Source: an uncultured Eubacterium sp. (GTDB taxonomy: Bacteria; Bacillota; Clostridia; Lachnospirales; Lachnospiraceae). From it: a stretch of 64,000 bases of DNA. Positions 1-64,000 of this stretch are shown piece after piece. Below the pieces are notes generated by a model. It saw nothing but the letters and a program-made list of their open reading frames with translations. It ran no database searches and was not told the origin of the DNA. The stretch lies in the NCBI GenBank assembly GCA_900552795.1, contig USBB01000007.1, positions 1,753 to 65,752 on the forward strand. Direction: 5' to 3'. The stretch's first letter is position 1; the number at the start of each line of letters is the position of its first letter. The position numbers and the translations under genes are program-made.

Positions 1-214
1 TTCCTTGATATTATTGACTTGTTTCAAATGTATGTAAGGTTTTCTGACATAAACTTAAAAATATTGTAGAAATTTTCAAAAAAGTATTTATTTTTTAAAA
101 GCTTAGGTGTATAATAGCTCTATCGTTGTAAAAGCGGTCACGAAATACAAAATTATCTCACTATCCTTATTTATCATTTTGGTATTTCAATAAAAAATTT
201 TTAAGGAGGAGCAT

Positions 215-1207
215 ATGAAGAAAAGCTTTATTCATCAACAGCAGGAGATTTCTTTTGTCAAGAATACTTTCACTCAATATTTGATTGATAAACTTGACAT
301 CGTTGAAGTGCAAGGACCTATTCTCAGTCAGGTCGGGGATGGTATGCAAGATAATTTGAATGGTATTGAAAATCCTGTATCAGTGCACGTAAAACGTATT
401 CCTGATGCTGAATATGAAGTTGTTCATTCACTTGCTAAGTGGAAACGTCATACCTTAGCACGTTTTGGCTTCAATGAAGGAGAAGGGCTTTTCGTACACA
501 TGAAAGCTCTCCGACCAGACGAAGAAGAATTAGATCCAATTCACTCTATTTATGTTGACCAATGGGATTGGGAAAAAGTTATTCCAAATGGTCGTCGTAA
601 CATCGAGTATTTAAAAGAAACGGTTGAACAAGTTTACAAAGCTATTCGTTTGACAGAATTAGCTGTTGAAGCTCGTTTTGATATCGAAGCTGTTTTGCCT
701 AAAAAAATCACATTCATCCACACAGAAGAATTGGTAGAACGTTACCCAGATTTGACACCGAAAGAACGTGAAAATGCTGCCGCTAAAGAATTTGGAGCAA
801 TTTTCCTTATCGGTATTGGTGGTATTTTGCCAGATGGTCAACGTCATGATGGTCGTGCACCTGACTACGATGACTGGACTTCTGAATCAGAAAATGGTTA
901 CCACGGTCTTAATGGTGATATCATTGTTTGGAATGAAGCTTTGGATTCTGCTTTTGAATTATCATCAATGGGTATTCGTGTTGACGAGGAAGCTCTCAAA
1001 CGTCAAGTTAAAATCACTGGTGACGAAGATCGTTTGCAACTAGAATGGCATAAAGCTCTTCTTAATGGTCTCTTCCCACTTACTATCGGTGGTGGTATCG
1101 GTCAATCTCGTATGGCAATGTTCTTGCTCCGTAAGAAACATATCGGAGAAGTTCAATCAAGTGTTTGGCCGAAAGAAGTTCGTGACACTTACGAAAATAT
1201 TCTTTAA
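215..1207 (+). CDS. asnA: Aspartate--ammonia ligase (asparagine synthetase A)
   Basis: 330 aa ORF with a typical AsnA class II aaRS-like fold sequence (…[22 protein letters not shown]…). AAGGAGGA RBS 6 nt upstream. A TGTATAAT-like -10 element lies at about 105-113. Confidence 0.9.
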
Positions 1208-1282
1208 GTAGAAGAAATCTTATTTTAAGGACTAAGAAAAGTCGGCTAGGATAACTAGTCGGCTTTTTGATTTTGGGAATAG

Positions 1283-1317
1283 AAAAAGTTGTTAGAGCGA
1301 TTTTCTAACAACTTTTG
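1283..1317. terminator. Bidirectional intrinsic terminator between the convergent asnA and secreted-protein genes
   Basis: Hairpin AGTTGTTAGA-gcgattt-TCTAACAACT flanked by an A-run and a T-run. Confidence 0.5.
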
Positions 1318-1340
1318 TAAAATTATTTAAATTAAATTGC

Positions 1341-2072
1341 TTACCAAGGAAGACCTGCTGCAGCAATTTCAGCTTTTGAAGCGTATTGTCCATTTGGACG
1401 ATGCCATCTGCCACGAGCATCTCTAGAATATCCACTAGCAGCTTGTTGTTGTGCCTGTTGAGCCGCTGCCTGTTCTTGTGCTTGGCGTGCAGCTTCTTCG
1501 GCTGCAGCTTGTTCTTGAGCCTGTCTAGCCTCTTCGGCTTTTCTTGCTTCTTCAGCTTGAGCCGCTTCCTCGGCTTCTTTAGTCTCAATAGCTGAAACAA
1601 CGGCGTTAATACGATTGTTAAAATCACCTTTTTTAGCTGTGTCTGTTACCGCATCAACTTTATTTTTAGCATCGTCAACATTTTCACGAGTTTGATTAGC
1701 TTCTAAGTTTGCAACAGCAGTTTCAGCCGCTGCCTGAGCTGTCTCTTCTTGTTTTTGTGTTTCTATCGCAGTCTTGACAGTTGCGATACGTTTTTTAAGT
1801 TGTTTTTTGACTTTCTTATTTTTTACGGCTTTAACTTTTTTGGTAGCTAAATCAAGATTTTCTTGGGTCTGGTCCTTTTCAAGTTGTTTAACAGCTTTTT
1901 TTGCTGCTTTAGTAGCTTTATCGTCTTTTTTGGTGGTTTTACTTTTAGACTTAGTATCCGCTAAAACAACATGATTGTTTTCGACTGGTGTTGTTAAAAG
2001 TCCTTGGTCTTGAGAGACTCCGATGAGGGCAGTTGCCATTAATAATATGGCGAGTTTCATTTTCTTCTTCAT
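1341..2072 (-). CDS. Secreted Ala/Lys/Glu-rich coiled-coil repeat protein (paralog 1)
   Basis: Signal peptide MKKKMKLAILLMATALIGVS, low-complexity EEARKAEEARQAQEQAAA repeats, and repeat modules shared with 2234-3040. Confidence 0.6.
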   Translation of the reverse strand: MKKKMKLAILLMATALIGVSQDQGLLTTPVENNHVVLADTKSKSKTTKKDDKATKAAKKAVKQLEKDQTQENLDLATKKVKAVKNKKVKKQLKKRIATVKTAIETQKQEETAQAAAETAVANLEANQTRENVDDAKNKVDAVTDTAKKGDFNNRINAVVSAIETKEAEEAAQAEEARKAEEARQAQEQAAAEEAARQAQEQAAAQQAQQQAASGYSRDARGRWHRPNGQYASKAEIAAAGLPW

Positions 2073-2233
2073 GTTTGATTCCTCCTGAAAAAACTTTGAA
2101 TGATAAAATTTTTACACTAAAAGAATACCATTTTGAAATAAGTCTGTAAATCTCTTTTTAAGGAAAAATTAAGTAAAAAATACTATAAAAAAGCCGCTAG
2201 AGCAATCTCTAACGACTTTTGTAAAATAATCTA

Positions 2234-3040
2234 TTATTCAAAACCACAGAGTGTTAAACCTAAGTCTTGTGCTTCTGATAAGCTAACTGGTGTAGTGCTT
2301 TTTGAGCGATTTAAGCCACGGCAATTTGGGTTGAGGTGGTAGTGGCTACCAGTTCTTGTAATGTAAACTGTTGTGGTATCTCCTGGTTGGGCAGCTGCTT
2401 GATTTTGTTGTTGCTGTGCCTGTTTAGCAGCTTCGGCTTCTTTGGCTTCGATAGCTGAAACAACAGCGTTGATACGGTTGTTGAAAGCTTCCTTTTTAGT
2501 TGAATTATTTACCGCATTAACTTTATTTTTAGCGTCATCAATGTTATCACGCGATTGGTTATTTTCAAGGTTTTTAACCGCAGTTTCTGCTTTATCTTCT
2601 AATTCTTTTTCTTTTTTAGTTTCAATGGCTGTTTTGACAGTTGCGATACGCTTTTGAAATTTCTCTTTTTTGTCAGCGTCTGTAACAGCGTCAACTTTAC
2701 TTGTTGCTAAATCAAGATTAGCCTGCGTTTGGTCTTTTTCGAGATTTTTTACGGCAGTTTCTGCACTGTTTTCAATCTCTTTAGTCTTTTGAACTTCTTT
2801 TTTGCCAACTTCGATATAATTAGCATTTTTTTCTTTAAAATCAGCCAGTTCACCTTGGCTATCTTTTAAGTCTGATTTGGCTTGTTTGACATCTTGGCTA
2901 AGCTGTTCAATCTTATCCTCTGCTTGGGATAATTCTTGACTTTGGTTACCTTGACTAGAAAAACTAGCAATCAATAATACCGATAAAATGGTAATGGCAA
3001 GATTTTTCTTGTCTTTAAAGAATGTTTTAAAATTCATCAT
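2234..3040 (-). CDS. Secreted coiled-coil repeat protein (paralog 2) with a Cys-containing C-terminal tail
   Basis: N-terminal signal/TM segment. It shares ETAVKNLEKDQTQ.NLDLAT.KV.AV…KRIATVKTAIE and NRINAVVSAIE.KEAE modules with 1341-2072. The upstream region also shares a CAAAGTTTTTT(C)AGGA / TAGTGTAAA motif with its paralog. Confidence 0.6.
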   Translation of the reverse strand: MMNFKTFFKDKKNLAITILSVLLIASFSSQGNQSQELSQAEDKIEQLSQDVKQAKSDLKDSQGELADFKEKNANYIEVGKKEVQKTKEIENSAETAVKNLEKDQTQANLDLATSKVDAVTDADKKEKFQKRIATVKTAIETKKEKELEDKAETAVKNLENNQSRDNIDDAKNKVNAVNNSTKKEAFNNRINAVVSAIEAKEAEAAKQAQQQQNQAAAQPGDTTTVYITRTGSHYHLNPNCRGLNRSKSTTPVSLSEAQDLGLTLCGFE

Positions 3041-3170
3041 AACTCCTTTATCCTAAAAAACTTTGATAATTAAAATTATCACAACAATCATATCAAAACT
3101 CATTTTTAGTGTAAAGATGACCTAATCATTTTTTAAGTTATTTTATTTGAATTTTGCTATAATGGTTGTT

Positions 3171-3710
3171 ATGAGAGTTGTAGCAGGAAAATTTGGTGGG
3201 CGTCCTTTAAAGACGCTAGATGGAAAAATTACGCGCCCGACAACAGACAAGGTTAAAGGTGCTATTTTTAATATGATTGGTCCATTTTTTGATGGTGGAC
3301 GTGTTTTAGACTTGTTTTCTGGTAGTGGAAGTCTAGCGATTGAAGCTATTTCACGCGGAATGGATGAAGCTGTGCTGGTTGAACGCAACCGTCAAGCGCA
3401 AGCTATTGTTTTAGAAAATATCAAAATGACAAAGTCTGAGCAGCAATTTCACTTGTTAAAAATGGATGCTAATAAGGCAATTGGCGTTGTTAGTGGACAG
3501 TTTGATTTGGTACTTTTAGACCCACCATACGCTAAGGAAGAAATTGTCAAAAATATTACGGAATTAGAAGAAGCAGGGCTTTTGTCTGAGGATGTCATGC
3601 TGGTTTGTGAGACGGATAAGGCTGTTGATTTACCAGAAGAAATTTCAAATTTTGGCATCTGGAAACAAAAAACATATGGCATTAGTAAGGTTACGGTATA
3701 TGTTAGGTAG
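3171..3710 (+). CDS. rsmD: 16S rRNA (guanine966-N2)-methyltransferase RsmD
   Basis: Motifs VLDLFSGSGSLAIEA and LLDPPY. Start chosen at MRVVAGKFGGR; the ORF track gives 3147. A TGCTATAAT extended -10 lies at 3155-3163. Confidence 0.8.
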   Translation: MRVVAGKFGGRPLKTLDGKITRPTTDKVKGAIFNMIGPFFDGGRVLDLFSGSGSLAIEAISRGMDEAVLVERNRQAQAIVLENIKMTKSEQQFHLLKMDANKAIGVVSGQFDLVLLDPPYAKEEIVKNITELEEAGLLSEDVMLVCETDKAVDLPEEISNFGIWKQKTYGISKVTVYVR

Positions 3711-3742
3711 AATTGAGTGATTTTATCACTAATGGAGGCAAT

Positions 3743-4240
3743 ATGGCTAAAATTGGTTTATTTACGGGGTCTTTTGACCCTGTGACAAATGGGCATCTTG
3801 ATATCATAGCGCGTGCAAGCAAGTTGTTTGATACACTTTTTGTGGGCATTTTTTACAATAAAGATAAGAATGGCTTCTTTAGTGTTGAAGAGAGACGGCA
3901 GATGTTAGAAGAAGCACTGCAAGAATTTCCGAACGTAAAAGTGATTACAGCGCGTGATTCTTTGGTGGTGGATATTGCCAAGCGTTTAGAAGTTGGTTAT
4001 CTCGTGCGTGGTATCCGTAATGGGAAAGATTTAGAGTACGAGGCTGATTTAGCGTTTTATAATCATTATCTGGCGTCAGAGATTGAGAGTGTTTTTTTAT
4101 TGTGCTCTCCTGATTTGGTTCATGTCTCATCAAGTCGCATCCGTGAATTGATTTATTTCTATTCAGATATTTCAGATTTTGTACCAACAAGTGTTGTCAA
4201 AAAAGTGGAGGAAAAATATGGCAATCTTAAAAAGATTTAA
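3743..4240 (+). CDS. coaD: Phosphopantetheine adenylyltransferase
   Basis: IGLFTGSFDPVTNGHLDII motif. Start at MAKIG with a GGAGG RBS; the ORF track's 3713 start lacks an RBS. Confidence 0.9.
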   Translation: MAKIGLFTGSFDPVTNGHLDIIARASKLFDTLFVGIFYNKDKNGFFSVEERRQMLEEALQEFPNVKVITARDSLVVDIAKRLEVGYLVRGIRNGKDLEYEADLAFYNHYLASEIESVFLLCSPDLVHVSSSRIRELIYFYSDISDFVPTSVVKKVEEKYGNLKKI

Positions 4241-5303
4241 AGAGATTTTGAAAAAGTTGGGTCGTATTTTATATCGCTTTAAGTGGTGGATATTAGGTGT
4301 TGTAGGCATTGTTTTCTTACTATTTAGCTTGTTGTATCCGCTTGATTACTATATTGAAATGCCTGGTGGTGCTTATGATATTCGTAGCGTTTTAACGGTT
4401 GATAATAAGGAAGATGACGAAGATGGCTCTTATAATTTTGTGGCTGTCACGGTTAGTCAGGCGACCTTGGCACAATTGGTTTATGCTTGGTTAACTCCCT
4501 ACACAGAAATTTCGACAGCCGCAGATGTGACTGGTGGTTATAGCAATGCTGATTATCTTCGTATCAATGAGTATTACATGGAAACCTCTCAGAATACAGC
4601 GACTTATCAAGCCTTAACATTGGCAGGAAAGGAAGCAACGCTTGATTATCAAGGGGTTTATGTTTTAAATGTTAGTGATAATTCGACGTTTAAAGGGATT
4701 TTGAATATCTCTGATACGGTAACTGGGGTTAACGGTCAGACATTTAACAGCTCGGCAGAATTAATGGCCTATGTGGCTGATTTGGATTTAGGGTCTGAAG
4801 TAACTGTTCAATATACATCAGACGGCGAAGCAAAAGAAGCCACAGGAAAAATTATTGAATTGTCAAATGGAAAAAATGGTATCGGAATCGGTTTGGTAGA
4901 TCATACGTCGGTGTCATCAGATGTTGATGTTAATTTTGATACGAGTGGTGTTGGTGGTCCAAGTGCTGGTTTGATGTTTACGCTTGATATTTATGACCAA
5001 TTAAACAGTGAAGATTTGCGTAAAGGTCGTAAAATTGCTGGTACAGGTACGATTGAATCAGATGGTTCAGTCGGGGATATTGGTGGCGCAGCACTTAAAG
5101 TTGTTGCTGCTGCTAAAGCTGGTGCAGATATTTTCTTTGTTCCAAATAACCCTGTGGATGAGGAAACATTGAAAAAAGACCCAGATGCGAAAACGAACTA
5201 TGAAGAAGCTGTCGCAGCTGCTAAAGACCTCGATACCGATATGAAAATCGTTCCAGTCACAACTGTTCAAGAAGCAATTGACTATCTGCGAAATAATGAT
5301 TAA
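4218..5303 (+). CDS. YlbL/SepM-like membrane-anchored PDZ plus Lon-C (S16) domain protease
   Basis: N-terminal TM segment, PDZ region, and C-terminal SDGSVGDIGGAALKVVAAAKAGADIFFVP Lon-like catalytic region. Start at MAILKRF after a GGAGG RBS. Sits downstream of coaD as in streptococci. Confidence 0.75.
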   Translation: MAILKRFKEILKKLGRILYRFKWWILGVVGIVFLLFSLLYPLDYYIEMPGGAYDIRSVLTVDNKEDDEDGSYNFVAVTVSQATLAQLVYAWLTPYTEISTAADVTGGYSNADYLRINEYYMETSQNTATYQALTLAGKEATLDYQGVYVLNVSDNSTFKGILNISDTVTGVNGQTFNSSAELMAYVADLDLGSEVTVQYTSDGEAKEATGKIIELSNGKNGIGIGLVDHTSVSSDVDVNFDTSGVGGPSAGLMFTLDIYDQLNSEDLRKGRKIAGTGTIESDGSVGDIGGAALKVVAAAKAGADIFFVPNNPVDEETLKKDPDAKTNYEEAVAAAKDLDTDMKIVPVTTVQEAIDYLRNND

Positions 5304-5308
5304 AAAGA

Positions 5309-5338
5309 AACATCTCTGTGAATACGGAGATGTTTTTT
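5309..5338 (+). terminator. Intrinsic terminator after the sepM-like gene
   Basis: AACATCTC-tgtgaatacg-GAGATGTT followed by TTTTTT. Confidence 0.7.
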
Positions 5339-5430
5339 GTTCACTTTAAATTAATTTTTTCTTAAGTTTCATTGGGTAAAATTCCCTTAAAATATGGCAG
5401 TAGATTAGTAACAATAGATAGGAGGGAGTT

Positions 5431-5685
5431 ATGACGAACTGGCAAAAGCGATTTGTGATTTGGTTTAATCTTGCCATTTTATTTATTTTTTTAGATGTGA
5501 CTTTGTTGATATTTATTCGGTCGATTAATAGTCATGGTGTTTATCAGACAATGCAAATGAAATGGCTAACGTTCTCAATGTGGATTCTCTGTTATGCTTT
5601 TGTTTGGACGTATCAGGGTGTGGGGTATATGTTTTTTAAACATATTAAACAAGTAAGAAAACAAGAAGATAGGCATGTGATTTAA
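5431..5685 (+). CDS. Hypothetical small membrane protein
   Basis: 84 aa ORF with two hydrophobic segments; no family recognised. Confidence 0.35.
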   Translation: MTNWQKRFVIWFNLAILFIFLDVTLLIFIRSINSHGVYQTMQMKWLTFSMWILCYAFVWTYQGVGYMFFKHIKQVRKQEDRHVI

Positions 5686-5767
5686 TATGAGATAATGAGT
5701 TGGATTTACAGAATCTGATTCATTTTTTATGCTTAGTTTAATAAAAATAATATTTTAAAAATTCTTT

Positions 5768-5927
5768 GCAGAACTAATTGGGACATTTGTTTTTCTTGGG
5801 ACAGGAGCAGCTGTCTTGGGTGGCGGAGCAGATAGTGTTGTTGGCTATACGTCGATTGCATTAGCATTTGTTTTAACGATTGTGATTTTTGCTTACAGTA
5901 TTGGTATAGTTTCTGGTTTTTTGTGAT
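5768..5927 (+). pseudogene. Remnant of a MIP-family aquaporin/glycerol facilitator gene (N-terminal fragment only)
   Basis: Frame translates to …FAELIGTFVFLGTGAAVLGGGADSVVGYTSIALAFVLTIVIFAYSIGIVSGFL*, which is the hallmark MIP helix 1-2 region. There is no start codon and the ORF stops after about 55 codons. Confidence 0.5.
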
Positions 5928-5987
5928 AAAAATGGCTTAAAAACGCTAGAATATCACTATTTAAGCGGAAAATGCTATAATAAAATT

Positions 5988-7313
5988 ATGACAGAAAAGC
6001 TAACGATTTTACATTTAAATGATTGGCATTCGCATTTTGAAACCTATCCAAAATTAAAACGATTTTTCCAAGATTATGCTGACCAAGATGCTGAGGTTAT
6101 CAAGATTGATGTTGGTGACAATATTGATCGTTGGCATCCGATGACCGATGCAACGCAAGGAAAATATAATGTTCAATTGATGAATGAGCTAGGCATTGAT
6201 TTTGCGACAATTGGGAATAACGAAGGCATTGGACTGGCTAAAACGATGCTCAATCAAGTCTACGAAAATGCTAATTTTGATGTGATTTTAGGAAATTTAG
6301 AGGATGAAGCTGGACGTCCAACGTGGGCTAAGCCTTACAAGATTTATGAGACAGCTCTTGGGACAAAGATTGTCTTTTTAGCCTACACTTTTCCTTATTA
6401 CCTAACGTATCATCCAGGTGGTTGGCAAGTGCTGGACCCAATCACATGCTTAAATCGTGATTTGGAAATTCCAGAGGTCAAATCAGCAGATTTCCATATT
6501 TTATTGAGTCATCTAGGTTTGCCATTTGATGAAAAAATCACCGCAGAAGTGCCAGAAATTGACTTGATTATTGGTGCTCACACGCATCATGTCTTTGAGG
6601 ACGGTGCTTGTCTTAACGGCACTTATTTAGCGGCCGCTGGAAAATATGGTCAGTTTGCTGGTGAAATCAACTTGACCTTTGAGCACCATGAACTGAGCGA
6701 TATCACCATTCATGCCCACGAAACGAGTCATATGCCAAGTAAGCCTAGTGATAAAGAATGGATAGAAACAGTTGAAGCGAATGGTCGCAAACTGTTAAGT
6801 CAAGAAATAGTCAAATCTTTTGACCATGAATTGAGCCTTGATGAGTCACGTCAAATCGTTATGGCAGCAATGAAAGAATACGCTAATGCAGATATTGCCA
6901 TGATAAATTCTGGTTTAGTGGTGACCCCATTTTCTAAAAATGTCACTAAGGATACACTACACCATTCCTTACCACATCAAATGCGCTTGGCAAGATTAGA
7001 AGTGACGACTGACGAATTAATGACAATTTGCCAAGATGTCTTTTCACAAGCAGAATTGTTAGCTAATCAACAAATCCGTGGCATGGGCTTTCGCGGAAAA
7101 GAATTTGGTAGGGTTTTGACTAGCGGCTTTGATTACAAAAATGGAAAAATAGTGTATAATGAAAAGGTTACGAATGAAAAGGACACTATCAGTTTAGTCT
7201 TGGTTGATCAATATTACTTTGCGCGTTATTTTGAGACCATAAAATCTCACCAAGCAGAGTTACTTTTTCCTGAATTACTACGTGAACTGGTAGAGACCTA
7301 CCTTAAAAAATAA
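5988..7313 (+). CDS. Bifunctional metallophosphatase / 5'-nucleotidase family protein
   Basis: Calcineurin-like metal-binding start LTILHLNDWHSH, GNNEG, and a 5'-nucleotidase-like C-terminal domain. Confidence 0.75.
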   Translation: MTEKLTILHLNDWHSHFETYPKLKRFFQDYADQDAEVIKIDVGDNIDRWHPMTDATQGKYNVQLMNELGIDFATIGNNEGIGLAKTMLNQVYENANFDVILGNLEDEAGRPTWAKPYKIYETALGTKIVFLAYTFPYYLTYHPGGWQVLDPITCLNRDLEIPEVKSADFHILLSHLGLPFDEKITAEVPEIDLIIGAHTHHVFEDGACLNGTYLAAAGKYGQFAGEINLTFEHHELSDITIHAHETSHMPSKPSDKEWIETVEANGRKLLSQEIVKSFDHELSLDESRQIVMAAMKEYANADIAMINSGLVVTPFSKNVTKDTLHHSLPHQMRLARLEVTTDELMTICQDVFSQAELLANQQIRGMGFRGKEFGRVLTSGFDYKNGKIVYNEKVTNEKDTISLVLVDQYYFARYFETIKSHQAELLFPELLRELVETYLKK

Positions 7314-7344
7314 TATGAATTTTAGCGATTAAGAGAGGAGACCG

Positions 7345-7923
7345 ATGAGAAAAGATATCTCTCCTGAAATGTACAATTACAATAAATTTCCTGGTCCGCA
7401 ATTTGTGGCGTTTTCTGACCGTGTCAAGAGTGATGATATTGAATTGTTAATTTTGGAAAATGAGAAGAATGCTTTTGATGCAACTGTTTTTAGTCAACGT
7501 TTTTCAGAAATTTTACTAAAATACGATTATATTGTCGGTGATTGGGGAAATGAACAGTTACGTTTGAAGGGATTTTACAAGGATGACCGAGATGTTAAGA
7601 AAACAAATCGCATCTCACGTCTAGACGATTACATTAAGGAATATTGTAATTTTGGTTGTGCTTATTTTGTGCTTGAAAATTTAGAGCCTCGTCGTGTTAA
7701 ATCTGACGACGATAAACCAACGAAACGTCATAAATCACAAAAGCGCTCCTCGCAGAAAAAGAAATCAGAACCTAAAAAATCTGACCGCTCGGCAAATAAA
7801 CATTTTAAGAGTCAAAAACGTAAAGATACAAAAGTACGTAGTGAACGTCAACAAAAACGAGAACAACAAAAAGAAATTCAATCGGTAAAAAAACAATTTG
7901 TGATTCGCCGAAAAGAGAAATAG
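7345..7923 (+). CDS. YutD-like protein (DUF1027) with a Lys-rich basic tail
   Basis: Conserved N-terminal ~120 aa (…YDYIVGDWGNEQLRLKGFY…) followed by a K/R/Q-rich low-complexity C-terminus. Sits immediately upstream of rlmN as in streptococci. Confidence 0.5.
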   Translation: MRKDISPEMYNYNKFPGPQFVAFSDRVKSDDIELLILENEKNAFDATVFSQRFSEILLKYDYIVGDWGNEQLRLKGFYKDDRDVKKTNRISRLDDYIKEYCNFGCAYFVLENLEPRRVKSDDDKPTKRHKSQKRSSQKKKSEPKKSDRSANKHFKSQKRKDTKVRSERQQKREQQKEIQSVKKQFVIRRKEK

Positions 7924-7944
7924 GAAGGATTTGGTATTTACAGA

Positions 7945-9051
7945 ATGCAAACAGAAACTAAGGATATGAAGCCCTCGATTTACGCTTTAACACGTGATGA
8001 ATTGATTGAATGGGCAATCGAACACGGGGAAAAGAAATTCCGTGCGACGCAAATTTGGGATTGGCTTTACCGTAAACGCGTCCAATCTTTTGAAGAAATG
8101 ACAAATATCTCAAAAGATTTTATTGCTGTTTTGAATGAAAACTTCTGCGTGAATCCTTTGAAACAACGTGTGATTCAAGAAGCTTCTGACGGAACAGTTA
8201 AATATTTGTTTGAATTGCCTGATGGTATGTTGATTGAAACAGTATTGATGCGCCAGCATTATGGTTTATCAGTCTGTGTGACATCACAAGTTGGTTGTAA
8301 CATAGGTTGCTCATTCTGCGCTAGTGGATTGCTTAAAAAGCAACGTGATTTGACAAGTGGTGAAATAACATCACAAATCATGATGGTACAAAAATATTTT
8401 GATGAACGTGGTCAAGATGAGCGCGTGAGTCACGTGGTTGTTATGGGAATTGGTGAACCATTTGACAATTACAACAATGTTTTGCGCTTCCTACGTACGA
8501 TTAATGATGACAATGGCTTAGCAATTGGTGCGCGTCATATTACGGTTTCAACATCAGGTTTAGCACATAAAATCCGTGATTTTGCCCACGAAAGCTTGCA
8601 AGTGAACCTTGCTGTGTCACTTCATGCGCCAAACAACGAATTGCGTTCACAAATCATGCGTGTTAACCGTTCATTCCCACTTGAAAAACTTTTTGCAGCG
8701 ATTGAATATTACGTTGAAACAACAAATCGTCGTGTGACATTTGAGTATATCATGCTAAATGAAGTCAATGATTTTCCAGAAAATGCGCAAGAATTGGCTG
8801 ATTTGACGAAGAAAATCCGCAAGTTGTCTTATATTAACTTGATTCCGTACAATCCAGTATCAGAACATGACCAATACAGCCGTTCAAGTAAAGAACGTGT
8901 AGCTGCTTTTTACGATGTTCTCAAGAAAAATGGGGTTAACTGTGTCGTTCGTCAAGAACACGGAACTGATATTGATGCAGCTTGTGGACAGTTACGCTCA
9001 AATACTATGAAACGTGACCGTCAAAAAGCCGTTGCTGAAAAAACAAAGTAA
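7945..9051 (+). CDS. rlmN: 23S rRNA/tRNA adenine-C2 methyltransferase RlmN (radical SAM)
   Basis: [11 protein letters not shown] radical-SAM cysteine motif and overall RlmN length and sequence. Confidence 0.9.
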
Positions 9052-9572
9052 TGATGTCAAGATTTTTGAATAAGACTGCTGAATTAACGCCATTGGGACG
9101 TCGGATTATAAAGGTGCTTGTGGTTTTATACGCCATAGCCATTTGTTTGATGTGCTTTAGCCCACAAACGACCATTGATGGCATTGAAACACCAAATATC
9201 ATTTATTACGGTCGTTTACGTCTCTTACTTGTGCCGTTTAACACGTTTGTTGGGTTTAGCCAATTAGACGGATTTTTGGAGATTTTTTGGGTAATTGCGC
9301 AAAATGTGATGAATATTTTTCTGCTTTTTCCCTTAATGCTAGGCGTGATAGCATTATGTCCGAAATTGAGAACGTGGCAAAGAGCTACGTTATTGGCGTT
9401 TATTATCAGTCTTTGCATTGAAACTACGCAGATTGTGGTGGATTTGCTGTACAATGCTAATCGTGTTTTTGAAATTGATGACCTTTGGACAAATACCTTG
9501 GGTGGTTTGCTAGCCTTTTTAGCTTATCAGTGGTTTGTCAAACGATATCAGAAATATCAAAGAGAAAATTAG
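9051..9572 (+). CDS. VanZ-family membrane protein
   Basis: Four or five TM segments and VanZ-like conserved residues (…NIFLLFPLMLG…, …EIDDLWTNTLGG…). Confidence 0.65.
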   Translation: MMSRFLNKTAELTPLGRRIIKVLVVLYAIAICLMCFSPQTTIDGIETPNIIYYGRLRLLLVPFNTFVGFSQLDGFLEIFWVIAQNVMNIFLLFPLMLGVIALCPKLRTWQRATLLAFIISLCIETTQIVVDLLYNANRVFEIDDLWTNTLGGLLAFLAYQWFVKRYQKYQREN

Positions 9573-9577
9573 GTTAT

Positions 9578-9628
9578 AAAGAGTGAGATGACTATTTTCC
9601 AATGAATAGTCATCTCACTCTTTTTTTA
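9578..9628 (+). terminator. Strong intrinsic terminator
   Basis: Perfect 19 bp stem AAAGAGTGAGATGACTATT/AATAGTCATCTCACTCTTT followed by TTTTTTT. Confidence 0.85.
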
Positions 9629-9746
9629 TTGAAGTCGTGTTTTAGTTTGCGTGGTGTGAAATAATGCTAAGATGAGTTGATGAGGAAATACAACTTGACT
9701 TAGAGTTCACTCCAAGGTGTATAATAGCAGCTAGAAAGCAGGTTTT

Positions 9747-11492
9747 ATGAAAATTATAAAAGATCTCTGGTGGTTTTTTCGTCAGGAGAAAAGGCGCTAT
9801 CTGATTGGGATTATTTCTCTGAGTTTGGTGGCGGTTTTAAATCTTATTCCACCTAAAGTTATGGGAACGGTTATCGACCGTGTGACGGCGGGCGATTTAA
9901 CACACTCTGAATTACTATTAAATTTATTGTGGCTAGTCTTATCAGCAGTTGCCATGTATTTTTTGCGTTACATTTGGCGCATGTACATTTTTGGAACGTC
10001 TTATCGTTTGGGGCAAATTATGCGCTTTAGGCTTTTTGACCATTTCACAAAAATGTCGCCGAGTTTTTATCAAAAATACCGAACAGGTGATTTGATGGCG
10101 CATGCAACGAATGATATTAATGCCTTGACACGTTTAGCTGGTGGTGGTGTGATGTCAGCAGTTGATGCCACGATTACAGCCATGGTAACCTTAGTTACCA
10201 TGTTTTTAACGATTTCTTGGCAAATGACCTTGGTTGCCATTATTCCGTTGCCGTTCATGGCTTATGCAACCAGTCGTTTAGGACGTCAAACGCACAAGGC
10301 GTTTAGTCAATCTCAAGCGGCTTTTTCAGAGCTTAACAACAAGGTTCAAGAGTCGGTTTCTGGTATCAAGGTGACTAAATCCTTTGGTTACCAAGATGAT
10401 GAGTTACAGTCTTTCCAAGAGACCAATGAAATGACTTTCAAGAAAAATATGACGACCATGAAGTATGATGTCATGTTTGACCCTTTGGTGCTCTTATTTA
10501 TCGGAGCAAGCTATGTGTTAACGTTATTTATGGGAGCAATCATGGTTGCGGCCGGTCATGTGACGGTCGGTAGTCTGGTAACGTTTATTACTTACTTAGA
10601 TATGCTTGTCTGGCCTTTGATGGCGATTGGTTTTTTATTCAATATGGTGCAACGTGGATCGGTTTCCTATGAGCGAATTAGTCAGCTATTGCAACAAAAA
10701 TCAGATGTTAAAGAAGCCGAAAATCCACTCCCAACGATTAAAAATGGGCGTTTGGTTTACGATATCGATGCTTTTCACTATGAAAATGAAGAAACGCTTG
10801 CGGATATTCATTTTGCGCTTGAACAAGGTCAGACTTTGGGCTTAGTTGGGCAAACAGGTTCTGGAAAGACAACTTTAATTCGCTTGCTACTGCGGGAATA
10901 TGATTTGCAAGAGGGACAAATCACGCTTGACGGGCATGATATTAGAGAATATCGATTGGCTGATTTACGTCGCTTGATTGGCTATGTTCCCCAAGAACAA
11001 TTTTTATTTGCGACGAGTATTTTAGAAAATATTCGTTTTGGAAATCCGAAAAGCTCTTTGGCGCAGGTTGAAGCAGCGGCTAAATTAGCAAGGGTTTATG
11101 ACGATATTGTAGCAATGCCTGACGGTTTTGAGACAGTGATTGGTGAAAAGGGTGTCAGTCTGTCTGGTGGGCAAAAGCAACGTATTGCCATGAGTCGTGC
11201 CATGATTCTTGAGTCTGATATTTTAATTTTAGACGATTCTCTTTCAGCGGTTGATGCCAAGACCGAGCATGCGATTATTGAAAATCTTAAAGAAACACGG
11301 CAGAATAAATCAACGATTATCACGGCGCATCGTTTAAGTGCAGTGGTTCATGCTGATTTGATTTTGGTGCTGCAAGACGGGCATATTATTGAGCGTGGTC
11401 GTCATGAGGAACTTATTGAACAAGGTGGTTGGTACGCTGATACCTATGAAGCTCAACAATTAGAAATGGAAGGAGATGCTGATGAAGAATAA
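9747..11492 (+). CDS. ABC exporter, fused permease/ATPase (heterodimer subunit A)
   Basis: Six-TM N-terminus, Walker A GQTGSGKTT, and canonical LSGGQKQR signature. A TGTATAAT -10 lies upstream. Confidence 0.85.
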   Translation: MKIIKDLWWFFRQEKRRYLIGIISLSLVAVLNLIPPKVMGTVIDRVTAGDLTHSELLLNLLWLVLSAVAMYFLRYIWRMYIFGTSYRLGQIMRFRLFDHFTKMSPSFYQKYRTGDLMAHATNDINALTRLAGGGVMSAVDATITAMVTLVTMFLTISWQMTLVAIIPLPFMAYATSRLGRQTHKAFSQSQAAFSELNNKVQESVSGIKVTKSFGYQDDELQSFQETNEMTFKKNMTTMKYDVMFDPLVLLFIGASYVLTLFMGAIMVAAGHVTVGSLVTFITYLDMLVWPLMAIGFLFNMVQRGSVSYERISQLLQQKSDVKEAENPLPTIKNGRLVYDIDAFHYENEETLADIHFALEQGQTLGLVGQTGSGKTTLIRLLLREYDLQEGQITLDGHDIREYRLADLRRLIGYVPQEQFLFATSILENIRFGNPKSSLAQVEAAAKLARVYDDIVAMPDGFETVIGEKGVSLSGGQKQRIAMSRAMILESDILILDDSLSAVDAKTEHAIIENLKETRQNKSTIITAHRLSAVVHADLILVLQDGHIIERGRHEELIEQGGWYADTYEAQQLEMEGDADEE

Positions 11493-13227
11493 TGCAAATC
11501 AATGGCGGGTTTTTAAGCGTCTCATGAGCTATCTCAAGCCATATAAATTTTTGACAGCCGTGGCTTTAGCTTTGCTATTGTTGACGACGGTGGTAAGAAG
11601 TGTCATTCCTTTGATTGCTTCTTACTTTATCGACCATTTTTTGACTGATATGAATCAGACAGCCATGTTGATTTTGGTTGGTTATTATCTCATGTATGTC
11701 TTGCAGACGATTATCCAATATTTAGGGAATTTCTATTTTGCGCATGTGTCATACAGCGTTGTCAGAGAGATTCGTCGAGATGCTTTTGCCAATATGGAAA
11801 AATTGGGAATGGCTTATTTTGACCAGACGCCAGCAGGTTCGATTGTGTCGCGTTTGACCAATGATACGGAAGCTGTCAGTGATATGTTTTCAGGGATTTT
11901 GTCTAGTTTTATTTCAGCGATTTTCATTTTCACGGTAACGTTATTGACCATGTTAAGATTGAACGCTGTTTTGACGGGCTGGGTTGCCATTTTTCTCCCC
12001 TTTATTTTTATTTTGGTTAATCTTTATCGTAAGAAGTCGGTTGCAGTCATTGAAAAAACACGTGCTTTGTTGTCGGATATTAACAGTAAACTTTCTGAGA
12101 GTATTGAAGGGATACGTATCATTCAATCTTTTAGTCAAGAGGACCGTTTGAAAGACGAATTTGAAGCGATTAATGAGGAGCATGTGCTCTATGCCAATCG
12201 TTCCATGGCGTTAGATAGTCTTTTTCTTCGTCCAGCTATGTCGCTGTTAAAACTCCTTGCTTATGCTATTTTAATGGCTTATTTTGGTTTTCGTGGCATG
12301 GAAATTGGGATTTCAGCAGGGTTAATGTACGCTTTCATTCAGTATGTTAATCGATTATTTGACCCTTTGATTGAAGTGACGCAGAATTTTTCAACGCTAC
12401 AAACGTCAATGGTTTCAGCTGGTCGTGTGTTTGATTTGATTGATGAACGGCAGTACGAACCTGAACAGAAAAATGGCGAAGCAACCGTGCAAGCTGGGAA
12501 TATTGAATTTAAAAATGTCAGCTTTTCTTATGACGGTGAACGCCAAATTTTAGATAATATCTCATTTAAGGTAAATCAAGGCGAAACGATTGCCTTTGTT
12601 GGCTCGACAGGTTCTGGCAAATCATCGATTATCAATGTTTTCATGCGCTTTTATGAATTTCAGTCTGGAGAAGTTTTGCTTGACGGCGTTGATATTCGTG
12701 AGTATCCTAAAGAAGAGTTGCGCCGTAATATCGGTCTCGTTTTGCAAGATCCTTTCTTATATCATGGTACAATTAAGTCCAATATCAAGATGTATCAGGA
12801 TATTTCAGACGAAGCTGTTCAAGCCGCTGCGGCATTTGTAGATGCTGACCAATTCATTCAAAAATTACCTGAAAAATACGAGACAAAAGTCACCGAACGT
12901 GGTTCGAGTTTTTCAACAGGGCAACGTCAATTATTAGCTTTTGCAAGAACCGTGGCTAGTCAGCCTAAAATCCTTATCCTTGATGAAGCGACAGCCAATA
13001 TTGATTCTGAAACCGAAACCATTGTTCAAGAATCATTGAAAAAAATGCGCCAAGGTCGGACAACGATTGCTATTGCACACCGTTTATCAACGATTCAAGA
13101 TGCTAATTGCATTTACGTGCTGGACAAAGGCAAGATTATCGAATCTGGCAGCCACGACGAACTCCTTAGCCAAAAAGGCACTTACTATCGCATGTATCAA
13201 TTACAAGCAGGCATGATGGAAAACTAA
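11476..13227 (+). CDS. ABC exporter, fused permease/ATPase (heterodimer subunit B, degenerate signature)
   Basis: Walker A GSTGSGKSS; signature degenerated to FSTGQRQ, as in PatB/LmrD-type partners. Overlaps the upstream gene by 17 nt. Confidence 0.85.
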   Translation: MLMKNNANQWRVFKRLMSYLKPYKFLTAVALALLLLTTVVRSVIPLIASYFIDHFLTDMNQTAMLILVGYYLMYVLQTIIQYLGNFYFAHVSYSVVREIRRDAFANMEKLGMAYFDQTPAGSIVSRLTNDTEAVSDMFSGILSSFISAIFIFTVTLLTMLRLNAVLTGWVAIFLPFIFILVNLYRKKSVAVIEKTRALLSDINSKLSESIEGIRIIQSFSQEDRLKDEFEAINEEHVLYANRSMALDSLFLRPAMSLLKLLAYAILMAYFGFRGMEIGISAGLMYAFIQYVNRLFDPLIEVTQNFSTLQTSMVSAGRVFDLIDERQYEPEQKNGEATVQAGNIEFKNVSFSYDGERQILDNISFKVNQGETIAFVGSTGSGKSSIINVFMRFYEFQSGEVLLDGVDIREYPKEELRRNIGLVLQDPFLYHGTIKSNIKMYQDISDEAVQAAAAFVDADQFIQKLPEKYETKVTERGSSFSTGQRQLLAFARTVASQPKILILDEATANIDSETETIVQESLKKMRQGRTTIAIAHRLSTIQDANCIYVLDKGKIIESGSHDELLSQKGTYYRMYQLQAGMMEN

Positions 13228-13417
13228 GGGAGTGAGACAAATAAGTCTCCAGTAGAGACTTTATTCATGAGCCTAAAAATTAAAAGGTGAATCAGTAGTT
13301 TCGCAGAAACTTGATTTCTCAGCAAATCTTAATTTCTTGTTGCTGACCTAAAACGGTCTATCCCCAGATTGTTGAAGTCCAAACTACTGCGTCTTGTAAA
13401 TGATAACTATGTAAACA

Positions 13418-13456
13418 AAGAAGCTGAGCACTTTTTGTCCCAGCTTCTTTTTTAGT
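13418..13456 (+). terminator. Intrinsic terminator
   Basis: AAAGAAGCTG…CAGCTTCTTT followed by TTTTT. Confidence 0.5.
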
Positions 13457-13566
13457 CTCTAAAACATGACAAAAGTCATGTGATGTTATGACATTATGAG
13501 CTAAAAAGCTTGGCTATTTTTTCATAAAATAAATTTATCACAGATGAGAAAATTGGAGATAATGAA

Positions 13567-14445
13567 ATGATAACAGTTGAGAATTTATCTAAAACAATTA
13601 AAGGAAAGCCGATTTTGCAAGACATTTCCTTTGAAGTAGCTGCTGGAGATTGTGTGGCATTGATTGGTCCTAATGGTGCTGGTAAAACAACCTTGATGTC
13701 ATGCTTGTTAGGTGATTTGAAAATCAGCAAAGGAAAGATAGTCATCAATGCTTTAGCACCGAAAAGTCAGCAATTAAAAGAAATCGTCGCCGTGTTACCA
13801 CAGGAAAATCGTTTGCCGCAAAAGTTAAGAGTGTCTGAACTCATTGACTTTTTCAAGTCCATTGCCAAGACACCTTTAGCTGACCAAGAAATTGATAAGA
13901 TTTTGCAATTTAGTGAGGAACAAAAAGCCCAATTGACAGAGAAATTGTCTGGTGGACAAAAACGCTTATTAGCATTTGTCTTATGCCTTATTAGCCAACC
14001 TAAAATTCTTTTCTTAGACGAACCAACGGCAGCAATGGATACCTCAACACGTCAGCATTTTTGGCAGATTATCCAAAGTCTGAAAGCAAAGGGCGTAACG
14101 ATTTTTTATTCGAGCCATTATATTGAAGAAGTGGAACATACGGCAGAACGCATTTTGGTCTTGCATCATGGAAAATTGCTGCGTGATACGACACCGTTTG
14201 CCATGCGAGAAGCTGAACATGAAAAACAGTTGACTTTACCAAAAAACTTTTTGCCGATAGTGGAAAAATTACCACACATTGATAATATTGAGCTGAAAAA
14301 CGACACGGTGACATTCATGACTAAAGAGATTGATAGTGTCTGGCAGAAATTGCAAGAGCAAGGTTGTCAGATTGCCGATATTGAAATTCAAAATAAAACG
14401 TTATTAAACACATTGTTTGACCAAACACAGGAGGATGAAAAATGA
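13567..14445 (+). CDS. ABC transporter ATP-binding protein (ABC-2 type)
   Basis: Walker A GPNGAGKTT, signature LSGGQKRL, Walker B ILFLDEP. Confidence 0.85.
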   Translation: MITVENLSKTIKGKPILQDISFEVAAGDCVALIGPNGAGKTTLMSCLLGDLKISKGKIVINALAPKSQQLKEIVAVLPQENRLPQKLRVSELIDFFKSIAKTPLADQEIDKILQFSEEQKAQLTEKLSGGQKRLLAFVLCLISQPKILFLDEPTAAMDTSTRQHFWQIIQSLKAKGVTIFYSSHYIEEVEHTAERILVLHHGKLLRDTTPFAMREAEHEKQLTLPKNFLPIVEKLPHIDNIELKNDTVTFMTKEIDSVWQKLQEQGCQIADIEIQNKTLLNTLFDQTQEDEK

Positions 14446-15173
14446 TTGCTTTATTGAAAATTGAATGGATTAAAACATGGCGTTTTTGGATGACCTTTGT
14501 TTTGTCGATTGGTATGCCTGTTTTCTTTTTCTTGTTTTTCTCAGGTATGGAACTGTCGTCGAATTCTGAAGAACAAAAAGTGCTTGTGACAGCTTACATG
14601 CTGACAATGACAGCTTTTTCTATGTCAAGTTTTGGATTTTTCTCATTTCCAGCTATGCTTGTTGAGGATAAAACAAGCTATTGGTTGACTTACATTGAGC
14701 ATTCTTCTATCCCTGTTTGGCAGTATTATTTGGTAAAAGTGATTCGTGTCTTGTTTTGTTTCTTACTTTCTATCGTGGCGACCTTTTTAGTTGGAGCTAT
14801 TTTCCGCGGGGTGAGCATGCCACTTAGTCGTTGGTTTGGAGCAGGTGCTTTGTTGTTGGTATCAAGTTTCCTTTTCTTAGCATTTGGGCTATTGATTTCA
14901 CAAATTAAATCACAACAATTAATGACGATTGTCGGAGATATTTCTTTTATTGGTTTAGCCATTATCGGTGGTTCATGGATGCCGATTGAGAATTTCCCAG
15001 ACTGGATGCAAAAGATTTCTAAAGTAACACCAGTTTATCATGTGAATCAATTGGTGACACAGTTTGCTCAAAAGGGGCAGGTAAACGGCAAGTCCTTGAT
15101 TATCATACTCGGCTATGTCATAATGATAGCAGCATTAGCGCTTATGATTAAGAATAAAACTGAGGTTAAATGA
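14442..15173 (+). CDS. ABC-2 family permease
   Basis: Six hydrophobic segments; start overlaps the ATPase stop codon (translationally coupled). Confidence 0.7.
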   Translation: MIALLKIEWIKTWRFWMTFVLSIGMPVFFFLFFSGMELSSNSEEQKVLVTAYMLTMTAFSMSSFGFFSFPAMLVEDKTSYWLTYIEHSSIPVWQYYLVKVIRVLFCFLLSIVATFLVGAIFRGVSMPLSRWFGAGALLLVSSFLFLAFGLLISQIKSQQLMTIVGDISFIGLAIIGGSWMPIENFPDWMQKISKVTPVYHVNQLVTQFAQKGQVNGKSLIIILGYVIMIAALALMIKNKTEVK

Positions 15174-16261
15174 TGTTGAAAAGAATTAGGGGCATTCATC
15201 CGTTATTTTATATGCCATTAGCATTTCTAGCATTCCCCGTTTTAGGGGCATTCTTTTTTGATTACCCAACTTGGACACTTGGGATAACTTTTCTGTTTTT
15301 ACTAAGCTATTTATTTCTCACACATTTTGAAGAAAATATCCTAACAAACCTTTGCTGGATTTTTATGCTACTTTATGTTGTTTATATGACAATTTATGTA
15401 GATGGTGGCATGATGTGGTTTACCTTTTATTTTAATAGTTTGCTAGTTTTTCGATTTCAAGATAATTACACTTCCTTTCGATTTCTCGCCTATGATTTAG
15501 CAATGCTGTTTATGATTATTTCTGGTGTCAGTTTGGCAGATGACTTATCGTCACAAGTAATGATTTTTTTGGTTCCTGTTGTTAATTATGGCATTTTAGT
15601 TTATTGGATGGATGATCGAAAAAATGAAATTCAACGAAAAGCAATCATGGAAAAGAATCGCACCATTAATCTTTTATTGGCTGAAAATGAGCGAAACCGT
15701 ATTGGGCGTGATTTGCATGATACTTTGGGGCACGTTTTTGCGGCAATGACCTTAAAAACAGAATTAGCACTCAAGCAATTAGAAAAAGAAAAATATGACC
15801 TTGTCAAAAAAGAGTTGGAAGAATTGAATCAAACCAGTCGTTCTTCCATGCATGATGTCAGAAACATTATCAATAATCTCAAATTCAGAACGGTGAGCGA
15901 AGAAATTGAGCATTTGAATGAGTTTTTTGCCATGACAGATATTGATTATCAGCTGCAAAATGATTTGAATGTGGAAGCCATGGCACCCTTGATGCAGTCG
16001 AGTATCGGTATGATTTTGCGTGAATTAAGCAATAACGTCATCAAGCACAGCCAAGCGCAAACTTGCCGTATTCACCTTTTTGAAAACCAAGAAAAATTAG
16101 TGATGACAATTACAGATGATGGAGTTGGTTTTGACGACTTAACAGGAAATGAATTAAAATCCATTCGTGACCGTTTGCTGTTGGTCAAGGGAGATGTGGA
16201 GATTTTATCCCAAGCTAAACCAACCATGATTCAAGTTAGTATCAGTTCAAAGGAGAATTAA
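15170..16261 (+). CDS. Sensor histidine kinase (HisKA_3 / NarL-partner type) with a multi-TM sensor domain
   Basis: Five or six N-terminal TM helices, H-box [15 protein letters not shown], and HATPase_c (…ITDDGVGF…). Confidence 0.8.
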
Positions 16262-16262
16262 G

Positions 16263-16859
16263 ATGAAATTGTTAGTTGCCGAGGACCAATCCATGTTGCG
16301 AGACGCGCTGTGCCAATTGCTTCTTATGGAAGATGATGTCGATGAGATTTTGCAAGCAGGAGATGGCGCGCAAGCTATTGGCATATTGCAAGTGGAAAAT
16401 GTTGATGTGGCTATCCTTGATGTGGAAATGCCGAAAAAATCTGGTCTGGATGTTTTGGAATGGATTCGAAAACACAAGGAAATGAAAGTGATTATTGTGA
16501 CCACGTTTAAGCGCGTGGGCTATTTTGAACGAGCCGTTAAGGCAGGTGTTGACGCTTATGTCCTAAAAGATCGCTCAACATCAGAACTCATGACGACCAT
16601 TCACACGGTGCTTGCAGGGAAAAAGGAATACTCACCAGAGCTCATGGAAACCATGATGACCCAAGATAACCCACTTAGCCAACAAGAAAAACGCATATTA
16701 CAATTAATATCACTTGGCAAAACAAACCAAGAAATCGCTGATACCCTTTACCTCTCAAACGGAACTGTCCGAAATTACATCTCATCTATCCTTAACAAAT
16801 TATCCGCCAACAACCGCGTAGAAGCCGCAAGAATCGCCGAAGAACACGGATGGGTGTAA
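16263..16859 (+). CDS. Response regulator, NarL/LuxR family
   Basis: REC domain (D at VAILDVEMP) plus a C-terminal LuxR HTH (…[24 protein letters not shown]…). Confidence 0.85.
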
Positions 16860-17216
16860 GGGGAAATTTTTTTCTAGCTGAAAGCAACTGCTTGGCAATG
16901 TAATATTTGTTAATAAAAACGCATTCTTAAAAAAGTTGACACCGTGTGTACTTTTTGTTTCTGAGATGAGGTGTTAGAAAATTCATCTCAAATTATATAT
17001 GTCTTTTTGACTATCTTTTTATATCCTCTTAAATGTCCGAAAAGCTTTATTTTATAGGATATACGGACATTTTTACTTGAACTGTCATCGGGAGAATGGA
17101 AATATCTCAATCAGGCTGAAAAAGAAGTCTGTCAGTTTTTAAGAACAGAGGAACGTCTAAATACAGAATTGAAGCGCTGACACTATGATAACTTCTTTGA
17201 CAGCGAGAAAGAATGG

Positions 17217-17432
17217 TTGGAATATGAGTTAGAAAAGTTACGAGAATATATTACAGACGATATTAACGAGAAAAGTATTGTAGTGTCCGACCTTTACCCA
17301 ATCAAAGAATTTATCCAACATTTGAAGTTTCAAAAACTGTTAGACTGCTATGATGATTTATACAGTATGGATATGTTTTGGGAAAGCATAGAAGGACATA
17401 AATATAGGACACCTTATCAAGTCGTGAAATGA
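17217..17432 (+). CDS. Hypothetical small protein (possibly a disrupted gene)
   Basis: 71 aa ORF in a region with no convincing coding signal; a downstream alternative frame continues. Confidence 0.2.
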   Translation: MEYELEKLREYITDDINEKSIVVSDLYPIKEFIQHLKFQKLLDCYDDLYSMDMFWESIEGHKYRTPYQVVK

Positions 17433-17740
17433 TGAATCCGAACTCGAAAGAGGATATGGAACTGTTATCGAAATTACCGTGGGTAACGGGTAAATTTGAT
17501 GATAATGACGAGTAACCTTTTTCCTTTTGCATGGAAGATACAGCAAACAAAAAGCCCAGTAAAGAGTGCAAAGCACCACCAATGGTGGCAAGGCTCTTGA
17601 CAGGGCTTTTTCTTTTCTGTGGAGGGTAATCAAGAGGAAGAAAAGATAAAATTTGATTTGTGGTAAATCGGATAATATCAATGAAATTGTCACGGTACAA
17701 GTTTGGGCTATATAAGGAATAGCAACTGGAAGATTGTTGG

Positions 17741-17783
17741 ATAAAAGAAAAAGGCTTGCAGTTCTGTATTGATTTGCAAGCCT
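17741..17783 (-). terminator. Intrinsic terminator of the TetR gene
   Basis: AGGCTTGCA…TGCAAGCCT followed by a T-run on the minus strand. Confidence 0.6.
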
Positions 17784-17790
17784 AAATATA

Positions 17791-18348
17791 TTATTTATAC
17801 TTCTGGAAAATCCCGACTAATAAAGTATCTATCGCTTCAGCTAATTCAAATCTAACTTTATCTGAGGCAGAAAAAGCGTTTCCTAATTGCAAAGTTGTAT
17901 AACCGTGAATTATTCCAGTAAGCATATTTAATATTTCAAGTGTTTTGTCTTTGTTAAGACTGCACGATTGGATAAGAGTAGTTAATAATGAAAGATAGTT
18001 GTTAAAAATGGTTGCTGTTTCCTCTGTTCCGTGCCACACAGCCCATTGAATTGTTTCATAAACTCCGGGGTGTTCAATCATATAGTTTAGGTATTCGATA
18101 GAAACTAACTTAATTGCTTCTTTCCCTATTTTTCCAACGGCAATTTTCATCATTCTTTCATTCATGTCACGCATACCATTATGAGCAACTTCTAAAAGAA
18201 GATTATCTAAACTTTCTATGTGATTATATAAAGATGGTGTACGAATGTTTAATTTTTGAGCAACAGCTTTTAACGAAACGTTATTTAATCCTTTTTCATC
18301 TGCTAAGTCTGATGTTGCTTTTATTACTGCTTCTTTAGTGGTTTTCAT
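17791..18348 (-). CDS. TetR/AcrR family transcriptional regulator
   Basis: N-terminal HTH …LNNVSLKAVAQKLNIRTPSLYNHIESLD. Start at MKTT with a GAGGTG RBS. Confidence 0.8.
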   Translation of the reverse strand: MKTTKEAVIKATSDLADEKGLNNVSLKAVAQKLNIRTPSLYNHIESLDNLLLEVAHNGMRDMNERMMKIAVGKIGKEAIKLVSIEYLNYMIEHPGVYETIQWAVWHGTEETATIFNNYLSLLTTLIQSCSLNKDKTLEILNMLTGIIHGYTTLQLGNAFSASDKVRFELAEAIDTLLVGIFQKYK

Positions 18349-18525
18349 AGTTATGCACCTCATTCAAAATATCATACAAACACAATTCTAGCTAATTGAA
18401 TTAGTGTAGTCAATAACACAATTAGAAAATTATGATTATTTATTGACTTTCCTACAAAAACATTTTAAAATACTAATTGAATTAGTTAAATAACTATTTG
18501 AAGTAGTATTTTGAGGAGTGATTAT

Positions 18526-19221
18526 ATGTGTACAAGATTTGTTTACAATGGTATAGATAAAATTGTTGGTTTTAATTTTGATATTGACCTTTCTGTATGG
18601 GAGCATACTGTAATTACCGAAGAAAATAGATTTTATATTGGTATTAAAATGCCTGACGGTATGTATCATTCATTTCATGGGATAAATAAAAATGGTAATG
18701 TAGGAACACTTCTTTATGTTCATGGTAATGAAAATGCAAGGTATATAGAAAGCGAGGATTGTATTACAATATCTGAATTAACAGAAAAATTCATTAAGGC
18801 AGAGATTTCTTTTGATAAAGCCTTGGACATTGTTAAAAAGAAAAAAATTATTTATGCACCAGATGCTACTATGCAAGCTATGCTTTCTGATAAAAAAGGA
18901 CGAGTTTTAATTATTGAACCCGGAATTGGGTATAGATATGAACAAGAAAATTTTTCACTTATTACAAATTATTCTATTCTAAAACCAGATATAACAAAGC
19001 CGTACATTGTTTCTGGGGATACAAGATACGAAGTGGCTAAAGAGTTATTGGCAGGATATGATAAAGATTTTTCAGTAAATGACGCATTTAAAGTATTAAA
19101 ATCTGTTTCTCAAAAAGACTTGTGGGCAACTAGGGTTTCATTTGTATATTCTACAGAAAAAAATAAAGTTTATTATGTCTTGAACAATGATTTTAGTAAT
19201 GTATTTGAATTTCAGTTTTAA
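18526..19221 (+). CDS. Ntn-hydrolase of the choloylglycine hydrolase / linear amide C-N hydrolase family (BSH/PVA-like)
   Basis: Begins MCTRF…; Cys2 is the Ntn nucleophile typical of this family. GAGGAG RBS present. Shorter than classical BSH (~232 aa). Confidence 0.55.
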   Translation: MCTRFVYNGIDKIVGFNFDIDLSVWEHTVITEENRFYIGIKMPDGMYHSFHGINKNGNVGTLLYVHGNENARYIESEDCITISELTEKFIKAEISFDKALDIVKKKKIIYAPDATMQAMLSDKKGRVLIIEPGIGYRYEQENFSLITNYSILKPDITKPYIVSGDTRYEVAKELLAGYDKDFSVNDAFKVLKSVSQKDLWATRVSFVYSTEKNKVYYVLNNDFSNVFEFQF

Positions 19222-19498
19222 TACTAATGAATTTATAAATTTGCAATTATGATAAGAAAGGTTATTATGATAGGACTAAAAAAGCAAGATATAAAAGCAT
19301 TGAAAGTAACTGCTGTGGAAAGTTTTAGGAATAATCTTATACGATTATGCACTACCTAACAGCATTTTATCAACAACTAAATATTTTACAATATTAAAAG
19401 TTCGTACAGACGGTATATTTTGTACGGACTTTTTTCTTGTTCTTCTTTTTGTATTTTCCAAAGATATAGACGGTATCTCCGTTTATATATTTCAGCGT

Positions 19499-19939
19499 AT
19501 GCGGAAAGGAGGTGAGATTATGAACCCATCTTCTTTCGAGCATATCGTTAGAATACAGTTTAATGCTTTGATGATGACTGTTATTAAATGCACAGTAAAA
19601 AACAGAAACAGACAGTTTGCAAGACGTTCTAAGCGTGAAGTTTTATTCTGTGAATTATCAGATACGAAAAATGTTGAATGTGTAACTAAGGATAACTATT
19701 CTTGTGATTACATTTCGTTTGAAGTCTTGAATTTTACAATTCAAATATCAAATGAGAAACTTGCTGTTGCTTTATATAAGTTATCGAATAAAGAGCGTGA
19801 TGTAATTCTATTACGCTATTTTCAAAGTATGAGCGACCAAGAAATAGCCGAATTATATCATGTATCACGTTCTGCTATTTATCGCAGAAGAAGTAACGGA
19901 TTGAAGAAACTAAAAACAGTATTGAAAGAAAGGAATTGA
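19499..19939 (+). CDS. Sigma-70 family protein, region-4 HTH (Tn916 Orf7-like)
   Basis: C-terminal …MSDQEIAELYHVSRSAIYRRRSNGLKKL region-4 HTH. Confidence 0.55.
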   Translation: MRKGGEIMNPSSFEHIVRIQFNALMMTVIKCTVKNRNRQFARRSKREVLFCELSDTKNVECVTKDNYSCDYISFEVLNFTIQISNEKLAVALYKLSNKERDVILLRYFQSMSDQEIAELYHVSRSAIYRRRSNGLKKLKTVLKERN

Positions 19940-19943
19940 ACCA

Positions 19944-20183
19944 ATGAAAAAAGAATATGGCTACCCTACATTAAAAGTAATATGTCAAGCGTCTGCTGGA
20001 AATGAAACTGCCATAAGAGAGATTTTGAAGTTTTATGACGCTTATATATGTAAATTATGCTTGCGTCCGTTTTACCACTCTGAAAGTGGTAAAATCATTA
20101 TGCAGGTTGATGAAGAATTAAAAGGTCAAATCCATACAGAAATGATGAAAGCAATCTTGAAATTTGAAATCAGAGTAAAATAA
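19944..20183 (+). CDS. Small companion protein of the sigma-like factor (Orf8-like position)
   Basis: 79 aa ORF 4 nt downstream of the sigma gene; no recognised domain. Confidence 0.3.
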   Translation: MKKEYGYPTLKVICQASAGNETAIREILKFYDAYICKLCLRPFYHSESGKIIMQVDEELKGQIHTEMMKAILKFEIRVK

Positions 20184-20205
20184 TCATACTACATGAATGA
20201 AAAAC

Positions 20206-20247
20206 GGGAGATACACAGATATTTGTGCTATCTCCCATGTTGTTTTT
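20206..20247 (+). terminator. Intrinsic terminator
   Basis: GGGAGATA…TATCTCCC followed by ATGTTGTTTTT. Confidence 0.55.
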
Positions 20248-20551
20248 GTGTCATATCAAGGCTCATTCAATCGTGGTAAATTCGTGGTAAAATGAATAGT
20301 TTTCTATACTTCAAAATGTTTGAAAGTATAGTGTTTATGCGGATAATCAAAAATCAGATATAAAATTTATCATTAAATTCTTAAATCAAAAAGACAACTG
20401 CCAGGTATAAATAATTGCCAGGTCCTAAATGCCTACAAAAGAAAAAGACAATCAATTTTATTTCTTTGTTATTCTAATAACATGTTAATACCTGAACCTA
20501 ACTTTAGGTCAAGTATTTTTTGTGAATTATCTGTTATAAAGGGAGATTTTT

Positions 20552-20950
20552 ATGTATACAATCGGTCAGATTTCAAAGATGTTTGATTTACCTGTTTCAA
20601 CACTCAGATATTACGATAAAGAAGGCCTTTTCCCTAATATGGAACGAACATCCGGTATTCGTAAATTTTCAGAATCCGAAATAGAAGCTCTTCATGTAAT
20701 TGAATGTCTCAAGAAAACCGGTATGGAAATCAAGGATATAAAACAGTTTATGGACTGGTGTGCTGAAGGTCCTTCTACTTATTCCAACCGAAAAAAACTC
20801 TTTGAGGATAGAAAGAAAGCCCTTGAAGAACAACTTCAAGAGCTTGAAAAAAATATGGCAATGATTAACTTCAAATGTTGGTATTATGAACAAGCTATTT
20901 CTGATGGTAACGAAGAACACCTTAATAAAATTTTTCCTGTTATTCCTTAA
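20552..20950 (+). CDS. MerR family transcriptional regulator
   Basis: MYTIGQISKMFDLPVSTLRYYDKEGLF HTH plus coiled-coil dimerisation region. A palindrome ACCTAAcTTTAGGT lies about 55 nt upstream. Confidence 0.8.
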   Translation: MYTIGQISKMFDLPVSTLRYYDKEGLFPNMERTSGIRKFSESEIEALHVIECLKKTGMEIKDIKQFMDWCAEGPSTYSNRKKLFEDRKKALEEQLQELEKNMAMINFKCWYYEQAISDGNEEHLNKIFPVIP

Positions 20951-21281
20951 CAAAGGTAACACTCTTCCCGTTTTCAGTCAGCGTAAGCTTCTTTTTTTCT
21001 AAAGAATATGTATAAGAAGTTTCTTCCTTTGTGCCAAATATTTCTCTGCTTATTTTAATTTTATCTCCATCCAAAGTATAAGTCAGACTTATGGCAATTT
21101 CCTCTCCTAATGAAACAACACCGGTGCCATCCTCGTTAAAAACATATACTGTATCAGTTCCGTCCTCTGATTTCCATGTTCCCGGCAAAGTTTCTTTGCC
21201 AGCACAGCCTGTAAGCAATATAGAAGTTATTAAAAGCACGACACTCATAGCAGCAAGAAACACTTTTTTTACACAACGCAT
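20940..21281 (-). CDS. Hypothetical lipoprotein
   Basis: Signal peptide with lipobox LLTGC. Start chosen at MRCVKKVF. Confidence 0.5.
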   Translation of the reverse strand: MRCVKKVFLAAMSVVLLITSILLTGCAGKETLPGTWKSEDGTDTVYVFNEDGTGVVSLGEEIAISLTYTLDGDKIKISREIFGTKEETSYTYSLEKKKLTLTENGKSVTFVKE

Positions 21282-21295
21282 ACAAATCCCTCCAA

Positions 21296-22699
21296 TCACA
21301 TATTTTTAATATTTTGTATAATTTGAGGAAACTCCATACCATGCGATGCCTTTACCAAAATATTATCTTTCGTCTCTAAAATATCAGGCAGTACATCAAT
21401 CAAAGCTTCCTTATTATCAAAATGATATGTCCTGCAGCTACATGTATCCGCATGCGCATTTTTATAAGAAATAACGCCGTCAACTATATTTTTTGAAAGC
21501 TTTCCTACTGCAGCCAAAACATCAATGCTGGTCGCTGCAAGATACTCTCCCACTTCAAAATGCAGTTTTTCTTCATTATCTCCAAGCTCAAACATATCAC
21601 CTAATATAGCAACCTTGCGTCCTGCTGACATATTTAATATATCAAGCGCGGCTTTCATAGATATTGGATTGGCATTATAACAGTCATCCAATATAAGATA
21701 TTTATCCGTCTTAATTATATTATTTCTGCCATCAATTGTTTTAAGTTCTTCAATTCCTGACTTTATCTGGTCCGCATTAAGTCCTAACTCTGCTCCGACT
21801 GCTGCTGCTGCAAGCACATTGTAAACCATATGCTTTCCCGGTACCGGTATAATAACATCTATATCCTTAGTTCCGACACCGGATATAACTACCTTAGTAC
21901 CCTCCAATCCGAGTGTTGCAACAGATTTTGCATAAACTCCACTCTTGTTTGATATTCCAAAAAATACAGGTGTCTTACCATTTACATCCGTAACCGTAAC
22001 AAGCTTATCATCGTCTCCGTTAAGTATAACACTGCCATTTTCCTTAAGGCCTTCAAAAATTTCTGCTTTTGCCTTTAATATTCCATCCCTGTTCTTTAAA
22101 TTTTCAAGGTGACACAAACCGATATTTGTAATAACACATATATCAGGTCTTGCAATAGCTGTAAGCCTTGACATCTCGCCAAAATCACTTATACCCATCT
22201 CAAGAACGGCAACCTCATCATCATCTCTTAGTCTGAATATTGTAAGCGGAAGTCCTAATTCGTTATTAAAATTTCCAAGTGTCTTTAATACTCTGTATTT
22301 TTTTCCAAGCACAGAAGCAATAGTCTCCTTAGTACTTGTTTTTCCGACACTGCCTGTAATTCCTACTACCTTTATGTCAAGCACACTTCTATAATATGCT
22401 GCAAGCTGCTTAACAGCCTCCAGCGAAGATTTTACCTGTATGTAAGGGCGTTCTTCATCCGGCAAAGCTTTTTCTGAAATACAGCACATTGCGCCGGCAT
22501 CAAAACATGAACCTATAAAATCATGACCGTCACTTCGCGTTCCTTTTATAGCAATAAAAAGACCTCCCTCACTGACCTTTCTACTATCTGTTGTAATAGA
22601 TGAAATCTCTTTGTCTGCTACTGAAGCACTTCCGTGATAAATTCCATTACACACCCTTGCCATTGCAGCCGGCGTCATTTTTTTCATAGTCTGATTCAT
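21296..22699 (-). CDS. murF: UDP-N-acetylmuramoyl-tripeptide--D-alanyl-D-alanine ligase
   Basis: Mur ligase motif GITGSVGKTSTKE, length and domain order. Confidence 0.85.
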   Translation of the reverse strand: MNQTMKKMTPAAMARVCNGIYHGSASVADKEISSITTDSRKVSEGGLFIAIKGTRSDGHDFIGSCFDAGAMCCISEKALPDEERPYIQVKSSLEAVKQLAAYYRSVLDIKVVGITGSVGKTSTKETIASVLGKKYRVLKTLGNFNNELGLPLTIFRLRDDDEVAVLEMGISDFGEMSRLTAIARPDICVITNIGLCHLENLKNRDGILKAKAEIFEGLKENGSVILNGDDDKLVTVTDVNGKTPVFFGISNKSGVYAKSVATLGLEGTKVVISGVGTKDIDVIIPVPGKHMVYNVLAAAAVGAELGLNADQIKSGIEELKTIDGRNNIIKTDKYLILDDCYNANPISMKAALDILNMSAGRKVAILGDMFELGDNEEKLHFEVGEYLAATSIDVLAAVGKLSKNIVDGVISYKNAHADTCSCRTYHFDNKEALIDVLPDILETKDNILVKASHGMEFPQIIQNIKNM

Positions 22700-22736
22700 A
22701 TTTTAGAAAACCTCTTAGTTAAAATTTTTGATAATT

Positions 22737-23780
22737 TCAAATATATTTTTGCAATGAAATATCTATTATTTTTTGTGTCAGCTCATCATATGACATTCCA
22801 ACAGCCTGTGCCTCCTGAGGTAACAGACTTGTAGGCGTCATACCCGGCAGCGTATTAATTTCAAGACAGAATATATTGCCTTCTTGATCAATCATCTCAT
22901 CAACTCTTGCGTATGTTGTAATACCTACTGCCTCACAGGCTTTCTCTGCCCATCTCATCATTTTTTCCGCCATGTCCTTCTCTATATTTGCAGGACAGGT
23001 TTCCTTTGTGGAACCGTCATATTTATTCTTGTAATCATAAAAACCCTCTAATGGTTCTATCTCAATTACAGGCAAAGCTTTACCGTCAATTACACCTACA
23101 GAAAATTCCCTTCCCTTTATAAACTCTTCCACCATAATGCTGTCTTCATAACCAAATGCAAGCTCAACTGCTTTTTCAAATTCATTCTCATTATTTGCTA
23201 TAGTTACTCCAAGACTCGAACCTCCGCAACATGGCTTTACAACACATGGAAATGGTACATATTCGGCTTTGTGTCCTTTTCTTAACATAATACCTTTTGG
23301 CATAGGAATATTTTCTGTCACAAGCATTTTCTTTGTAATCTGTTTATTCATTGATATTGCGCTGCTTATATAATCCGTTCCGGTATATTTTATACCGTTT
23401 AAATCAAATAATGCCTGTATTCTTCCATCTTCACCGTTAGCTCCGTGAAGCCCGATAAATACAATATCAGCAGCCTTACAAAGTTCAAATACCATATTTC
23501 CCAAAAAACCACGTCCTGATTTTCTTCTTTCATCGGCTAAGTTTTTTACGTCAGACGACTTCTTTCTAAGATACTCAGCCACAATCTCCAGGTTGTTATC
23601 AGCTTTAAAAAACGCATCTGCATCACTGTATTCATCTGTTCCAAGAAATGCATCAACTATATTAGCATTATGTCCGTTTCTTCTTAATGACTCACATACA
23701 AGTCTGCTCGTAACTATTGATACGTCTCTCTCTGAGCTGGTTCCCCCAGCCAAAACTACTATATTCACACTAACCCTCAT
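22737..23780 (-). CDS. ddl: D-alanine--D-alanine ligase
   Basis: ATP-grasp Ddl sequence, 347 aa, immediately upstream of murF. Confidence 0.85.
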   Translation of the reverse strand: MRVSVNIVVLAGGTSSERDVSIVTSRLVCESLRRNGHNANIVDAFLGTDEYSDADAFFKADNNLEIVAEYLRKKSSDVKNLADERRKSGRGFLGNMVFELCKAADIVFIGLHGANGEDGRIQALFDLNGIKYTGTDYISSAISMNKQITKKMLVTENIPMPKGIMLRKGHKAEYVPFPCVVKPCCGGSSLGVTIANNENEFEKAVELAFGYEDSIMVEEFIKGREFSVGVIDGKALPVIEIEPLEGFYDYKNKYDGSTKETCPANIEKDMAEKMMRWAEKACEAVGITTYARVDEMIDQEGNIFCLEINTLPGMTPTSLLPQEAQAVGMSYDELTQKIIDISLQKYI

Positions 23781-23872
23781 TCCTTAAGCGATATATCACT
23801 AAATTTTGCACAAACATTAAATTTAAATAAAGCTATTTGCCTTCGCTTAAACAACAAATAGCCTTATATTAA

Positions 23873-25243
23873 TTATCTTTCATTCAGCGGAACATAACTG
23901 TTATGCTCACCGACATTCTTATATGCCGGTCTTATAATTTTACCGCAGTTTATAAGCTCTTCTATTCTATGTGCACTCCAGCCTGAAATTCTTGCTATGG
24001 CAAATATAGGTGTATAAAGTTCCTTTGGAAGTCCCAAAAGATTGTATACATAACCGCTGTAAAAATCTACATTGGCACTTACACCCTTGTAAACCTTACG
24101 CTCTTTTGCAATCAAATCAGCAGCTATACGCTCAACGTTGCACATAAGTCTGAATTCCTGCTCATGATGCTTTTCAACTGAAAGCTTTTCAACAAAGCCC
24201 TTAAACACTCTCGCACGCGGATCAGACAATGAATATACCGCATGACCCATACCATATATAAGTCCTGTCTTATCAAACACTTCCTTGTGAAGCATAGCGT
24301 CAAGATATGCTGTAAGCTCTTCCTCATCGTCCCAATTCTTAACATTTGTCTTAATATCCTCAAACATATCGACAACCTTAAGGTTTGCACCACCATGTTT
24401 AGGTCCCTTTAAAGATGCCAACGATGAAACTACAGCCGAATATGTGTCTGTCCCCGACGACGTAACAACATGTGTAGTAAATGTAGAGTTATTACCGCCG
24501 CCATGCTCAGCATGAAGAACTAAAGCAATATCAAGTATCTGCGCCTCAAGCGCTGTAAATTTGCCGTCTTCCCTTAACAGATGAAGAATATTTTCAGCTG
24601 TTGACATCTTAGGGTCAGGCTCATGTATTATAAGACTTCCGCCCTTGTATGAATGCTTATACGCACAATAGCTGTACACAGCAAGCAGAGGAAACTCTGA
24701 AATAAGCTGCAGTGACTGGCGGACAACATTCGGCAGACTTATATCATCTGCTTTTGTATCATATGAATATAACATTAAAACACTTCTTGCAAGCGCATTC
24801 ATAATATCGCGGCTTGGCTTTTTCATAATAATGTCACGTACAAAATTAGGCGGTATGCATCTGTATTCGCCAAGTATTGCATTAAAATCCTCAAGTTCCT
24901 GTTTGTCAGGCATCTTACCGAACAATAACAGATATGTTGTCTCTTCAAAACCAAATCTGCCATCAGCATTAAATCCTGCAATTATGTCCTCAACATCATA
25001 GCCGCGGTAATAAAGCTTTCCATCACAAGGATGTGATACTCCGTTTTCATCTGTCTCTGATGCCTTTACCTCTGAAATCTCAGTAAGACCTGTAAGAACA
25101 CCTTTACCGTTTAAATCTCTTAAACCTCTTTTTACTTCATATTTATCATATAAAGCATCATTGATTTTATTGTCTTTGCATCTTGCTGCAAGCTCCTCTA
25201 TCTTTTGTGTCACAACTGAAAAATCTTTTACATCCAACGCCAT
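23873..25243 (-). CDS. Citrate synthase
   Basis: GMGHAVYSLSDPRA catalytic-loop motif; 456 aa. Confidence 0.75.
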   Translation of the reverse strand: MALDVKDFSVVTQKIEELAARCKDNKINDALYDKYEVKRGLRDLNGKGVLTGLTEISEVKASETDENGVSHPCDGKLYYRGYDVEDIIAGFNADGRFGFEETTYLLLFGKMPDKQELEDFNAILGEYRCIPPNFVRDIIMKKPSRDIMNALARSVLMLYSYDTKADDISLPNVVRQSLQLISEFPLLAVYSYCAYKHSYKGGSLIIHEPDPKMSTAENILHLLREDGKFTALEAQILDIALVLHAEHGGGNNSTFTTHVVTSSGTDTYSAVVSSLASLKGPKHGGANLKVVDMFEDIKTNVKNWDDEEELTAYLDAMLHKEVFDKTGLIYGMGHAVYSLSDPRARVFKGFVEKLSVEKHHEQEFRLMCNVERIAADLIAKERKVYKGVSANVDFYSGYVYNLLGLPKELYTPIFAIARISGWSAHRIEELINCGKIIRPAYKNVGEHNSYVPLNER

Positions 25244-25281
25244 GTTTCCTCCTTTTTATAATACTGCGTATTTTTATCATC

Positions 25282-25830
25282 TTATCTTAATCTTGTACAT
25301 TCATATTTTGCATGTGCATTTATACAATTTTTAAGTGATTTTATACGCGTTGCAATATCCGCCTGTTCCACCTCTATATCCATCGAGGCAGCCATGGCAT
25401 CTATCATTTTATCAGTAATTGTACCGCTGTTTTCCTGCAGTACTTCAAGCTTTTTTACATATGTCTCTGCATCAAGAAATGCTTCAAGCACCGGATTTAT
25501 CTGCTCCGTGCTTTCTTCTTTTATATCATCACTGCTTTCTGTCTTTTGAGAATTTTGTAATTCTTTTACATCTTCCGCCTTAACACTTACTTCAAATTTT
25601 TCAGGAAACACCTGCTCAAATCTGTACTTTTGCACCACATCCGGATACTTTACATGATCAACTTCACTCATAAACATATCAAATGGTCTTACATACAAAC
25701 TAAAATCACCATAAAGTGCCTGATAAACAACCATTTTTTCTTTTGTCTCAGAATGATACGCAATACCTATTACCTGATACAGTTTGTCTTTAAAATGTCT
25801 GTAAAATCCGCCCACTACCGGCTCTCTCAT
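25282..25830 (-). CDS. DUF1653 domain protein
   Basis: N-terminal FYRHFKDKLYQVIGIAYHSETKEKMVVYQALYGD matches the DUF1653 pattern. Confidence 0.55.
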   Translation of the reverse strand: MREPVVGGFYRHFKDKLYQVIGIAYHSETKEKMVVYQALYGDFSLYVRPFDMFMSEVDHVKYPDVVQKYRFEQVFPEKFEVSVKAEDVKELQNSQKTESSDDIKEESTEQINPVLEAFLDAETYVKKLEVLQENSGTITDKMIDAMAASMDIEVEQADIATRIKSLKNCINAHAKYECTRLR

Positions 25831-25850
25831 ACTACCCCCATTCCGCGCTC

Positions 25851-26426
25851 TTATGCAGCCTTTGCACTTTCCAGCTCAAGCATATTAAGTATTCCGCCAA
25901 CAACTATGTGACAGAGTGCTACAATATATCTGCAGTCTGACTCTACATTATTTTCATTAGCAAGATACTGCGTATGGCGATTTTTTACATAATCGCAAAG
26001 CTGGTCAGGAGTTTCAAAGCTTGACGCTATATCTCTGTTTACATAAACTTCATCGCTGCTTATATATTCCTTTAACGCTTTCTTTAATTCTTTCTCATAT
26101 ATGCAGTGATCTTTAATATTTCCATCAAAAATATCATTGTGTGGATATGTAAAATAGTCAGCCACATAATGAGTAACTTCTCCAAGCTTACGACAATAAG
26201 CTGTAGAGATTTTCTTAAAATCTGACGAATCCACAGTAAGTTTTGATATAAATTCAGTCACCATATCAAATGTTTCTTCAATTGTGTGTCTTGTCGTTAC
26301 AAATGACGGTTTACAATCCGGTAAAATGCTTCCGACTATAAATGCCTTTCTGTGATTATCAAGCAATGTACTGTCAACACTTTCAATTAAATACCTTGAT
26401 AATGATACATGTGATTTTTTTCTCAT
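25851..26426 (-). CDS. Hypothetical protein
   Basis: 191 aa ORF with good coding periodicity; no family recognised. Confidence 0.4.
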   Translation of the reverse strand: MRKKSHVSLSRYLIESVDSTLLDNHRKAFIVGSILPDCKPSFVTTRHTIEETFDMVTEFISKLTVDSSDFKKISTAYCRKLGEVTHYVADYFTYPHNDIFDGNIKDHCIYEKELKKALKEYISSDEVYVNRDIASSFETPDQLCDYVKNRHTQYLANENNVESDCRYIVALCHIVVGGILNMLELESAKAA

Positions 26427-26611
26427 TTAAATTAATCCTCATTTCTGTGCAGCCTTCGCACATAATGCAAAAAATTTTGCACTAATATCTACTAATATTT
26501 AAGCAAATACTATATTGCACATACTATTTATATTATACCAAAATCAAAAAAAATACAACAAAAATGTATGTGCTTGTGGTACTATAAAGCAGAATTTAAT
26601 TTTTATTTTAT

Positions 26612-26807
26612 GATTACAGTGTCAAAAGGTCTTGAGCCCACTTGTGCTTGCAGGGTAGTGGGGGCATGACCTTGGGACACGCCCCCTATATGAGCATAAA
26701 AGTGGAGCATAAGCTTCACGATATGCGAATATTGGGAAGGATTGTGAGAGTGCGAAGCACGTAACAATCCGAGTAATCGTAATTAGGGTGTTTTGACACC
26801 CTAATCT
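26612..26807. repeat. Composite MITE-like element bounded by inverted copies of the CAAGACCTTTTGACACTGTAATC repeat
   Basis: Left end GATTACAGTGTCAAAAGGTCTTGAG… (minus orientation, with GC-rich hairpin) and right end …GGTGTTTTGACACCCTAATC (plus). A highly structured ~110 nt core lies between them. Confidence 0.5.
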
Positions 26808-26840
26808 ATTTTTTTTATTTTATGAAAGGTTTAATATTCT

Positions 26841-27686
26841 ATGAAATCTGTTGACTTACACGTTCACTCAACCTATTCTGACGGTACACTTACTCCATCT
26901 GAGCTTGCTATACATGCAAAACACATGGGACTTTCTGCATTTGCGCTTACCGACCATGACACAATCGACGGCATAAGCGAGGCAATGCATGCAGGAAAAG
27001 AACAGGGTATTGAAGTTATACCCGGCGTTGAATTAAGTACAAGTTATAATAATAAAGAAATTCATATTGTGGGACTTTTTATAGATTACAATGACGATAT
27101 TTTAAAAAATAAGCTTAATTATCTAAAAAATACACGCATAAACAGAAACATTGAAATGTGCAGTAAATTTAAAAACTTAGGAATAAACATTTCTTACGAA
27201 AAAATGCTTGAGATGTATCCTGATTCAGTCATAACGAGAGCACATTTTGCCGATTATCTTGTAAAAATGGGAATTATTAAAAGCCGTACTGAAGCCTTTG
27301 AACGCTATCTTGGAGACCGCCGCCCATGTTACGTTCCAAGACAGAAAATTCAGCCACAAGAGGCTATTGATATGATTAAAAATGCCGGCGGAATTGCAAT
27401 TCTTGCACACCCTATACTATATCATCTCGGCAGCGAACAGATGAACAGTCTTGTACAATATCTTTGTGAATGCGGTCTGACAGGACTTGAAGCAATATAT
27501 TCGACATATACAATGGGCGAAGAGCTTTCAATACGAAAACTTGCAAATGAAAACAATCTCCTCATTTCCGGCGGTTCAGATTATCACGGAGAAAATAAAC
27601 CTCATATTGAAATGGGAACCGGACGCGGAAAACTTTTTGTGCCTTATAATATACTTGAACACTTAAAAAACGCTGTGCGCCGGTAA
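26841..27686 (+). CDS. PHP-domain phosphoesterase
   Basis: VDLHVHSTYSDGT…ALTDHDT PHP metal-binding motifs. Confidence 0.8.
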   Translation: MKSVDLHVHSTYSDGTLTPSELAIHAKHMGLSAFALTDHDTIDGISEAMHAGKEQGIEVIPGVELSTSYNNKEIHIVGLFIDYNDDILKNKLNYLKNTRINRNIEMCSKFKNLGINISYEKMLEMYPDSVITRAHFADYLVKMGIIKSRTEAFERYLGDRRPCYVPRQKIQPQEAIDMIKNAGGIAILAHPILYHLGSEQMNSLVQYLCECGLTGLEAIYSTYTMGEELSIRKLANENNLLISGGSDYHGENKPHIEMGTGRGKLFVPYNILEHLKNAVRR

Positions 27687-27705
27687 AGCGCCTTTGTGCA
27701 AAAAC

Positions 27706-27750
27706 AGGAGATATACGGCATACACTTATCTGCCTTATATCTCCTGCCTT
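27706..27750 (+). terminator. Intrinsic terminator after the PHP gene
   Basis: CAGGAGATATA…TATATCTCCTG followed by CCTTT. Confidence 0.55.
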
Positions 27751-27807
27751 TAAACCTAATATGATTATTAATTTTAAAAAATCAAATATACACTTGCAAA
27801 ATCACTA

Positions 27808-29001
27808 TTAGTGGTGGAACAATCTCATTCCTGTGAAGCACATAGCAATATCTCTCTTATTACATGTTTCGATAACATTGTCATCTCTGATTGAACCGCC
27901 CGGCTGTGCAATATACTTAACACCGCTTTTATAAGCTCTTTCAATATTATCTCCGAATGGGAAGAATGCATCAGAGCCTAATGCTACTTCTGTATTCTTA
28001 TCAAGCCATTCTCTCTTTTCCTGTACTGTAAATACTTCAGGTTTTTCAGTAAATACTCTCTCCCACTCTCCATCAGCAAGCACGTCCATATAATCTTCAC
28101 CGATATATAAATCAATAGCATTATCTCTGTCTGCACGTCCGATATTTTCTTTAAAAGGAAGACTTAAAACCTTTGGATTCTGACGCAAAAACCAGTTATC
28201 CGCCTTAGAACCTGCAAGTCTTGTACAATGTATTCTTGACTGCTGACCTGCTCCAATACCGATTGCCTGTCCGTTTTTTGCATAACACACAGAATTTGAC
28301 TGTGTATATTTTAATGTAATAAGCGCAATAATCAAATCTATCTTAGCCTGCTTTGTAAATTCCTTGTTATCTGTAACAATATTTTCAAGCAATGCTTCGT
28401 TAATTTCAAATTCGTTGCGTCCCTGCTCAAATGTTATACCATACACCTGCTTTGTTTCTATAGGCTGCGGCTTATATTCAGGGTCAATCTTAATGATGTT
28501 ATAGTTTCCCTTTTTCTTTGATTTTAAAATTTCCAATGCCTCATCATCATAACCCGGTGCAATTATGCCATCAGACACTTCATGCTGTATAAGCTTTGCA
28601 GTAGTAACATCACACACATCTGAAAGAGATATAAAATCACCAAATGATGACATTCTGTCAGCACCTCTTGCTCTTGCATATGCACATGCCAAAGCTGAAA
28701 GCTCACCGATTGATTCGTCAACCCAGTATATTTTCTTTTCAACCTCTGAAAGAGGAAGTCCTACAGCCGCACCGGCAGGTGATACATGCTTAAAAGAAGT
28801 TGCCGCAGGAAGACCTGTTGCCTCCTTTAATTCCTTAACAAGCTGCCAGCCATTAAAAGCATCAAGAAAATTTATATATCCCGGTCTTCCGTTAAGAACC
28901 TCTATAGGAAGCTCGCTGCCATCTGACATATATATTCTTGATGGCTTCTGATTTGGGTTACATCCGTACTTTAACTGAAATTCGTTCATGTTATCCTCCA
29001 T
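27808..29001 (-). CDS. purH: AICAR transformylase (stand-alone AICARFT domain of a split PurH)
   Basis: 397 aa with an AICARFT-type core (…SFKHVSPAGAAVG…). The adjacent gene supplies the IMP cyclohydrolase function. Confidence 0.65.
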   Translation of the reverse strand: MEDNMNEFQLKYGCNPNQKPSRIYMSDGSELPIEVLNGRPGYINFLDAFNGWQLVKELKEATGLPAATSFKHVSPAGAAVGLPLSEVEKKIYWVDESIGELSALACAYARARGADRMSSFGDFISLSDVCDVTTAKLIQHEVSDGIIAPGYDDEALEILKSKKKGNYNIIKIDPEYKPQPIETKQVYGITFEQGRNEFEINEALLENIVTDNKEFTKQAKIDLIIALITLKYTQSNSVCYAKNGQAIGIGAGQQSRIHCTRLAGSKADNWFLRQNPKVLSLPFKENIGRADRDNAIDLYIGEDYMDVLADGEWERVFTEKPEVFTVQEKREWLDKNTEVALGSDAFFPFGDNIERAYKSGVKYIAQPGGSIRDDNVIETCNKRDIAMCFTGMRLFHH

Positions 29002-29019
29002 TTGATTGATTTTGGGTTT

Positions 29020-29766
29020 TTAGTTATTTTTATTTATAATTCTTGTCTCATATTTGCCTGTCTCAATATCAATAAAACGAACAAACAGTGAAACTTTATT
29101 ATCAGCGTTTAAGTTGTTCCATATCATGTCAGTAAATTCATCTATATTTCCGTGAATTTTAACCCATGTAGGCTCTCCCTCATAGCTTGGAAGCGGATTA
29201 CCGTCACCCATATATGTATGAATAAAATGGCCCTCGCCTGCTACAGGATTATCATATGTAAATGTATATCTGCTGCACTGGCCAGGATTACCGTTGTGAC
29301 TCTTTAAAATAGACATTGCATAATCATATTTGCCTGACTCTATATTCATAATACCTGAAATTCTCGGTGTATAATTTGGAGCATCAGGCTCAAATTCTCT
29401 TGTTCTTAAAGCTTCCTCGAATGTCTTTCCCTGACTCATCAAATCATAAACAGTATCTGTCTGGTCTCCGTTTGTAACGATTGTACTGCTGCCAAGCACT
29501 CTTACTGGTGCATAAATGATAAGACTAGGATCCTCAAGCTTACTCGGGTCAAAAGCCTGTGTACGTATGCCTTCTCCATCCTCTACAAACACTCTGTTGC
29601 GGCTGTTTTCGCTTCTTCCCATTATAAAATAAGCTGATACCGCTTTCTTTCCATCCTCTGTTTTGCCAAGGACAATACCTCTTCCAGGATAGTCGCATCC
29701 TGATAATTCTTTTTCAAGTGACTGCATTATCATTTTTATCCTCCATATATAGATTAACTTTATCAA
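29020..29766 (-). CDS. IMP cyclohydrolase, PurO-like (archaeal-type)
   Basis: …CDYPGRGIVLGKTEDGK… N-terminus typical of the PF07826-like cyclohydrolase. Same operon as AICARFT. Confidence 0.6.
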   Translation of the reverse strand: MIKLIYIWRIKMIMQSLEKELSGCDYPGRGIVLGKTEDGKKAVSAYFIMGRSENSRNRVFVEDGEGIRTQAFDPSKLEDPSLIIYAPVRVLGSSTIVTNGDQTDTVYDLMSQGKTFEEALRTREFEPDAPNYTPRISGIMNIESGKYDYAMSILKSHNGNPGQCSRYTFTYDNPVAGEGHFIHTYMGDGNPLPSYEGEPTWVKIHGNIDEFTDMIWNNLNADNKVSLFVRFIDIETGKYETRIINKNN

Positions 29767-29817
29767 AAAACATACACTATTTTTATAAAAAAATCAAATT
29801 TTAATTACAAAAGATAC

Positions 29818-30972
29818 CTAATAATTGCCTAAAAGCTTTATTGTCTCTGCCTCTTCTTCAATACCTCGCAAAGCATTCATAACAGAAGGCTCTGCAAGAT
29901 TCCCCTCGAAATCCACAAAAAATCTGAATTCCCAGTTTTTATCCTCAATAGACTTTGACTCTGCTTTATTCATATTAGGTCTTGACTCTATCTTATTCAT
30001 ATTAAGTCCGTTATAAATAATATGACTTAAAAGATTATATAAGGTTCCTGCCTCATTTTTTGTCTCAAATACAATGCTTATCTTTTTGGCATCCTTTACA
30101 AATCGTCTCTTATTAGTGACAATAACAAACCTTGTGGTATTGTTATCTGCATCATTTACTTCCTGCTTTAAAACCTCAAGTCCGTAAACTTCTGCCGCTT
30201 CCCTGCTCGCTATCGCAACATGCGTTGGATTATTTTCTTCCAATATCTTCTTTGCACTTCCCGCCGTATTTGCCTGACTTATCTGCTTCCAGTTCTTGTG
30301 AAGTTCAAGAAAACGTTCGCACTGCATAAGTCCCTGCGGATGTGAATAAACAGTTGTAACCTTATCAAGATCTGTTCCCGGCAGACCTAAAAGAGCATGT
30401 TCAACTTTAACATAAGTCTCTGCAACTATATAATTGTCAAATTCCTGAAGCAAATCATAAACTCCTGCAACTATTCCCGCTGTCGAATTTTCTATAGGAA
30501 GAACTGCATAATCGGCCTTTCCCGATTTAACAGCCTCCATAGCATCTTTCCATGTAGGAACTGCAAAATTATTCACTTCATTTCCAAAATATCTTTTCAT
30601 AGCTATGTACGAATAAGCCCCCGCAACACCCTGATATACGACTTTGCAGTTACTTTTATCGATACAGTCAATAACCTCGTATGGCTCCATCAAGGAATTT
30701 GTCTCTTCAAGCATTCTGTACTGCATCTTTCTTGAATTAGACATTATCTGTGAAAATAAATCTGCAACAGCATATACATTTTCATTATCTTTAACCATGC
30801 TGCGTATAGCATCAAGCTTCTGATTTTCTCTGTCAGTATCAAGCACTTTCTTATTATTTTCAATCTTATACCTTGCCACATCCCTGCAAAGATTAATTCT
30901 TTCTTCAAACAAATCGACAAGCTGCCTGTCTATAGCATCTATATCGCTTCGTATTTTCCCTAAATCAAGCAT
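29818..30972 (-). CDS. pheA: Bifunctional chorismate mutase / prephenate dehydratase (P-protein)
   Basis: N-terminal chorismate mutase helix (…IDAIDRQLVDLFEERINLCRDVARYK…), PDT domain, and C-terminal ACT domain. Confidence 0.8.
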   Translation of the reverse strand: MLDLGKIRSDIDAIDRQLVDLFEERINLCRDVARYKIENNKKVLDTDRENQKLDAIRSMVKDNENVYAVADLFSQIMSNSRKMQYRMLEETNSLMEPYEVIDCIDKSNCKVVYQGVAGAYSYIAMKRYFGNEVNNFAVPTWKDAMEAVKSGKADYAVLPIENSTAGIVAGVYDLLQEFDNYIVAETYVKVEHALLGLPGTDLDKVTTVYSHPQGLMQCERFLELHKNWKQISQANTAGSAKKILEENNPTHVAIASREAAEVYGLEVLKQEVNDADNNTTRFVIVTNKRRFVKDAKKISIVFETKNEAGTLYNLLSHIIYNGLNMNKIESRPNMNKAESKSIEDKNWEFRFFVDFEGNLAEPSVMNALRGIEEEAETIKLLGNY

Positions 30973-31140
30973 ATATTCTCCATCCCTGTTTCTTTCATAT
31001 CAATAAAATATATTGTACCATATTTCTTTTTGTATTTCACTAATAAATATGGTATAATTTCTTCAATAATTTAAAATGTATAAATTAAAATATAATATTT
31101 CAGAAAGGAAACAGGTTCTCCTGTTTTTGATTGCGTAACC

Positions 31141-32163
31141 ATGAAAAAAAGTAAATTCATAAAAATAATGATATTTTCCGCACTGATTATATGTATGGCA
31201 GTCGGTATATTTGTATATTTCAATTCCTCAAAATTTGAATATAATAATGAAAATGCTGTTGGCAACACAACCGGCAATCTAAATAACGGTGGACTTTTTT
31301 GCGAATATGACGGTAAAATTTATTTTGCAAATCCCTACGACAGCGATTATCTTTATGTTATGAACTCAGACTGTACCGAACCAAAGCATTTAAATAACGA
31401 CTGCGTAAGCTCGCTTAATGTATGCGGTAATTACATATATTATGTAAAAAACAATCTTTCACGCACGTCCATAGACTCTGATAACCGAAGCAACTTTTTC
31501 GGAGTATACAGAACCGATCTAAAAGGTCAGGAAGCAAAATCTCTGTATGAGACACTTTCAGGGATTTCAAGTCTTTCCGGAAACTACCTGTATTACCAGC
31601 ACTATGATGACTCTTCACCGCTGTGCCTGTATCGTGTAAAGATTGACGGAACTGAAGAAACAAAGGTTTCTGATACACCTTTTAATCCTTCAAGTATAAA
31701 TAATGGTAAAATTTACTATTCCGATCCTAATAATAAGAACAATATTACATCTTATGATACAAAAACAGGTTCGATAAGCTCTGTTTTCGGCGCCAACGCA
31801 TATCTTGTCGACGCTACCGATAACTATATTTATTACATTGACCTTGATAAAAACTATTCTCTTGTAAGATTGAACAGCAACACAAAAACTATAGAACTTT
31901 TGTATGAAGCAACTGACGGCAAAGTAATAAATTTCAACAGATACGGCAATAAAATTTTCTTTCAGGTTGAAGGCACCAATGCAGGCCTTTACAGAATGAA
32001 TATAAACGGAACGCAGATAGAAAAAATTGCTTCCGGCAATTTAAGACATGTTCACTGCACATCACAATATACATTTTTCCAGTATTATGAGGACAACCAA
32101 ACACTTTACCGCGTACCTACTACAGGCACATTTGTAAAAGTTGAAGAAATAACCATAAAATAA
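31141..32163 (+). CDS. Secreted DUF5050-like beta-propeller repeat protein
   Basis: Signal/TM start, then six or seven repeats of the N.IYY…LYR…DGT motif. Confidence 0.5.
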   Translation: MKKSKFIKIMIFSALIICMAVGIFVYFNSSKFEYNNENAVGNTTGNLNNGGLFCEYDGKIYFANPYDSDYLYVMNSDCTEPKHLNNDCVSSLNVCGNYIYYVKNNLSRTSIDSDNRSNFFGVYRTDLKGQEAKSLYETLSGISSLSGNYLYYQHYDDSSPLCLYRVKIDGTEETKVSDTPFNPSSINNGKIYYSDPNNKNNITSYDTKTGSISSVFGANAYLVDATDNYIYYIDLDKNYSLVRLNSNTKTIELLYEATDGKVINFNRYGNKIFFQVEGTNAGLYRMNINGTQIEKIASGNLRHVHCTSQYTFFQYYEDNQTLYRVPTTGTFVKVEEITIK

Positions 32164-32209
32164 TATATTTTATCATTTGTAAAACTCGTAAAGCAGCAAT
32201 CATTGTACT

Positions 32210-32659
32210 TTACGAGTTTTGTTTATTTCCGCACAAACTAAATATAGCCACACCTGCTACAGCTACTGCAATACCAAGAAGCTTCATCCATGAAAAATCT
32301 TTCTTCTCACTTCCAAACAGACCGAATAACTCAATAATATAAGCCACTGCAATCTGTGTTACAACTATAGTTATCTCAGCCTTCGCAACACCAAGTGTAG
32401 ACATTGCCTTGATTACCGTATATGTGATAAAAGCACCTATAACACCTCCAAGCAGTGCAATTTTAGGTTCTACACTAAAAACGCCCATTATCTCCGGTCT
32501 TCCATCAAACATCCACATAATTACACATGTTGCAAAAGCTGTAATCTGCACAAAACCTGCAGCAACCCATATACTGCTGCTCTTTGTAACGCCTGTATTA
32601 AAAACACCCTGAATACTCATCAGAGCACCTGACAGCATCGCAATTAAAAAACCTGCCAT
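32210..32659 (-). CDS. DMT-superfamily small membrane transporter (DUF606-like)
   Basis: 149 aa with four or five TM helices and EamA-like half-transporter character. Confidence 0.45.
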   Translation of the reverse strand: MAGFLIAMLSGALMSIQGVFNTGVTKSSSIWVAAGFVQITAFATCVIMWMFDGRPEIMGVFSVEPKIALLGGVIGAFITYTVIKAMSTLGVAKAEITIVVTQIAVAYIIELFGLFGSEKKDFSWMKLLGIAVAVAGVAIFSLCGNKQNS

Positions 32660-32730
32660 GACTTTACCTCCACATTAATATAACATAATATTAATATGCG
32701 TCATAAGCAGGTTATTTATTCCTTTTTTAT

Positions 32731-34047
32731 TTAATTTACATTTTCTTTGCTGTCTGTATCAGCACCGGCACCTGTATTTTCAATAACATCACCAGACTGC
32801 TCACCGCTGCTTTGCTGATTTAGTTCAATGCCAAGCATCGACAAATAATTATCTACAGCAGTTTCGGCATCCTCGCCGTCCCAGATTTTACGAAACATTA
32901 TCTCGTACCCTGAATATACATTTGCAGAACCGACAAATTTTGCCCTGATATCAGAATTTTCGTATGTATCATAAATAATTCCGAACGTCGAAGCAACCTT
33001 TTTATCAATATTTACTTTCTTTGCCGATATTTTTCCCGATGTATTAAACATTGCATTTGAATAATCATAACTTAACGCGTGAGCTACAGACTTTGCCACC
33101 TCAAGATTTCCCGCATATGAATTAACCACAGCAAGTGTCGTATCAGACAAATTTGTTATTTCCATATCATTTCCCATGGTTGGAATTTTGCATACTCCGT
33201 ATTCAATATCCGAATCTTCTATTGCTTTTAAATGATTTGCATCAACAATAGTATAAGCAAGCTTGCCCTCTGTAAACATTGATATACATGTATCCTGTGT
33301 AGTTTCAGACCTTTCTATGCCATAGACATCTCTTAACAATGCCACCTCATTCATAGCAGACTTAAGCCTTTCCGTATCAATATTTATCGCAGAGCTGTCC
33401 TCTCCATCTTCTCCTCCGGCCTGTATACTTCCGGCACTAAAGCCATAATTAAGCAGCATATCTGATACATCCCACGTAATAATCTGTGTTATATTTTTGT
33501 TTTCATCTGTCTGCTGAAAATTGTCACTAAACTCAGTAAGAGCATTAAATGTATCCTTTGGCTCAACTACACTCTTATTATACACCATAAATGAAGTATT
33601 GAAATTTACGGGATAACCATACAGCTTTCCATTATAGGACGCTGCTTTAAGAGCTGTTTTTGTATATTTCTTTTCGGTGTAATATTTATCGTATGTATTG
33701 TTTTGAGCTGCAAGACCAAGTTTGCAAATCTTAGACAGTTCATGCGCTGACACTAAATAAACATCTGCTATATTATCCTTATGAATACCCTGTTCATATA
33801 TTGTATCAACGTAGTCCTCACCGCTTACAAGCACCGGAACAACCGTCACAAGCTCATTTGCCTCATGAAATTTCTTTGCAACATACTCAAGATATCCGTT
33901 GTAGCTTTCATCTGTATACCACACATTTACAGATACCTTTTCCTCCACATTGAGGTTCTTTGCCGTATCGTTTTCATCACTTCTGCACGCACATAAATTA
34001 AATGTCATGACAAGAAGCATACAAATTGCAATAATTTTTTTATACAA
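32731..34047 (-). CDS. Lipoprotein, extracellular solute-binding protein (sugar ABC SBP family 1-like), orphan
   Basis: Lipobox LCAC, 438 aa periplasmic-binding-protein-like sequence. No cognate permease genes nearby. Confidence 0.5.
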   Translation of the reverse strand: MYKKIIAICMLLVMTFNLCACRSDENDTAKNLNVEEKVSVNVWYTDESYNGYLEYVAKKFHEANELVTVVPVLVSGEDYVDTIYEQGIHKDNIADVYLVSAHELSKICKLGLAAQNNTYDKYYTEKKYTKTALKAASYNGKLYGYPVNFNTSFMVYNKSVVEPKDTFNALTEFSDNFQQTDENKNITQIITWDVSDMLLNYGFSAGSIQAGGEDGEDSSAINIDTERLKSAMNEVALLRDVYGIERSETTQDTCISMFTEGKLAYTIVDANHLKAIEDSDIEYGVCKIPTMGNDMEITNLSDTTLAVVNSYAGNLEVAKSVAHALSYDYSNAMFNTSGKISAKKVNIDKKVASTFGIIYDTYENSDIRAKFVGSANVYSGYEIMFRKIWDGEDAETAVDNYLSMLGIELNQQSSGEQSGDVIENTGAGADTDSKENVN

Positions 34048-34075
34048 TATTATTTTTCACACTACCTTCCTAATT

Positions 34076-35275
34076 TTAGATATTTCTGCATGTATCAAGC
34101 GCTTCTCTTAATTTAATTATCATTAAATCAACGTCTTCCTTAGTAATTACAAGCGGCGGCACAAATCTTATTACATTAGTTCCTGCCGAAAACAGAATAA
34201 GACCGTTATCTAATGCCTGCGCAATCACATTTTTAGGATTTATTGACAGCTGAAGTCCCTGAATCAGGCCAAGCCCTCTTCTTTCCTCAACTATATCATA
34301 ATCAGCAACGATCTTTTCAAGCTCGTTTTTAAGATAATCTCCGACTACACGCACATTGTTAAGTACGTCAAGCTTGTCAAAAAGCTCAAAAACTTTTACA
34401 GCCGCTGCGCATGACAGCGGATTTCCACCGTAAGTACTTCCATGATCTCCCGGCACAAGTGCCTTTGCCACTTCATCTGTCGCAAGAAATGCTCCTACAG
34501 GCACACCACATCCCAACGCCTTTGCCACAGTAACTATATCAGGCTTTACTTCATACTGCTGATATGCAAACATTGAACCTGTTCTTCCCATTCCGCACTG
34601 GATTTCATCAAGTATCAGAAGTATTCCTCTCTCATCACAGAGCTTTCTTACACCTTCAATAAATTCCTTTGTTGCAGGATATACACCGCCCTCTCCTTGT
34701 ACAGTCTCAAATATAATAGCACATGTCTTATCATTTACAAGTGCCTTAACGCTATCGAGGTCATTAAACTGTGCAAATTTAATTCCCGGTATCATGGGTC
34801 CGAATGCTTCCCTGTAATGCTTATTTCCTGTAACAGCAAGCGCACCCATGCTTCTTCCGTGAAAAGAATGTTCCATTGCTATTATCTCATGGTCTGTCGA
34901 ACCTGTTTTAAGATAAGCATATTTTTTAGCAAGCTTTACTGCTCCCTCAACAGCCTCAGTACCGCTGTTTGTAAAGAACACTCTGTCCATTCCTGATGCT
35001 TTTGTAATTGCCTTTGCTGCCTGTGCTGCCGGCTCATTATAAAAATAGTTTGACGTATGTATAAGCTTATCAATCTGATTTTTTAATGTATCATTGTACT
35101 CTTTATTATTATATCCAAGTGCAAAAACCGCAATACCGGCACCGAAATCAAGATATTCTTTTCCGTTCTTATCATATAATCTTACACCATCACCTTTATC
35201 AAGAACAATCTGATATCGGTTGTATGTATGTATAAGATGCTCTTCTGCAGTCTCTATAATTTTATCTGTTTCCAT
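34076..35275 (-). CDS. argD: Acetylornithine aminotransferase
   Basis: Class III PLP aminotransferase with LILDEIQCGMGRTG and TVAKALG (PLP lysine). Confidence 0.85.
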   Translation of the reverse strand: METDKIIETAEEHLIHTYNRYQIVLDKGDGVRLYDKNGKEYLDFGAGIAVFALGYNNKEYNDTLKNQIDKLIHTSNYFYNEPAAQAAKAITKASGMDRVFFTNSGTEAVEGAVKLAKKYAYLKTGSTDHEIIAMEHSFHGRSMGALAVTGNKHYREAFGPMIPGIKFAQFNDLDSVKALVNDKTCAIIFETVQGEGGVYPATKEFIEGVRKLCDERGILLILDEIQCGMGRTGSMFAYQQYEVKPDIVTVAKALGCGVPVGAFLATDEVAKALVPGDHGSTYGGNPLSCAAAVKVFELFDKLDVLNNVRVVGDYLKNELEKIVADYDIVEERRGLGLIQGLQLSINPKNVIAQALDNGLILFSAGTNVIRFVPPLVITKEDVDLMIIKLREALDTCRNI

Positions 35276-35280
35276 ATTTA

Positions 35281-36177
35281 TTAATCTCCATTCTCGTAAA
35301 AATGCTGTGCATCCTTACCTAATATAGCTGTTCCAATTCCTTTATTTGTAAATATTTCCAGCAAAAGACAGTGCGGAATACGTCCATCAAGAATATGTAC
35401 CCTTGATACACCATTTTCAATTGCATCAATGCAGTTATTAAGCTTAGGAAGCATTCCTCCGCCTATAGTTCCGCCATCAAGAAGTTCTCTGGCCTGACTT
35501 ATTGTAAGCTCAGATATAAGACTGCTCTTATCATTATAATCTCTGTAAACTCCCTCAATATCTGTAAGAAAAGCAAGCTTCTCGGCGTTAACCGCACGCG
35601 CAATGGCACAAGCTGCATCATCTGCATTTATGTTATATGAATGAAAATCATCATCATATCCTATAGGGCATATAACAGGAAGAAAATCATCTTTTAAAAG
35701 AGCATGTATAATAGTTGTATCTACTTCCTTAACCTCGCCTACATATCCTATATCTTCACCGTTTGAAAATTTCTTCTCAACCTTTAACATTCCGCCATCC
35801 TTGCCGCTTATTCCGCAAGCCTTTATACCCAGTGCCTCAATAAGAGAAACAAGACTTTTATTAACTTTATTAAGCACCATCTCGGCAATTTCCATTGTAG
35901 GTTCATCTGTAACTCTAAGACCATTTACAAATCTTGGTTCCATTCCGGATTTCTCAACCCATTTGCTTATTTCCTTGCCACCGCCATGTACTATTATAGG
36001 CTTAAATCCGACAAGCTTAAGCAATACAACGTCCTGTATAACCTTTCTTTTAAGCTCCTCGTCAACCATTGCGCTGCCGCCATACTTAACAACTATTATC
36101 TTTCTGTTGAATTTCTGTATATAAGGCAGTGCTTCAATAAGTATCTGTGCTTTCTTTAATTCGTCATTCATCTCCAT
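35281..36177 (-). CDS. argB: Acetylglutamate kinase
   Basis: AAK family; VVKYGGSAM and HGGG motifs. Confidence 0.9.
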
Positions 36178-36221
36178 TACTCTGTTTTCCTTTCACAATA
36201 TATTTATGATTACAGTATTAA

Positions 36222-37457
36222 TTATGAACGATAATCCGCATTTATCTTAACATAGTCAAATGTAAGGTCACATCCCCATGCAGTAGCTCTTTCAGTTCCC
36301 TGTTTTATATCAGCTATGGCTGTCACAGGATTTTTCGAAAGTATTTCCGTAGCTTTCTGTTCACTATAATCTGTGGCTGTTCCGTTCTCTACGATTTTTA
36401 ACTTTCCTGCTTCACTCTCAAAATAAATATCCACAAGTTCAGGGTCAAAATCTGCTCCCGAATACCCCATCGCACAAAGAATTCTTCCCCAGTTGGCATC
36501 ATGGCCGAAGATTGCAGCCTTTGTAAGGCTTGAGGTAATCACTGACTTTGCAAGTGTACGTGCCTGCTGTTTTGTGGCAGCGTTAATAACCTTTGCCTCA
36601 AAAAGACATGTACATCCCTCACCATCACCTGCAATCTTTTTAGAAAGTTCGGTCAGGACATAGCTAAGTGCCTCATAAAATGTATTATAATCGTCTCCTT
36701 CACTCTCAATCAACTGATTCTGGCTCATTCCGTTTGCAAGCACAAGCACAGTGTCATTTGTTGATGTATCTCCGTCAACAGAAATCATATTAAATGAATC
36801 TTCAACTATAGCACTTGTCATTTTCTGCAGCATATTTTTTGAAATTGCAGCATCTGTAGTTACAAAACAAAGCATTGTAGCCATATTTGGGTGTATCATG
36901 CCTGCGCCCTTACACATGCCTCCGACTGTTACGTCCTTACCTCCTATATTTACCTTACATGCAACCTCCTTTGCACATGTATCGGTAGTCATAATTGCTT
37001 CCGCCGCCTGTGTCCCTGCCTCCAAAGACTCACTTAAGCTTTCAGGAAGCACTTCTATACCACTGCAAATTATATCCATCGGAAGCTGTTTTCCTATAAC
37101 ACCTGTAGAAGCTATTAATACTTCTTGACTTTTAATTCCAAGCTTTGCTGCTGCTGCATGAGCCTCTTTACTACAGGCTTCATCCCCCTCTGCTCCTGTG
37201 CAGGCATTTGCAACGCCGCTGTTAATCACTATAGCATGAGCCTCATTTGTATTATACACAATATTTTTATCCCATTTTACAGGTGCCGCAAAAACCTTGT
37301 TAGTTGTGAATGTTCCTGCAGTAACACATGGTTTTTCACTAAAAACCATCGCCATATCTTTTTTTTCGTTATTTTTAATACCTGCGTTAACTCCTGCTGC
37401 CTTAAATCCCAATGCAGCAGTAACGCCTCCTTTAATTATTTCCATACTAATCTCCAT
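36222..37457 (-). CDS. argJ: Bifunctional glutamate N-acetyltransferase / amino-acid acetyltransferase
   Basis: ArgJ self-cleavage site ATMLCFVTTDA. Confidence 0.9.
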   Translation of the reverse strand: MEISMEIIKGGVTAALGFKAAGVNAGIKNNEKKDMAMVFSEKPCVTAGTFTTNKVFAAPVKWDKNIVYNTNEAHAIVINSGVANACTGAEGDEACSKEAHAAAAKLGIKSQEVLIASTGVIGKQLPMDIICSGIEVLPESLSESLEAGTQAAEAIMTTDTCAKEVACKVNIGGKDVTVGGMCKGAGMIHPNMATMLCFVTTDAAISKNMLQKMTSAIVEDSFNMISVDGDTSTNDTVLVLANGMSQNQLIESEGDDYNTFYEALSYVLTELSKKIAGDGEGCTCLFEAKVINAATKQQARTLAKSVITSSLTKAAIFGHDANWGRILCAMGYSGADFDPELVDIYFESEAGKLKIVENGTATDYSEQKATEILSKNPVTAIADIKQGTERATAWGCDLTFDYVKINADYRS

Positions 37458-37483
37458 TCCGCAGTAATTTTATTGTAATCATT

Positions 37484-38530
37484 TTATGGGAACAATGGAA
37501 CCATCTTAAGGCCCTCGTTTTCAGGCAACCCAAACAAAAGATTCATATTCTGAACAGCCTGTCCTGCTGCACCCTTAACAAGATTATCCAATGCACCCAT
37601 CATTATAAGCCTGTTTGTCCTCGGCTCTATCTTAAAGCCTATATCTACAAAATTACTGCCCTCAACCCAGCGTGTCTCCGGACACACATCCTTTTCAAGC
37701 ACTCTTATAAAAAATTCATTTCCATAATATTTATCGTATATTGCCTTAACCTCATCATATGTAACGCACTTTTTTAGGTTTGCATATGATGTCACAAGAA
37801 TACCCCTGTTCATCGGAACAAGATGCGGAGTGAATATAAGCTTTATATCATTTCTGCCGCATGCGTATCCGAGCTGCTCCTCTATCTCAGGTGTATGTCT
37901 GTGAGTTCCGACACCATAAGCTTTCATGCTCTCATTTACCTCACAGAAAAGATTAGGCACCTTTGCACCTCTTCCTGCTCCTGATGTACCGCTTTTTGCA
38001 TCAATTATTATGCTGTCAGGGTCAATGATTCCTTCTTTTACCATAGGATACAATGTAAGAATTGATGTCGTTGTATAACATCCCGGATTTGCTATAATTC
38101 TTGTATTTTCATTAATCTTATCCCTGTTTATCTCACACAGTCCATAAACAGCTTCATCTATATATTTCGGCGCTTTGTGTGTAATTTTATACCATTCCTC
38201 ATACACATTTACATCCTTAAGTCTGAAGTCAGCGCTTAAATCTATAATCTTTACTTTATTTAAAATATCATCGTTTACAAGTGAAGCGCATAAGCCCTGC
38301 GGAGTCGCTGTAAAAATAACATCAACTGCCTCTGCAAGCTCTTCCATATTATCATCCATACATACGTTATCTACAAGCTGAAACATATTTCTGTATACAT
38401 CTGCATATTTCTGGTCTATGTAACTTCTTGAACCGAACCACACTATCTCTACATCCTTATGTCCCAAAAGAATTCTCACCAGCTCATTTCCGGCATATCC
38501 TGTAGAACCGATTATACCAGCCTTTATCAT
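37484..38530 (-). CDS. argC: N-acetyl-gamma-glutamyl-phosphate reductase
   Basis: IIGSTGYAGNELVR N-terminus and catalytic Cys region NPGCYTT. Confidence 0.9.
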   Translation of the reverse strand: MIKAGIIGSTGYAGNELVRILLGHKDVEIVWFGSRSYIDQKYADVYRNMFQLVDNVCMDDNMEELAEAVDVIFTATPQGLCASLVNDDILNKVKIIDLSADFRLKDVNVYEEWYKITHKAPKYIDEAVYGLCEINRDKINENTRIIANPGCYTTTSILTLYPMVKEGIIDPDSIIIDAKSGTSGAGRGAKVPNLFCEVNESMKAYGVGTHRHTPEIEEQLGYACGRNDIKLIFTPHLVPMNRGILVTSYANLKKCVTYDEVKAIYDKYYGNEFFIRVLEKDVCPETRWVEGSNFVDIGFKIEPRTNRLIMMGALDNLVKGAAGQAVQNMNLLFGLPENEGLKMVPLFP

Positions 38531-38769
38531 AAATATTCCTCCATTCCGAATACTTTCTAAACTTAAACTTCATTATAACAACTTTTTTTCTGATGTAAAG
38601 ACCTATTTGCATATTTTTTATATTTATACATAAATAGTGTATATTTTTACATAATATCAGCTTTTTACTATTGCATTTTAACTTTATTTGGATTATTATA
38701 AGGTTCAGAGATTTTCCGGACTGAACCGGATGATAAAATATCTATAATACATATAGGAGGACTTTCAAT

Positions 38770-39981
38770 ATGAAAGAAAAAGTTATTCTCGCTTACTCAG
38801 GCGGACTTGACACTACAGCTATTATTCCTTGGCTTAAGGAAAACTTTGACTATGAAGTAATCTGTGTATGCGCAGACTGCGGACAGGAAGAGGAGCTTGA
38901 CGGTCTCGAAGAAAGAGCTATTTCATGCGGGGCTTCTAAGTTATATATCGAAGACTTAACTGATGAATTCTGTGACGATTACATTGTTCCATGTGTTCAG
39001 GCTCACGCTGTTTATGAAAATAAATATCTTCTTGGTACTTCTATGGCAAGACCGCTTATTGCAAAAAGACTTGTTGAAATTGCAAGAAAAGAGGGTGCTA
39101 CTGCTATATGCCACGGTGCTACAGGAAAAGGAAATGACCAGATCCGTTTTGAGCTTACAATAAAGGCTTTGGCTCCTGACATTAAGATTATAGCTGCATG
39201 GAGAAATGAAAAATGGACAATGAATTCACGTGAGGAAGAAATCGAATACTGCAGACAGCACGGTATCAATCTTCCATTTTCAGCAGATACAAGCTACAGT
39301 CGTGACCGTAATATCTGGCACATAAGCCATGAAGGTCTTGAGCTTGAAGATCCTGCAAATGAGCCAAATTATGATCATCTTCTTGTACTTGGAACAACTC
39401 CTGAAAAAGCTCCTGATGAGGGTGAGTATGTTACAATGACTTTTGAAAAAGGTGTTCCTAAGACAGTTAATGGAAAGGCTATGAAAGTTTCAGATATCAT
39501 AAGGGAACTTAACAGAATCGGCGGAAAGCACGGTATCGGTATTATTGATATTGTCGAAAATCGTGTTGTAGGTATGAAATCTCGAGGTGTATATGAAACA
39601 CCTGGCGGAACTATTCTTTATGAAGCACATCAGCAGCTTGAAGAGCTTGTTCTTGACAGAGATACAACAACTATGAAGCTTGACATGGGAAACAAATTTG
39701 CTCAGATAGTATATGAAGGAAAATGGGAAACACCTCTTCGTGAAGCTGTTCAGGCATTCATCGAAAAGACTCAGGAAAAGGTAACGGGCGAGGTTAAATT
39801 TAAGCTTTACAAAGGAAATATAATAAAAGCAGGCACAACTTCTCCATATTCACTTTACAATGAATCAATCGCATCATTTACAACAGGTGACCTTTATGAC
39901 CACCATGATGCCGAAGGCTTCATCAATCTCTTCGGTCTCTCATTAAAGGTACGCGCAATGAAAGATCAGGAAAATAAATAA
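38770..39981 (+). CDS. argG: Argininosuccinate synthase
   Basis: [14 protein letters not shown]-loop. Divergent from argCJBD. Confidence 0.9.
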
Positions 39982-40022
39982 ATAAAATAAGAAATTTCAT
40001 AGAATTTCCTATATAATAAAAG

Positions 40023-40073
40023 AGCATCACTCATGTCAGATAATTTCAAATCTGCATGAGTGATGCTTTTTTA
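40023..40073 (+). terminator. Intrinsic terminator of argG
   Basis: 13 bp perfect stem AGCATCACTCATG/CATGAGTGATGCT followed by TTTTTT. Confidence 0.8.
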
Positions 40074-40082
40074 TAAATAATT

Positions 40083-40145
40083 AAGGTCATTCCCCCACTA
40101 CCCTGCAGGCACAAGTGAGCTCAAGACCTTTTGACACTGTAATTT
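40083..40145 (+). repeat. Copy B of the dispersed palindromic repeat (core CAAGACCTTTTGACACTGTAAT)
   Basis: AAGGTC-attcccccactaCCCTGCAGGcacaagtgagctca-AGACCTT-TTGACACTGTAAT. It is the reverse complement of the copy at 26612-26680. Confidence 0.6.
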
Positions 40146-40161
40146 TATAAACTAATCTATG

Positions 40162-41724
40162 TTAATCCAATAAATCAAGCTTTTCCAAGACAAATTCCAA
40201 AATATTCTTTTCGTCTACCACTACCTTGGCATTACAAGCCATTCCGTTTATAATGCTTCCTGTTTTTCCATCCTTATTTGTGACAGTTGTCTGGTCGCAT
40301 CTAACCTTTACGAGATAATATGCGCTTCCCGAATTCTGGTTTACTTTAATGTCTTTTGAAATTGATTCAATATTTCCCGTAAAATAACCGTATTCATTTG
40401 ATGGATATGCCGCAATCTCAAACTTTACTTCCTGTCCCTCTTTAAGCTTTGCAATATCCTGATTTTCCACATAAATTTCAGCATAATATCCTTTTGTATT
40501 TTCAGGAAGAATCTGACATACAGCGGTTCCCTGCGCAATATAATTTCCCTCTGTAATCTCCTGCAGCATATAAATATATCCTGACCTCTGTGCCATTACA
40601 GTTGCCTTACCGCTCTCTGAATCATACTGCTTAAGTATATTCTCACATTCTCTTTTTTTATCATTAAAGCTAAGTATCTCTGCCGCCACGCTTTGCTTTT
40701 CAGTAAGAATATTAATATCTCCGCTGCTATTACCGCTTTCATTAATTACCTTTAACTTATCTTTAAGCGCTGACAAACTGTTTTCTGCCGCACTTAAAGT
40801 CTCCTTAACAGTTGTAATCTGCTGTTCTACAACTGATATCTGCTGAAGTTCCAAATTGTCGAGAGTTATCTTTTTCTCGCCTGAAAGTCTGCTTATTACA
40901 TTCTTACAATCCTCAAGCTGCTTTTTAATGCTTTCGACATCTATACTTCCGGAAGTCTGCCCATCATTTATCTTATTATCAAGCGCCTCCTTTTGCTTTT
41001 CATAATCAGCTATCTGAGTATCATACTGCGCGGCAGTCAAATTATATTTCGCTATATAACTGCTTACCAGCGTCTCATAATAGCTTTCAGACGATGAAAA
41101 ACTGTTATTTCTGTTCTTAACACACTGTTCTGCCTGTTCTAATTTGCTTATCTGCTGCTCACAGCTATTTTTCTGACTTTTAATGCTGTTTATCTCATTT
41201 TGTAGCTGCTCTTTTTGCTTATAAATTTCTGTATCAGTATTTTTACCGGCTGACGCAAGCTTCTCTTTTTTTATTTCAAATTCCTTATAATATTTATTAT
41301 CCTCATGCGCATTTAACGCAGCATTTTCACCATTTAAATATCTCTCATACGCCTTTAGTATTTCAATACGGTCCGTTATATCATCATATAAAACTTCCTG
41401 CGCTTTAACCTCATTTTCAATAGAGGAATCAGCGTCTACGGTAAATAAAATATCTCCCTCATTTACATACTGCCCCTCTTCTATATTACACGATGAAATT
41501 TGACCATTTATACCGACACTTACATTAACTGCGCTCTCCTCACTTCTAAATATTCCGCTGCTCTTTACAACAATATCCATCTTTGAAAACCACATCCAGC
41601 CAACTGCTGTAATAAGTAATACTGCCAATATATAAATCAAATACACCATAAAAGGGTTAGGCTTTGATTCGTATACCTCAACACTGTCACTAATATCGGT
41701 CATATCCACTATAATAGGTTTCAC
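40162..41724 (-). CDS. HlyD-family bacteriocin export accessory protein
   Basis: Single N-terminal TM segment, long coiled-coil, and C-terminal beta-barrel region. Directly follows the C39-ABC gene. Confidence 0.8.
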   Translation of the reverse strand: MKPIIVDMTDISDSVEVYESKPNPFMVYLIYILAVLLITAVGWMWFSKMDIVVKSSGIFRSEESAVNVSVGINGQISSCNIEEGQYVNEGDILFTVDADSSIENEVKAQEVLYDDITDRIEILKAYERYLNGENAALNAHEDNKYYKEFEIKKEKLASAGKNTDTEIYKQKEQLQNEINSIKSQKNSCEQQISKLEQAEQCVKNRNNSFSSSESYYETLVSSYIAKYNLTAAQYDTQIADYEKQKEALDNKINDGQTSGSIDVESIKKQLEDCKNVISRLSGEKKITLDNLELQQISVVEQQITTVKETLSAAENSLSALKDKLKVINESGNSSGDINILTEKQSVAAEILSFNDKKRECENILKQYDSESGKATVMAQRSGYIYMLQEITEGNYIAQGTAVCQILPENTKGYYAEIYVENQDIAKLKEGQEVKFEIAAYPSNEYGYFTGNIESISKDIKVNQNSGSAYYLVKVRCDQTTVTNKDGKTGSIINGMACNAKVVVDEKNILEFVLEKLDLLD

Positions 41725-41737
41725 AAATATCCCCCTC

Positions 41738-43936
41738 CTATGTAAAAGATTCTTCTAAAGACTGCTGTCTTACCAGTTCGGCATACTTTCCGCCTGATTC
41801 ACTGAGTTCCCTATGTGTGCCCTGCTCAATAATCTTCCCTTTATCCATAACGAAAATTCTGTCACAGTCTTTAATTGTGCTTAATCTGTGCGCAATAAAA
41901 ATTGTAGTCATTTCCTTAGAAAATTCATTTATTGTTTTATCCAAAGCCCGCTCTGTTATTGAGTCCAGATTACTTGTCGCTTCATCCAATATCAGAATAT
42001 CAGGCTTTTTAAGCATGGCTCTTGCTATCGCAAGTCTCTGGCGCTGTCCGCCTGACAGATTTGCGCCATTTTCTTCAAGCCTTGTCTCATATCTTAATGG
42101 CAGCTCATTTATAAAATCATGTGCCTGCGCCAGCTTGGCTGCCTCCACAACGTTATCCATATCTACATCGTCCATTCCAAGCACTAAATTATCATAAATA
42201 CTTCCGCTGAACAAAAATGTCTCCTGCGGTATATAAGCTATTCTTTCACGCAGACATTCAAGCCTTATATCTTCTATATTATTACCGTTTATTAAAATTT
42301 CCCCTTTTTCAGGAGAATATAAGTGCAGCAGCAATTTTGACAATGTAGTCTTTCCTGAACCGCTCTCGCCTACAAAAGCAACTTTCTCTCCCTTTTTAAT
42401 CGTAAGATTTATGTCAGAAAGCACCTGTCGTCTTGTTCCGTACCTGAAATCAAGATTTCTTATCTGTATATCGCCTGCTAAAGTAAGCGGCGCCATTTTC
42501 CTGCTTTCTTTCTCTGTCTTTTCTGCCTCCAAATCAAGAATTTCACCTAACCTGTCAGCAGCTACAACGGCCGTCTGCATTTGGGGCTGAAGATTAATTA
42601 AATTCTTCACCGGATCAAGAAAATATACCAGCAGCGAATTAAATGTTATTAACGCTCCTATCGTCATTTCTCCGTTAATAACGCTCACGCCGCCTACCCA
42701 AAGTATAATTACGCCGCCCACAAGCTCTACAAAAATCTTAAGCGACGATTGCATATTACTTACCCATGACAATTTAAATATGCTTTTTAACAGCTTAACA
42801 AACTTAATCTCCGTTTCAAGCTTCACTTTTCTTTCTGCATTATATGCTTTTACCATCTGAATTCCGTTTAAGGATTCCACCATATATGACGTAAGCTGTG
42901 AATTGTCTTCCATCTGCTTTCTGTTAAGCTTTTCATACCATTTGTTAAAAGTAAGTACTATAATCACATACAGCACTACTATAATTACGGCAATTACAAA
43001 AAGCTTTACATTCTGAATACACAAAATAACAGCTCCGGCAACTGCCATGATTGTATCAATCATTATAGTTAATGTCGCCCCCGATATGGCATCCCTGACA
43101 TTTCCCGCATCATTAAATCTTGATATTATTTCACCGACACGCCTTGTTCCAAAAAAATTCATTGGCAGTTCTAAAACGTGCCTGTAATACCCAAGAAGTA
43201 AGGCTATATCAAGCTTCTGACTAAGATACAATAGCAAATGCGAACGAATTGCACTTAACACTACCTTAAAGACATTGAGCAATATTACGCCTATAGAAAG
43301 CGTCATCAGCGTTTTTCTTAATCCGTCCGGCAAAACGCTGTCTATTAACTCCTTAAAATAAAATGCACCGAGTATTCCCAAAATGGTATACACAAGTGAT
43401 GCAATAAAAATATGTAACAATAATTTTTTCTGAGGTAAAAGCAGATGAAAAAAGCGTCCGAACAGTCCCTTTGTCTCGTTACCTTTTGTAAATGTCTCAT
43501 TCTTAACAAGCAAAATAAGTATGCCGCTCCACTGATATTTGGGCGGCTTTCCCTCATCATGTACTTCCCCGAAAAACTCTTCCGGCGTAAGCTTCACAAT
43601 TCCCACACCTGGATCTGCTATTATTACCTGCTTTTTTGTAATTTTATGAATTACAACATAATGTAATAAATTTCCGTCCACAATAACATGTGCAATACAC
43701 GGAAGCGGAAATTCCGAAAAAAATGCTTCTTTATTTCCCTTGACGCCTTTTGCACTAAACCCCAATCCTTCTGCAGCCTTTATCACTCCATACGCATTTG
43801 TTCCCTGCTTATCCGTGCCTGCAACTTCGCGTATTTTTGTTATGCCTATCCCGTAACCGTTTTGTTTGCATATCGTTGCCAGACAGGCAGCACCACAATC
43901 CGTGATGTCATGCTGCTTTATGCAATAGTATTTCAT
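41738..43936 (-). CDS. Peptidase-C39-domain ABC transporter (double-glycine leader cleaving bacteriocin exporter, LagD/ComA-type)
   Basis: N-terminal C39 domain with QHDITDCGAACLATI (catalytic Cys), six-TM domain, Walker A GESGSGKTT, LSGGQRQR signature. Confidence 0.85.
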   Translation of the reverse strand: MKYYCIKQHDITDCGAACLATICKQNGYGIGITKIREVAGTDKQGTNAYGVIKAAEGLGFSAKGVKGNKEAFFSEFPLPCIAHVIVDGNLLHYVVIHKITKKQVIIADPGVGIVKLTPEEFFGEVHDEGKPPKYQWSGILILLVKNETFTKGNETKGLFGRFFHLLLPQKKLLLHIFIASLVYTILGILGAFYFKELIDSVLPDGLRKTLMTLSIGVILLNVFKVVLSAIRSHLLLYLSQKLDIALLLGYYRHVLELPMNFFGTRRVGEIISRFNDAGNVRDAISGATLTIMIDTIMAVAGAVILCIQNVKLFVIAVIIVVLYVIIVLTFNKWYEKLNRKQMEDNSQLTSYMVESLNGIQMVKAYNAERKVKLETEIKFVKLLKSIFKLSWVSNMQSSLKIFVELVGGVIILWVGGVSVINGEMTIGALITFNSLLVYFLDPVKNLINLQPQMQTAVVAADRLGEILDLEAEKTEKESRKMAPLTLAGDIQIRNLDFRYGTRRQVLSDINLTIKKGEKVAFVGESGSGKTTLSKLLLHLYSPEKGEILINGNNIEDIRLECLRERIAYIPQETFLFSGSIYDNLVLGMDDVDMDNVVEAAKLAQAHDFINELPLRYETRLEENGANLSGGQRQRLAIARAMLKKPDILILDEATSNLDSITERALDKTINEFSKEMTTIFIAHRLSTIKDCDRIFVMDKGKIIEQGTHRELSESGGKYAELVRQQSLEESFT

Positions 43937-43990
43937 ACTTACTCCCCCCCAAATATCTGTAAAGTCAATCTATTCTGAAACTAAAATAAT

Positions 43991-44932
43991 TTAAAATATA
44001 ATAAAAAATGATACGATAATTCCCAATACACTTATTATAATAAAACCTATTTTTCCAAAGGTCTTTCCGATAATGAACTCCAAAAAAGAAATAATAAATC
44101 TAAAACCATCTAACATAACAATCGGCAATAAATTAAAAAAACAAACTGATAAAGAAAATACACTTAACACAATCATACATTTGTTTAAGCTGTATCTTAT
44201 TCCCGTAGTTACAGATATATTATCAATACCGCCTCCTGACCATGCTAAATCTTCTGCAACACTGGTCTCGCCCGTTAATGTATCCTTAAATACATCTGTC
44301 ATCATGCCTGCCGACTTAAAAAATGAATTAACAGAATCTCTTATTTTACTTCCTATGCTGTTGTCAAATAAAAGTCCTAAATCATCACCTGTATAATAAA
44401 TTTCATATTTTATTCTGTCTCCGTCAGCCTTGCGAACAGTAAAAATATTTTTCTCTTCTTCCTGTAATAAATAATCTATATCATCTTCATGAAAAACTCT
44501 CACCCCATTAATACTGCGTAAAATATCGCCTTTCTGAATACCTGCTTCCGTTAGCGTTCCTGCACTGACATTCTCAATCCTTAGCCCTTCCATATTCGCG
44601 GCAAGCACCGTGAACAAAAATGCCAACACAAAATTCATAATGGGACCGGCTATGACAATAGCCATTTTCTTGAGATTATATTTTCTTACCCCTGTTTTAG
44701 GAATAACATCCCCATTAAATGTATCAAATTCCTTAATACTGCATACCCCTCCTACAGGCAGGAGCCTCATACAATATTTAATTCCATTTCGATTTACGGA
44801 AAATATTTTCGGACCAATACCTGCCTCAAAAGTCTCTACCGTAAAACCTGTCCACCGTGCCACAATGTAATGCCCCAGTTCATGGAACAAAACTATAATA
44901 TATAAGCCAATATAAATTAAAATATACTCCAT
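43991..44932 (-). CDS. RseP-like M50 site-2 protease paralog (HExxH, PDZ, LDG)
   Basis: HELGHYIVARW zinc motif in TM1, central PDZ region, NLLPIVMLDGF motif. First gene of the exporter operon. Confidence 0.75.
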   Translation of the reverse strand: MEYILIYIGLYIIVLFHELGHYIVARWTGFTVETFEAGIGPKIFSVNRNGIKYCMRLLPVGGVCSIKEFDTFNGDVIPKTGVRKYNLKKMAIVIAGPIMNFVLAFLFTVLAANMEGLRIENVSAGTLTEAGIQKGDILRSINGVRVFHEDDIDYLLQEEEKNIFTVRKADGDRIKYEIYYTGDDLGLLFDNSIGSKIRDSVNSFFKSAGMMTDVFKDTLTGETSVAEDLAWSGGGIDNISVTTGIRYSLNKCMIVLSVFSLSVCFFNLLPIVMLDGFRFIISFLEFIIGKTFGKIGFIIISVLGIIVSFFIIF

Positions 44933-45034
44933 ACCACTATTTGTCCGATTTTTTCGTTGTTTTATTATTTGTATAAACGCACACCACCGCTTTACACGAT
45001 GGTATGCGCCACAAGCTTTGCTAATAAATACTGA

Positions 45035-45220
45035 TTATAACAAAGTTATTAAATTAGACATTACTTTTCCAAACAATACACCGACATGATATGAAGATAT
45101 AATTGCAGCACCTGATACAATAATAATAAATGCCATTTTATAGTATAGCTTTTGAAATTCTTTAAAAAATTTTTCTATTTTATCGCTCAAGTTCCGGACA
45201 CCTCTCTTCACTTTAGACAT
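45035..45220 (-). CDS. Hypothetical small membrane protein
   Basis: 61 aa with a basic N-terminus and one TM segment. Confidence 0.3.
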   Translation of the reverse strand: MSKVKRGVRNLSDKIEKFFKEFQKLYYKMAFIIIVSGAAIISSYHVGVLFGKVMSNLITLL

Positions 45221-45338
45221 TACAGTAAACCATAATTGCTTTGTGTTTCTTAAAATAATATTTTATTTAAGAACATCCTTCTAAGGCTCCGCCACAAAAT
45301 GCCAAAATATTTCCTAGTCCAAATTAATGGTTAAAACT

Positions 45339-45521
45339 TCATTTTTCGTATAAAAATGCAAAATATATATTAATTGCAGCAAATACTAACGTAATAATAA
45401 GTGTTTCTATACTTATATTTTTATATGTCATAATCATATATATTTGGTCAACCACGCATAAAATCAATATTATGGAAAAAATTTCATAAACATATTTATT
45501 TACAAATTTTGATAAATCCAT
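45339..45521 (-). CDS. Small two-TM membrane protein (cassette copy 1; diverged paralog of 49797-49979)
   Basis: 60 aa; about 85% identical to the copy-2 ORF. Confidence 0.4.
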   Translation of the reverse strand: MDLSKFVNKYVYEIFSIILILCVVDQIYMIMTYKNISIETLIITLVFAAINIYFAFLYEK

Positions 45522-45605
45522 ATCTTATAGCATCATCCTCTTATTTGATAACAAGCACCTGAGACAAACTTATATCAGATACTTGTTGAAAGATAAACTA
45601 CCACG

Positions 45606-45977
45606 TCAATTAAATTTATTACTATTTTTAACAATTACATTAATAAAAAATACAATTATAATATAAAAAATATACTGTAGTATAAATATGTAACTCCACT
45701 CAAAAATACATATTTCAAAAAAATTCATATAAATTACAGATACAATATTCCATAATAAAAACCATACCAATGTAAATATCTGTACACAATTATCATAAAT
45801 AAAATATCTATTTTTGTATTTTTTATTGCTAACTATAATTAACATAAATGATATAGCCAAGTTTGTTAACGCATAATAATGCTTTGTTATAATGCTATTA
45901 TACAAACATATTATACATAACAATGCTTTCAATATATTATTTATTTTCTTCATTCTATTATAGCTCTTGTTAACCAA
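45606..45977 (-). CDS. Putative bacteriocin immunity protein (four-TM membrane protein)
   Basis: 123 aa, highly hydrophobic, immediately downstream of the structural peptides. Its 5' end overlaps the beta-peptide stop by 28 nt; the real start may be the internal MKKINN. Confidence 0.5.
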   Translation of the reverse strand: MVNKSYNRMKKINNILKALLCIICLYNSIITKHYYALTNLAISFMLIIVSNKKYKNRYFIYDNCVQIFTLVWFLLWNIVSVIYMNFFEICIFEWSYIFILQYIFYIIIVFFINVIVKNSNKFN

Positions 45978-46144
45978 TACGATGCTTCATATACTCCTGA
46001 TACAACAGCAACCGGTGGGCATACAACTGCTCCAATTACGCCTATTGCTGCTACACAATAAGTAAAATTTTCCCAATTCCAACCACCATTGATTTCAAAC
46101 AATTCTTCTATAGACAGAACGTTTAATAAATTCTCTTTTACCAT
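45950..46144 (-). CDS. Class IIb bacteriocin precursor, peptide beta (double-glycine leader)
   Basis: Leader MVKENLLNVLSIEELFEINGG, then the 43 aa core WNWENFTYCVAAIGVIGAVVCPPVAVVSGVYEASYWLTRAIIE with AxxxG/GxxxA motifs. Confidence 0.75.
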   Translation of the reverse strand: MVKENLLNVLSIEELFEINGGWNWENFTYCVAAIGVIGAVVCPPVAVVSGVYEASYWLTRAIIE

Positions 46145-46156
46145 TTGTTCCTCCTG

Positions 46157-46375
46157 TTAAGAATTACACGCAGCATAGATTCCAACACCTACTGCTACAA
46201 CACAAGCACCAATACAAACACCTGCGCCAACAGGTCCTAATCCCAAAGCACTACCCGCAACAGATAATCCTTTAACTATACCTGAGCCAACAGTTGCGAA
46301 AAAACCGCCACCATCAATTTCTTTCAGCTCATTCTGCGTCATCTCACAAAATCCATCACTTAACGTCATTTCCAT
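46157..46375 (-). CDS. Class IIb bacteriocin precursor, peptide alpha (double-glycine leader)
   Basis: Leader …MTQNELKEIDGG, then a Gly-rich 49 aa core GFFATVGSGIVKGLSVAGSALGLGPVGAGVCIGACVVAVGVGIYAACNS (multiple GxxxG). RBS AAGGAGA. Confidence 0.75.
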   Translation of the reverse strand: MEMTLSDGFCEMTQNELKEIDGGGFFATVGSGIVKGLSVAGSALGLGPVGAGVCIGACVVAVGVGIYAACNS

Positions 46376-46469
46376 TTGTTTTAATCTCCTTTTTCTATAA
46401 ATTTCTTTACACTTATATGAAAAAGCTATATAATTTACCCGGGCGCTTTTTCTTAAGTGCTTACTTTGT

Positions 46470-46536
46470 GGGTTTTGGTACTTTCTTTAAATTTCACCAA
46501 AACCCTTTTTATATAAATCAGCATTGAATATATCAA
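46470..46536 (-). promoter_or_regulatory. Bacteriocin operon promoter (-35 TTGATA / 17 nt / -10 TATAAA) with an overlapping operator-like palindrome GGGTTTTGGT-N16-ACCAAAACCC
   Basis: Minus strand: TTGATA (46531-46536 rc), TATAAA (46508-46513 rc). A 10 bp inverted repeat at 46470-46505 overlaps the predicted transcription start site. Confidence 0.45.
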
Positions 46537-46550
46537 TACTGAATTATATC

Positions 46551-47009
46551 CTATAATATATTAGGATTTATTCCAACATATATGTTACTTAAAGTATTTT
46601 CTATATTATGTATGTCTACGGATTGCGTCACATTGTATCCTACCGTAATCGGCTGCAGTTTATTTCTTTCTATGTACTTATTTAATTCATTACACGCATC
46701 CTGCAACCCTACCGGATTTCCCTTATATGACATCATAACTGCATTTACAATTTTCAGTTCTTTCTTGAACTTATATTCACCTATACTTTCAATTTCATTA
46801 CTTACAGGTATAAGAATTTCCATATCAATAAATTCACCATCAATCCCATATGTTGCCATTATCGGATATGCTATTCTTTTTGCGCCTCTCCCGTTTATTT
46901 TCAACTCCATATCTCTGCCTATACTTTCTAATTTGCTTTGAAGTATCTTACCTCTGTATGATAATAGGTTATTTAATTTTAATTCCTGATTTTCTTTAAT
47001 TTCTATCAT
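46551..47009 (-). CDS. Stand-alone GyrI-like (SbmC/AraC effector-binding fold) protein
   Basis: 152 aa with the pattern typical of the GyrI-like small-molecule-binding domain. No DNA-binding domain. Present only in cassette copy 1. Confidence 0.45.
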   Translation of the reverse strand: MIEIKENQELKLNNLLSYRGKILQSKLESIGRDMELKINGRGAKRIAYPIMATYGIDGEFIDMEILIPVSNEIESIGEYKFKKELKIVNAVMMSYKGNPVGLQDACNELNKYIERNKLQPITVGYNVTQSVDIHNIENTLSNIYVGINPNIL

Positions 47010-47064
47010 ATTCTCACCCCTTTAAAATACAAATCACTCAAACAACAATTGATATTGTAATTAC

Positions 47065-47238
47065 CTATTCTTTTTCTTTCTTATCCAAAAATATCAATCC
47101 ACCTATCACTATCGCTTCAATAATACATTTAATACTAATTTCTGATGTTCTAAAAAATATGTAAAACAATTCTATTATAGTAAGTCCAAGCACTACATAT
47201 GCAGCAATGTCTATAACCCTACGCAATTTATTTTTCAT
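47065..47238 (-). CDS. Small two-TM membrane protein (57 aa from MKNKLRRV)
   Basis: Start chosen at the internal Met immediately after an AAAGGGGG RBS. The ORF-track start at 47271 lies inside a terminator hairpin. Confidence 0.4.
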   Translation of the reverse strand: MKNKLRRVIDIAAYVVLGLTIIELFYIFFRTSEISIKCIIEAIVIGGLIFLDKKEKE

Positions 47239-47255
47239 TTTTACCCCCTTTAAAA

Positions 47256-47397
47256 CACAAAAAGGCCGCAATGAAATTCATTGCGACCGAACTATCATAG
47301 CATACCTTTTATATGCCTTAGACTCCAAGCTTTGCGTCCTTACATTTCTATAAGTTTGCCCCTCACATAAATAGACTTTTTATTTTCCACCTGTCAA
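47256..47397 (-). ncRNA. Candidate small RNA / cis-acting leader with its own promoter and intrinsic terminator (duplicated at 51285-51460)
   Basis: Minus strand: TTGACA (47392-47397 rc), 18 nt spacer, TATTTA, then about 105 nt with no ORF. Ends in hairpin GGTCGCAATGAA-t-TTCATTGCGGCC followed by TTTTT (47256-47288), directly before the RBS of the 57 aa gene. Confidence 0.35.
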
Positions 47398-47563
47398 TCT
47401 ATTTACCATTTAATTTCCTCTCTGATAAAAGATATCACTCTATATAAATTTCGTCAACTGCTTTTTTGCATAAAAATACTAAAACCGTTAAAAAATACAA
47501 AAAATATATAAAATTTTCTATAATATTGCATAAACACTAAATATATCAGTTAAAAGTTGTATT

Positions 47564-47752
47564 TTATTCTTTTGTCACTACAAAAATAACACTAAAAATG
47601 CTTCTTGTATAATATACAAACACCCCGGTCAATATAGCACCTATAATACTTCCAACAACCACTCCTATTGCCTCTGTGTACTTCATAAAATTTCTCACTT
47701 TCACTGAATAAAAAATGAACAGTATTATAAATCTATCTTTTACACAGTACAA
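47564..47752 (-). CDS. Small membrane protein (40-62 aa)
   Basis: Hydrophobic, with GxxxG-like IGVVVGSIIGAILTG. Likely start at the internal MKYTE. Confidence 0.35.
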   Translation of the reverse strand: MYCVKDRFIILFIFYSVKVRNFMKYTEAIGVVVGSIIGAILTGVFVYYTRSIFSVIFVVTKE

Positions 47753-47756
47753 TAAT

Positions 47757-47936
47757 TCATTCTCTTTTTTTATGTAAGAAGAAGATATTTACCACATCTA
47801 TAATCGCTAATACAACCACTAAACTTTGAACTATTACAAACATATTCCCAGCAACACCATTGATTGCCATGCAGAATAACACTACTCCTATAATAATTAG
47901 AAGAGCACCTGCAATAATTGTAACTTTTTTATTCAT
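47757..47936 (-). CDS. Small two-TM membrane protein, 59 aa (below the ORF-track cutoff)
   Basis: Hand translation: MNKKVTIIAGALLIIIGVVLFCMAINGVAGNMFVIVQSLVVVLAIIDVVNIFFLHKKREN. Confidence 0.35.
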   Translation of the reverse strand: MNKKVTIIAGALLIIIGVVLFCMAINGVAGNMFVIVQSLVVVLAIIDVVNIFFLHKKRE

Positions 47937-47976
47937 ATTCTTCCTAATCCTTATAGATTATTATTCAGGCATACGT

Positions 47977-48090
47977 TTAAAATTTTAGCAATAAATATGC
48001 TCCTAAAATCAATCCTAATGCAAAACCTGTTTTAACCAATGTTGGCAACAATTCCTTTAATGTATGTCCACAAATCATAAAATCTTTCAT
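47977..48090 (-). CDS. Candidate 37 aa hydrophobic peptide (below the ORF-track cutoff)
   Basis: Hand translation: MKDFMICGHTLKELLPTLVKTGFALGLILGAYLLLKF. No double-glycine leader. Confidence 0.25.
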   Translation of the reverse strand: MKDFMICGHTLKELLPTLVKTGFALGLILGAYLLLKF

Positions 48091-48246
48091 TTTTTCACTC
48101 CTATTAGATTCTAATACAATATTGTTAACTGCTCTTCATCATGCGGTGACTTTATCGCCAATCCACTTTCTTTCATTTTTACCGTAAATTACTAATTTTC
48201 TTTTTAAAAAACATAATATCCACAATTCTATTTTTAAACCAACAAC

Positions 48247-48408
48247 TTAATCACCGGTTTCACTTTTAAAAAACTGTGAATACATCGTTATTGCTAATAA
48301 AAGCATGGCAATATCTCTAATAGCGTCCATATATAATGAACTTATAAAACATATTACTAAATCAATTACAATGCAAATAACACATAATAAGAATACTATT
48401 TTTTTCAT
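48247..48408 (-). CDS. Small two-TM membrane protein, 53 aa (below the ORF-track cutoff)
   Basis: Hand translation: MKKIVFLLCVICIVIDLVICFISSLYMDAIRDIAMLLLAITMYSQFFKSETGD. Confidence 0.3.
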   Translation of the reverse strand: MKKIVFLLCVICIVIDLVICFISSLYMDAIRDIAMLLLAITMYSQFFKSETGD

Positions 48409-48477
48409 ATCATAAATCCATCGCCATTAATACTTTCAAGTTCATTTTGCTTTTAACATCTTTCTTCACTCTACATA

Positions 48478-49152
48478 CTACAACAATGTACCAACAGTAT
48501 TATTAACCACATGTATAATAATCACCATGGCAATGCTGTCTGTTTTTTTGTATATAACTCCAAGAAGCATTCCTAATAAAGAATAATAACTTAATTCTAA
48601 AAGCGAAAAACCACTATGCATCACTCCAAAAGAAACAGCCACTAATATTACTGCCAAATACCCATTTAAAAAAGGAATTTTTGATATAAGCCAATTTTGA
48701 TATATATATCTAAACAAAATTTCCTCGACCACCGGACCTATTACACACACCACAATAACGCTCAATAGCTGCAATAATATTCCGCTATCATTAATTGAAT
48801 CTATTATCATCTCATTTTCTGTTAACATTTTACCATTTATGTAATATAAAACATTTGTAAAAATCAAATTAATTAATAAATATAATACAGAAAATGCAAA
48901 TGTTTGAAAAAACCATGCTTTTTTACTATCCCTATCCGCTATATCTTTGTAAATAGTCTTCCCATATAGCTTTACCGCCACAATCCCCAAAACAGCATAT
49001 ATTAAACAACTGACGATATGTGTAAGCTCGTCTGTACTTATTTTCTTTCCCAGCGCAAATGTTATTGCAATCACTAATAGTCCGACAAATATGGGACCTA
49101 ATGTATACATTACAATCAAAGTACTTACCATTTTTTTATTACGTGAATTCAA
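48478..49152 (-). CDS. CPBP-family (CAAX protease / Abi) intramembrane metalloprotease; bacteriocin self-immunity-type protein
   Basis: 224 aa, six to seven TM segments, with motifs EEILFRY, FGVMH and HVVNN characteristic of the CPBP/Abi family. Confidence 0.7.
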   Translation of the reverse strand: MNSRNKKMVSTLIVMYTLGPIFVGLLVIAITFALGKKISTDELTHIVSCLIYAVLGIVAVKLYGKTIYKDIADRDSKKAWFFQTFAFSVLYLLINLIFTNVLYYINGKMLTENEMIIDSINDSGILLQLLSVIVVCVIGPVVEEILFRYIYQNWLISKIPFLNGYLAVILVAVSFGVMHSGFSLLELSYYSLLGMLLGVIYKKTDSIAMVIIIHVVNNTVGTLL

Positions 49153-49192
49153 TTTAAATCTCCTGTCTTAAAATCTGTTTTATTATTTTGTA

Positions 49193-49375
49193 TTATTTAT
49201 TTTCCTCTGATGAAAACAAATATACCACCCCTATACTCCCAAAACCAATGCCGAATAATATATCTTTTATAGCAAAATTAATCTCATCATTATAAAACAT
49301 CAGTACTGCATCACAAAACATTAAAAAACACAATATAATAAAAATGATAAACAAAATCCTGTACTTTCTCTTCAT
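49193..49375 (-). CDS. Small two-TM membrane protein
   Basis: 60 aa hydrophobic ORF. Confidence 0.3.
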   Translation of the reverse strand: MKRKYRILFIIFIILCFLMFCDAVLMFYNDEINFAIKDILFGIGFGSIGVVYLFSSEENK

Positions 49376-49440
49376 TACAAATCACATCCCTTAAAAAATC
49401 AGAACAACAAATAATGTCCGAAATCAACATACAAACAATG

Positions 49441-49800
49441 CTATATATTTCTAACAGCAGTCCTGCCTAACTCAAAGAAAACAGGACATATAATAATCAA
49501 ATTATTAACAAATGTTACCGCAAAATAGTACAAATCCGCTTTTCTTTGTTTATCATCCGTCAGCAAATGTATTCCTGCAAATAATAATATAATCGATAAA
49601 ATAATATGATATTTACTAAAGCTGATAAATTCGATGCCTTTTAATAATATTTGGAGAATAGCTGTAATAGACGATAGCACTATCGTTATTTTCATATAAT
49701 CACATATTTTCTTATCACTATCCACACAAATTTTCACACTACATTCCTCTTTCTTATTTCTCATACAATATGCACTATTTTCGAATGCGCATGATTTCAC
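49441..49800 (-). CDS. Hypothetical membrane protein
   Basis: 119 aa ORF; likely true start at MKITIVL (~84 aa, three TM segments). Confidence 0.35.
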   Translation of the reverse strand: MKSCAFENSAYCMRNKKEECSVKICVDSDKKICDYMKITIVLSSITAILQILLKGIEFISFSKYHIILSIILLFAGIHLLTDDKQRKADLYYFAVTFVNNLIIICPVFFELGRTAVRNI

Positions 49801-49979
49801 TTTTTATGTAAAAATCCAAAATATATATTAATTGCAGCAAACACTAATGTTATAATAAGCGTTTCTATACTTATATTTTTATATCTCAACATCATATATA
49901 TTTGGTCAACCACGCATAAAATCAATATTACGGAAAAAATTTCATAAACATATTTATTTACAAATTTTGATAAATTCAT
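49797..49979 (-). CDS. Small two-TM membrane protein (cassette copy 2)
   Basis: Paralog of 45339-45521. Confidence 0.4.
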   Translation of the reverse strand: MNLSKFVNKYVYEIFSVILILCVVDQIYMMLRYKNISIETLIITLVFAAINIYFGFLHKK

Positions 49980-50064
49980 ATTTTATAACACCATCCCCTT
50001 ATTTTGATAACAAGCATCTGATACAAACTTATATCAGATACTTGCTGAAAGATAAACTACCACG

Positions 50065-50436
50065 TCAATTAAATTTATTACTATTTTTAACAATTACATT
50101 AATAAAAAATACAATTATAATATAAAAAATATACTGTAGTATAAATATGTAACTCCACTCAAAAATACATATTTCAAAAAAATTCATATAAATTACAGAT
50201 ACAATATTCCATAATAAAAACCATACCAATGTAAATATCTGTACACAATTATCATAAATAAAATATCTATTTTTGTATTTTTTATTGCTAACTATAATTA
50301 ACATAAATGATATAGCCAAGTTTGTTAACGCATAATAATGCTTTGTTATAATGCTATTATACAAACATATTATACATAACAATGCTTTCAATATATTATT
50401 TATTTTCTTCATTCTATTATAGCTCTTGTTAACCAA
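50065..50436 (-). CDS. Putative bacteriocin immunity protein (copy 2, identical)
   Basis: Identical 123 aa translation. Confidence 0.5.
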   Translation of the reverse strand: MVNKSYNRMKKINNILKALLCIICLYNSIITKHYYALTNLAISFMLIIVSNKKYKNRYFIYDNCVQIFTLVWFLLWNIVSVIYMNFFEICIFEWSYIFILQYIFYIIIVFFINVIVKNSNKFN

Positions 50437-50603
50437 TACGATGCTTCATATACTCCTGATACAACAGCAACCGGTGGGCATACAACTGCTCCAATTACGC
50501 CTATTGCTGCTACACAATAAGTAAAATTTTCCCAATTCCAACCACCATTGATTTCAAACAATTCTTCTATAGACAGAACGTTTAATAAATTCTCTTTTAC
50601 CAT
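50409..50603 (-). CDS. Class IIb bacteriocin precursor, peptide beta (copy 2)
   Basis: Identical 64 aa translation. Confidence 0.75.
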   Translation of the reverse strand: MVKENLLNVLSIEELFEINGGWNWENFTYCVAAIGVIGAVVCPPVAVVSGVYEASYWLTRAIIE

Positions 50604-50615
50604 TTGTTCCTCCTG

Positions 50616-50834
50616 TTAAGAATTACACGCAGCATAGATTCCAACACCTACTGCTACAACACAAGCACCAATACAAACACCTGCGCCAACAGGTCCTAAT
50701 CCCAAAGCACTACCCGCAACAGATAATCCTTTAACTATACCTGAGCCAACAGTTGCGAAAAAACCGCCACCATCAATTTCTTTCAGCTCATTCTGCGTCA
50801 TCTCACAAAATCCATCACTTAACGTCATTTCCAT
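50616..50834 (-). CDS. Class IIb bacteriocin precursor, peptide alpha (copy 2)
   Basis: Identical 72 aa translation. Confidence 0.75.
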   Translation of the reverse strand: MEMTLSDGFCEMTQNELKEIDGGGFFATVGSGIVKGLSVAGSALGLGPVGAGVCIGACVVAVGVGIYAACNS

Positions 50835-50928
50835 TTGTTTTAATCTCCTTTTTCTATAAATTTCTTTACACTTATATGAAAAAGCTATATAATTTACCCG
50901 GGCGCTTTTTCTTAAGTGCTTACTTTGT

Positions 50929-50995
50929 GGGTTTTGGTACTTTCTTTAAATTTCACCAAAACCCTTTTTATATAAATCAGCATTGAATATATCAA
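50929..50995 (-). promoter_or_regulatory. Copy 2 of the bacteriocin promoter plus palindromic operator
   Basis: Same sequence as 46470-46536, with two substitutions near the -35. Confidence 0.4.
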
Positions 50996-51511
50996 CACCG
51001 AATTATATCCCACCGTAATCGGCTGTAATTTATTTATACATAATTCTTCTTCATTTTTCTGCTCTTATCTTCTTACCCAAAACTAACATCTTATCACTTT
51101 TAAATCAATACCCATGTGCTATTCGGTAGCTAAATCGTGCTATTTGGTATATTTTTATTTCTTATACAATAATATAAATACATAAAGCATAGTAACACTT
51201 ATAATAATATTTTATGTCATATGCAGCAACGTCTATAACCCTACGCAATTTATTTTTCATTTTTACCCCTTTAAAATACAAAAAGGCCGCAATGAAACTC
51301 ATTGCGACCGAACTATCATAACATATCTTTTATATGCCTTAGACTCCAAGTTTTGCGTCCTTATATTTCTATAAGTTTGCCCCTCACATAAACAGACTGT
51401 CTTATTTATCTCCCACCTGTCAATCTATTTACCATTTATATTCCTCTCTTTTAAAAAGAATACGACATTATATTCACTTTGTCAACTCTTTTTCACTTTA
51501 AATCACTAAAA

Positions 51512-51566
51512 TCGTCAAAGACTGTGCAATCACAAATATGCCAAGACCTTTTGACACTGCAATCCT
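51512..51566 (+). repeat. Copy C of the dispersed repeat (CCAAGACCTTTTGACACTGCAATC)
   Basis: Core match plus partial upstream arm GTCAAAGACTGTGCAATC. Confidence 0.45.
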
Positions 51567-51572
51567 GTTATA

Positions 51573-51613
51573 CAAAAAACGCAGCGGACAGACAAAACTC
51601 TGCCACACTGCGT
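51573..51613 (-). terminator. Intrinsic terminator of glyA
   Basis: Minus strand ACGCAG…CTGCGT followed by TTTTTT. Confidence 0.45.
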
Positions 51614-51660
51614 AAGTATTAAAAATTATTTATCATTAATTATGTATCACTCATTATGTA

Positions 51661-52902
51661 TTATTCATAAAGAGGATACTTATCTGTAAGTCCCTTAACC
51701 AATGCCATAGCCTCAGCCTGGTTCTTATCAACATCATCAACAAGAAGTGCAATTGCCTGTGCAACAACGTCCATATCTTCTGTGTTAAATCCTCTTGTTG
51801 TAACAGCCGCTGTACCAAGTCTGATACCGCTTGTCACAAATGGAGATGCCGGGTCGTTTGGAATTGTATTCTTGTTACATGTAATATTTGCAGCATCAAG
51901 AAGTTTTTCAACTTCCTTACCGGTAACTCCCTTGCTTAAAAGGTTAACAAGCATAAGGTGGTTATCTGTACCGCCTGAAACTATATCAAAACCTCTGTTC
52001 ATAAGTCCCTTGCAAAGTGCATCTGCATTCTTTACGATATTTTCTGCATATACCTTAAAGCTTGGGTCGAGTGCTTCCTTAAAGCATACTGCCTTAGCAG
52101 CAATAACATGCATTAAAGGACCACCCTGAGTTCCAGGGAATACGCACTTATTAAACTTAAATTTGTCAGCATTTTCAGCAGAACTTAAAATCATACCGCC
52201 TCTTGGTCCGCGAAGAGTCTTATGTGTTGTTGTTGTAACAACATCTGCATAAGGAATAGGACTTGGATGCTGTCCGCCTGCTACAAGACCTGCAATATGA
52301 GCCATATCTACCATAAGGTATGCTCCAACCTCATCACAGATTTCTCTGAATTTCTTAAAATCAATAGTTCTTGCATATGCGCTTGCACCTGCAATAATCA
52401 TCTTTGGTTTACATTCCTTAGCTATTTTTAAAACTTCTTCATAATCGATAAAGCCATCGGCTGTTACGCCATAAGGAACTATGTTGAAATATTTACCTGA
52501 AATATTAACAGGTGAACCATGTGACAGATGCCCTCCGCAATCAAGACTCATGCCCATAACAGTATCTCCTGGTTCTACCATCGCAAAGAAAGCTGCAAGG
52601 TTAGCCTGCGCTCCTGAATGTGGCTGAACGTTTGCATATTCACATCCAAAAAGCTTTTTAGCTCTCTCGATAGCAAGTGTCTCAACTACATCAACATACT
52701 CACATCCGCCATAATATCTTTTTCCCGGATATCCCTCTGCATATTTGTTTGTCAATGGACTGCCCATAGCAGCCATAACAGCTTTACTTACAAGGTTTTC
52801 TGAAGCAATAAGTTCAATATGGCTTCTCTGTCTTGCAAGCTCATCATCCATGGCCTTAGCCAATTCAGGATCAAATCCTGAAACTTCATCAAATGAATAC
52901 AT
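51661..52902 (-). CDS. glyA: Serine hydroxymethyltransferase
   Basis: SHMT PLP-lysine region …[14 protein letters not shown]…. Confidence 0.9.
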
Positions 52903-52958
52903 TTTTAACCTCCGTTTTTATGCCTGATTTTATTTAAAGACTTACATCAAATATATTA

Positions 52959-55349
52959 TTATATTTTAAATAAGTCAATGGCATTATTCAAATCGCTCGA
53001 ATTATTATTTAAGTTTTCTGCTGCCATATTAAGCTGCTCAACTCTTTCCAACTGCTTAGATGCTGTCTCCGTAACTTCTTCTGAAGCAGCCGCTGTCTGC
53101 TGTGATACTGCTGAAATACTCTGTATTGAATCTATAGTATGTACTTTTGCCTCAGCTATCGTATCTACACCGTTTGTTATCTCATCAAGATTTGATATAA
53201 GTTCACCAAACTGTGACTGTATATGTCCAAACACCTCTTCAGCACGTTTCAGCGACTTGTCCTGTACATCTACTATATCTTCTGCCTTTCTTGCGATATT
53301 AACCGTATCATTTGTTTTATCATTGATGTCTGCAACTATTTTTCTGATTTCATCAGCCGATTTAACTGACTGCTCCGCAAGCTTTCTTATCTCACCGGCC
53401 ACTACCGCAAATCCTCTTCCAGCCTCACCAGCCCTTGCTGCCTCAATAGAAGCATTTAAAGAAAGAAGCGTTGTCTGTTCAGCAATTTCATTAATAGCAC
53501 CAAGTATGTTTTCGATTGATTTCGATGATTCCTTAAGCTTAAGTATCTCATCAATAACATTATATGTTATATCAACATTTGTCTTTGCATTAGTCTTTAA
53601 TTCATTAATTGACTCAATACCTTCTCCGACTATATTTGTTGTATCTTCTGCTATACGGGCTATTTTAACTGAATTTTCAGAAACAAGATTTATCTTATCA
53701 GAAAGATTATCCATTAATCTTAAACATTCTTCTGAATCCTCTGCCTGCTGCACAACGCCCTTTTCAATCTCTTCTATTGCAGAAGTAATTTCTCTTGTAC
53801 CACCAAGCAAATCCTTTGCACTTTCAGTAACAACCTGAACAGAATCCTCCACCTTATCGGAAACTATCTTAGTCTTTTCAATAAGACCTTTTACATTGTT
53901 AATCATATCATTTGTACTTCCTGCAAGTACACTGAATTCATCCTTCCCCTTTACATCAACACTTATTGTCAAATCACCTGACGCCGCAAGTTCAAGCTTA
54001 CTCATAATATGCTTAATAGCATGGTCAATATTGGCTGATAAAAACCATCCAATCAAAGCTGCAATTATAATTGCAAGTATTACAATAACTGCTGAAATCA
54101 TCTTTATGGATTCTGCCTGCGCAATTATTTCACTTTCAGGTATCAATGCACATATAGTAAATCCTGTTGATGTCTGATTATATATAAATAAATGCTTTTT
54201 ACCGTCAAATTTTACATATGACCTTCCTTTTTCCTCACCGCTTTCAACAGCATTTTTATAAAACTCCTGCTGTCCTATAACAACGCCTTCCGTCTGTGAA
54301 GAGCTTCCGTCTGCTCTGTAAATTATTTCTCCGCCATCAGGTGCTATAAGCGCAGCAACACTCTTAGAACCAAAATCAACTTTTTTAAGCGTATCTATCA
54401 CAAAATTGTAATCTATATCATAAAATATGTATCCTACAGGCTTTTTTGAATTATTCAAAAGCTGTCTGCCAAATGATACTGCATATTCATCTTTGATTAT
54501 AGTGTCCACAAATTCTCTTGATGACAGCCATGCAGCACGCTCCTTATCTATAAGCTTACCCTCAGCAGATGCTTTGATTTTTTCATACATATTGACATCC
54601 GAAGTCTGAAGCTCTTTTGAATATATAGGTTTTCCATATGAGCCTACAACGGTTATTCTTGAAATGGCATCATTATCAAGTGCTGTAGATGAAAGTGTAT
54701 TATACATTGAATTATGCTGCTGGTTTTCATTTATCGGATTATCGGCATATGCACCTGAATAATAATCCTGTATTACTTTATTATTAGCAAGATTTTCTGC
54801 CTCCATCTGAACATCTGACAAAACAAGATCACAGTAATCGGCTGTCATCTGCATTGTAGATTCCGACGTTTCCACAAAGCTTTTTGTAATCGCACTTGAA
54901 GCTGTTGTATATGACACAATACCTAAAATAAGTATTAAAATAACAGGAATTATAAACGCACCTATAAGTTTCATTTTTATTGAAAGACCTGATCCGAAAA
55001 AGTTCTTTACAGCCACAACCAACTTATTGCCCTTCTTATTATTAGCCAATTTTTTCTTTTTCGACTTATGTTTATCCAAGGTATCATCAGCTTCTTCATT
55101 TTCTAAAACCGGCTGTTCCCCGTCATTTTCAAAAGTCTCTTTTGCAGCCTCATTTACTTTCTCTGCCTCTGTCTCAACTTTATTATCTTCTGTAATTTGT
55201 ATAATTTCTGTCTGCTCTGCTCTGTTTTCAGAAACTTCACATGCAGCATCTGTATTATCAGCTTTACTTTCAACTGCGGCCCCTTCATCATGCATAAGCT
55301 GGGTGTTGTTCGGATTAATTAAATTTTCTTCATTTTCGCCCATAACCAT
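52959..55349 (-). CDS. Methyl-accepting chemotaxis protein with Cache-type sensor, HAMP, and a ~115 aa acidic/Lys-rich N-terminal extension
   Basis: C-terminal MCP signalling domain (…[34 protein letters not shown]…), two TM segments flanking a periplasmic domain. Confidence 0.85.
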
Positions 55350-55433
55350 ACTCCTTTTATCTGTTTAATAAATATATAATAATATAATATTTATCCCCCA
55401 GTAATACAGCCGCATATCAGTACTGTCGTATCT

Positions 55434-57242
55434 TTATCTCTCTGTATTTTTAATATCTATCGAAAGCTCATCAAGCTGCTTTTCATCAACCACATCAGGT
55501 GCATTTGTAAGAAGACATGATGCATCCTTTACCTTAGGGAAAGCTATTACATCTCTGATACTGTCACGTTTTGCCATAAGCATAACAAGTCTGTCAAGAC
55601 CATATGCAAGTCCTGCATGAGGAGGTACACCATACTTAAATGCATCAAGTAAGAAGCCAAACTTCTCATTGGCAGTCTCGTCCGTAAGTCCGAGTGCCTT
55701 AAACATTCTTGACTGAACGTCAGCCTGATGTATTCTAACACTTCCTCCGCCAATCTCAGTACCGTTAAGGACTATATCGTATGCCTTAGCCCGCACTGAA
55801 CCCGGATCGCTTTCAAGCTTCTCAAGATCCTCATCCATAGGCATTGTAAATGGATGATGCATTGCAACAAATCTTTCTTCCTCATCTGACCATTCAAACT
55901 GCGGAAATTCTGTTATCCACACAAATTTATATTCATTCTTATCAAGCAAATCCATCTGCTGTGCAAGCTCAACTCTTAAAGCACCAAGAACATTCCATAC
56001 AATCTTATTTCTGTCAGCAGCAAAAAGCAGTAAATCTCCGTTCTGACCGTCAAGAGCTTCTATAATAGCGCTCATTTGCTCATCTGTCATAAATTTTGCA
56101 AATGAAGACTTAACTGTTCCGTCCTCCTGAATAGCAATATACGCAAGTCCCTTTGCACCGTATCCCTTTGCAAAATCAACAAGTGCATCGATTTTTTTAC
56201 GAGGCATCATACCCTGTCCCTTTGCATTTATACCGCGCACTGAACCACCATTTTCAATAGCTGTAGTAAATACGCCGAAACCACAGTCTTTAACAAGTTC
56301 AGTTATATTCTTTAATTCCATTCCAAAACGCAAATCAGGCTTATCTGAACCAAATCTGTCCATAGCCTCCTGCCATGTCATTCTCTGAATAGGAAGCTTA
56401 ACTTCAACATCAAGGATTTCCTTAAAAAGATATGCCAAAAGTCTTTCGTTTACATCAATCACATCATCAACGTCAACAAATGACAGTTCCATATCTATCT
56501 GTGTAAATTCAGGCTGGCGGTCTGCACGCAAATCCTCATCCCTGAAACATCTTGCAATCTGCATATATCTGTCATAACCTGAACACATAAGCATCTGCTT
56601 AAACAACTGAGGTGACTGCGGAAGCGCATAAAATTTGCCAGGATGTACACGGCTTGGTACAAGATAATCTCTTGCTCCCTCAGGTGTACTCTTTGTAAGC
56701 ATAGGTGTCTCTATCTCAAGAAATCCCTCATTTGCAAGAAAAGCTCTTGTAAGTGTTGCAACCTTGCTTCTCATAATAATATTTGACTGTATATCAGGTC
56801 TCCTAAGATCAAGACATCTGTACTTAAGTCTTAATTCTTCTTTTGTATTAATATTTTCCTCGATTGGAAATGGAGGAGTCTCTGCCTCTGACAAAATTCT
56901 AAGTTCTGTCGCAATCACTTCTATATCGCCTGTCTTAAGATTAGAATTAACTGCACCTGAACGCTTATTTACATCACCTGACACCGCGATAACGTATTCA
57001 TTTCTGAGTGTATATGCTTTATCAAAACCATCCTTGCCAATACTGTTTTCATCAAAAACAATCTGTATAATTCCGCTTCTGTCACGCAAATCAACAAAAA
57101 TCAATGAGCCAAGATTTCTTCTTGTCTGCACCCATCCCATTACCGTTACTTTCTGTCCCACATTATCAGAAGAAACCTCTGTACATCTGTGAGTTCTCTT
57201 TAAGCCTACCATTGCTTCAGCCATCTTATTTTTTTCCTCCAT
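55434..57242 (-). CDS. aspS: Aspartate--tRNA ligase
   Basis: Class II aaRS motifs (…FRDEDLRADRQPEFTQIDMEL…), OB-fold N-terminus, 602 aa. Confidence 0.9.
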   Translation of the reverse strand: MEEKNKMAEAMVGLKRTHRCTEVSSDNVGQKVTVMGWVQTRRNLGSLIFVDLRDRSGIIQIVFDENSIGKDGFDKAYTLRNEYVIAVSGDVNKRSGAVNSNLKTGDIEVIATELRILSEAETPPFPIEENINTKEELRLKYRCLDLRRPDIQSNIIMRSKVATLTRAFLANEGFLEIETPMLTKSTPEGARDYLVPSRVHPGKFYALPQSPQLFKQMLMCSGYDRYMQIARCFRDEDLRADRQPEFTQIDMELSFVDVDDVIDVNERLLAYLFKEILDVEVKLPIQRMTWQEAMDRFGSDKPDLRFGMELKNITELVKDCGFGVFTTAIENGGSVRGINAKGQGMMPRKKIDALVDFAKGYGAKGLAYIAIQEDGTVKSSFAKFMTDEQMSAIIEALDGQNGDLLLFAADRNKIVWNVLGALRVELAQQMDLLDKNEYKFVWITEFPQFEWSDEEERFVAMHHPFTMPMDEDLEKLESDPGSVRAKAYDIVLNGTEIGGGSVRIHQADVQSRMFKALGLTDETANEKFGFLLDAFKYGVPPHAGLAYGLDRLVMLMAKRDSIRDVIAFPKVKDASCLLTNAPDVVDEKQLDELSIDIKNTER

Positions 57243-57293
57243 TCAATCGTCTCTTTGTCTATTATAGCAAATCTGTATCAATATTTATCCATT

Positions 57294-59336
57294 CTAAATA
57301 TTAAGTATATCATGTATATCTAAATCATCAAGTGCTATCTTACTATTTTCAATAAGTTCAAGAACTGATTTTTCATGTATCATACGCTGAAATTCTATAA
57401 ATACCCTCATATCAAAGTTTTTCACTTCATCTATCATAATCTCTACAGCTGTATCAACATCAAATGCTTTTCTGTAAGGTCTGTCTGATATAAGAGCGGC
57501 AAATGCGTCAACAACTCTGATAATTCTTGCAGAAATCGGTATATTTTCACCCACGATATTGTCAGGATAACCGCTTCCGTCAAAACACTCATGATGCCTT
57601 AACACTGTTTCCAAAACATTTTCATTAAAATCATATCCGCAGAGAAAATCACGACCGATTTTAGAATGCATTCTCATATATTTCAATTCTTCTATAGAAA
57701 AAGCATTTACTGCCCTTCCATACAGATACTGAGACAGCTTAAGCTTCCCCACGTCATGAATCATTCCCGCAAGCTTTATATCATAAGCCTCCTCTGGTGT
57801 AATGCCAAGTTCAAGTGCCAGCCGGTAAGACAGATTAGCAACAAGAATACCATGCGAAATTCCGCTCTTAAAATCATTTATCATATTATCGATAAGTTCA
57901 TACTGTCCTGCATTTCCAACATGGTTTTCTTCCATAAACTTTGCTTTGCGCTCAATCATCTCATCTATTCTGTCTATATAATTATCTACATTCTTGACAT
58001 TTTCGACGCGCTCTATTCTTGTACCTTCATTTTCATCCTGATTAAATACAAATTTTGAAGATGCTCCGGCACCAATAGCAATTATAGTCTGCTTCTCTTC
58101 CATGATAAGAATATTGTAAATACATTCTTTTCCCGGTTTTGAATATCCGACGTTTTCAAGATTTCCGGCAATATTTTTCTGTCTGTACATATAATATGGC
58201 TCGTGCCCCATTGCTTTGGCATAGTCTGCTGCCATCGAAACAATTTCATTATTATTATCAATTTCTAAATCTGCATATTTTTCACGCCATATATTTAGAG
58301 CAGCTGCGCGTTTTATCGCCAGTGAATGAACTGTAAGGCTCTCAGGAGAGAGCTTCTTAATCTGCTCTAATGTATTTTCAACCTTAGCGGCATCCTCACC
58401 CGGAAGCCCTAAAATAATATCCATATTTATATTGTCAAAGCCTGCCTGCCTTGCCATTTCAAAAGCCTTTACAACTTCACTTACGCTGTGTCTTCTTCCT
58501 ATAATTTTAAGCGTCTCATCATTCATCGTCTGAGGATTTATAGAAATTCTGTCAACATTATGTTTTTTTAATACTTTAAGCTTCTCATAAGTTATACTGT
58601 CAGGTCTTCCCGCTTCTACAGTCAGTTCTTTTACATTTTTCATATCAAAATGAGTTTCAAGATTTGTAAGAAGCCTGTCAAGCTGTTCAGGTTCAAGTGT
58701 TGTAGGTGTTCCGCCCCCGAAATATACTGTATCAAGTCTGCAGCCTTCCATAGCCTTTGATACATATTCCATTTCTTTTATAAGGGCATCAAGATATCTG
58801 TCCACTTTCGATGCATACGCTGCAAGCGAATACGATGTAAATGAACAATAAAGACATGTTGTAGGACAAAACGGAATCCCTATATATAAGCTGTATCCGT
58901 TTTTGTAATCCAAATCTTCAAGAATCTGCTTTTCCGTTTCTGCCACCTTTATCGCAAGCTCTGCCTTTTCATTGCTGACAAAATGTTTGCTGACAAACTC
59001 ATCATATATCTGCTTTTTATCAGCATCCTGTTCAAGCATTGTGTATGCAATCTTGCTTGGTCTTACTCCTGTAAGATATCCCCATGGCAGCTGTTTTTTA
59101 GTTTCGCTGCTCAATTTAAGATACAGCTCTCTCTTAAATTCATCATGCAAAACTTTCTTGCTCACGTTCTCCTTATCAGGAGTTTCAACAGCAATAACCA
59201 TATCCTGCGGCAAAATTTCTGTATCTGCTTTTTTTAATGCAACGTCCGTTCTTGGATAAAATGAACGGACAAGAACAACAGCATCATCATAAAAATTCAG
59301 ATCACTTATTTCTATATATATCATATTAATCCCCAT
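57294..59336 (-). CDS. HemZ/HemN-like radical SAM protein fused to a C-terminal HD-GYP domain
   Basis: CPTTCLYCSF (CxxxCxxC) at about residue 160; C-terminal ~180 aa with MIHDVGK and HHECFDGSGYPD (HD-GYP). Confidence 0.7.
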   Translation of the reverse strand: MGINMIYIEISDLNFYDDAVVLVRSFYPRTDVALKKADTEILPQDMVIAVETPDKENVSKKVLHDEFKRELYLKLSSETKKQLPWGYLTGVRPSKIAYTMLEQDADKKQIYDEFVSKHFVSNEKAELAIKVAETEKQILEDLDYKNGYSLYIGIPFCPTTCLYCSFTSYSLAAYASKVDRYLDALIKEMEYVSKAMEGCRLDTVYFGGGTPTTLEPEQLDRLLTNLETHFDMKNVKELTVEAGRPDSITYEKLKVLKKHNVDRISINPQTMNDETLKIIGRRHSVSEVVKAFEMARQAGFDNINMDIILGLPGEDAAKVENTLEQIKKLSPESLTVHSLAIKRAAALNIWREKYADLEIDNNNEIVSMAADYAKAMGHEPYYMYRQKNIAGNLENVGYSKPGKECIYNILIMEEKQTIIAIGAGASSKFVFNQDENEGTRIERVENVKNVDNYIDRIDEMIERKAKFMEENHVGNAGQYELIDNMINDFKSGISHGILVANLSYRLALELGITPEEAYDIKLAGMIHDVGKLKLSQYLYGRAVNAFSIEELKYMRMHSKIGRDFLCGYDFNENVLETVLRHHECFDGSGYPDNIVGENIPISARIIRVVDAFAALISDRPYRKAFDVDTAVEIMIDEVKNFDMRVFIEFQRMIHEKSVLELIENSKIALDDLDIHDILNI

Positions 59337-59370
59337 TTCTTAAACAACTTGTTGTAATTCCTGATTAAAT

Positions 59371-60003
59371 TTACTGACAATAAGGGTTATGCTGTTTTTC
59401 GTAAGCTATTGTAGAACTTTCCCCATGTCCCGGATATATCTTTGTATCATCCGGCAATGTAAAAAGCTTTTCTTTAATGCTATGTACAAGCTCACTCATG
59501 CTTCCCGTCGGAAAATCAGTTCTTCCTATTGAAGCGCAAAAAAGCGTATCTCCGCTAAACAAAATACCTGCTTGCTTAATATAATAGCAGACACCTCCCT
59601 CAGTATGTCCCGGCGTATGCAGGCACTTTATGGTCATTTTACCTATCTTCAGCTCCTGGCCATCCGAAAGCCATTCATCCGCAAAAAGACTTATATCCTT
59701 ATCCAAAAGCATTGTTGATAAATTCATATCAGAAACTTTAAGAACCTGCTTCTCTTTGTCTCCTGCATACAGCTTAACGCCAAACATACGCCTTAACTCA
59801 TCTGCCGCAGACATATGATCTGCATGTCCGTGCGTCAGCAATACAGCTTTAAGCGTGCATCCGCTTCTTTTTATCATATCTCTGATAAACGCGGCATTAT
59901 CTGCCGGGTCTACCAATACACATTTCTTTTCATCATCATTGATAATAAGATAACAGTTTGTCGCGACACTTCCTAAAACAACCTGCTCCGTTTTTATACA
60001 CAT
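59371..60003 (-). CDS. MBL-fold metallo-hydrolase (glyoxalase II-like)
   Basis: LLTHGHADH zinc-binding motif. Confidence 0.75.
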   Translation of the reverse strand: MCIKTEQVVLGSVATNCYLIINDDEKKCVLVDPADNAAFIRDMIKRSGCTLKAVLLTHGHADHMSAADELRRMFGVKLYAGDKEKQVLKVSDMNLSTMLLDKDISLFADEWLSDGQELKIGKMTIKCLHTPGHTEGGVCYYIKQAGILFSGDTLFCASIGRTDFPTGSMSELVHSIKEKLFTLPDDTKIYPGHGESSTIAYEKQHNPYCQ

Positions 60004-60026
60004 ATTCTGACTTTTCCCTCCTAAAA

Positions 60027-62330
60027 TCAGCCTGTTGTTCTTGATATATCAGTAACGCCCGGAATATTCCTGAACTTTTCAATAAGTCTTGAAAGCTCGT
60101 CCTTTCCATGCACATCAAATCCAAGAGTAATCGTAGCCTGATCCTTTTTGTTAACACGGCTGTTCATAAATCTTAAATCTATATTAGCCTCAGTAAATAC
60201 CCTTGATATATCCACTATTAATCCGGTTCTGTTCTGTGCGTAAATATTAATCTCAGCACTGTATTTTTCACTTCCGGTATCTGTCTTTTCCCATTCGGCA
60301 TCAATAAGACGCTCTCTCTCACTTTCAGGAAAATTAAGCACATTTACACAGTCTGTCCTGTGTATTGTAACACCTCTTCCTCTCGTAACAAAACCTATAA
60401 TTTCATCACCCGGAACCGGATTACAGCATCTTGAAAAACGCACTGCCACATCATGTATTCCCTTTACAGTAATACCACCCTTGGCATTCTTGGCTTTAGC
60501 CTTATCTTTGTTTTCATTCTGTGCTATACCGTCAAGCACCTGTTTATCGGTAATTTCGGATTTTTTATGCTTATCATACTCCTCAGAAAGCCTGTTTACT
60601 ACCTGACCTTCTTTTAATCCGCCATGACCTACAGATGCAAGAAGCGAATCCCAATCCTTAAAACCGTATTTTGCCATAGCCTTTTCCATATATTCAGGCT
60701 TTGCGATATCTGAAAATACAATTCCCTTTGCCTTACAGTAATTGGAAATAAGTTCTTTTCCTCTTATTATGTTATCTTCTTTTAATTCCTGTTTAAACCA
60801 CTGGTTAATCTTATTGCGGGCCTGAGTACTCTTTACAATGCTCAGCCAGTCACGGCTCGGTCCCTTTGAATTCTGTGATGTGATAATTTCAACTCTATCA
60901 CCGCTTTTAAGCTTGTAATCAATATTTACAAGCTTTCCATTTACTCTTGCACCCACCATCTTGTTTCCGACAGCACTGTGAATACTATACGCAAAATCTA
61001 CCGGACATGAACCTCCCGGAAGATTTTTAACATCTCCTGTAGGTGTAAAGCAATATATATTATCTGAAAAAAGATTAAGATCGTTTTTAATTGATGACAG
61101 AAATTCCTTGTTATCTGACATCTCCTTCTGCCATTCAAGCATCTGACGAAGCCAGCTTAATTTAGCCTCCTCATTCGAGCCTGAACTGCCTTTTCCCTCT
61201 TTGTACTTCCAATGCGCTGCAATACCATACTCAGCAGTTCTATGCATCTCATATGTTCTTATCTGTATCTCAAAAGGCTGACCGTTTGAGGCTATAAGTG
61301 TAGTGTGCAGTGACTGGTACATATTAGGCTTAGGCATGGCAATATAATCCTTGAAACGTCCCGGAATCGGTTTATACATCTCATGGATTACACCAAGTGC
61401 AGCATAACAGTCTTTAACCGTATCGACTATTATTCTTACTGCAAAAATATCATAAATCTGGTCCAGAGTCTTATTCTGGTTTACCATTTTTCTGTATATT
61501 GAAAAGAAATGTTTTACACGTCCGTCAATTTTAGCCTCTATGCCGGCATTGCTTATGTGCATCCCAACTTCTTTTATAATACTTTCAATAAAAGCTTCTC
61601 TTCCCGGACGATTAATATTTACCTGATTCACTAAATCCTCATATACATCCGGCATGAGATATTTCATGGAAAGATCGTCTAACTCTACCTTTATCTTGGA
61701 AATACCGAGTCTGTGCGCTATCGGAGCATATATTTCCATAGTTTCTCTCGATTTTTCCACCTGCTTAACCGGAGACTGATACTGCATTGTTCTCATATTA
61801 TGCAGTCTGTCGGCAAGCTTTATCATAATAACTCTTATGTCTTTTGCCATTGCAAGGAACATTTTTCTTAAATTTTCGGCTTGAACCTCTATCTTGTCAT
61901 GCTGATAATTTAATTGTGTAAGCTTTGTAACACCATCCACAAGCAGAGCAACCTCAGCTCCAAACTCCTTTGTCACATCTTCACTTGTCATGACGGTATC
62001 CTCAACCACGTCATGAAGAAGCCCCGCTATTATAGTTTCCTTATCAAGCTCCAACTCCGCAAGAATAATTGCTACGCATAAAGGATGAATAATATACGGT
62101 TCGCCTGATTTTCTAAGCTGTCCTTCATGTGCCTTATACGCAATCCTATAAGCTTTTTCGATATCTGACAAATCAGTGGATGGATGATATTTTCTGATTT
62201 CTGCTATAAGCTTATCGTAAAGCACGTCCGGACTTGTAAAATCTGCAGGCGTATCCACTGTTTTCTCAAGCTTTTCGAACTTTTCAGTTTTTAAGTTGGA
62301 TTCATTTTCAAGAATAATCTTTTCAGGCAT
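60027..62330 (-). CDS. rel: Bifunctional (p)ppGpp synthetase/hydrolase Rel/SpoT
   Basis: HD hydrolase domain, RelA/SpoT synthetase, TGS and ACT domains. Start at MPEKII with a GGAGGTG RBS; the ORF track's 62435 start runs into repeat D. Confidence 0.9.
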   Translation of the reverse strand: MPEKIILENESNLKTEKFEKLEKTVDTPADFTSPDVLYDKLIAEIRKYHPSTDLSDIEKAYRIAYKAHEGQLRKSGEPYIIHPLCVAIILAELELDKETIIAGLLHDVVEDTVMTSEDVTKEFGAEVALLVDGVTKLTQLNYQHDKIEVQAENLRKMFLAMAKDIRVIMIKLADRLHNMRTMQYQSPVKQVEKSRETMEIYAPIAHRLGISKIKVELDDLSMKYLMPDVYEDLVNQVNINRPGREAFIESIIKEVGMHISNAGIEAKIDGRVKHFFSIYRKMVNQNKTLDQIYDIFAVRIIVDTVKDCYAALGVIHEMYKPIPGRFKDYIAMPKPNMYQSLHTTLIASNGQPFEIQIRTYEMHRTAEYGIAAHWKYKEGKGSSGSNEEAKLSWLRQMLEWQKEMSDNKEFLSSIKNDLNLFSDNIYCFTPTGDVKNLPGGSCPVDFAYSIHSAVGNKMVGARVNGKLVNIDYKLKSGDRVEIITSQNSKGPSRDWLSIVKSTQARNKINQWFKQELKEDNIIRGKELISNYCKAKGIVFSDIAKPEYMEKAMAKYGFKDWDSLLASVGHGGLKEGQVVNRLSEEYDKHKKSEITDKQVLDGIAQNENKDKAKAKNAKGGITVKGIHDVAVRFSRCCNPVPGDEIIGFVTRGRGVTIHRTDCVNVLNFPESERERLIDAEWEKTDTGSEKYSAEINIYAQNRTGLIVDISRVFTEANIDLRFMNSRVNKKDQATITLGFDVHGKDELSRLIEKFRNIPGVTDISRTTG

Positions 62331-62372
62331 ACGCCACCTCCGTGTAAAATGTGCAAATGTGTCTGTGCAACT

Positions 62373-62436
62373 CAAGGTCTGATTCCGACATTGTACGAAA
62401 ACAAGCGGTATCAGACCTTTTGACACTGTAATCACT
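62373..62436 (+). repeat. Copy D of the dispersed palindromic repeat, in the rel 5' leader
   Basis: CAAGGTCTGAT…ATCAGACCTT-TTGACACTGTAATC. Confidence 0.55.
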
Positions 62437-62538
62437 ATATTATACTTACTTCAATAAGAAATTTCAAGTCATTTATTACATAGTACATTTTTTGCTATGC
62501 CTGTGTACTCTGTAAGACTTTTTAAACATATGCTTATT

Positions 62539-63408
62539 TTAAACCTCTGCATATGTACGTTCCATAAATTCTCTTGTTGCAACTGCATTTTCAGGAACGG
62601 TGTTTTCAAGGGTACAATGTACATATGGCTTAAATTCCTTGATTTTTTTAAGCAGCAGCGGATAATTTAAGCTGCCCGTACCTGCTGCTATAGACTTAAG
62701 TTCATTGCCCTCGACAACATAATCCTTACAATGAACTACAGCTATATTATCCCCAAGTAACTCAAAAGCTTTACATATTATTTCATCCTGTTTATCTATA
62801 TTATCAACACAAAGCAGATTTACAGGGTCAAATATTATCTGAAGATTAGGAGAATCAATCGCATCAAGAACTTTTCTTGCACGCTCCACAGTACACACAA
62901 TGTGCTTCCAGACAGGCTCTATCGCAAAAATCACGCCGAACTGTTCTGCATATTTAACAATCGGTCTTAAATTCTCGATAAATATGTCAAGTGCCTCATC
63001 TGTATGGTTAGCAGGCTCATACTTATATTCCTCATTTACTGCTCCCGTCTCTGTTCCAACCACTCCGCATCCAAGCACACTCGCAAATCTTATATGAGCC
63101 TTGTACTTCTCAACTATTTTTTCATGCTGCTCCTTATTAGGATTGCATAAATTAAGATAACAGCCAAGAACAGCAACATCTACTTTATTTTCTGCACATA
63201 ACTGCTTTATATACATCGCAAGTCCCGGTGTCATAGTACTTATCTCCGGCTTAAACTCCTTAATTGACTTGCTTAGTGCAATGTGCATACAGTGAAATCC
63301 CTGATTGTGAATATTAGGAATCAACTCCTCAAGTGGTGCATACTTTACATCATGTGCTCTTATGCCTATTCTCATAAATACCTCATTTCTGCGCTGCGCA
63401 TTTCGCAT
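62539..63408 (-). CDS. Sugar phosphate isomerase/epimerase (xylose isomerase-like TIM barrel)
   Basis: 289 aa TIM-barrel-like pattern; weak family assignment. Confidence 0.5.
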   Translation of the reverse strand: MRNAQRRNEVFMRIGIRAHDVKYAPLEELIPNIHNQGFHCMHIALSKSIKEFKPEISTMTPGLAMYIKQLCAENKVDVAVLGCYLNLCNPNKEQHEKIVEKYKAHIRFASVLGCGVVGTETGAVNEEYKYEPANHTDEALDIFIENLRPIVKYAEQFGVIFAIEPVWKHIVCTVERARKVLDAIDSPNLQIIFDPVNLLCVDNIDKQDEIICKAFELLGDNIAVVHCKDYVVEGNELKSIAAGTGSLNYPLLLKKIKEFKPYVHCTLENTVPENAVATREFMERTYAEV

Positions 63409-63457
63409 AACAAGTTTGCTGTCAGGCAGCGCGAAATATGCAAACTTGTAGTCTGAT

Positions 63458-64000
63458 TTAAATCATTTCATTTTTTGATATAGCATTATAATATGTTATA
63501 AGAGGAATGAAGCTTTGTGCAAATGATTTAGTACCTCCGCCGGCACAAATAACAGCATCGTCTATAATCTGCTTCGCACCATTAGTTGATGGTGCTGCCT
63601 CTTGTATTGCCCGGTTAAATGTCTTAAGACCCGGTTTTAAATATTTTACATCACCTGTAAGCTCATATGCAATAGCTAATGACTCTAAAAGTAATGTATT
63701 ATTTCCAAGTCTTTGCAAACTTGGAAGTTCTTTATAATAAAACAGTCCGTTATCAAGCATACAATTATCTATTAAATCATCGACAGCTCTTATAATCATC
63801 TGTTTTATATCCTCTCTCGGGAACACTCTGTAGTAACGCATCACGCTTCCTACGGCAACAGATATCATAAATCCTACTCTTATAGTTGTATTATCAGTAT
63901 ATGGAGCAAGCCAGTTTCCATACTCCTCCTCCCATACCTTAAAGCTGTCTATAATCCATTCACATTTCTTTGTCCATTTTTCATCATGTGTCTCAATGTA
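63458..64000 (-). CDS. Hypothetical protein, 5'-truncated by the window edge
   Basis: The ORF continues in frame to position 64000 upstream of the annotated Met. Confidence 0.4.
   Translation of the reverse strand, partial: YIETHDEKWTKKCEWIIDSFKVWEEEYGNWLAPYTDNTTIRVGFMISVAVGSVMRYYRVFPREDIKQMIIRAVDDLIDNCMLDNGLFYYKELPSLQRLGNNTLLLESLAIAYELTGDVKYLKPGLKTFNRAIQEAAPSTNGAKQIIDDAVICAGGGTKSFAQSFIPLITYYNAISKNEMI

What the first reader, a model, noticed from the sequence alone, without database searches (positions are those of the whole stretch)
16860..17800. Abrupt phylogenetic/compositional discontinuity: Streptococcus-type synteny on the left, Clostridia-type on the right
Established knowledge plus seen in sequence: 1-16.9 kb carries the streptococcal arrangement rsmD-coaD-sepM/ylbL and yutD-rlmN-vanZ. 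The intergenic DNA there is moderate in A+T and the promoters are TGTATAAT-type. From about 17.8 kb onward the genes are a chemoreceptor, split purH with a PurO-type cyclohydrolase, argCJBD/argG and a radical-SAM HemZ-like gene, typical of motile Clostridia/Lachnospiraceae, and the intergenic regions are visibly far more A+T-rich. The 0.9 kb between them has no convincing gene. Either the window is chimeric (misassembly or binning artefact), or it records a large inter-class transfer.
Basis: partly seen in the sequence, partly recalled or inferred. Interest (0 to 1): 0.6.

Follow-up and report, generated by a model that had tools for sequence, protein, structure and literature searches.

The report
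Chimeric contig joined at shared mobile element
The window is almost certainly two unrelated gut bacteria (Streptococcus gallolyticus and a Lachnospiraceae species) stitched together by an assembler inside a 59-base stretch of a mobile element that both carry, so it is an artefact and not a gene transfer.

Summary
The discontinuity is real and lies inside the reported interval. Window 1..17533 is S. gallolyticus chromosome: 99.2-99.9% identical to complete genomes such as CP050959, and exact for up to 6,235 bp next to the break. Window 17593..64000 is chromosome of a gut Lachnospiraceae with a genome of about 2.2 Mb, exact for 15,108 bp to one metagenome scaffold. GC is equal in the two halves (0.37), but the tetranucleotide signature (r 0.75 between halves, 0.90-0.92 within) and codon usage (RSCU r 0.32 against 0.93-0.98) change abruptly.

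The switch is a single clean crossover inside a 59-bp run (17534..17592) that is identical in both parents. That run sits in a roughly 400-bp homologous fragment (87% identity) of a promiscuous Tn916-family integrative mobilizable element (IME). S. gallolyticus carries a remnant of the element without int, xis or rep. The Lachnospiraceae carries the TetR-to-HTH_16 part.

Each parent continues differently in independent assemblies. Streptococcus goes on to ADH, GntR and ABC genes. The Lachnospiraceae goes on to Fe-ADH, T2SSE genes and dnaG in a 2.2-Mb long-read contig. Short-read Lachnospiraceae contigs all stop in the element. The hybrid junction was found in no public contig.

Verdict: a chimeric contig caused by a repeat shared between genomes (confidence 0.93). 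Genuine inter-class recombination is not strictly excluded without reads (about 0.04).

The parts
1..16974 (.). Streptococcus gallolyticus chromosomal segment: asnA, rsmD, coaD, sepM, yutD, rlmN, vanZ, two ABC exporters, an ABC-2 transporter, and a HisKA_3 kinase with a LuxR-type response regulator.
   Evidence: 99.2-99.9% identical to complete Streptococcus genomes and colinear with CP050959.1 positions about 967,130-984,800. Family assignments.
16263..16859 (+). Response regulator (Response_reg + GerE), the last intact streptococcal gene before the junction.
   Evidence: The exact protein is present in 2,549 collection blocks, including complete S. gallolyticus genomes.
16975..17533 (.). S. 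gallolyticus copy of an IME remnant. 16975/16990..17073 corresponds to the integrase-side end of the element. 17078..17533 is the 3' part of its HTH regulator gene. int, xis and rep are deleted.
   Evidence: blastn against intact IME copies L018/L020/L022/L025: window 16990..17073 matches IME 14658..14575, and window 17078 onward matches IME 11268 downward. Exact identity to Streptococcus genomes runs right up to 17533.
17217..17432 (+). 71-aa ORF, a truncated remnant of the IME's 211-aa HTH_3/HTH_19 regulator.
   Evidence: BLASTP gives 58/63 identical residues to residues 122-184 of the L018 protein.
17265..17669 (.). Segment homologous in both parents (about 87% identity between them). It is the only sequence the two genomes share at this locus.
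   Evidence: Streptococcus genomes match the window up to 17669. Lachnospiraceae contigs match it from 17265. Identity between the two parents is 86.8% over 417 bp. Alignment A1.
17534..17592 (.). Crossover core: a 59-bp run that is exactly identical in the S. gallolyticus and Lachnospiraceae copies. The chimeric join happened here.
   Evidence: To the left of the core the window is exact to Streptococcus for 1,969-6,235 bp and shows no exact match to the Lachnospiraceae copy. To the right it is exact to L013 for 15,108 bp and matches Streptococcus for only 1 bp. The 58-mer core occurs in at least 119 metagenome contigs with many different flanking alleles.
17593..20365 (.). Lachnospiraceae copy of the IME's left part: TetR (17791..18348, -), a 231-aa protein of unknown function (18526..19221, +), a sigma-70 region-4 protein (19520..19939, +) and an HTH_16 protein (19944..20183, +).
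   Evidence: 99.5-100% identical to contigs L011-L013 and L241-L243. About 97.5% identical to intact IMEs. Pfam assignments. The right end of the element is fixed by the empty site in L240.
20366..64000 (.). Lachnospiraceae chromosomal segment: MerR, a DUF5640 lipoprotein, murF, ddl, citrate synthase, purH and purO, pheA, argDBJC, argG, a bacteriocin export locus, glyA, a chemoreceptor, aspS, a radical-SAM/HD protein and relA.
   Evidence: 100% identical over 10,721 bp to JAPFDI010000007.1 (L244) and 99.98% to the 2.2-Mb long-read contig L233. Gene families. All of the nearest MurF relatives are Lachnospiraceae.

Best explanation
The window is a chimeric contig.

Two gut bacteria from different classes were present in the sequenced material: Streptococcus gallolyticus (Bacilli) and a Lachnospiraceae species with a genome of about 2.2 Mb (Clostridia). 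Each carries a decayed copy of the same promiscuous Tn916-family integrative mobilizable element. The two copies overlap over roughly 400 bp at about 87% identity. Within that overlap there is one 59-bp run of perfect identity (17534..17592).

An assembler working with a k-mer or overlap length of 59 or less (for example k=55) sees this run as a single shared graph node with two entries and two exits. It resolved the node the wrong way: it entered from the Lachnospiraceae chromosome and left into the Streptococcus chromosome.

Shown here: the identity of both halves, the position of the switch, the shared repeat, the differing native continuations of both parents, and the absence of the hybrid junction elsewhere.

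Inferred: that an assembler made the join rather than a cell. The value of k is a consistency argument only.
For: 1. Left half. 99.2-99.9% identical to eight S. gallolyticus-type genomes or long contigs, and exact for up to 6,235 bp immediately left of the core.

2. Right half. Exact for 15,108 bp to scaffold L013 immediately right of the core, and 100% identical over 10,721 bp to L244.

3. One clean switch inside a 59-bp run that both parents share exactly.

4. The shared run is part of an element that moves between classes. Intact copies sit in unrelated genomes (L018, L020, L022, L025). Its backbone occurs on Enterococcus, Agathobacter, Clostridium and Lachnospira plasmids. Its TetR protein is found in 29,403 collection blocks.

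5. Native continuations differ. Streptococcus continues from the shared segment into ADH', GntR and ABC genes in 8 of 10 places. The Lachnospiraceae with an empty site continues from MerR into Fe-ADH, a T2SSE cluster, CNNM and dnaG, both in a 2.2-Mb long-read contig and in a Logan contig.

6. Every short-read Lachnospiraceae contig stops in or at the element. The overhangs scale with k: 137 nt for k141, 123 nt for k127, 51 nt for a scaffold. That is how contigs behave at a repeat boundary in an assembly graph.

7. The hybrid junction 84-mer has no hit in the metagenome contigs or IMG/VR collections, whereas the core alone has at least 119 hits, none with both kinds of flank. No junction-spanning ORF product is on record.

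8. Both sides consist of housekeeping genes with sharply different codon usage and tetranucleotide signatures.

9. The GC-skew sign flips from +0.14 to -0.25 in the window only. It stays positive downstream in native Streptococcus and stays negative upstream in the native Lachnospiraceae.
Against: - No reads, coverage data or mate pairs are available, so the artefact is inferred from comparative evidence, not demonstrated.
- A clean crossover in 59 bp of identity is also what homologous recombination would leave behind.
- The source assembly and its k-mer size are unknown.
- The window does not extend far enough to show whether the sequence ever returns to a Streptococcus context.
Confidence: 0.93

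Rival explanations
1. Genuine inter-class recombination. Lachnospiraceae DNA (at least 46 kb), or streptococcal DNA (at least 17.5 kb), entered the other organism, for example by conjugative mobilisation. It then recombined with the resident chromosome through the homologous IME fragment, with the crossover falling in the 59-bp identical run.
For: - The junction lies in homologous mobile-element DNA. 59 bp of identity exceeds the usual minimal length for RecA-dependent exchange (established knowledge).
- The element family moves between Bacilli and Clostridia.
- Both organisms live in the gut.
Against: - The supposedly transferred block consists of core housekeeping genes (murF, ddl, gltA, purH/purO, argCJBD/G, glyA, aspS, relA) that are 99.5-100% identical to the donor lineage.
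- The joint copy of the element has no integrase, excisionase, Rep or relaxase.
- None of the Streptococcus or Lachnospiraceae genomes examined carries the junction.
- The GC-skew polarity would be inverted over at least 46 kb.
Confidence: 0.04
2. A post-assembly artefact, not a graph misresolution. Contig-merging, scaffolding, gap-closing or MAG 're-assembly' software joined two correct contig ends through their short terminal overlap in the IME.
For: - Lachnospiraceae contigs from several assemblies really do end within or just beyond this element. A contig end in the right place for overlap-merging is therefore typical.
- The outcome, a single clean switch in an exact overlap, would be the same.
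Against: - This cannot be told apart from a graph-level chimera with the data at hand.
- The Streptococcus parent is unique through this region in isolate genomes and would not normally end there.
Confidence: 0.02
3. A single real organism whose window spans the replication terminus, where converging gene orientation, a GC-skew maximum and low-GC islands are expected. On this reading the phylogenetic contrast would be only apparent.
For: Cumulative GC skew peaks near 20.5 kb and the genes converge there. A low-GC stretch sits at 17.6-20.4 kb.
Against: - Each half is at least 99.5% identical to a different organism's genome.
- The skew does not flip at these loci in either native genome.
- Codon usage differs far beyond the within-genome scatter.
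Confidence: 0.01

Closest known systems
Chimeric contigs in metagenome or mixed-culture assemblies caused by repeats shared between genomes (the class of error targeted by tools such as GUNC, metaMIC and DeepMAsED; own knowledge)
   Same: - Two taxonomically unrelated flanks, each nearly identical to its own reference.
- The breakpoint lies in a short exact repeat that both genomes share through a mobile element.
- Other assemblies break their contigs at the same element.
   Different: Nothing of substance differs. Read-level confirmation is missing. The shared exact run is unusually short (59 bp), and it sits in an otherwise diverged (87% identical) homologous segment.
Tn916/Tn1545-family integrative mobilizable elements with Rep_trans, Xis_Tn916 and a tyrosine integrase (for example the dfrF- or mef(H)-carrying relatives on Enterococcus plasmids)
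   Same: The DNA at the junction belongs to such an element. It has the HTH_16 and sigma-70 region-4 pair (like Tn916 orf8 and orf7), an accessory TetR plus a 231-aa protein, an HTH_3 regulator, and the int-side end.
   Different: Neither copy in the window is intact. The composite lacks int, xis and rep (window 17073/17078 joins IME coordinates 14575 and 11268). The composite as read in the window is made of two different copies from two hosts.
Conjugative, Hfr-like transfer of large chromosomal segments in streptococci (reported within Streptococcus agalactiae; own knowledge, not checked here)
   Same: It would involve tens of kilobases of chromosomal DNA, including housekeeping genes, joined by homologous recombination.
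   Different: The known cases occur within a species and replace homologous DNA. Here the partners belong to different classes and share no homology except about 400 bp of IME. No second crossover is visible.

Membership tests
Chimeric contig caused by a repeat shared between genomes | The two flanks belong to different organisms, and each is nearly identical to an independent reference. | tested here: met
   Left flank 99.2-99.9% to S. gallolyticus genomes. Right flank 99.5-100% to Lachnospiraceae contigs.
Chimeric contig caused by a repeat shared between genomes | The breakpoint falls inside sequence present in both parents. | tested here: met
   A 59-bp exact run at 17534..17592 within the homologous segment 17265..17669.
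Chimeric contig caused by a repeat shared between genomes | Each parent has a different native continuation across the repeat in independent assemblies. | tested here: met
   Streptococcus continues into ADH', GntR and ABC genes. The Lachnospiraceae continues into Fe-ADH, T2SSE genes and dnaG in a 2.2-Mb long-read contig.
Chimeric contig caused by a repeat shared between genomes | The junction is not reproduced in independent data. | tested here: met
   No exact hit for the hybrid 84-mer in metagenome contigs or viral contigs. None of 119 loci carrying the core has both kinds of flank. No junction ORF is on record.
Chimeric contig caused by a repeat shared between genomes | A coverage step and a lack of spanning reads or mate pairs at the junction. 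| not testable with these tools
   No reads or depth data are available.
Genuine horizontally acquired island or ICE-mediated transfer | The foreign block is flanked on both sides by the recipient's chromosome. | not testable with these tools
   The window ends while still in Lachnospiraceae sequence (64000) and in Streptococcus sequence (1).
Genuine horizontally acquired island or ICE-mediated transfer | Integration or transfer machinery is present at the boundary. | tested here: not met
   int, xis and Rep_trans are absent from the composite element. Intact copies of the element have them.
Genuine horizontally acquired island or ICE-mediated transfer | The cargo is accessory, not core housekeeping. 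| tested here: not met
   murF, ddl, gltA, purH/purO, argCJBD/G, glyA, aspS and relA lie on one side. rsmD, coaD, rlmN and asnA lie on the other.
Tn916-family IME (for the DNA at the junction) | Tyrosine integrase, Xis_Tn916, Rep_trans and HTH regulators between defined ends. | tested here: not met
   Only the regulator and accessory part and one end are present: 16990..17073 plus 17078..20365. It is a remnant, not a functional member.
Replication terminus | The GC-skew sign change is present at this locus in the native genome. | tested here: not met
   Skew stays positive downstream in CP050959 and stays negative upstream in contig_332.

The most novel reading that the evidence does not exclude
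The junction is a real molecule: a very recent homologous recombination, mediated by the IME fragment, fused S. gallolyticus chromosome to at least 46 kb of Lachnospiraceae core chromosome (or the reverse). That would be an inter-class, Hfr-like chromosomal transfer captured in a gut sample.
Probability: 0.04. Interest if true: 0.85.

Novelty: not a real feature. Interest (0 to 1): 0.1.

Why it matters
As biology it does not matter. As quality control it does. The source assembly or MAG contains at least 17.5 kb (or at least 46 kb) of DNA from another class. That would contaminate pangenome, HGT and taxonomic analyses, and it could be misreported as a spectacular inter-class transfer.

The case also shows how little shared sequence is enough to cause this. 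A 59-bp exact run inside a decayed, promiscuous Tn916-family IME was sufficient to fuse two genomes. Elements of this family are so widespread in gut Firmicutes (the TetR protein is in more than 29,000 collection blocks) that similar chimeras are likely elsewhere.

Tried and rejected
- Replication-terminus reading of the GC-skew maximum at about 20.5 kb. Rejected because the skew does not flip at either native locus.
- A structured RNA or hidden gene in 16860..17800. Rfam gave no match at E<=1 over 16500..21000. The promoter and terminator scan was at chance level for promoters; two terminator-like hairpins were found, one of them overlapping the 3' end of the core (17590..17609).
- Looking for the source contig or an independent spanning contig. 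The look-ups of the response regulator, MurF, TetR and MerR showed no place that combines Streptococcus and Lachnospiraceae genes. Junction-spanning ORFs of 129 aa and 111 aa are not on record. The hybrid 84-mer is absent from metagenome contigs and viral contigs.
- Species identification of the right half through the GTDB representative genomes. The best MurF hit was only 63% identical (a Lachnospira sp. MAG) and no near-identical representative appeared. Either the representative is missing or the region is masked. Only a family-level assignment is claimed.
- Exact look-up of the 796-aa chemoreceptor failed, probably because the called gene uses a different start; contigs carry a 794-aa version.
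Rejected, because coding and intergenic GC are the same on both sides.
- Function of the IME's 231-aa cargo protein. No Pfam or NCBIfam hit, and only a non-significant PDB hit (E = 0.69) to the N-terminus of a choloylglycine hydrolase.

Full report

Yes. GC content is flat across the window at about 0.37. The exceptions are dips at 17-21 kb and 44-51 kb. Sequence signature, in contrast, changes sharply.
- Tetranucleotide profiles of 4-kb chunks correlate at 0.90 within the left part, 0.92 within the right part, and only 0.75 between them.
- Relative synonymous codon usage correlates at 0.32 between the halves, against 0.93 and 0.98 in split-half controls. Examples: Arg CGT against AGA, Gln CAA against CAG, Leu TTG against CTT.

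- Left: asnA, rsmD, coaD, SepM, YutD, RlmN, VanZ.
- Right: an AICARFT-only PurH plus a PurO-type IMP cyclohydrolase, argD, argB, argJ, argC, argG, a dCache/MCP chemoreceptor, and a radical-SAM + HD protein.

Two sub-claims fail. Intergenic GC is the same on both sides: 0.297 on the left against 0.285-0.297 on the right. The 0.9-kb 'empty' stretch is not featureless (section 3).

**2. Who are the two halves?**

The response regulator that ends at 16859 occurs as an exact protein in thousands of assemblies. Ten long contexts were retrieved.
- Eight of them match window 6262..17669 at 99.2-99.9% and then diverge.
- CP050959.1 also covers window 1..8206 at 99.76%. The whole left part is therefore colinear with one chromosome.
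- CP050959 is listed as Streptococcus gallolyticus in PMC10727937.
- FR824043, which is S. gallolyticus subsp. gallolyticus ATCC BAA-2069 (PMC3173452), matches at 97.9%. It diverges already at 16867, where it carries a WXG100/T7SS locus instead.

The right part was traced through exact look-ups of MurF, ArgG, GlyA and MerR.
- These returned gut-metagenome contigs and NCBI assemblies that match window 17265..62904 at 99-100%.
- Among them are long-read contigs of 2.2-2.3 Mb.
- JAPFDI010000007.1 (L244) is 100% identical over 10,721 bp.
- A scan of GTDB species representatives with MurF returned only Lachnospiraceae-type relatives, the best at 63% identity. The right part is therefore from a Lachnospiraceae. 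The species could not be named.

**3. Anatomy of the junction**

The two sources overlap on the window. Streptococcus genomes match up to 17669 and Lachnospiraceae contigs match from 17265. Within this overlap the two parents are only about 87% identical to each other.

The alignment and exact-extension tests give a single clean switch.
- Left of 17534, the window is exact to Streptococcus for 1,969-6,235 bp and shows no exact match to the Lachnospiraceae copy.
- Right of 17592, the window is exact to scaffold L013 for 15,108 bp and matches Streptococcus for only 1 bp.
- The 59 bp in between (17534..17592) are identical in both parents.

The shared DNA belongs to an integrative mobilizable element of about 6.7 kb.
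- Gene order: HTH_16, sigma-70 region-4 protein, 231-aa protein, TetR, HTH_3 regulator, Rep_trans, Xis_Tn916, tyrosine integrase.
- Intact copies sit in unrelated chromosomal contexts (L018, L020, L022, L025).
- Related backbones occur on Enterococcus, Agathobacter, Clostridium and Lachnospira plasmids.
- Its TetR protein is found in 29,403 blocks of the collection.

S. gallolyticus carries a remnant that has lost int, xis and rep.
- Window 16990..17073 corresponds to the int-side end of the element.
- Window 17078..17669 corresponds to the 3' part of the HTH regulator gene and the spacer after it.
- The 71-aa ORF at 17217..17432 is 92% identical to the C-terminal part of the 211-aa regulator.

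The Lachnospiraceae carries the other portion, window 17265..20365.
- An empty-site contig (L240) fixes the right end of the element at about 20365.
- In this strain the element is interrupted, beyond 17265, by a further repeat.

No Rfam family matches the region.

**4. What lies across the element in each real genome?**

In Streptococcus, the shared segment is followed by a truncated zinc-ADH gene, then GntR and ABC genes, in 8 of 10 contexts.

In the Lachnospiraceae, a 2.2-Mb long-read contig (L239) and a Logan contig (L240) have no element at this site. There MerR is preceded by Fe-ADH (in L239), then a T2SSE cluster, CNNM and, in L240, dnaG.

Every short-read Lachnospiraceae contig that carries the element stops in it or at its edge: L011-L013 and L241-L244. 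The overhangs into the next repeat scale with the assembler's k: 137 nt for a k141 contig, 123 nt for k127, and 51 nt for a scaffold. That is how contigs behave at a repeat boundary in a de Bruijn graph.

GC skew gives an independent check. It flips from +0.14 to -0.25 in the window. It stays positive downstream in native Streptococcus and stays negative upstream in the native Lachnospiraceae. The apparent 'terminus' exists only in the window.

**5. Is the junction seen anywhere else?**

No.
- An 84-nt pattern specific to the hybrid (Streptococcus allele on the left, Lachnospiraceae allele on the right) has no exact match in the metagenome contigs or IMG/VR collections.
These carry many flanking alleles. 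None has both a Streptococcus and a Lachnospiraceae chromosomal flank.
- ORF products that span the junction are not on record.

**6. Explanation**

The most economical reading is a contig-level chimera. A 59-bp exact repeat, shared between two co-occurring gut genomes through a promiscuous IME, forms a node with two entries and two exits for any assembler using k of 59 or less. The path was resolved across genomes. The true Lachnospiraceae path runs into another repeat only about 270 bp further on, which may have favoured the wrong exit. That last point is inference.

Genuine recombination would leave the same clean crossover, so it cannot be excluded without reads. It would, however, require all of the following:
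- fusion of two core chromosomes from different classes;
- blocks full of housekeeping genes at 99.5-100% identity to their source lineages;
- no integration machinery at the joint;
- inverted replication polarity over tens of kilobases;
- no trace of the junction in any other genome.

I put it at about 4%.

**7. Comparison with what is known, and verdict**

The case fits the well-known class of assembly chimeras caused by repeats shared between genomes. The element involved is a decayed member of the Tn916/Tn1545-family IMEs. The copy in the window fails the membership test for a functional element because int, xis and rep are absent.

It is not a biological feature. Its value is as a contamination flag for the source assembly. 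Interest 0.1.

Noticed in passing
window 44950-51600: A low-GC (0.29) island in the Lachnospiraceae half. It is an array of small ORFs (37-152 aa) plus a CPBP/Rce1-like protease (48478..49152). It sits next to a C39-peptidase ABC exporter (41738..43936), a HlyD-like adaptor (40162..41724) and an M50 protease (43991..44932), so it looks like a bacteriocin/immunity locus. It varies strongly between strains: other contigs are only 81-95% identical or rearranged here, while the flanks are above 99%.
   Followed up: partly
window 18526-19221 (+): A 231-aa cargo protein of the very widespread IME, starting MCTRF. It has no Pfam or NCBIfam hit. The only PDB hit is non-significant (E = 0.69) and is to the N-terminus of a choloylglycine hydrolase. 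Function is unknown although the element is carried in tens of thousands of assemblies.
   Followed up: partly
L011 15441-15577 (beyond window 17265 in the native Lachnospiraceae): In the Lachnospiraceae strain the IME's HTH regulator gene is interrupted by an unidentified repeat that begins a gene (MKGNLWMEI...). Contigs from three assemblies stop k-4 nt into it, which suggests a multi-copy insertion element.
   Followed up: partly
L005 and L009, locus 10600-20597 (the position after window 16867): S. gallolyticus subsp. gallolyticus genomes carry a WXG100/YukD/YukC/FtsK-type (type VII secretion) locus directly after the response-regulator gene. CP050959-type strains carry the IME remnant and a truncated ADH there instead. 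This site is a hot spot for variable DNA.
   Followed up: no
window 20366-22699: The GTDB species-representative scan found no MurF closer than 63% identity, although the exact protein is in 55 collection blocks and in NCBI assemblies. The species representative may be masked or missing. If masked, the window may come from that representative genome. This is speculation.
   Followed up: no
window 1-64000, peak at about 20.5 kb: The cumulative GC skew has a maximum with converging gene orientation, which mimics a replication terminus. It is produced by the chimeric join and is absent from both native loci.
   Followed up: yes
window 14428-14492: One Streptococcus long contig (L010) lacks about 63 bp here, at the boundary between the ABC ATPase and permease genes, relative to the window and the other genomes. 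This is a minor strain indel or an assembly difference.
   Followed up: no

What the first reader, a model, noticed from the sequence alone, without database searches (positions are those of the whole stretch)
45345..51005. Near-perfect 1.2 kb tandem duplication of the bacteriocin cassette with a decayed second flank
Seen in sequence: 45600-46545 and 50059-51004 are identical by eye, with identical alpha, beta and immunity ORFs, promoter and palindrome. The outer ~250 bp (60 aa gene) is about 85-90% identical. A second block (47190-47425 versus 51215-51460) is also duplicated. Copy 2 has lost about 0.45 kb containing the GyrI-like gene, and its 57 aa gene is frameshifted. The differing identity of the core versus the flanks suggests ongoing gene conversion/homogenisation of the core, or a very recent re-duplication.
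Basis: seen in the sequence. Interest (0 to 1): 0.65.

Follow-up and report, generated by a model that had tools for sequence, protein, structure and literature searches.

The report
Duplicated bacteriocin cassette, core possibly overwritten
A gut Lachnospira carries two copies of a two-peptide bacteriocin operon; the second is normally a dead relic, and here its 950-bp core exactly matches the working copy, through recent gene conversion or an assembler error.

Summary
The repeat is real in the sequence. Window 45587-46536 and 50046-50995 are identical over 950 bp. The flanks are 91% (60-aa gene) and 86.5% (upstream block) identical. The copies are direct repeats 4459 bp apart, separated by 2.3 kb of small membrane-protein genes, so they are not strictly tandem.

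The ancestral unit was about 2.15 kb. It ran: promoter, c-di-GMP-I riboswitch with terminator, 57-aa gene, GyrI-like 152-aa gene, conserved stem-loop box, alpha, beta, immunity gene, 60-aa gene.

In at least 14 other assemblies of this Lachnospira locus, including four long-read contigs, copy 2 is decayed. The promoter box is deleted, alpha is frameshifted, beta is deleted, and an orphan immunity gene survives. Two of these assemblies match the window exactly outside the core. So the window's copy 2 is the relic overwritten by copy 1, with a tract of 805-950 bp.

It is unsettled whether this happened in a cell or in the assembler. The overwritten state appears only in metaSPAdes scaffolds from one pipeline. 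The tract ends lie in the only shared runs of at least 55 nt. The window is also chimeric elsewhere, with Streptococcus DNA at 1-17669. My split is real about 0.5, artefact about 0.4.

The parts
45587..46536 (-). Copy 1 core (donor): conserved stem-loop/promoter box, alpha, beta, and the immunity gene, through to 19 nt beyond its stop codon
   Evidence: It is 100% identical to 50046-50995. The surrounding copy-1 block 45338-46551 is 100% identical in five other contigs: L001, L002, L003, L005 and L006.
50046..50995 (-). Copy 2 core (recipient): 950 bp identical to copy 1. The minimal overwritten tract is 50139-50943.
   Evidence: Site-by-site map against near-isogenic L002. All copy-2-specific features inside the tract are replaced: 35 substitutions, a 92-nt and a 273-nt deletion, and two 1-nt deletions. 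The copy-2 variants at 50996, 50999 and from 50045 downward are retained.
46157..46375 (-). Alpha prepeptide, 72 aa, leader ending ...KEIDGG (second copy at 50616-50834)
   Evidence: TIGR01847 double-glycine leader 16.7 bits against a cut-off of 15.7. Weak Bacteriocin_IIc match. Only two related clusters in 5.8 billion proteins.
45950..46144 (-). Beta prepeptide, 64 aa, leader ending ...FEINGG (second copy at 50409-50603)
   Evidence: Weak Bacteriocin_IIc match, E 2.4e-4. TIGR01847 scores 14.0, below its cut-off. It lies 12 nt downstream of alpha.
45606..45953 (-). Putative immunity protein, 115 aa, about four hydrophobic segments (second copy at 50065-50412)
   Evidence: Its ATG overlaps the beta stop codon (ATGA). 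No family hit. Gene callers record a 115-aa product. The role is inferred from position.
45339..45521 (-). 60-aa small membrane protein in the copy-1 flank. Its paralog in copy 2 is at 49797-49979.
   Evidence: The paralogs differ by 14 nt and 8 aa, with dN/dS about 0.28. This is the old divergence outside the tract.
46551..47009 (-). 152-aa stand-alone protein with a GyrI-like fold (copy 1 only)
   Evidence: AlphaFold2 pLDDT 92.4. Foldseek matches CTR107, STM3175, EcmrR-C, CtaZ, BmrR-C and SbmC. Homologs sit upstream of double-glycine peptides in many Lachnospiraceae loci.
46470..46505 (.). It is the first of two conserved stem-loops between the 152-aa gene and alpha.
   Evidence: Related loci have the stem GGACTCTGAT/ATCAGAGTCC at the same place, with compensatory changes at 4 pairs. 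The 92-nt deletion in decayed copy 2 removes its right arm and the downstream box.
47065..47238 (-). 57-aa small membrane protein (copy 1). In copy 2 it is truncated after codon 14 (51162-51260).
47279..47370 (-). c-di-GMP-I riboswitch aptamer, copy 1, followed by the terminator hairpin at 47264-47288
   Evidence: RF01051 scores 68.4 bits against a gathering score of 35. Terminator scan.
51300..51391 (-). c-di-GMP-I riboswitch aptamer, copy 2, followed by the terminator hairpin at 51285-51309
   Evidence: RF01051 scores 66.4 bits. Terminator scan. It lies inside the 86.5% block 51218-51519.
51011..51217 (-). 207-bp decayed filler in copy 2. It replaces 644 bp of copy 1, namely the 152-aa gene and most of the 57-aa gene.
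   Evidence: The best local match to the 152-aa gene is 24 nt, and its score lies within the range of shuffled controls (38; shuffled maximum 39). The global alignment score is about 3 sd above shuffles.
47493..49795 (-). Spacer between the copies: seven small membrane-protein ORFs and a 224-aa CPBP/Rce1-like protease (48478-49152)
40162..44932 (-). Export and processing genes: HlyD-type accessory protein (40162-41724), C39-peptidase ABC exporter (41738-43936), M50/PDZ RseP-like protease (43991-44932)
   Evidence: TIGR01193 scores 710 bits against a cut-off of 524. Pfam finds Peptidase_C39, ABC_membrane, ABC_tran, HlyD_3 and Peptidase_M50.

Best explanation
Shown: the window holds a chromosomal bacteriocin island of a human-gut Lachnospira, lying between glyA and argG. 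An operon of about 2.15 kb was duplicated long ago as a direct repeat. The operon runs: promoter, c-di-GMP-I riboswitch with terminator, 57-aa membrane protein, GyrI-like 152-aa protein, conserved stem-loop box, alpha and beta prepeptides with double-glycine leaders, a 115-aa membrane protein taken to be the immunity protein, and a 60-aa protein.

Shown: in the species at large, the glyA-proximal copy (copy 2) has decayed. It keeps the riboswitch and an intact, diverged orphan immunity gene. It has lost the 152-aa gene, the promoter box and beta, and its alpha is frameshifted.

Inferred: in the window's lineage, non-reciprocal homologous recombination (gene conversion, or two crossovers between sister chromosomes) used copy 1 as template. 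Exchange points lay in the two longest runs of identity, 55 nt upstream and 93 nt downstream. It overwrote 805-950 bp of the relic. This would restore a second complete promoter-alpha-beta-immunity cassette and erase the orphan immunity variant.

Inferred consequences: two expressed cassettes instead of one, and loss of the variant immunity allele.
For: - Identity pattern: 0 differences in 950 bp, against 8.8% and 13.5% in the flanks.
- Copy-2 flanks in the window carry every copy-2-specific variant seen in other strains, while the interior equals copy 1.
- Donor unchanged: the copy-1 block 45338-46551 is 100% identical in five other contigs (L001, L002, L003, L005, L006).
- Unconverted orthologs in near-identical backgrounds. 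L112 and L007 show 0 mismatches over 13,060 and 4,527 bp outside the tract. L002 (a 2.2-Mb long-read contig) shows 16 mismatches over window 50442-44901, all inside the tract.
- The decayed state is shared by strains 1-6% diverged in the flanks, so it is ancestral.
- The overwritten state occurs on two haplotype backgrounds from two samples, L004/L013 and L016.
- Other SPAdes-type assemblies (contigs named NODE_) join copy 2's upstream flank to the decayed core correctly.
- From memory of SPAdes settings: the decayed and full paths differ by about 370 nt, which exceeds its bulge-collapse tolerances.
Against: - No long-read assembly or non-metaSPAdes assembly shows the overwritten state. In a census of 21 contigs that carry the copy-2 60-aa protein, only scaffold_157 has it, and that scaffold is 100% identical to the window over 20.3 kb.
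- Both contigs with the overwritten state, and a third contig with the reciprocal odd junction (L102), come from the same metaSPAdes pipeline, mOTUs-db.
- The tract ends fall exactly in the only identical runs of at least 55 nt. From memory, 55 is the largest default metaSPAdes k-mer.
- The window contig is chimeric with Streptococcus DNA at 17262-17669.
- Mosaic alleles that looked like further conversions (L150, L017) have breakpoints in shared runs and can be explained by paralog collapse during assembly.
Confidence: 0.5

Rival explanations
1. Assembly artefact. The source genome has the ordinary decayed copy 2. The metaSPAdes graph has a branch point at each of the two shared runs: 55 nt, which is exactly one k-mer at k=55, and 93 nt. 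The decayed path was dropped, for example in a multi-strain sample, or it was filtered out as a scaffold under 1 kb. The scaffolder then ran the copy-1 path twice through the resulting loop.
For: - The overwritten state appears only in metaSPAdes scaffolds of the mOTUs-db pipeline.
- A third scaffold from that pipeline, L102, is circular-like and joins copy 1's upstream flank to the decayed core. That is the reciprocal mis-pairing at the same 55-nt run.
- Strains identical outside the core are decayed in MEGAHIT, long-read and, by inference, NCBI MAG assemblies.
- The window is demonstrably chimeric elsewhere.
- L150, a SPAdes-type contig (named NODE_), shows a copy-2-type stretch in copy 1 bounded by 56- and 85-nt shared runs. 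MEGAHIT contigs carrying the same copy-2 type (L001, L003) lack it.
Against: - I know of no SPAdes step that would discard a 433-nt path at equal coverage, and the length difference exceeds bulge limits (from memory).
- Four other SPAdes-type assemblies (contigs named NODE_) resolve the branch correctly.
- It would have to happen in two samples.
- Assemblers usually collapse repeats rather than create a perfect second copy.
- The pipeline association may be inflated, because the look-up tool hides contigs with ordinary gene order.
Confidence: 0.4
2. Copy 2 was never decayed in this lineage. A fully functional second cassette is an old polymorphism kept identical to copy 1 by continuous concerted evolution. 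The decayed allele of near-identical strains was imported by recombination between strains.
For: - The island between glyA and the M50 gene is hypervariable, with at least five alternative gene contents among strains sharing the same glyA and MCP proteins. Allele exchange between strains therefore happens.
- All four combinations of upstream haplotype and copy-2 state are seen.
Against: - The decayed allele is the majority state across diverged strains.
- Importing only the decayed core, with breakpoints inside the 55- and 93-nt runs and no other change in over 17 kb, is less parsimonious than an exchange within one genome.
- A recent conversion is still needed to explain 0 differences in 950 bp.
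Confidence: 0.05
3. Very recent re-duplication: a fresh copy of the 1.2-kb cassette was inserted next to glyA.
For: The core is identical.
Against: - The flanks on both sides of copy 2 are the old copy-2 sequence, found at the same place in every strain.
- There are no new junctions, target duplications or mobile-element genes.
- The period and the spacer are unchanged.
Confidence: 0.03

Closest known systems
Class IIb (two-peptide) bacteriocin loci of Firmicutes, such as lactococcin G and plantaricin EF/JK (from general knowledge)
   Same: Two adjacent small genes with double-glycine leaders. GxxxG-like motifs in the mature parts. A small multi-pass membrane protein immediately downstream. 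A C39-peptidase ABC exporter plus accessory protein. A CPBP/Abi-type protease nearby.
   Different: The mature peptides match no curated family. The lactococcin G/enterocin 1071 and lactobin A/cerein 7B models score below their cut-offs and match only the leader. No histidine kinase, response regulator or inducer-peptide genes were found in the island (40162-51519). Instead there is a c-di-GMP-I riboswitch and a GyrI-like protein upstream. Two-peptide synergy is untested.
Streptococcus pneumoniae blp bacteriocin-immunity region (from general knowledge)
   Same: A hypervariable island next to a conserved exporter. It holds mosaic sets of bacteriocin and immunity genes, orphan immunity genes, and pseudogenised peptide genes that differ between strains.
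   Different: A different phylum-level lineage, different peptides and different regulation. Here the specific event is one paralog overwritten by the other within a genome.
Multicopy identical bacteriocin structural genes in gut Clostridia, such as rumA1-A3 of ruminococcin A and the nsoA copies of nisin O (from memory, not checked here)
   Same: Several identical or nearly identical structural-gene copies in one locus of a gut Lachnospiraceae-type organism.
   Different: Those are lantibiotics with tightly clustered copies. Here the whole promoter-peptide-immunity cassette is repeated 4.5 kb away, and the second copy is a relic in most strains.
Orphan toxin-immunity modules of CDI, Rhs and T6SS loci (PMC5361080 for T6SS immunity arrays; re-arming of orphans by recombination is from memory)
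   Same: Displaced or decayed toxin modules leave orphan immunity genes downstream. Homologous recombination between the active and orphan modules can change what is expressed.
   Different: Those systems swap toxin tips into a large delivery protein. Here a silent small-peptide cassette would be restored in full, and the direction is active copy into relic.
c-di-GMP-I (GEMM-I) riboswitch regulons of Clostridia, such as flagellar and adhesin genes in Clostridioides difficile (from general knowledge)
   Same: A canonical RF01051 aptamer with a terminator-type expression platform in a 5' leader.
   Different: The downstream genes are a small membrane protein, a GyrI-like protein and a bacteriocin cassette. 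A full-text search found no paper that links this riboswitch with bacteriocin loci.

Membership tests
Class IIb two-peptide bacteriocin | Two adjacent genes for small peptides with double-glycine leaders | tested here: met
   Alpha ends its leader with ...EIDGG and beta with ...EINGG, and the genes are 12 nt apart. TIGR01847 passes for alpha (16.7 against 15.7) but not for beta (14.0).
Class IIb two-peptide bacteriocin | Dedicated ABC exporter with an N-terminal C39 peptidase, plus an accessory protein | tested here: met
   TIGR01193 scores 710 bits against a cut-off of 524. Peptidase_C39 E 1.4e-33. HlyD_3 and TIGR01000 match the neighbouring gene, with TIGR01000 below its cut-off.
Class IIb two-peptide bacteriocin | Cognate immunity gene co-transcribed downstream | tested here: inconclusive
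   A 115-aa hydrophobic protein overlaps the beta stop codon (ATGA). It has no family hit. The role is inferred from position only.
Class IIb two-peptide bacteriocin | Antimicrobial activity that needs both peptides | not testable with these tools
   Needs synthesis or expression of the peptides and activity assays.
Lactococcin G/enterocin 1071 and lactobin A/cerein 7B families | Score at or above the curated NCBIfam cut-off | tested here: not met
   NF038035 scores 20.3 against 37. TIGR03949 scores 17.8 against 21.5. The matches cover the leader region only.
c-di-GMP-I riboswitch (RF01051) | Covariance-model score above the Rfam gathering score over the full aptamer | tested here: met
   68.4 and 66.4 bits against 35, covering model positions 1-87 of 87. 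The same element precedes homologs of the 152-aa gene in L024, L026, L055 and L067.
GyrI-like small-molecule-binding domain | Match to the sequence profile (Pfam GyrI-like) | tested here: not met
   No Pfam or NCBIfam hit, even at E = 10 for Pfam. No PDB sequence hit of relevance.
GyrI-like small-molecule-binding domain | Duplicated beta-alpha-beta-beta fold | tested here: met
   AlphaFold2 model with pLDDT 92.4. Foldseek gives E from 4e-9 to 6e-4 and TM 0.54-0.76 (most 0.67-0.76; SbmC lowest) to CTR107, STM3175, EcmrR-C, CtaZ, BmrR-C and SbmC.
Interlocus gene conversion | An identical tract inside diverged paralogous flanks, with the donor unchanged | tested here: met
Interlocus gene conversion | Unconverted allele at the orthologous site in close relatives | tested here: met
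   L112/L007 and L002, with 0 mismatches outside the tract.
Interlocus gene conversion | Converted structure confirmed by reads that span the tract, or by an independent assembly method | tested here: not met
   Seen only in mOTUs-db metaSPAdes scaffolds. Four long-read contigs and all MEGAHIT contigs that reach the site are decayed.

The most novel reading that the evidence does not exclude
Copy 2 is not just a relic. It is a riboswitch-headed silent cassette that populations repeatedly re-arm from copy 1 and disarm again by exchange between the two repeats. This would toggle a lineage between "one producer cassette plus a variant orphan immunity" and "two producer cassettes". The odd junctions seen in three samples (L004, L016, L102) would then be real products of this exchange.
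Probability: 0.12. Interest if true: 0.65.

Novelty: new member of a known kind. Interest (0 to 1): 0.35.

Why it matters
If the overwritten copy is real, this is a clean natural case of a dead bacteriocin cassette restored by gene conversion. The unconverted allele is preserved in strains that are otherwise identical. That would let one measure what a second cassette, and the loss of an orphan immunity variant, do to competition in the gut.

If it is an artefact, it is a concrete warning. metaSPAdes scaffolds can show a perfect duplication where the genome has a diverged paralog.

Whichever is true, the work gives a corrected anatomy. This is an uncharacterised two-peptide bacteriocin operon headed by a c-di-GMP-I riboswitch and a GyrI-like protein. 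That arrangement is conserved across Lachnospiraceae loci, and I found no description of it in the searchable literature.

Tried and rejected
- Contig-end positions (L007, L103, L112, L016, L009, L152) as evidence for or against a second identical core in other samples. The ends fit neither simple model consistently and depend on unknown effective k-mer sizes. I drew no conclusion.
- Mosaic immunity alleles (P0158, P0159, P0160, P0165; L017, L018, L150) as independent proof of ongoing conversion. Six of eight block combinations exist. However, breakpoints coincide with shared runs, and the long-read contigs I aligned in detail (L002, L005) show no mosaic. I do not count them.
- L008 and L009 as converted copy-2 contigs. 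They are copy-1 contigs.
- One scan of JGI metagenome contigs with a copy-2-specific 32-mer gave a single hit, in the decayed state.
- The genome-contig scan with the ABC exporter found no identical genome, only relatives at 87% identity or less. The genus came from the source names of exact protein matches instead.
- A sigma-70 promoter for alpha on the coding strand was not found by the consensus scan. The best match (11 of 12) is on the opposite strand.
- A profile search of the 152-aa family against PDB sequences gave nothing relevant.
- The first structure-prediction call failed and was repeated.

Full report
**1. Observation**

Self-BLASTN of the window finds two collinear direct repeats:
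- 45338-46551 versus 49796-51010, at 98.0% over 1215 columns;
- 47196-47492 versus 51218-51519, at 86.5%.

A base-by-base alignment shows that 45587-46536 and 50046-50995 are identical over 950 bp.
- On the high-coordinate side, the first differences are at 46537 and 46540 (50996 and 50999 in copy 2).
- On the low-coordinate side, the first is at 45586 (50045). After it, the flank holding the 60-aa gene has 22 differences in 250 nt.
- At that divergence, 950 clean bases have a probability of about 1e-38.
- Copy 1's 644 bp (46552-47195) is represented in copy 2 by 207 bp. Only about 24-34 nt of this, encoding NKLQPITV of the 152-aa protein, is still recognisable.
- The 57-aa gene of copy 2 loses homology after codon 14. 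It is truncated, not frameshifted.
- The copies are 4459 bp apart, with 2.3 kb of unique sequence between them. They are direct repeats rather than a head-to-tail tandem.

**2. Anatomy (all genes on the minus strand)**

Downstream of the copies lie three export and processing genes:
- an M50/PDZ RseP-like protease (43991-44932);
- a C39-peptidase ABC exporter (41738-43936), which scores 710 bits on TIGR01193 against a cut-off of 524;
- a HlyD-type accessory protein (40162-41724).

Each core encodes the following:
- a 72-aa and a 64-aa prepeptide with double-glycine leaders; alpha passes TIGR01847;
- a 115-aa hydrophobic protein whose ATG overlaps the beta stop codon, which I take to be the immunity protein from its position.

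Alpha has only two related clusters among 5.8 billion proteins. The curated class IIb families score below their cut-offs.

The spacer holds seven small membrane-protein ORFs and a CPBP/Rce1-like protease.

The 152-aa protein upstream of alpha has no Pfam or NCBIfam hit. An AlphaFold2 model (pLDDT 92.4) matches stand-alone and regulator-linked GyrI-like domains at TM 0.7-0.76. The matches are CTR107, the albicidin-resistance protein STM3175, EcmrR-C, the closthioamide-resistance protein CtaZ, BmrR-C and SbmC.

- RF01051 scores 68.4 bits at 47370-47279 and 66.4 bits at 51391-51300, against a gathering score of 35.
- Each aptamer is followed by a strong terminator hairpin, at 47288-47264 and 51309-51285. 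The hairpin's 5' arm overlaps the 3' end of the aptamer.
- Each is preceded by a TTGACA/TTGACG-type promoter match.

The ancestral duplicated unit was therefore a whole transcription unit of about 2.15 kb. It ran: promoter, riboswitch with terminator, 57-aa gene, 152-aa gene, stem-loop box, alpha, beta, immunity gene, 60-aa gene.

**3. Organism**

- The exact glyA protein and close variants of the Mur-ligase protein carry the NCBI source name "Lachnospira sp.".
- The ABC exporter's best matches among species-representative genomes are Lachnospiraceae and Lachnospira, at 82-87%.
- The locus occurs in many human-gut metagenome assemblies.

**4. What related strains show**

Exact-protein look-ups brought in more than 40 contigs covering the locus. 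Copy 1 is the same everywhere: the block 45338-46551 is 100% identical in five other contigs.

Copy 2, at the same place next to glyA, is a decayed relic in the contigs below:
- L001, L002, L003, L005, L015, L017, L098, L099, L101, L110, L111, L112, L147 and L150;
- further contigs with the same gene order that the tool did not show.

L002, L005, L110 and L147 are long-read, polished contigs.

Against near-isogenic L002, the relic differs from copy 1 as follows:
- a 92-nt deletion removes one arm of the palindrome and the conserved box upstream of alpha;
- a 1-nt deletion frameshifts alpha;
- a 273-nt deletion fuses the 5' part of alpha to the last 30 nt of beta;
- 35 substitutions;
- an intact 115-aa orphan immunity gene with 8 amino-acid changes and dN/dS about 0.23-0.33.

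The window's copy 2 carries every copy-2-specific base outside 50046-50995 and none inside. The overwritten tract is at least 805 bp (50139-50943) and at most 950 bp. Copy 1 is the donor.

Two backgrounds provide the unconverted counterpart:
- L112 and L007 (one MEGAHIT assembly) are identical to the window over 13,060 and 4,527 bp outside the tract.
- L002 differs from the window at 16 sites between 50442 and 44901, all inside the tract.

This rules out in-place decay and a fresh duplication. It is what a recent gene conversion would leave.

**5. Why I do not call it settled**

- *Restricted to one pipeline.* The overwritten state is seen only in the window, in L004/L013 and in L016. L004/L013 (scaffold_157 of sample SAMEA2338736) is identical to the window over 20.3 kb. 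L016 (sample SAMN28062193) ends inside the core. Both scaffolds come from the mOTUs-db workflow, which uses metaSPAdes scaffolds.
- *Census.* Among the 21 contigs that carry the copy-2 60-aa protein, scaffold_157 is the only one with a copy-1-type core.
- *L016's background.* L016 is 100% identical upstream to L011 and L015, which are decayed.
- *A reciprocal junction.* A third scaffold from the same pipeline, L102, is a circular-like 4,063-bp contig. It joins copy 1's upstream flank to the decayed core. That is the reciprocal pairing at the same point.
- *Tract ends.* The ends lie in the two longest runs shared by copy 1 and the relic: 55 nt (50995-50941) and 93 nt (50138-50046). From memory, 55 is the largest default metaSPAdes k-mer, so both runs are branch points in its graph.
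- *Chimera elsewhere.* Positions 12170-17669 are 99-99.8% identical to Streptococcus gallolyticus-group chromosomes, and the AsnA protein at 215-1207 is identical to theirs. Lachnospira contigs follow the window only down to 17262. A shared stretch of about 400 bp joins the two.
- *A likely collapse in another SPAdes-type contig (named NODE_).* L150 shows a copy-2-type stretch in copy 1, bounded by 56- and 85-nt shared runs. This looks like paralog collapse. For that reason I do not count the mosaic immunity alleles as proof of ongoing conversion.

Against an artefact:
- Four other SPAdes-type assemblies (contigs named NODE_) pair the branch correctly.
- The decayed path (about 433 nt) and the full path (about 802 nt) differ by far more than the bulge tolerances I recall.
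- Two samples and two haplotype backgrounds are involved.
- The look-up tool hides ordinary contigs, which inflates the apparent link with one pipeline.

I put real conversion, possibly in only part of the population, at about 0.5. I put the artefact at about 0.4. The remaining alternatives take about 0.1.

**6. Mechanism if real (inferred)**

- RecA-type exchange occurs between the direct repeats on one chromosome or between sister chromosomes. Exchange points lie in the 55- and 93-nt runs, and about 365 nt missing from the relic is copied across.
- Two reciprocal crossovers, through a triplication intermediate, would give the same product.
- The outcome is a second promoter-alpha-beta-immunity cassette. 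The orphan immunity variant is lost.
- The copy-2 riboswitch is retained either way.

**7. Comparison with known systems, and novelty**

- The cassette works like a class IIb bacteriocin locus, but the peptides belong to no curated family.
- The strain-variable island with orphan immunity genes resembles the pneumococcal blp region, and the orphan toxin-immunity arrays of contact-dependent systems.
- Duplication with homogenisation is an ordinary process. I therefore rate the finding itself as a new member of a known kind, with moderate interest that depends on read-level confirmation.

**8. The more unusual feature lies outside the finding**

- A c-di-GMP-I riboswitch sits 50-85 nt upstream of homologs of the 152-aa gene in L024, L026, L055 and L067.
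- The intergenic region between that gene and the double-glycine peptide is conserved across eight loci. It has two stem-loops with compensatory changes.
- A full-text search found no paper that links this riboswitch with bacteriocin loci.

Noticed in passing
window 47279-47370 (-) and 51300-51391 (-); L067 1935-2025, 4087-4177, 8834-8924; L026 5953-6037; L055 7432-7515; L024 8099-8203: c-di-GMP-I riboswitches (66-78 bits against a gathering score of 35) head the bacteriocin-associated operon in the window. In related Lachnospiraceae loci they sit 50-85 nt upstream of homologs of the GyrI-like 152-aa gene. The terminator's 5' arm overlaps the 3' end of the aptamer, which suggests an ON switch. 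No paper linking this riboswitch to bacteriocin loci was found.
   Followed up: partly
window 46551-47009 (-); homologs in L021, L022, L024, L026, L032, L043, L055, L067, L095 and others: A uniform 152-aa family with no Pfam or NCBIfam model (288 hits). It has a confident GyrI-like fold and is typically found about 180 nt upstream of a double-glycine-leader peptide next to C39-ABC exporters. Known stand-alone GyrI-like proteins bind or sequester antibiotics, so it could be an immunity or sensing component.
   Followed up: partly
window 46376-46550 (copy 2: 50835-51009); alignment A2: The region between the 152-aa gene and the peptide is conserved in eight loci. It has two stem-loops with compensatory changes and invariant AGCACT / AAAAG / TATAT / CTTTT / GTGTAAA blocks. 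On the opposite (+) strand, an 11-of-12 sigma-70 match (46406-46434) is followed by the first hairpin and a T-run. This could be a 70-90-nt divergent small RNA, or the whole region could be an inverted-repeat operator. There is no Rfam hit.
   Followed up: partly
window 1-17669: The left part of the window is Streptococcus gallolyticus-group chromosome. It is 99-99.8% identical at nucleotide level over 12170-17669, and the AsnA and histidine-kinase proteins are exact matches to complete Streptococcus genomes. Lachnospira contigs match the window only from 17262 rightwards. The window is therefore a chimeric contig joined through about 400 shared bases (17262-17669).
   Followed up: yes
window 43937-51660; compare L109/L141/L142, L143/L144, L146, L110, L101: The stretch between glyA and the M50/ABC genes is a hypervariable island. 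Strains with identical glyA and MCP proteins carry at least five different sets of small peptide, immunity-like, CPBP and M48/M56 protease genes.
   Followed up: partly
L102 (CHOI22-1 scaffold_1121, 4063 bp): A circular-like scaffold that starts at window-equivalent 48136 and ends at 48131. It joins copy 1's upstream flank (57-aa and 152-aa genes) to the decayed copy-2 core and on into the spacer. It is either the reciprocal product of a crossover in the 55-nt shared run (an excised circle or a tandem amplification) or a mis-pairing in the assembly graph.
   Followed up: partly
proteins P0153-P0165; L150 6001-6348, L018, L017: The immunity protein exists as a copy-1 type (17 contigs), relic types (49, 22 and 11 contigs) and four mosaic types that combine blocks of both. 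The orphan immunity gene is more widespread than the peptides. The mosaics may reflect real exchange or assembly collapse.
   Followed up: partly
window 26611-26779 (+); 40083-40155: A Clostridiales-1 RNA (RF01699, 128 bits). A 73-column inverted match at 90% identity to its 5' part lies just downstream of the HlyD-type gene, at the edge of the bacteriocin island.
   Followed up: no
window 43991-44932 (-): An RseP-like M50/PDZ membrane protease is encoded between the peptide cassettes and the exporter, and it is conserved in all variants of the island. From memory, RseP is a known receptor for some leaderless and LsbB-type bacteriocins, so a locus-encoded paralog could be linked to immunity or processing.
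   Followed up: no
window 1570-1929 vs 2433-2790: A 72%-identical direct repeat inside two neighbouring ORFs of the Streptococcus-derived part of the window. These are probably paralogous genes.
   Followed up: no
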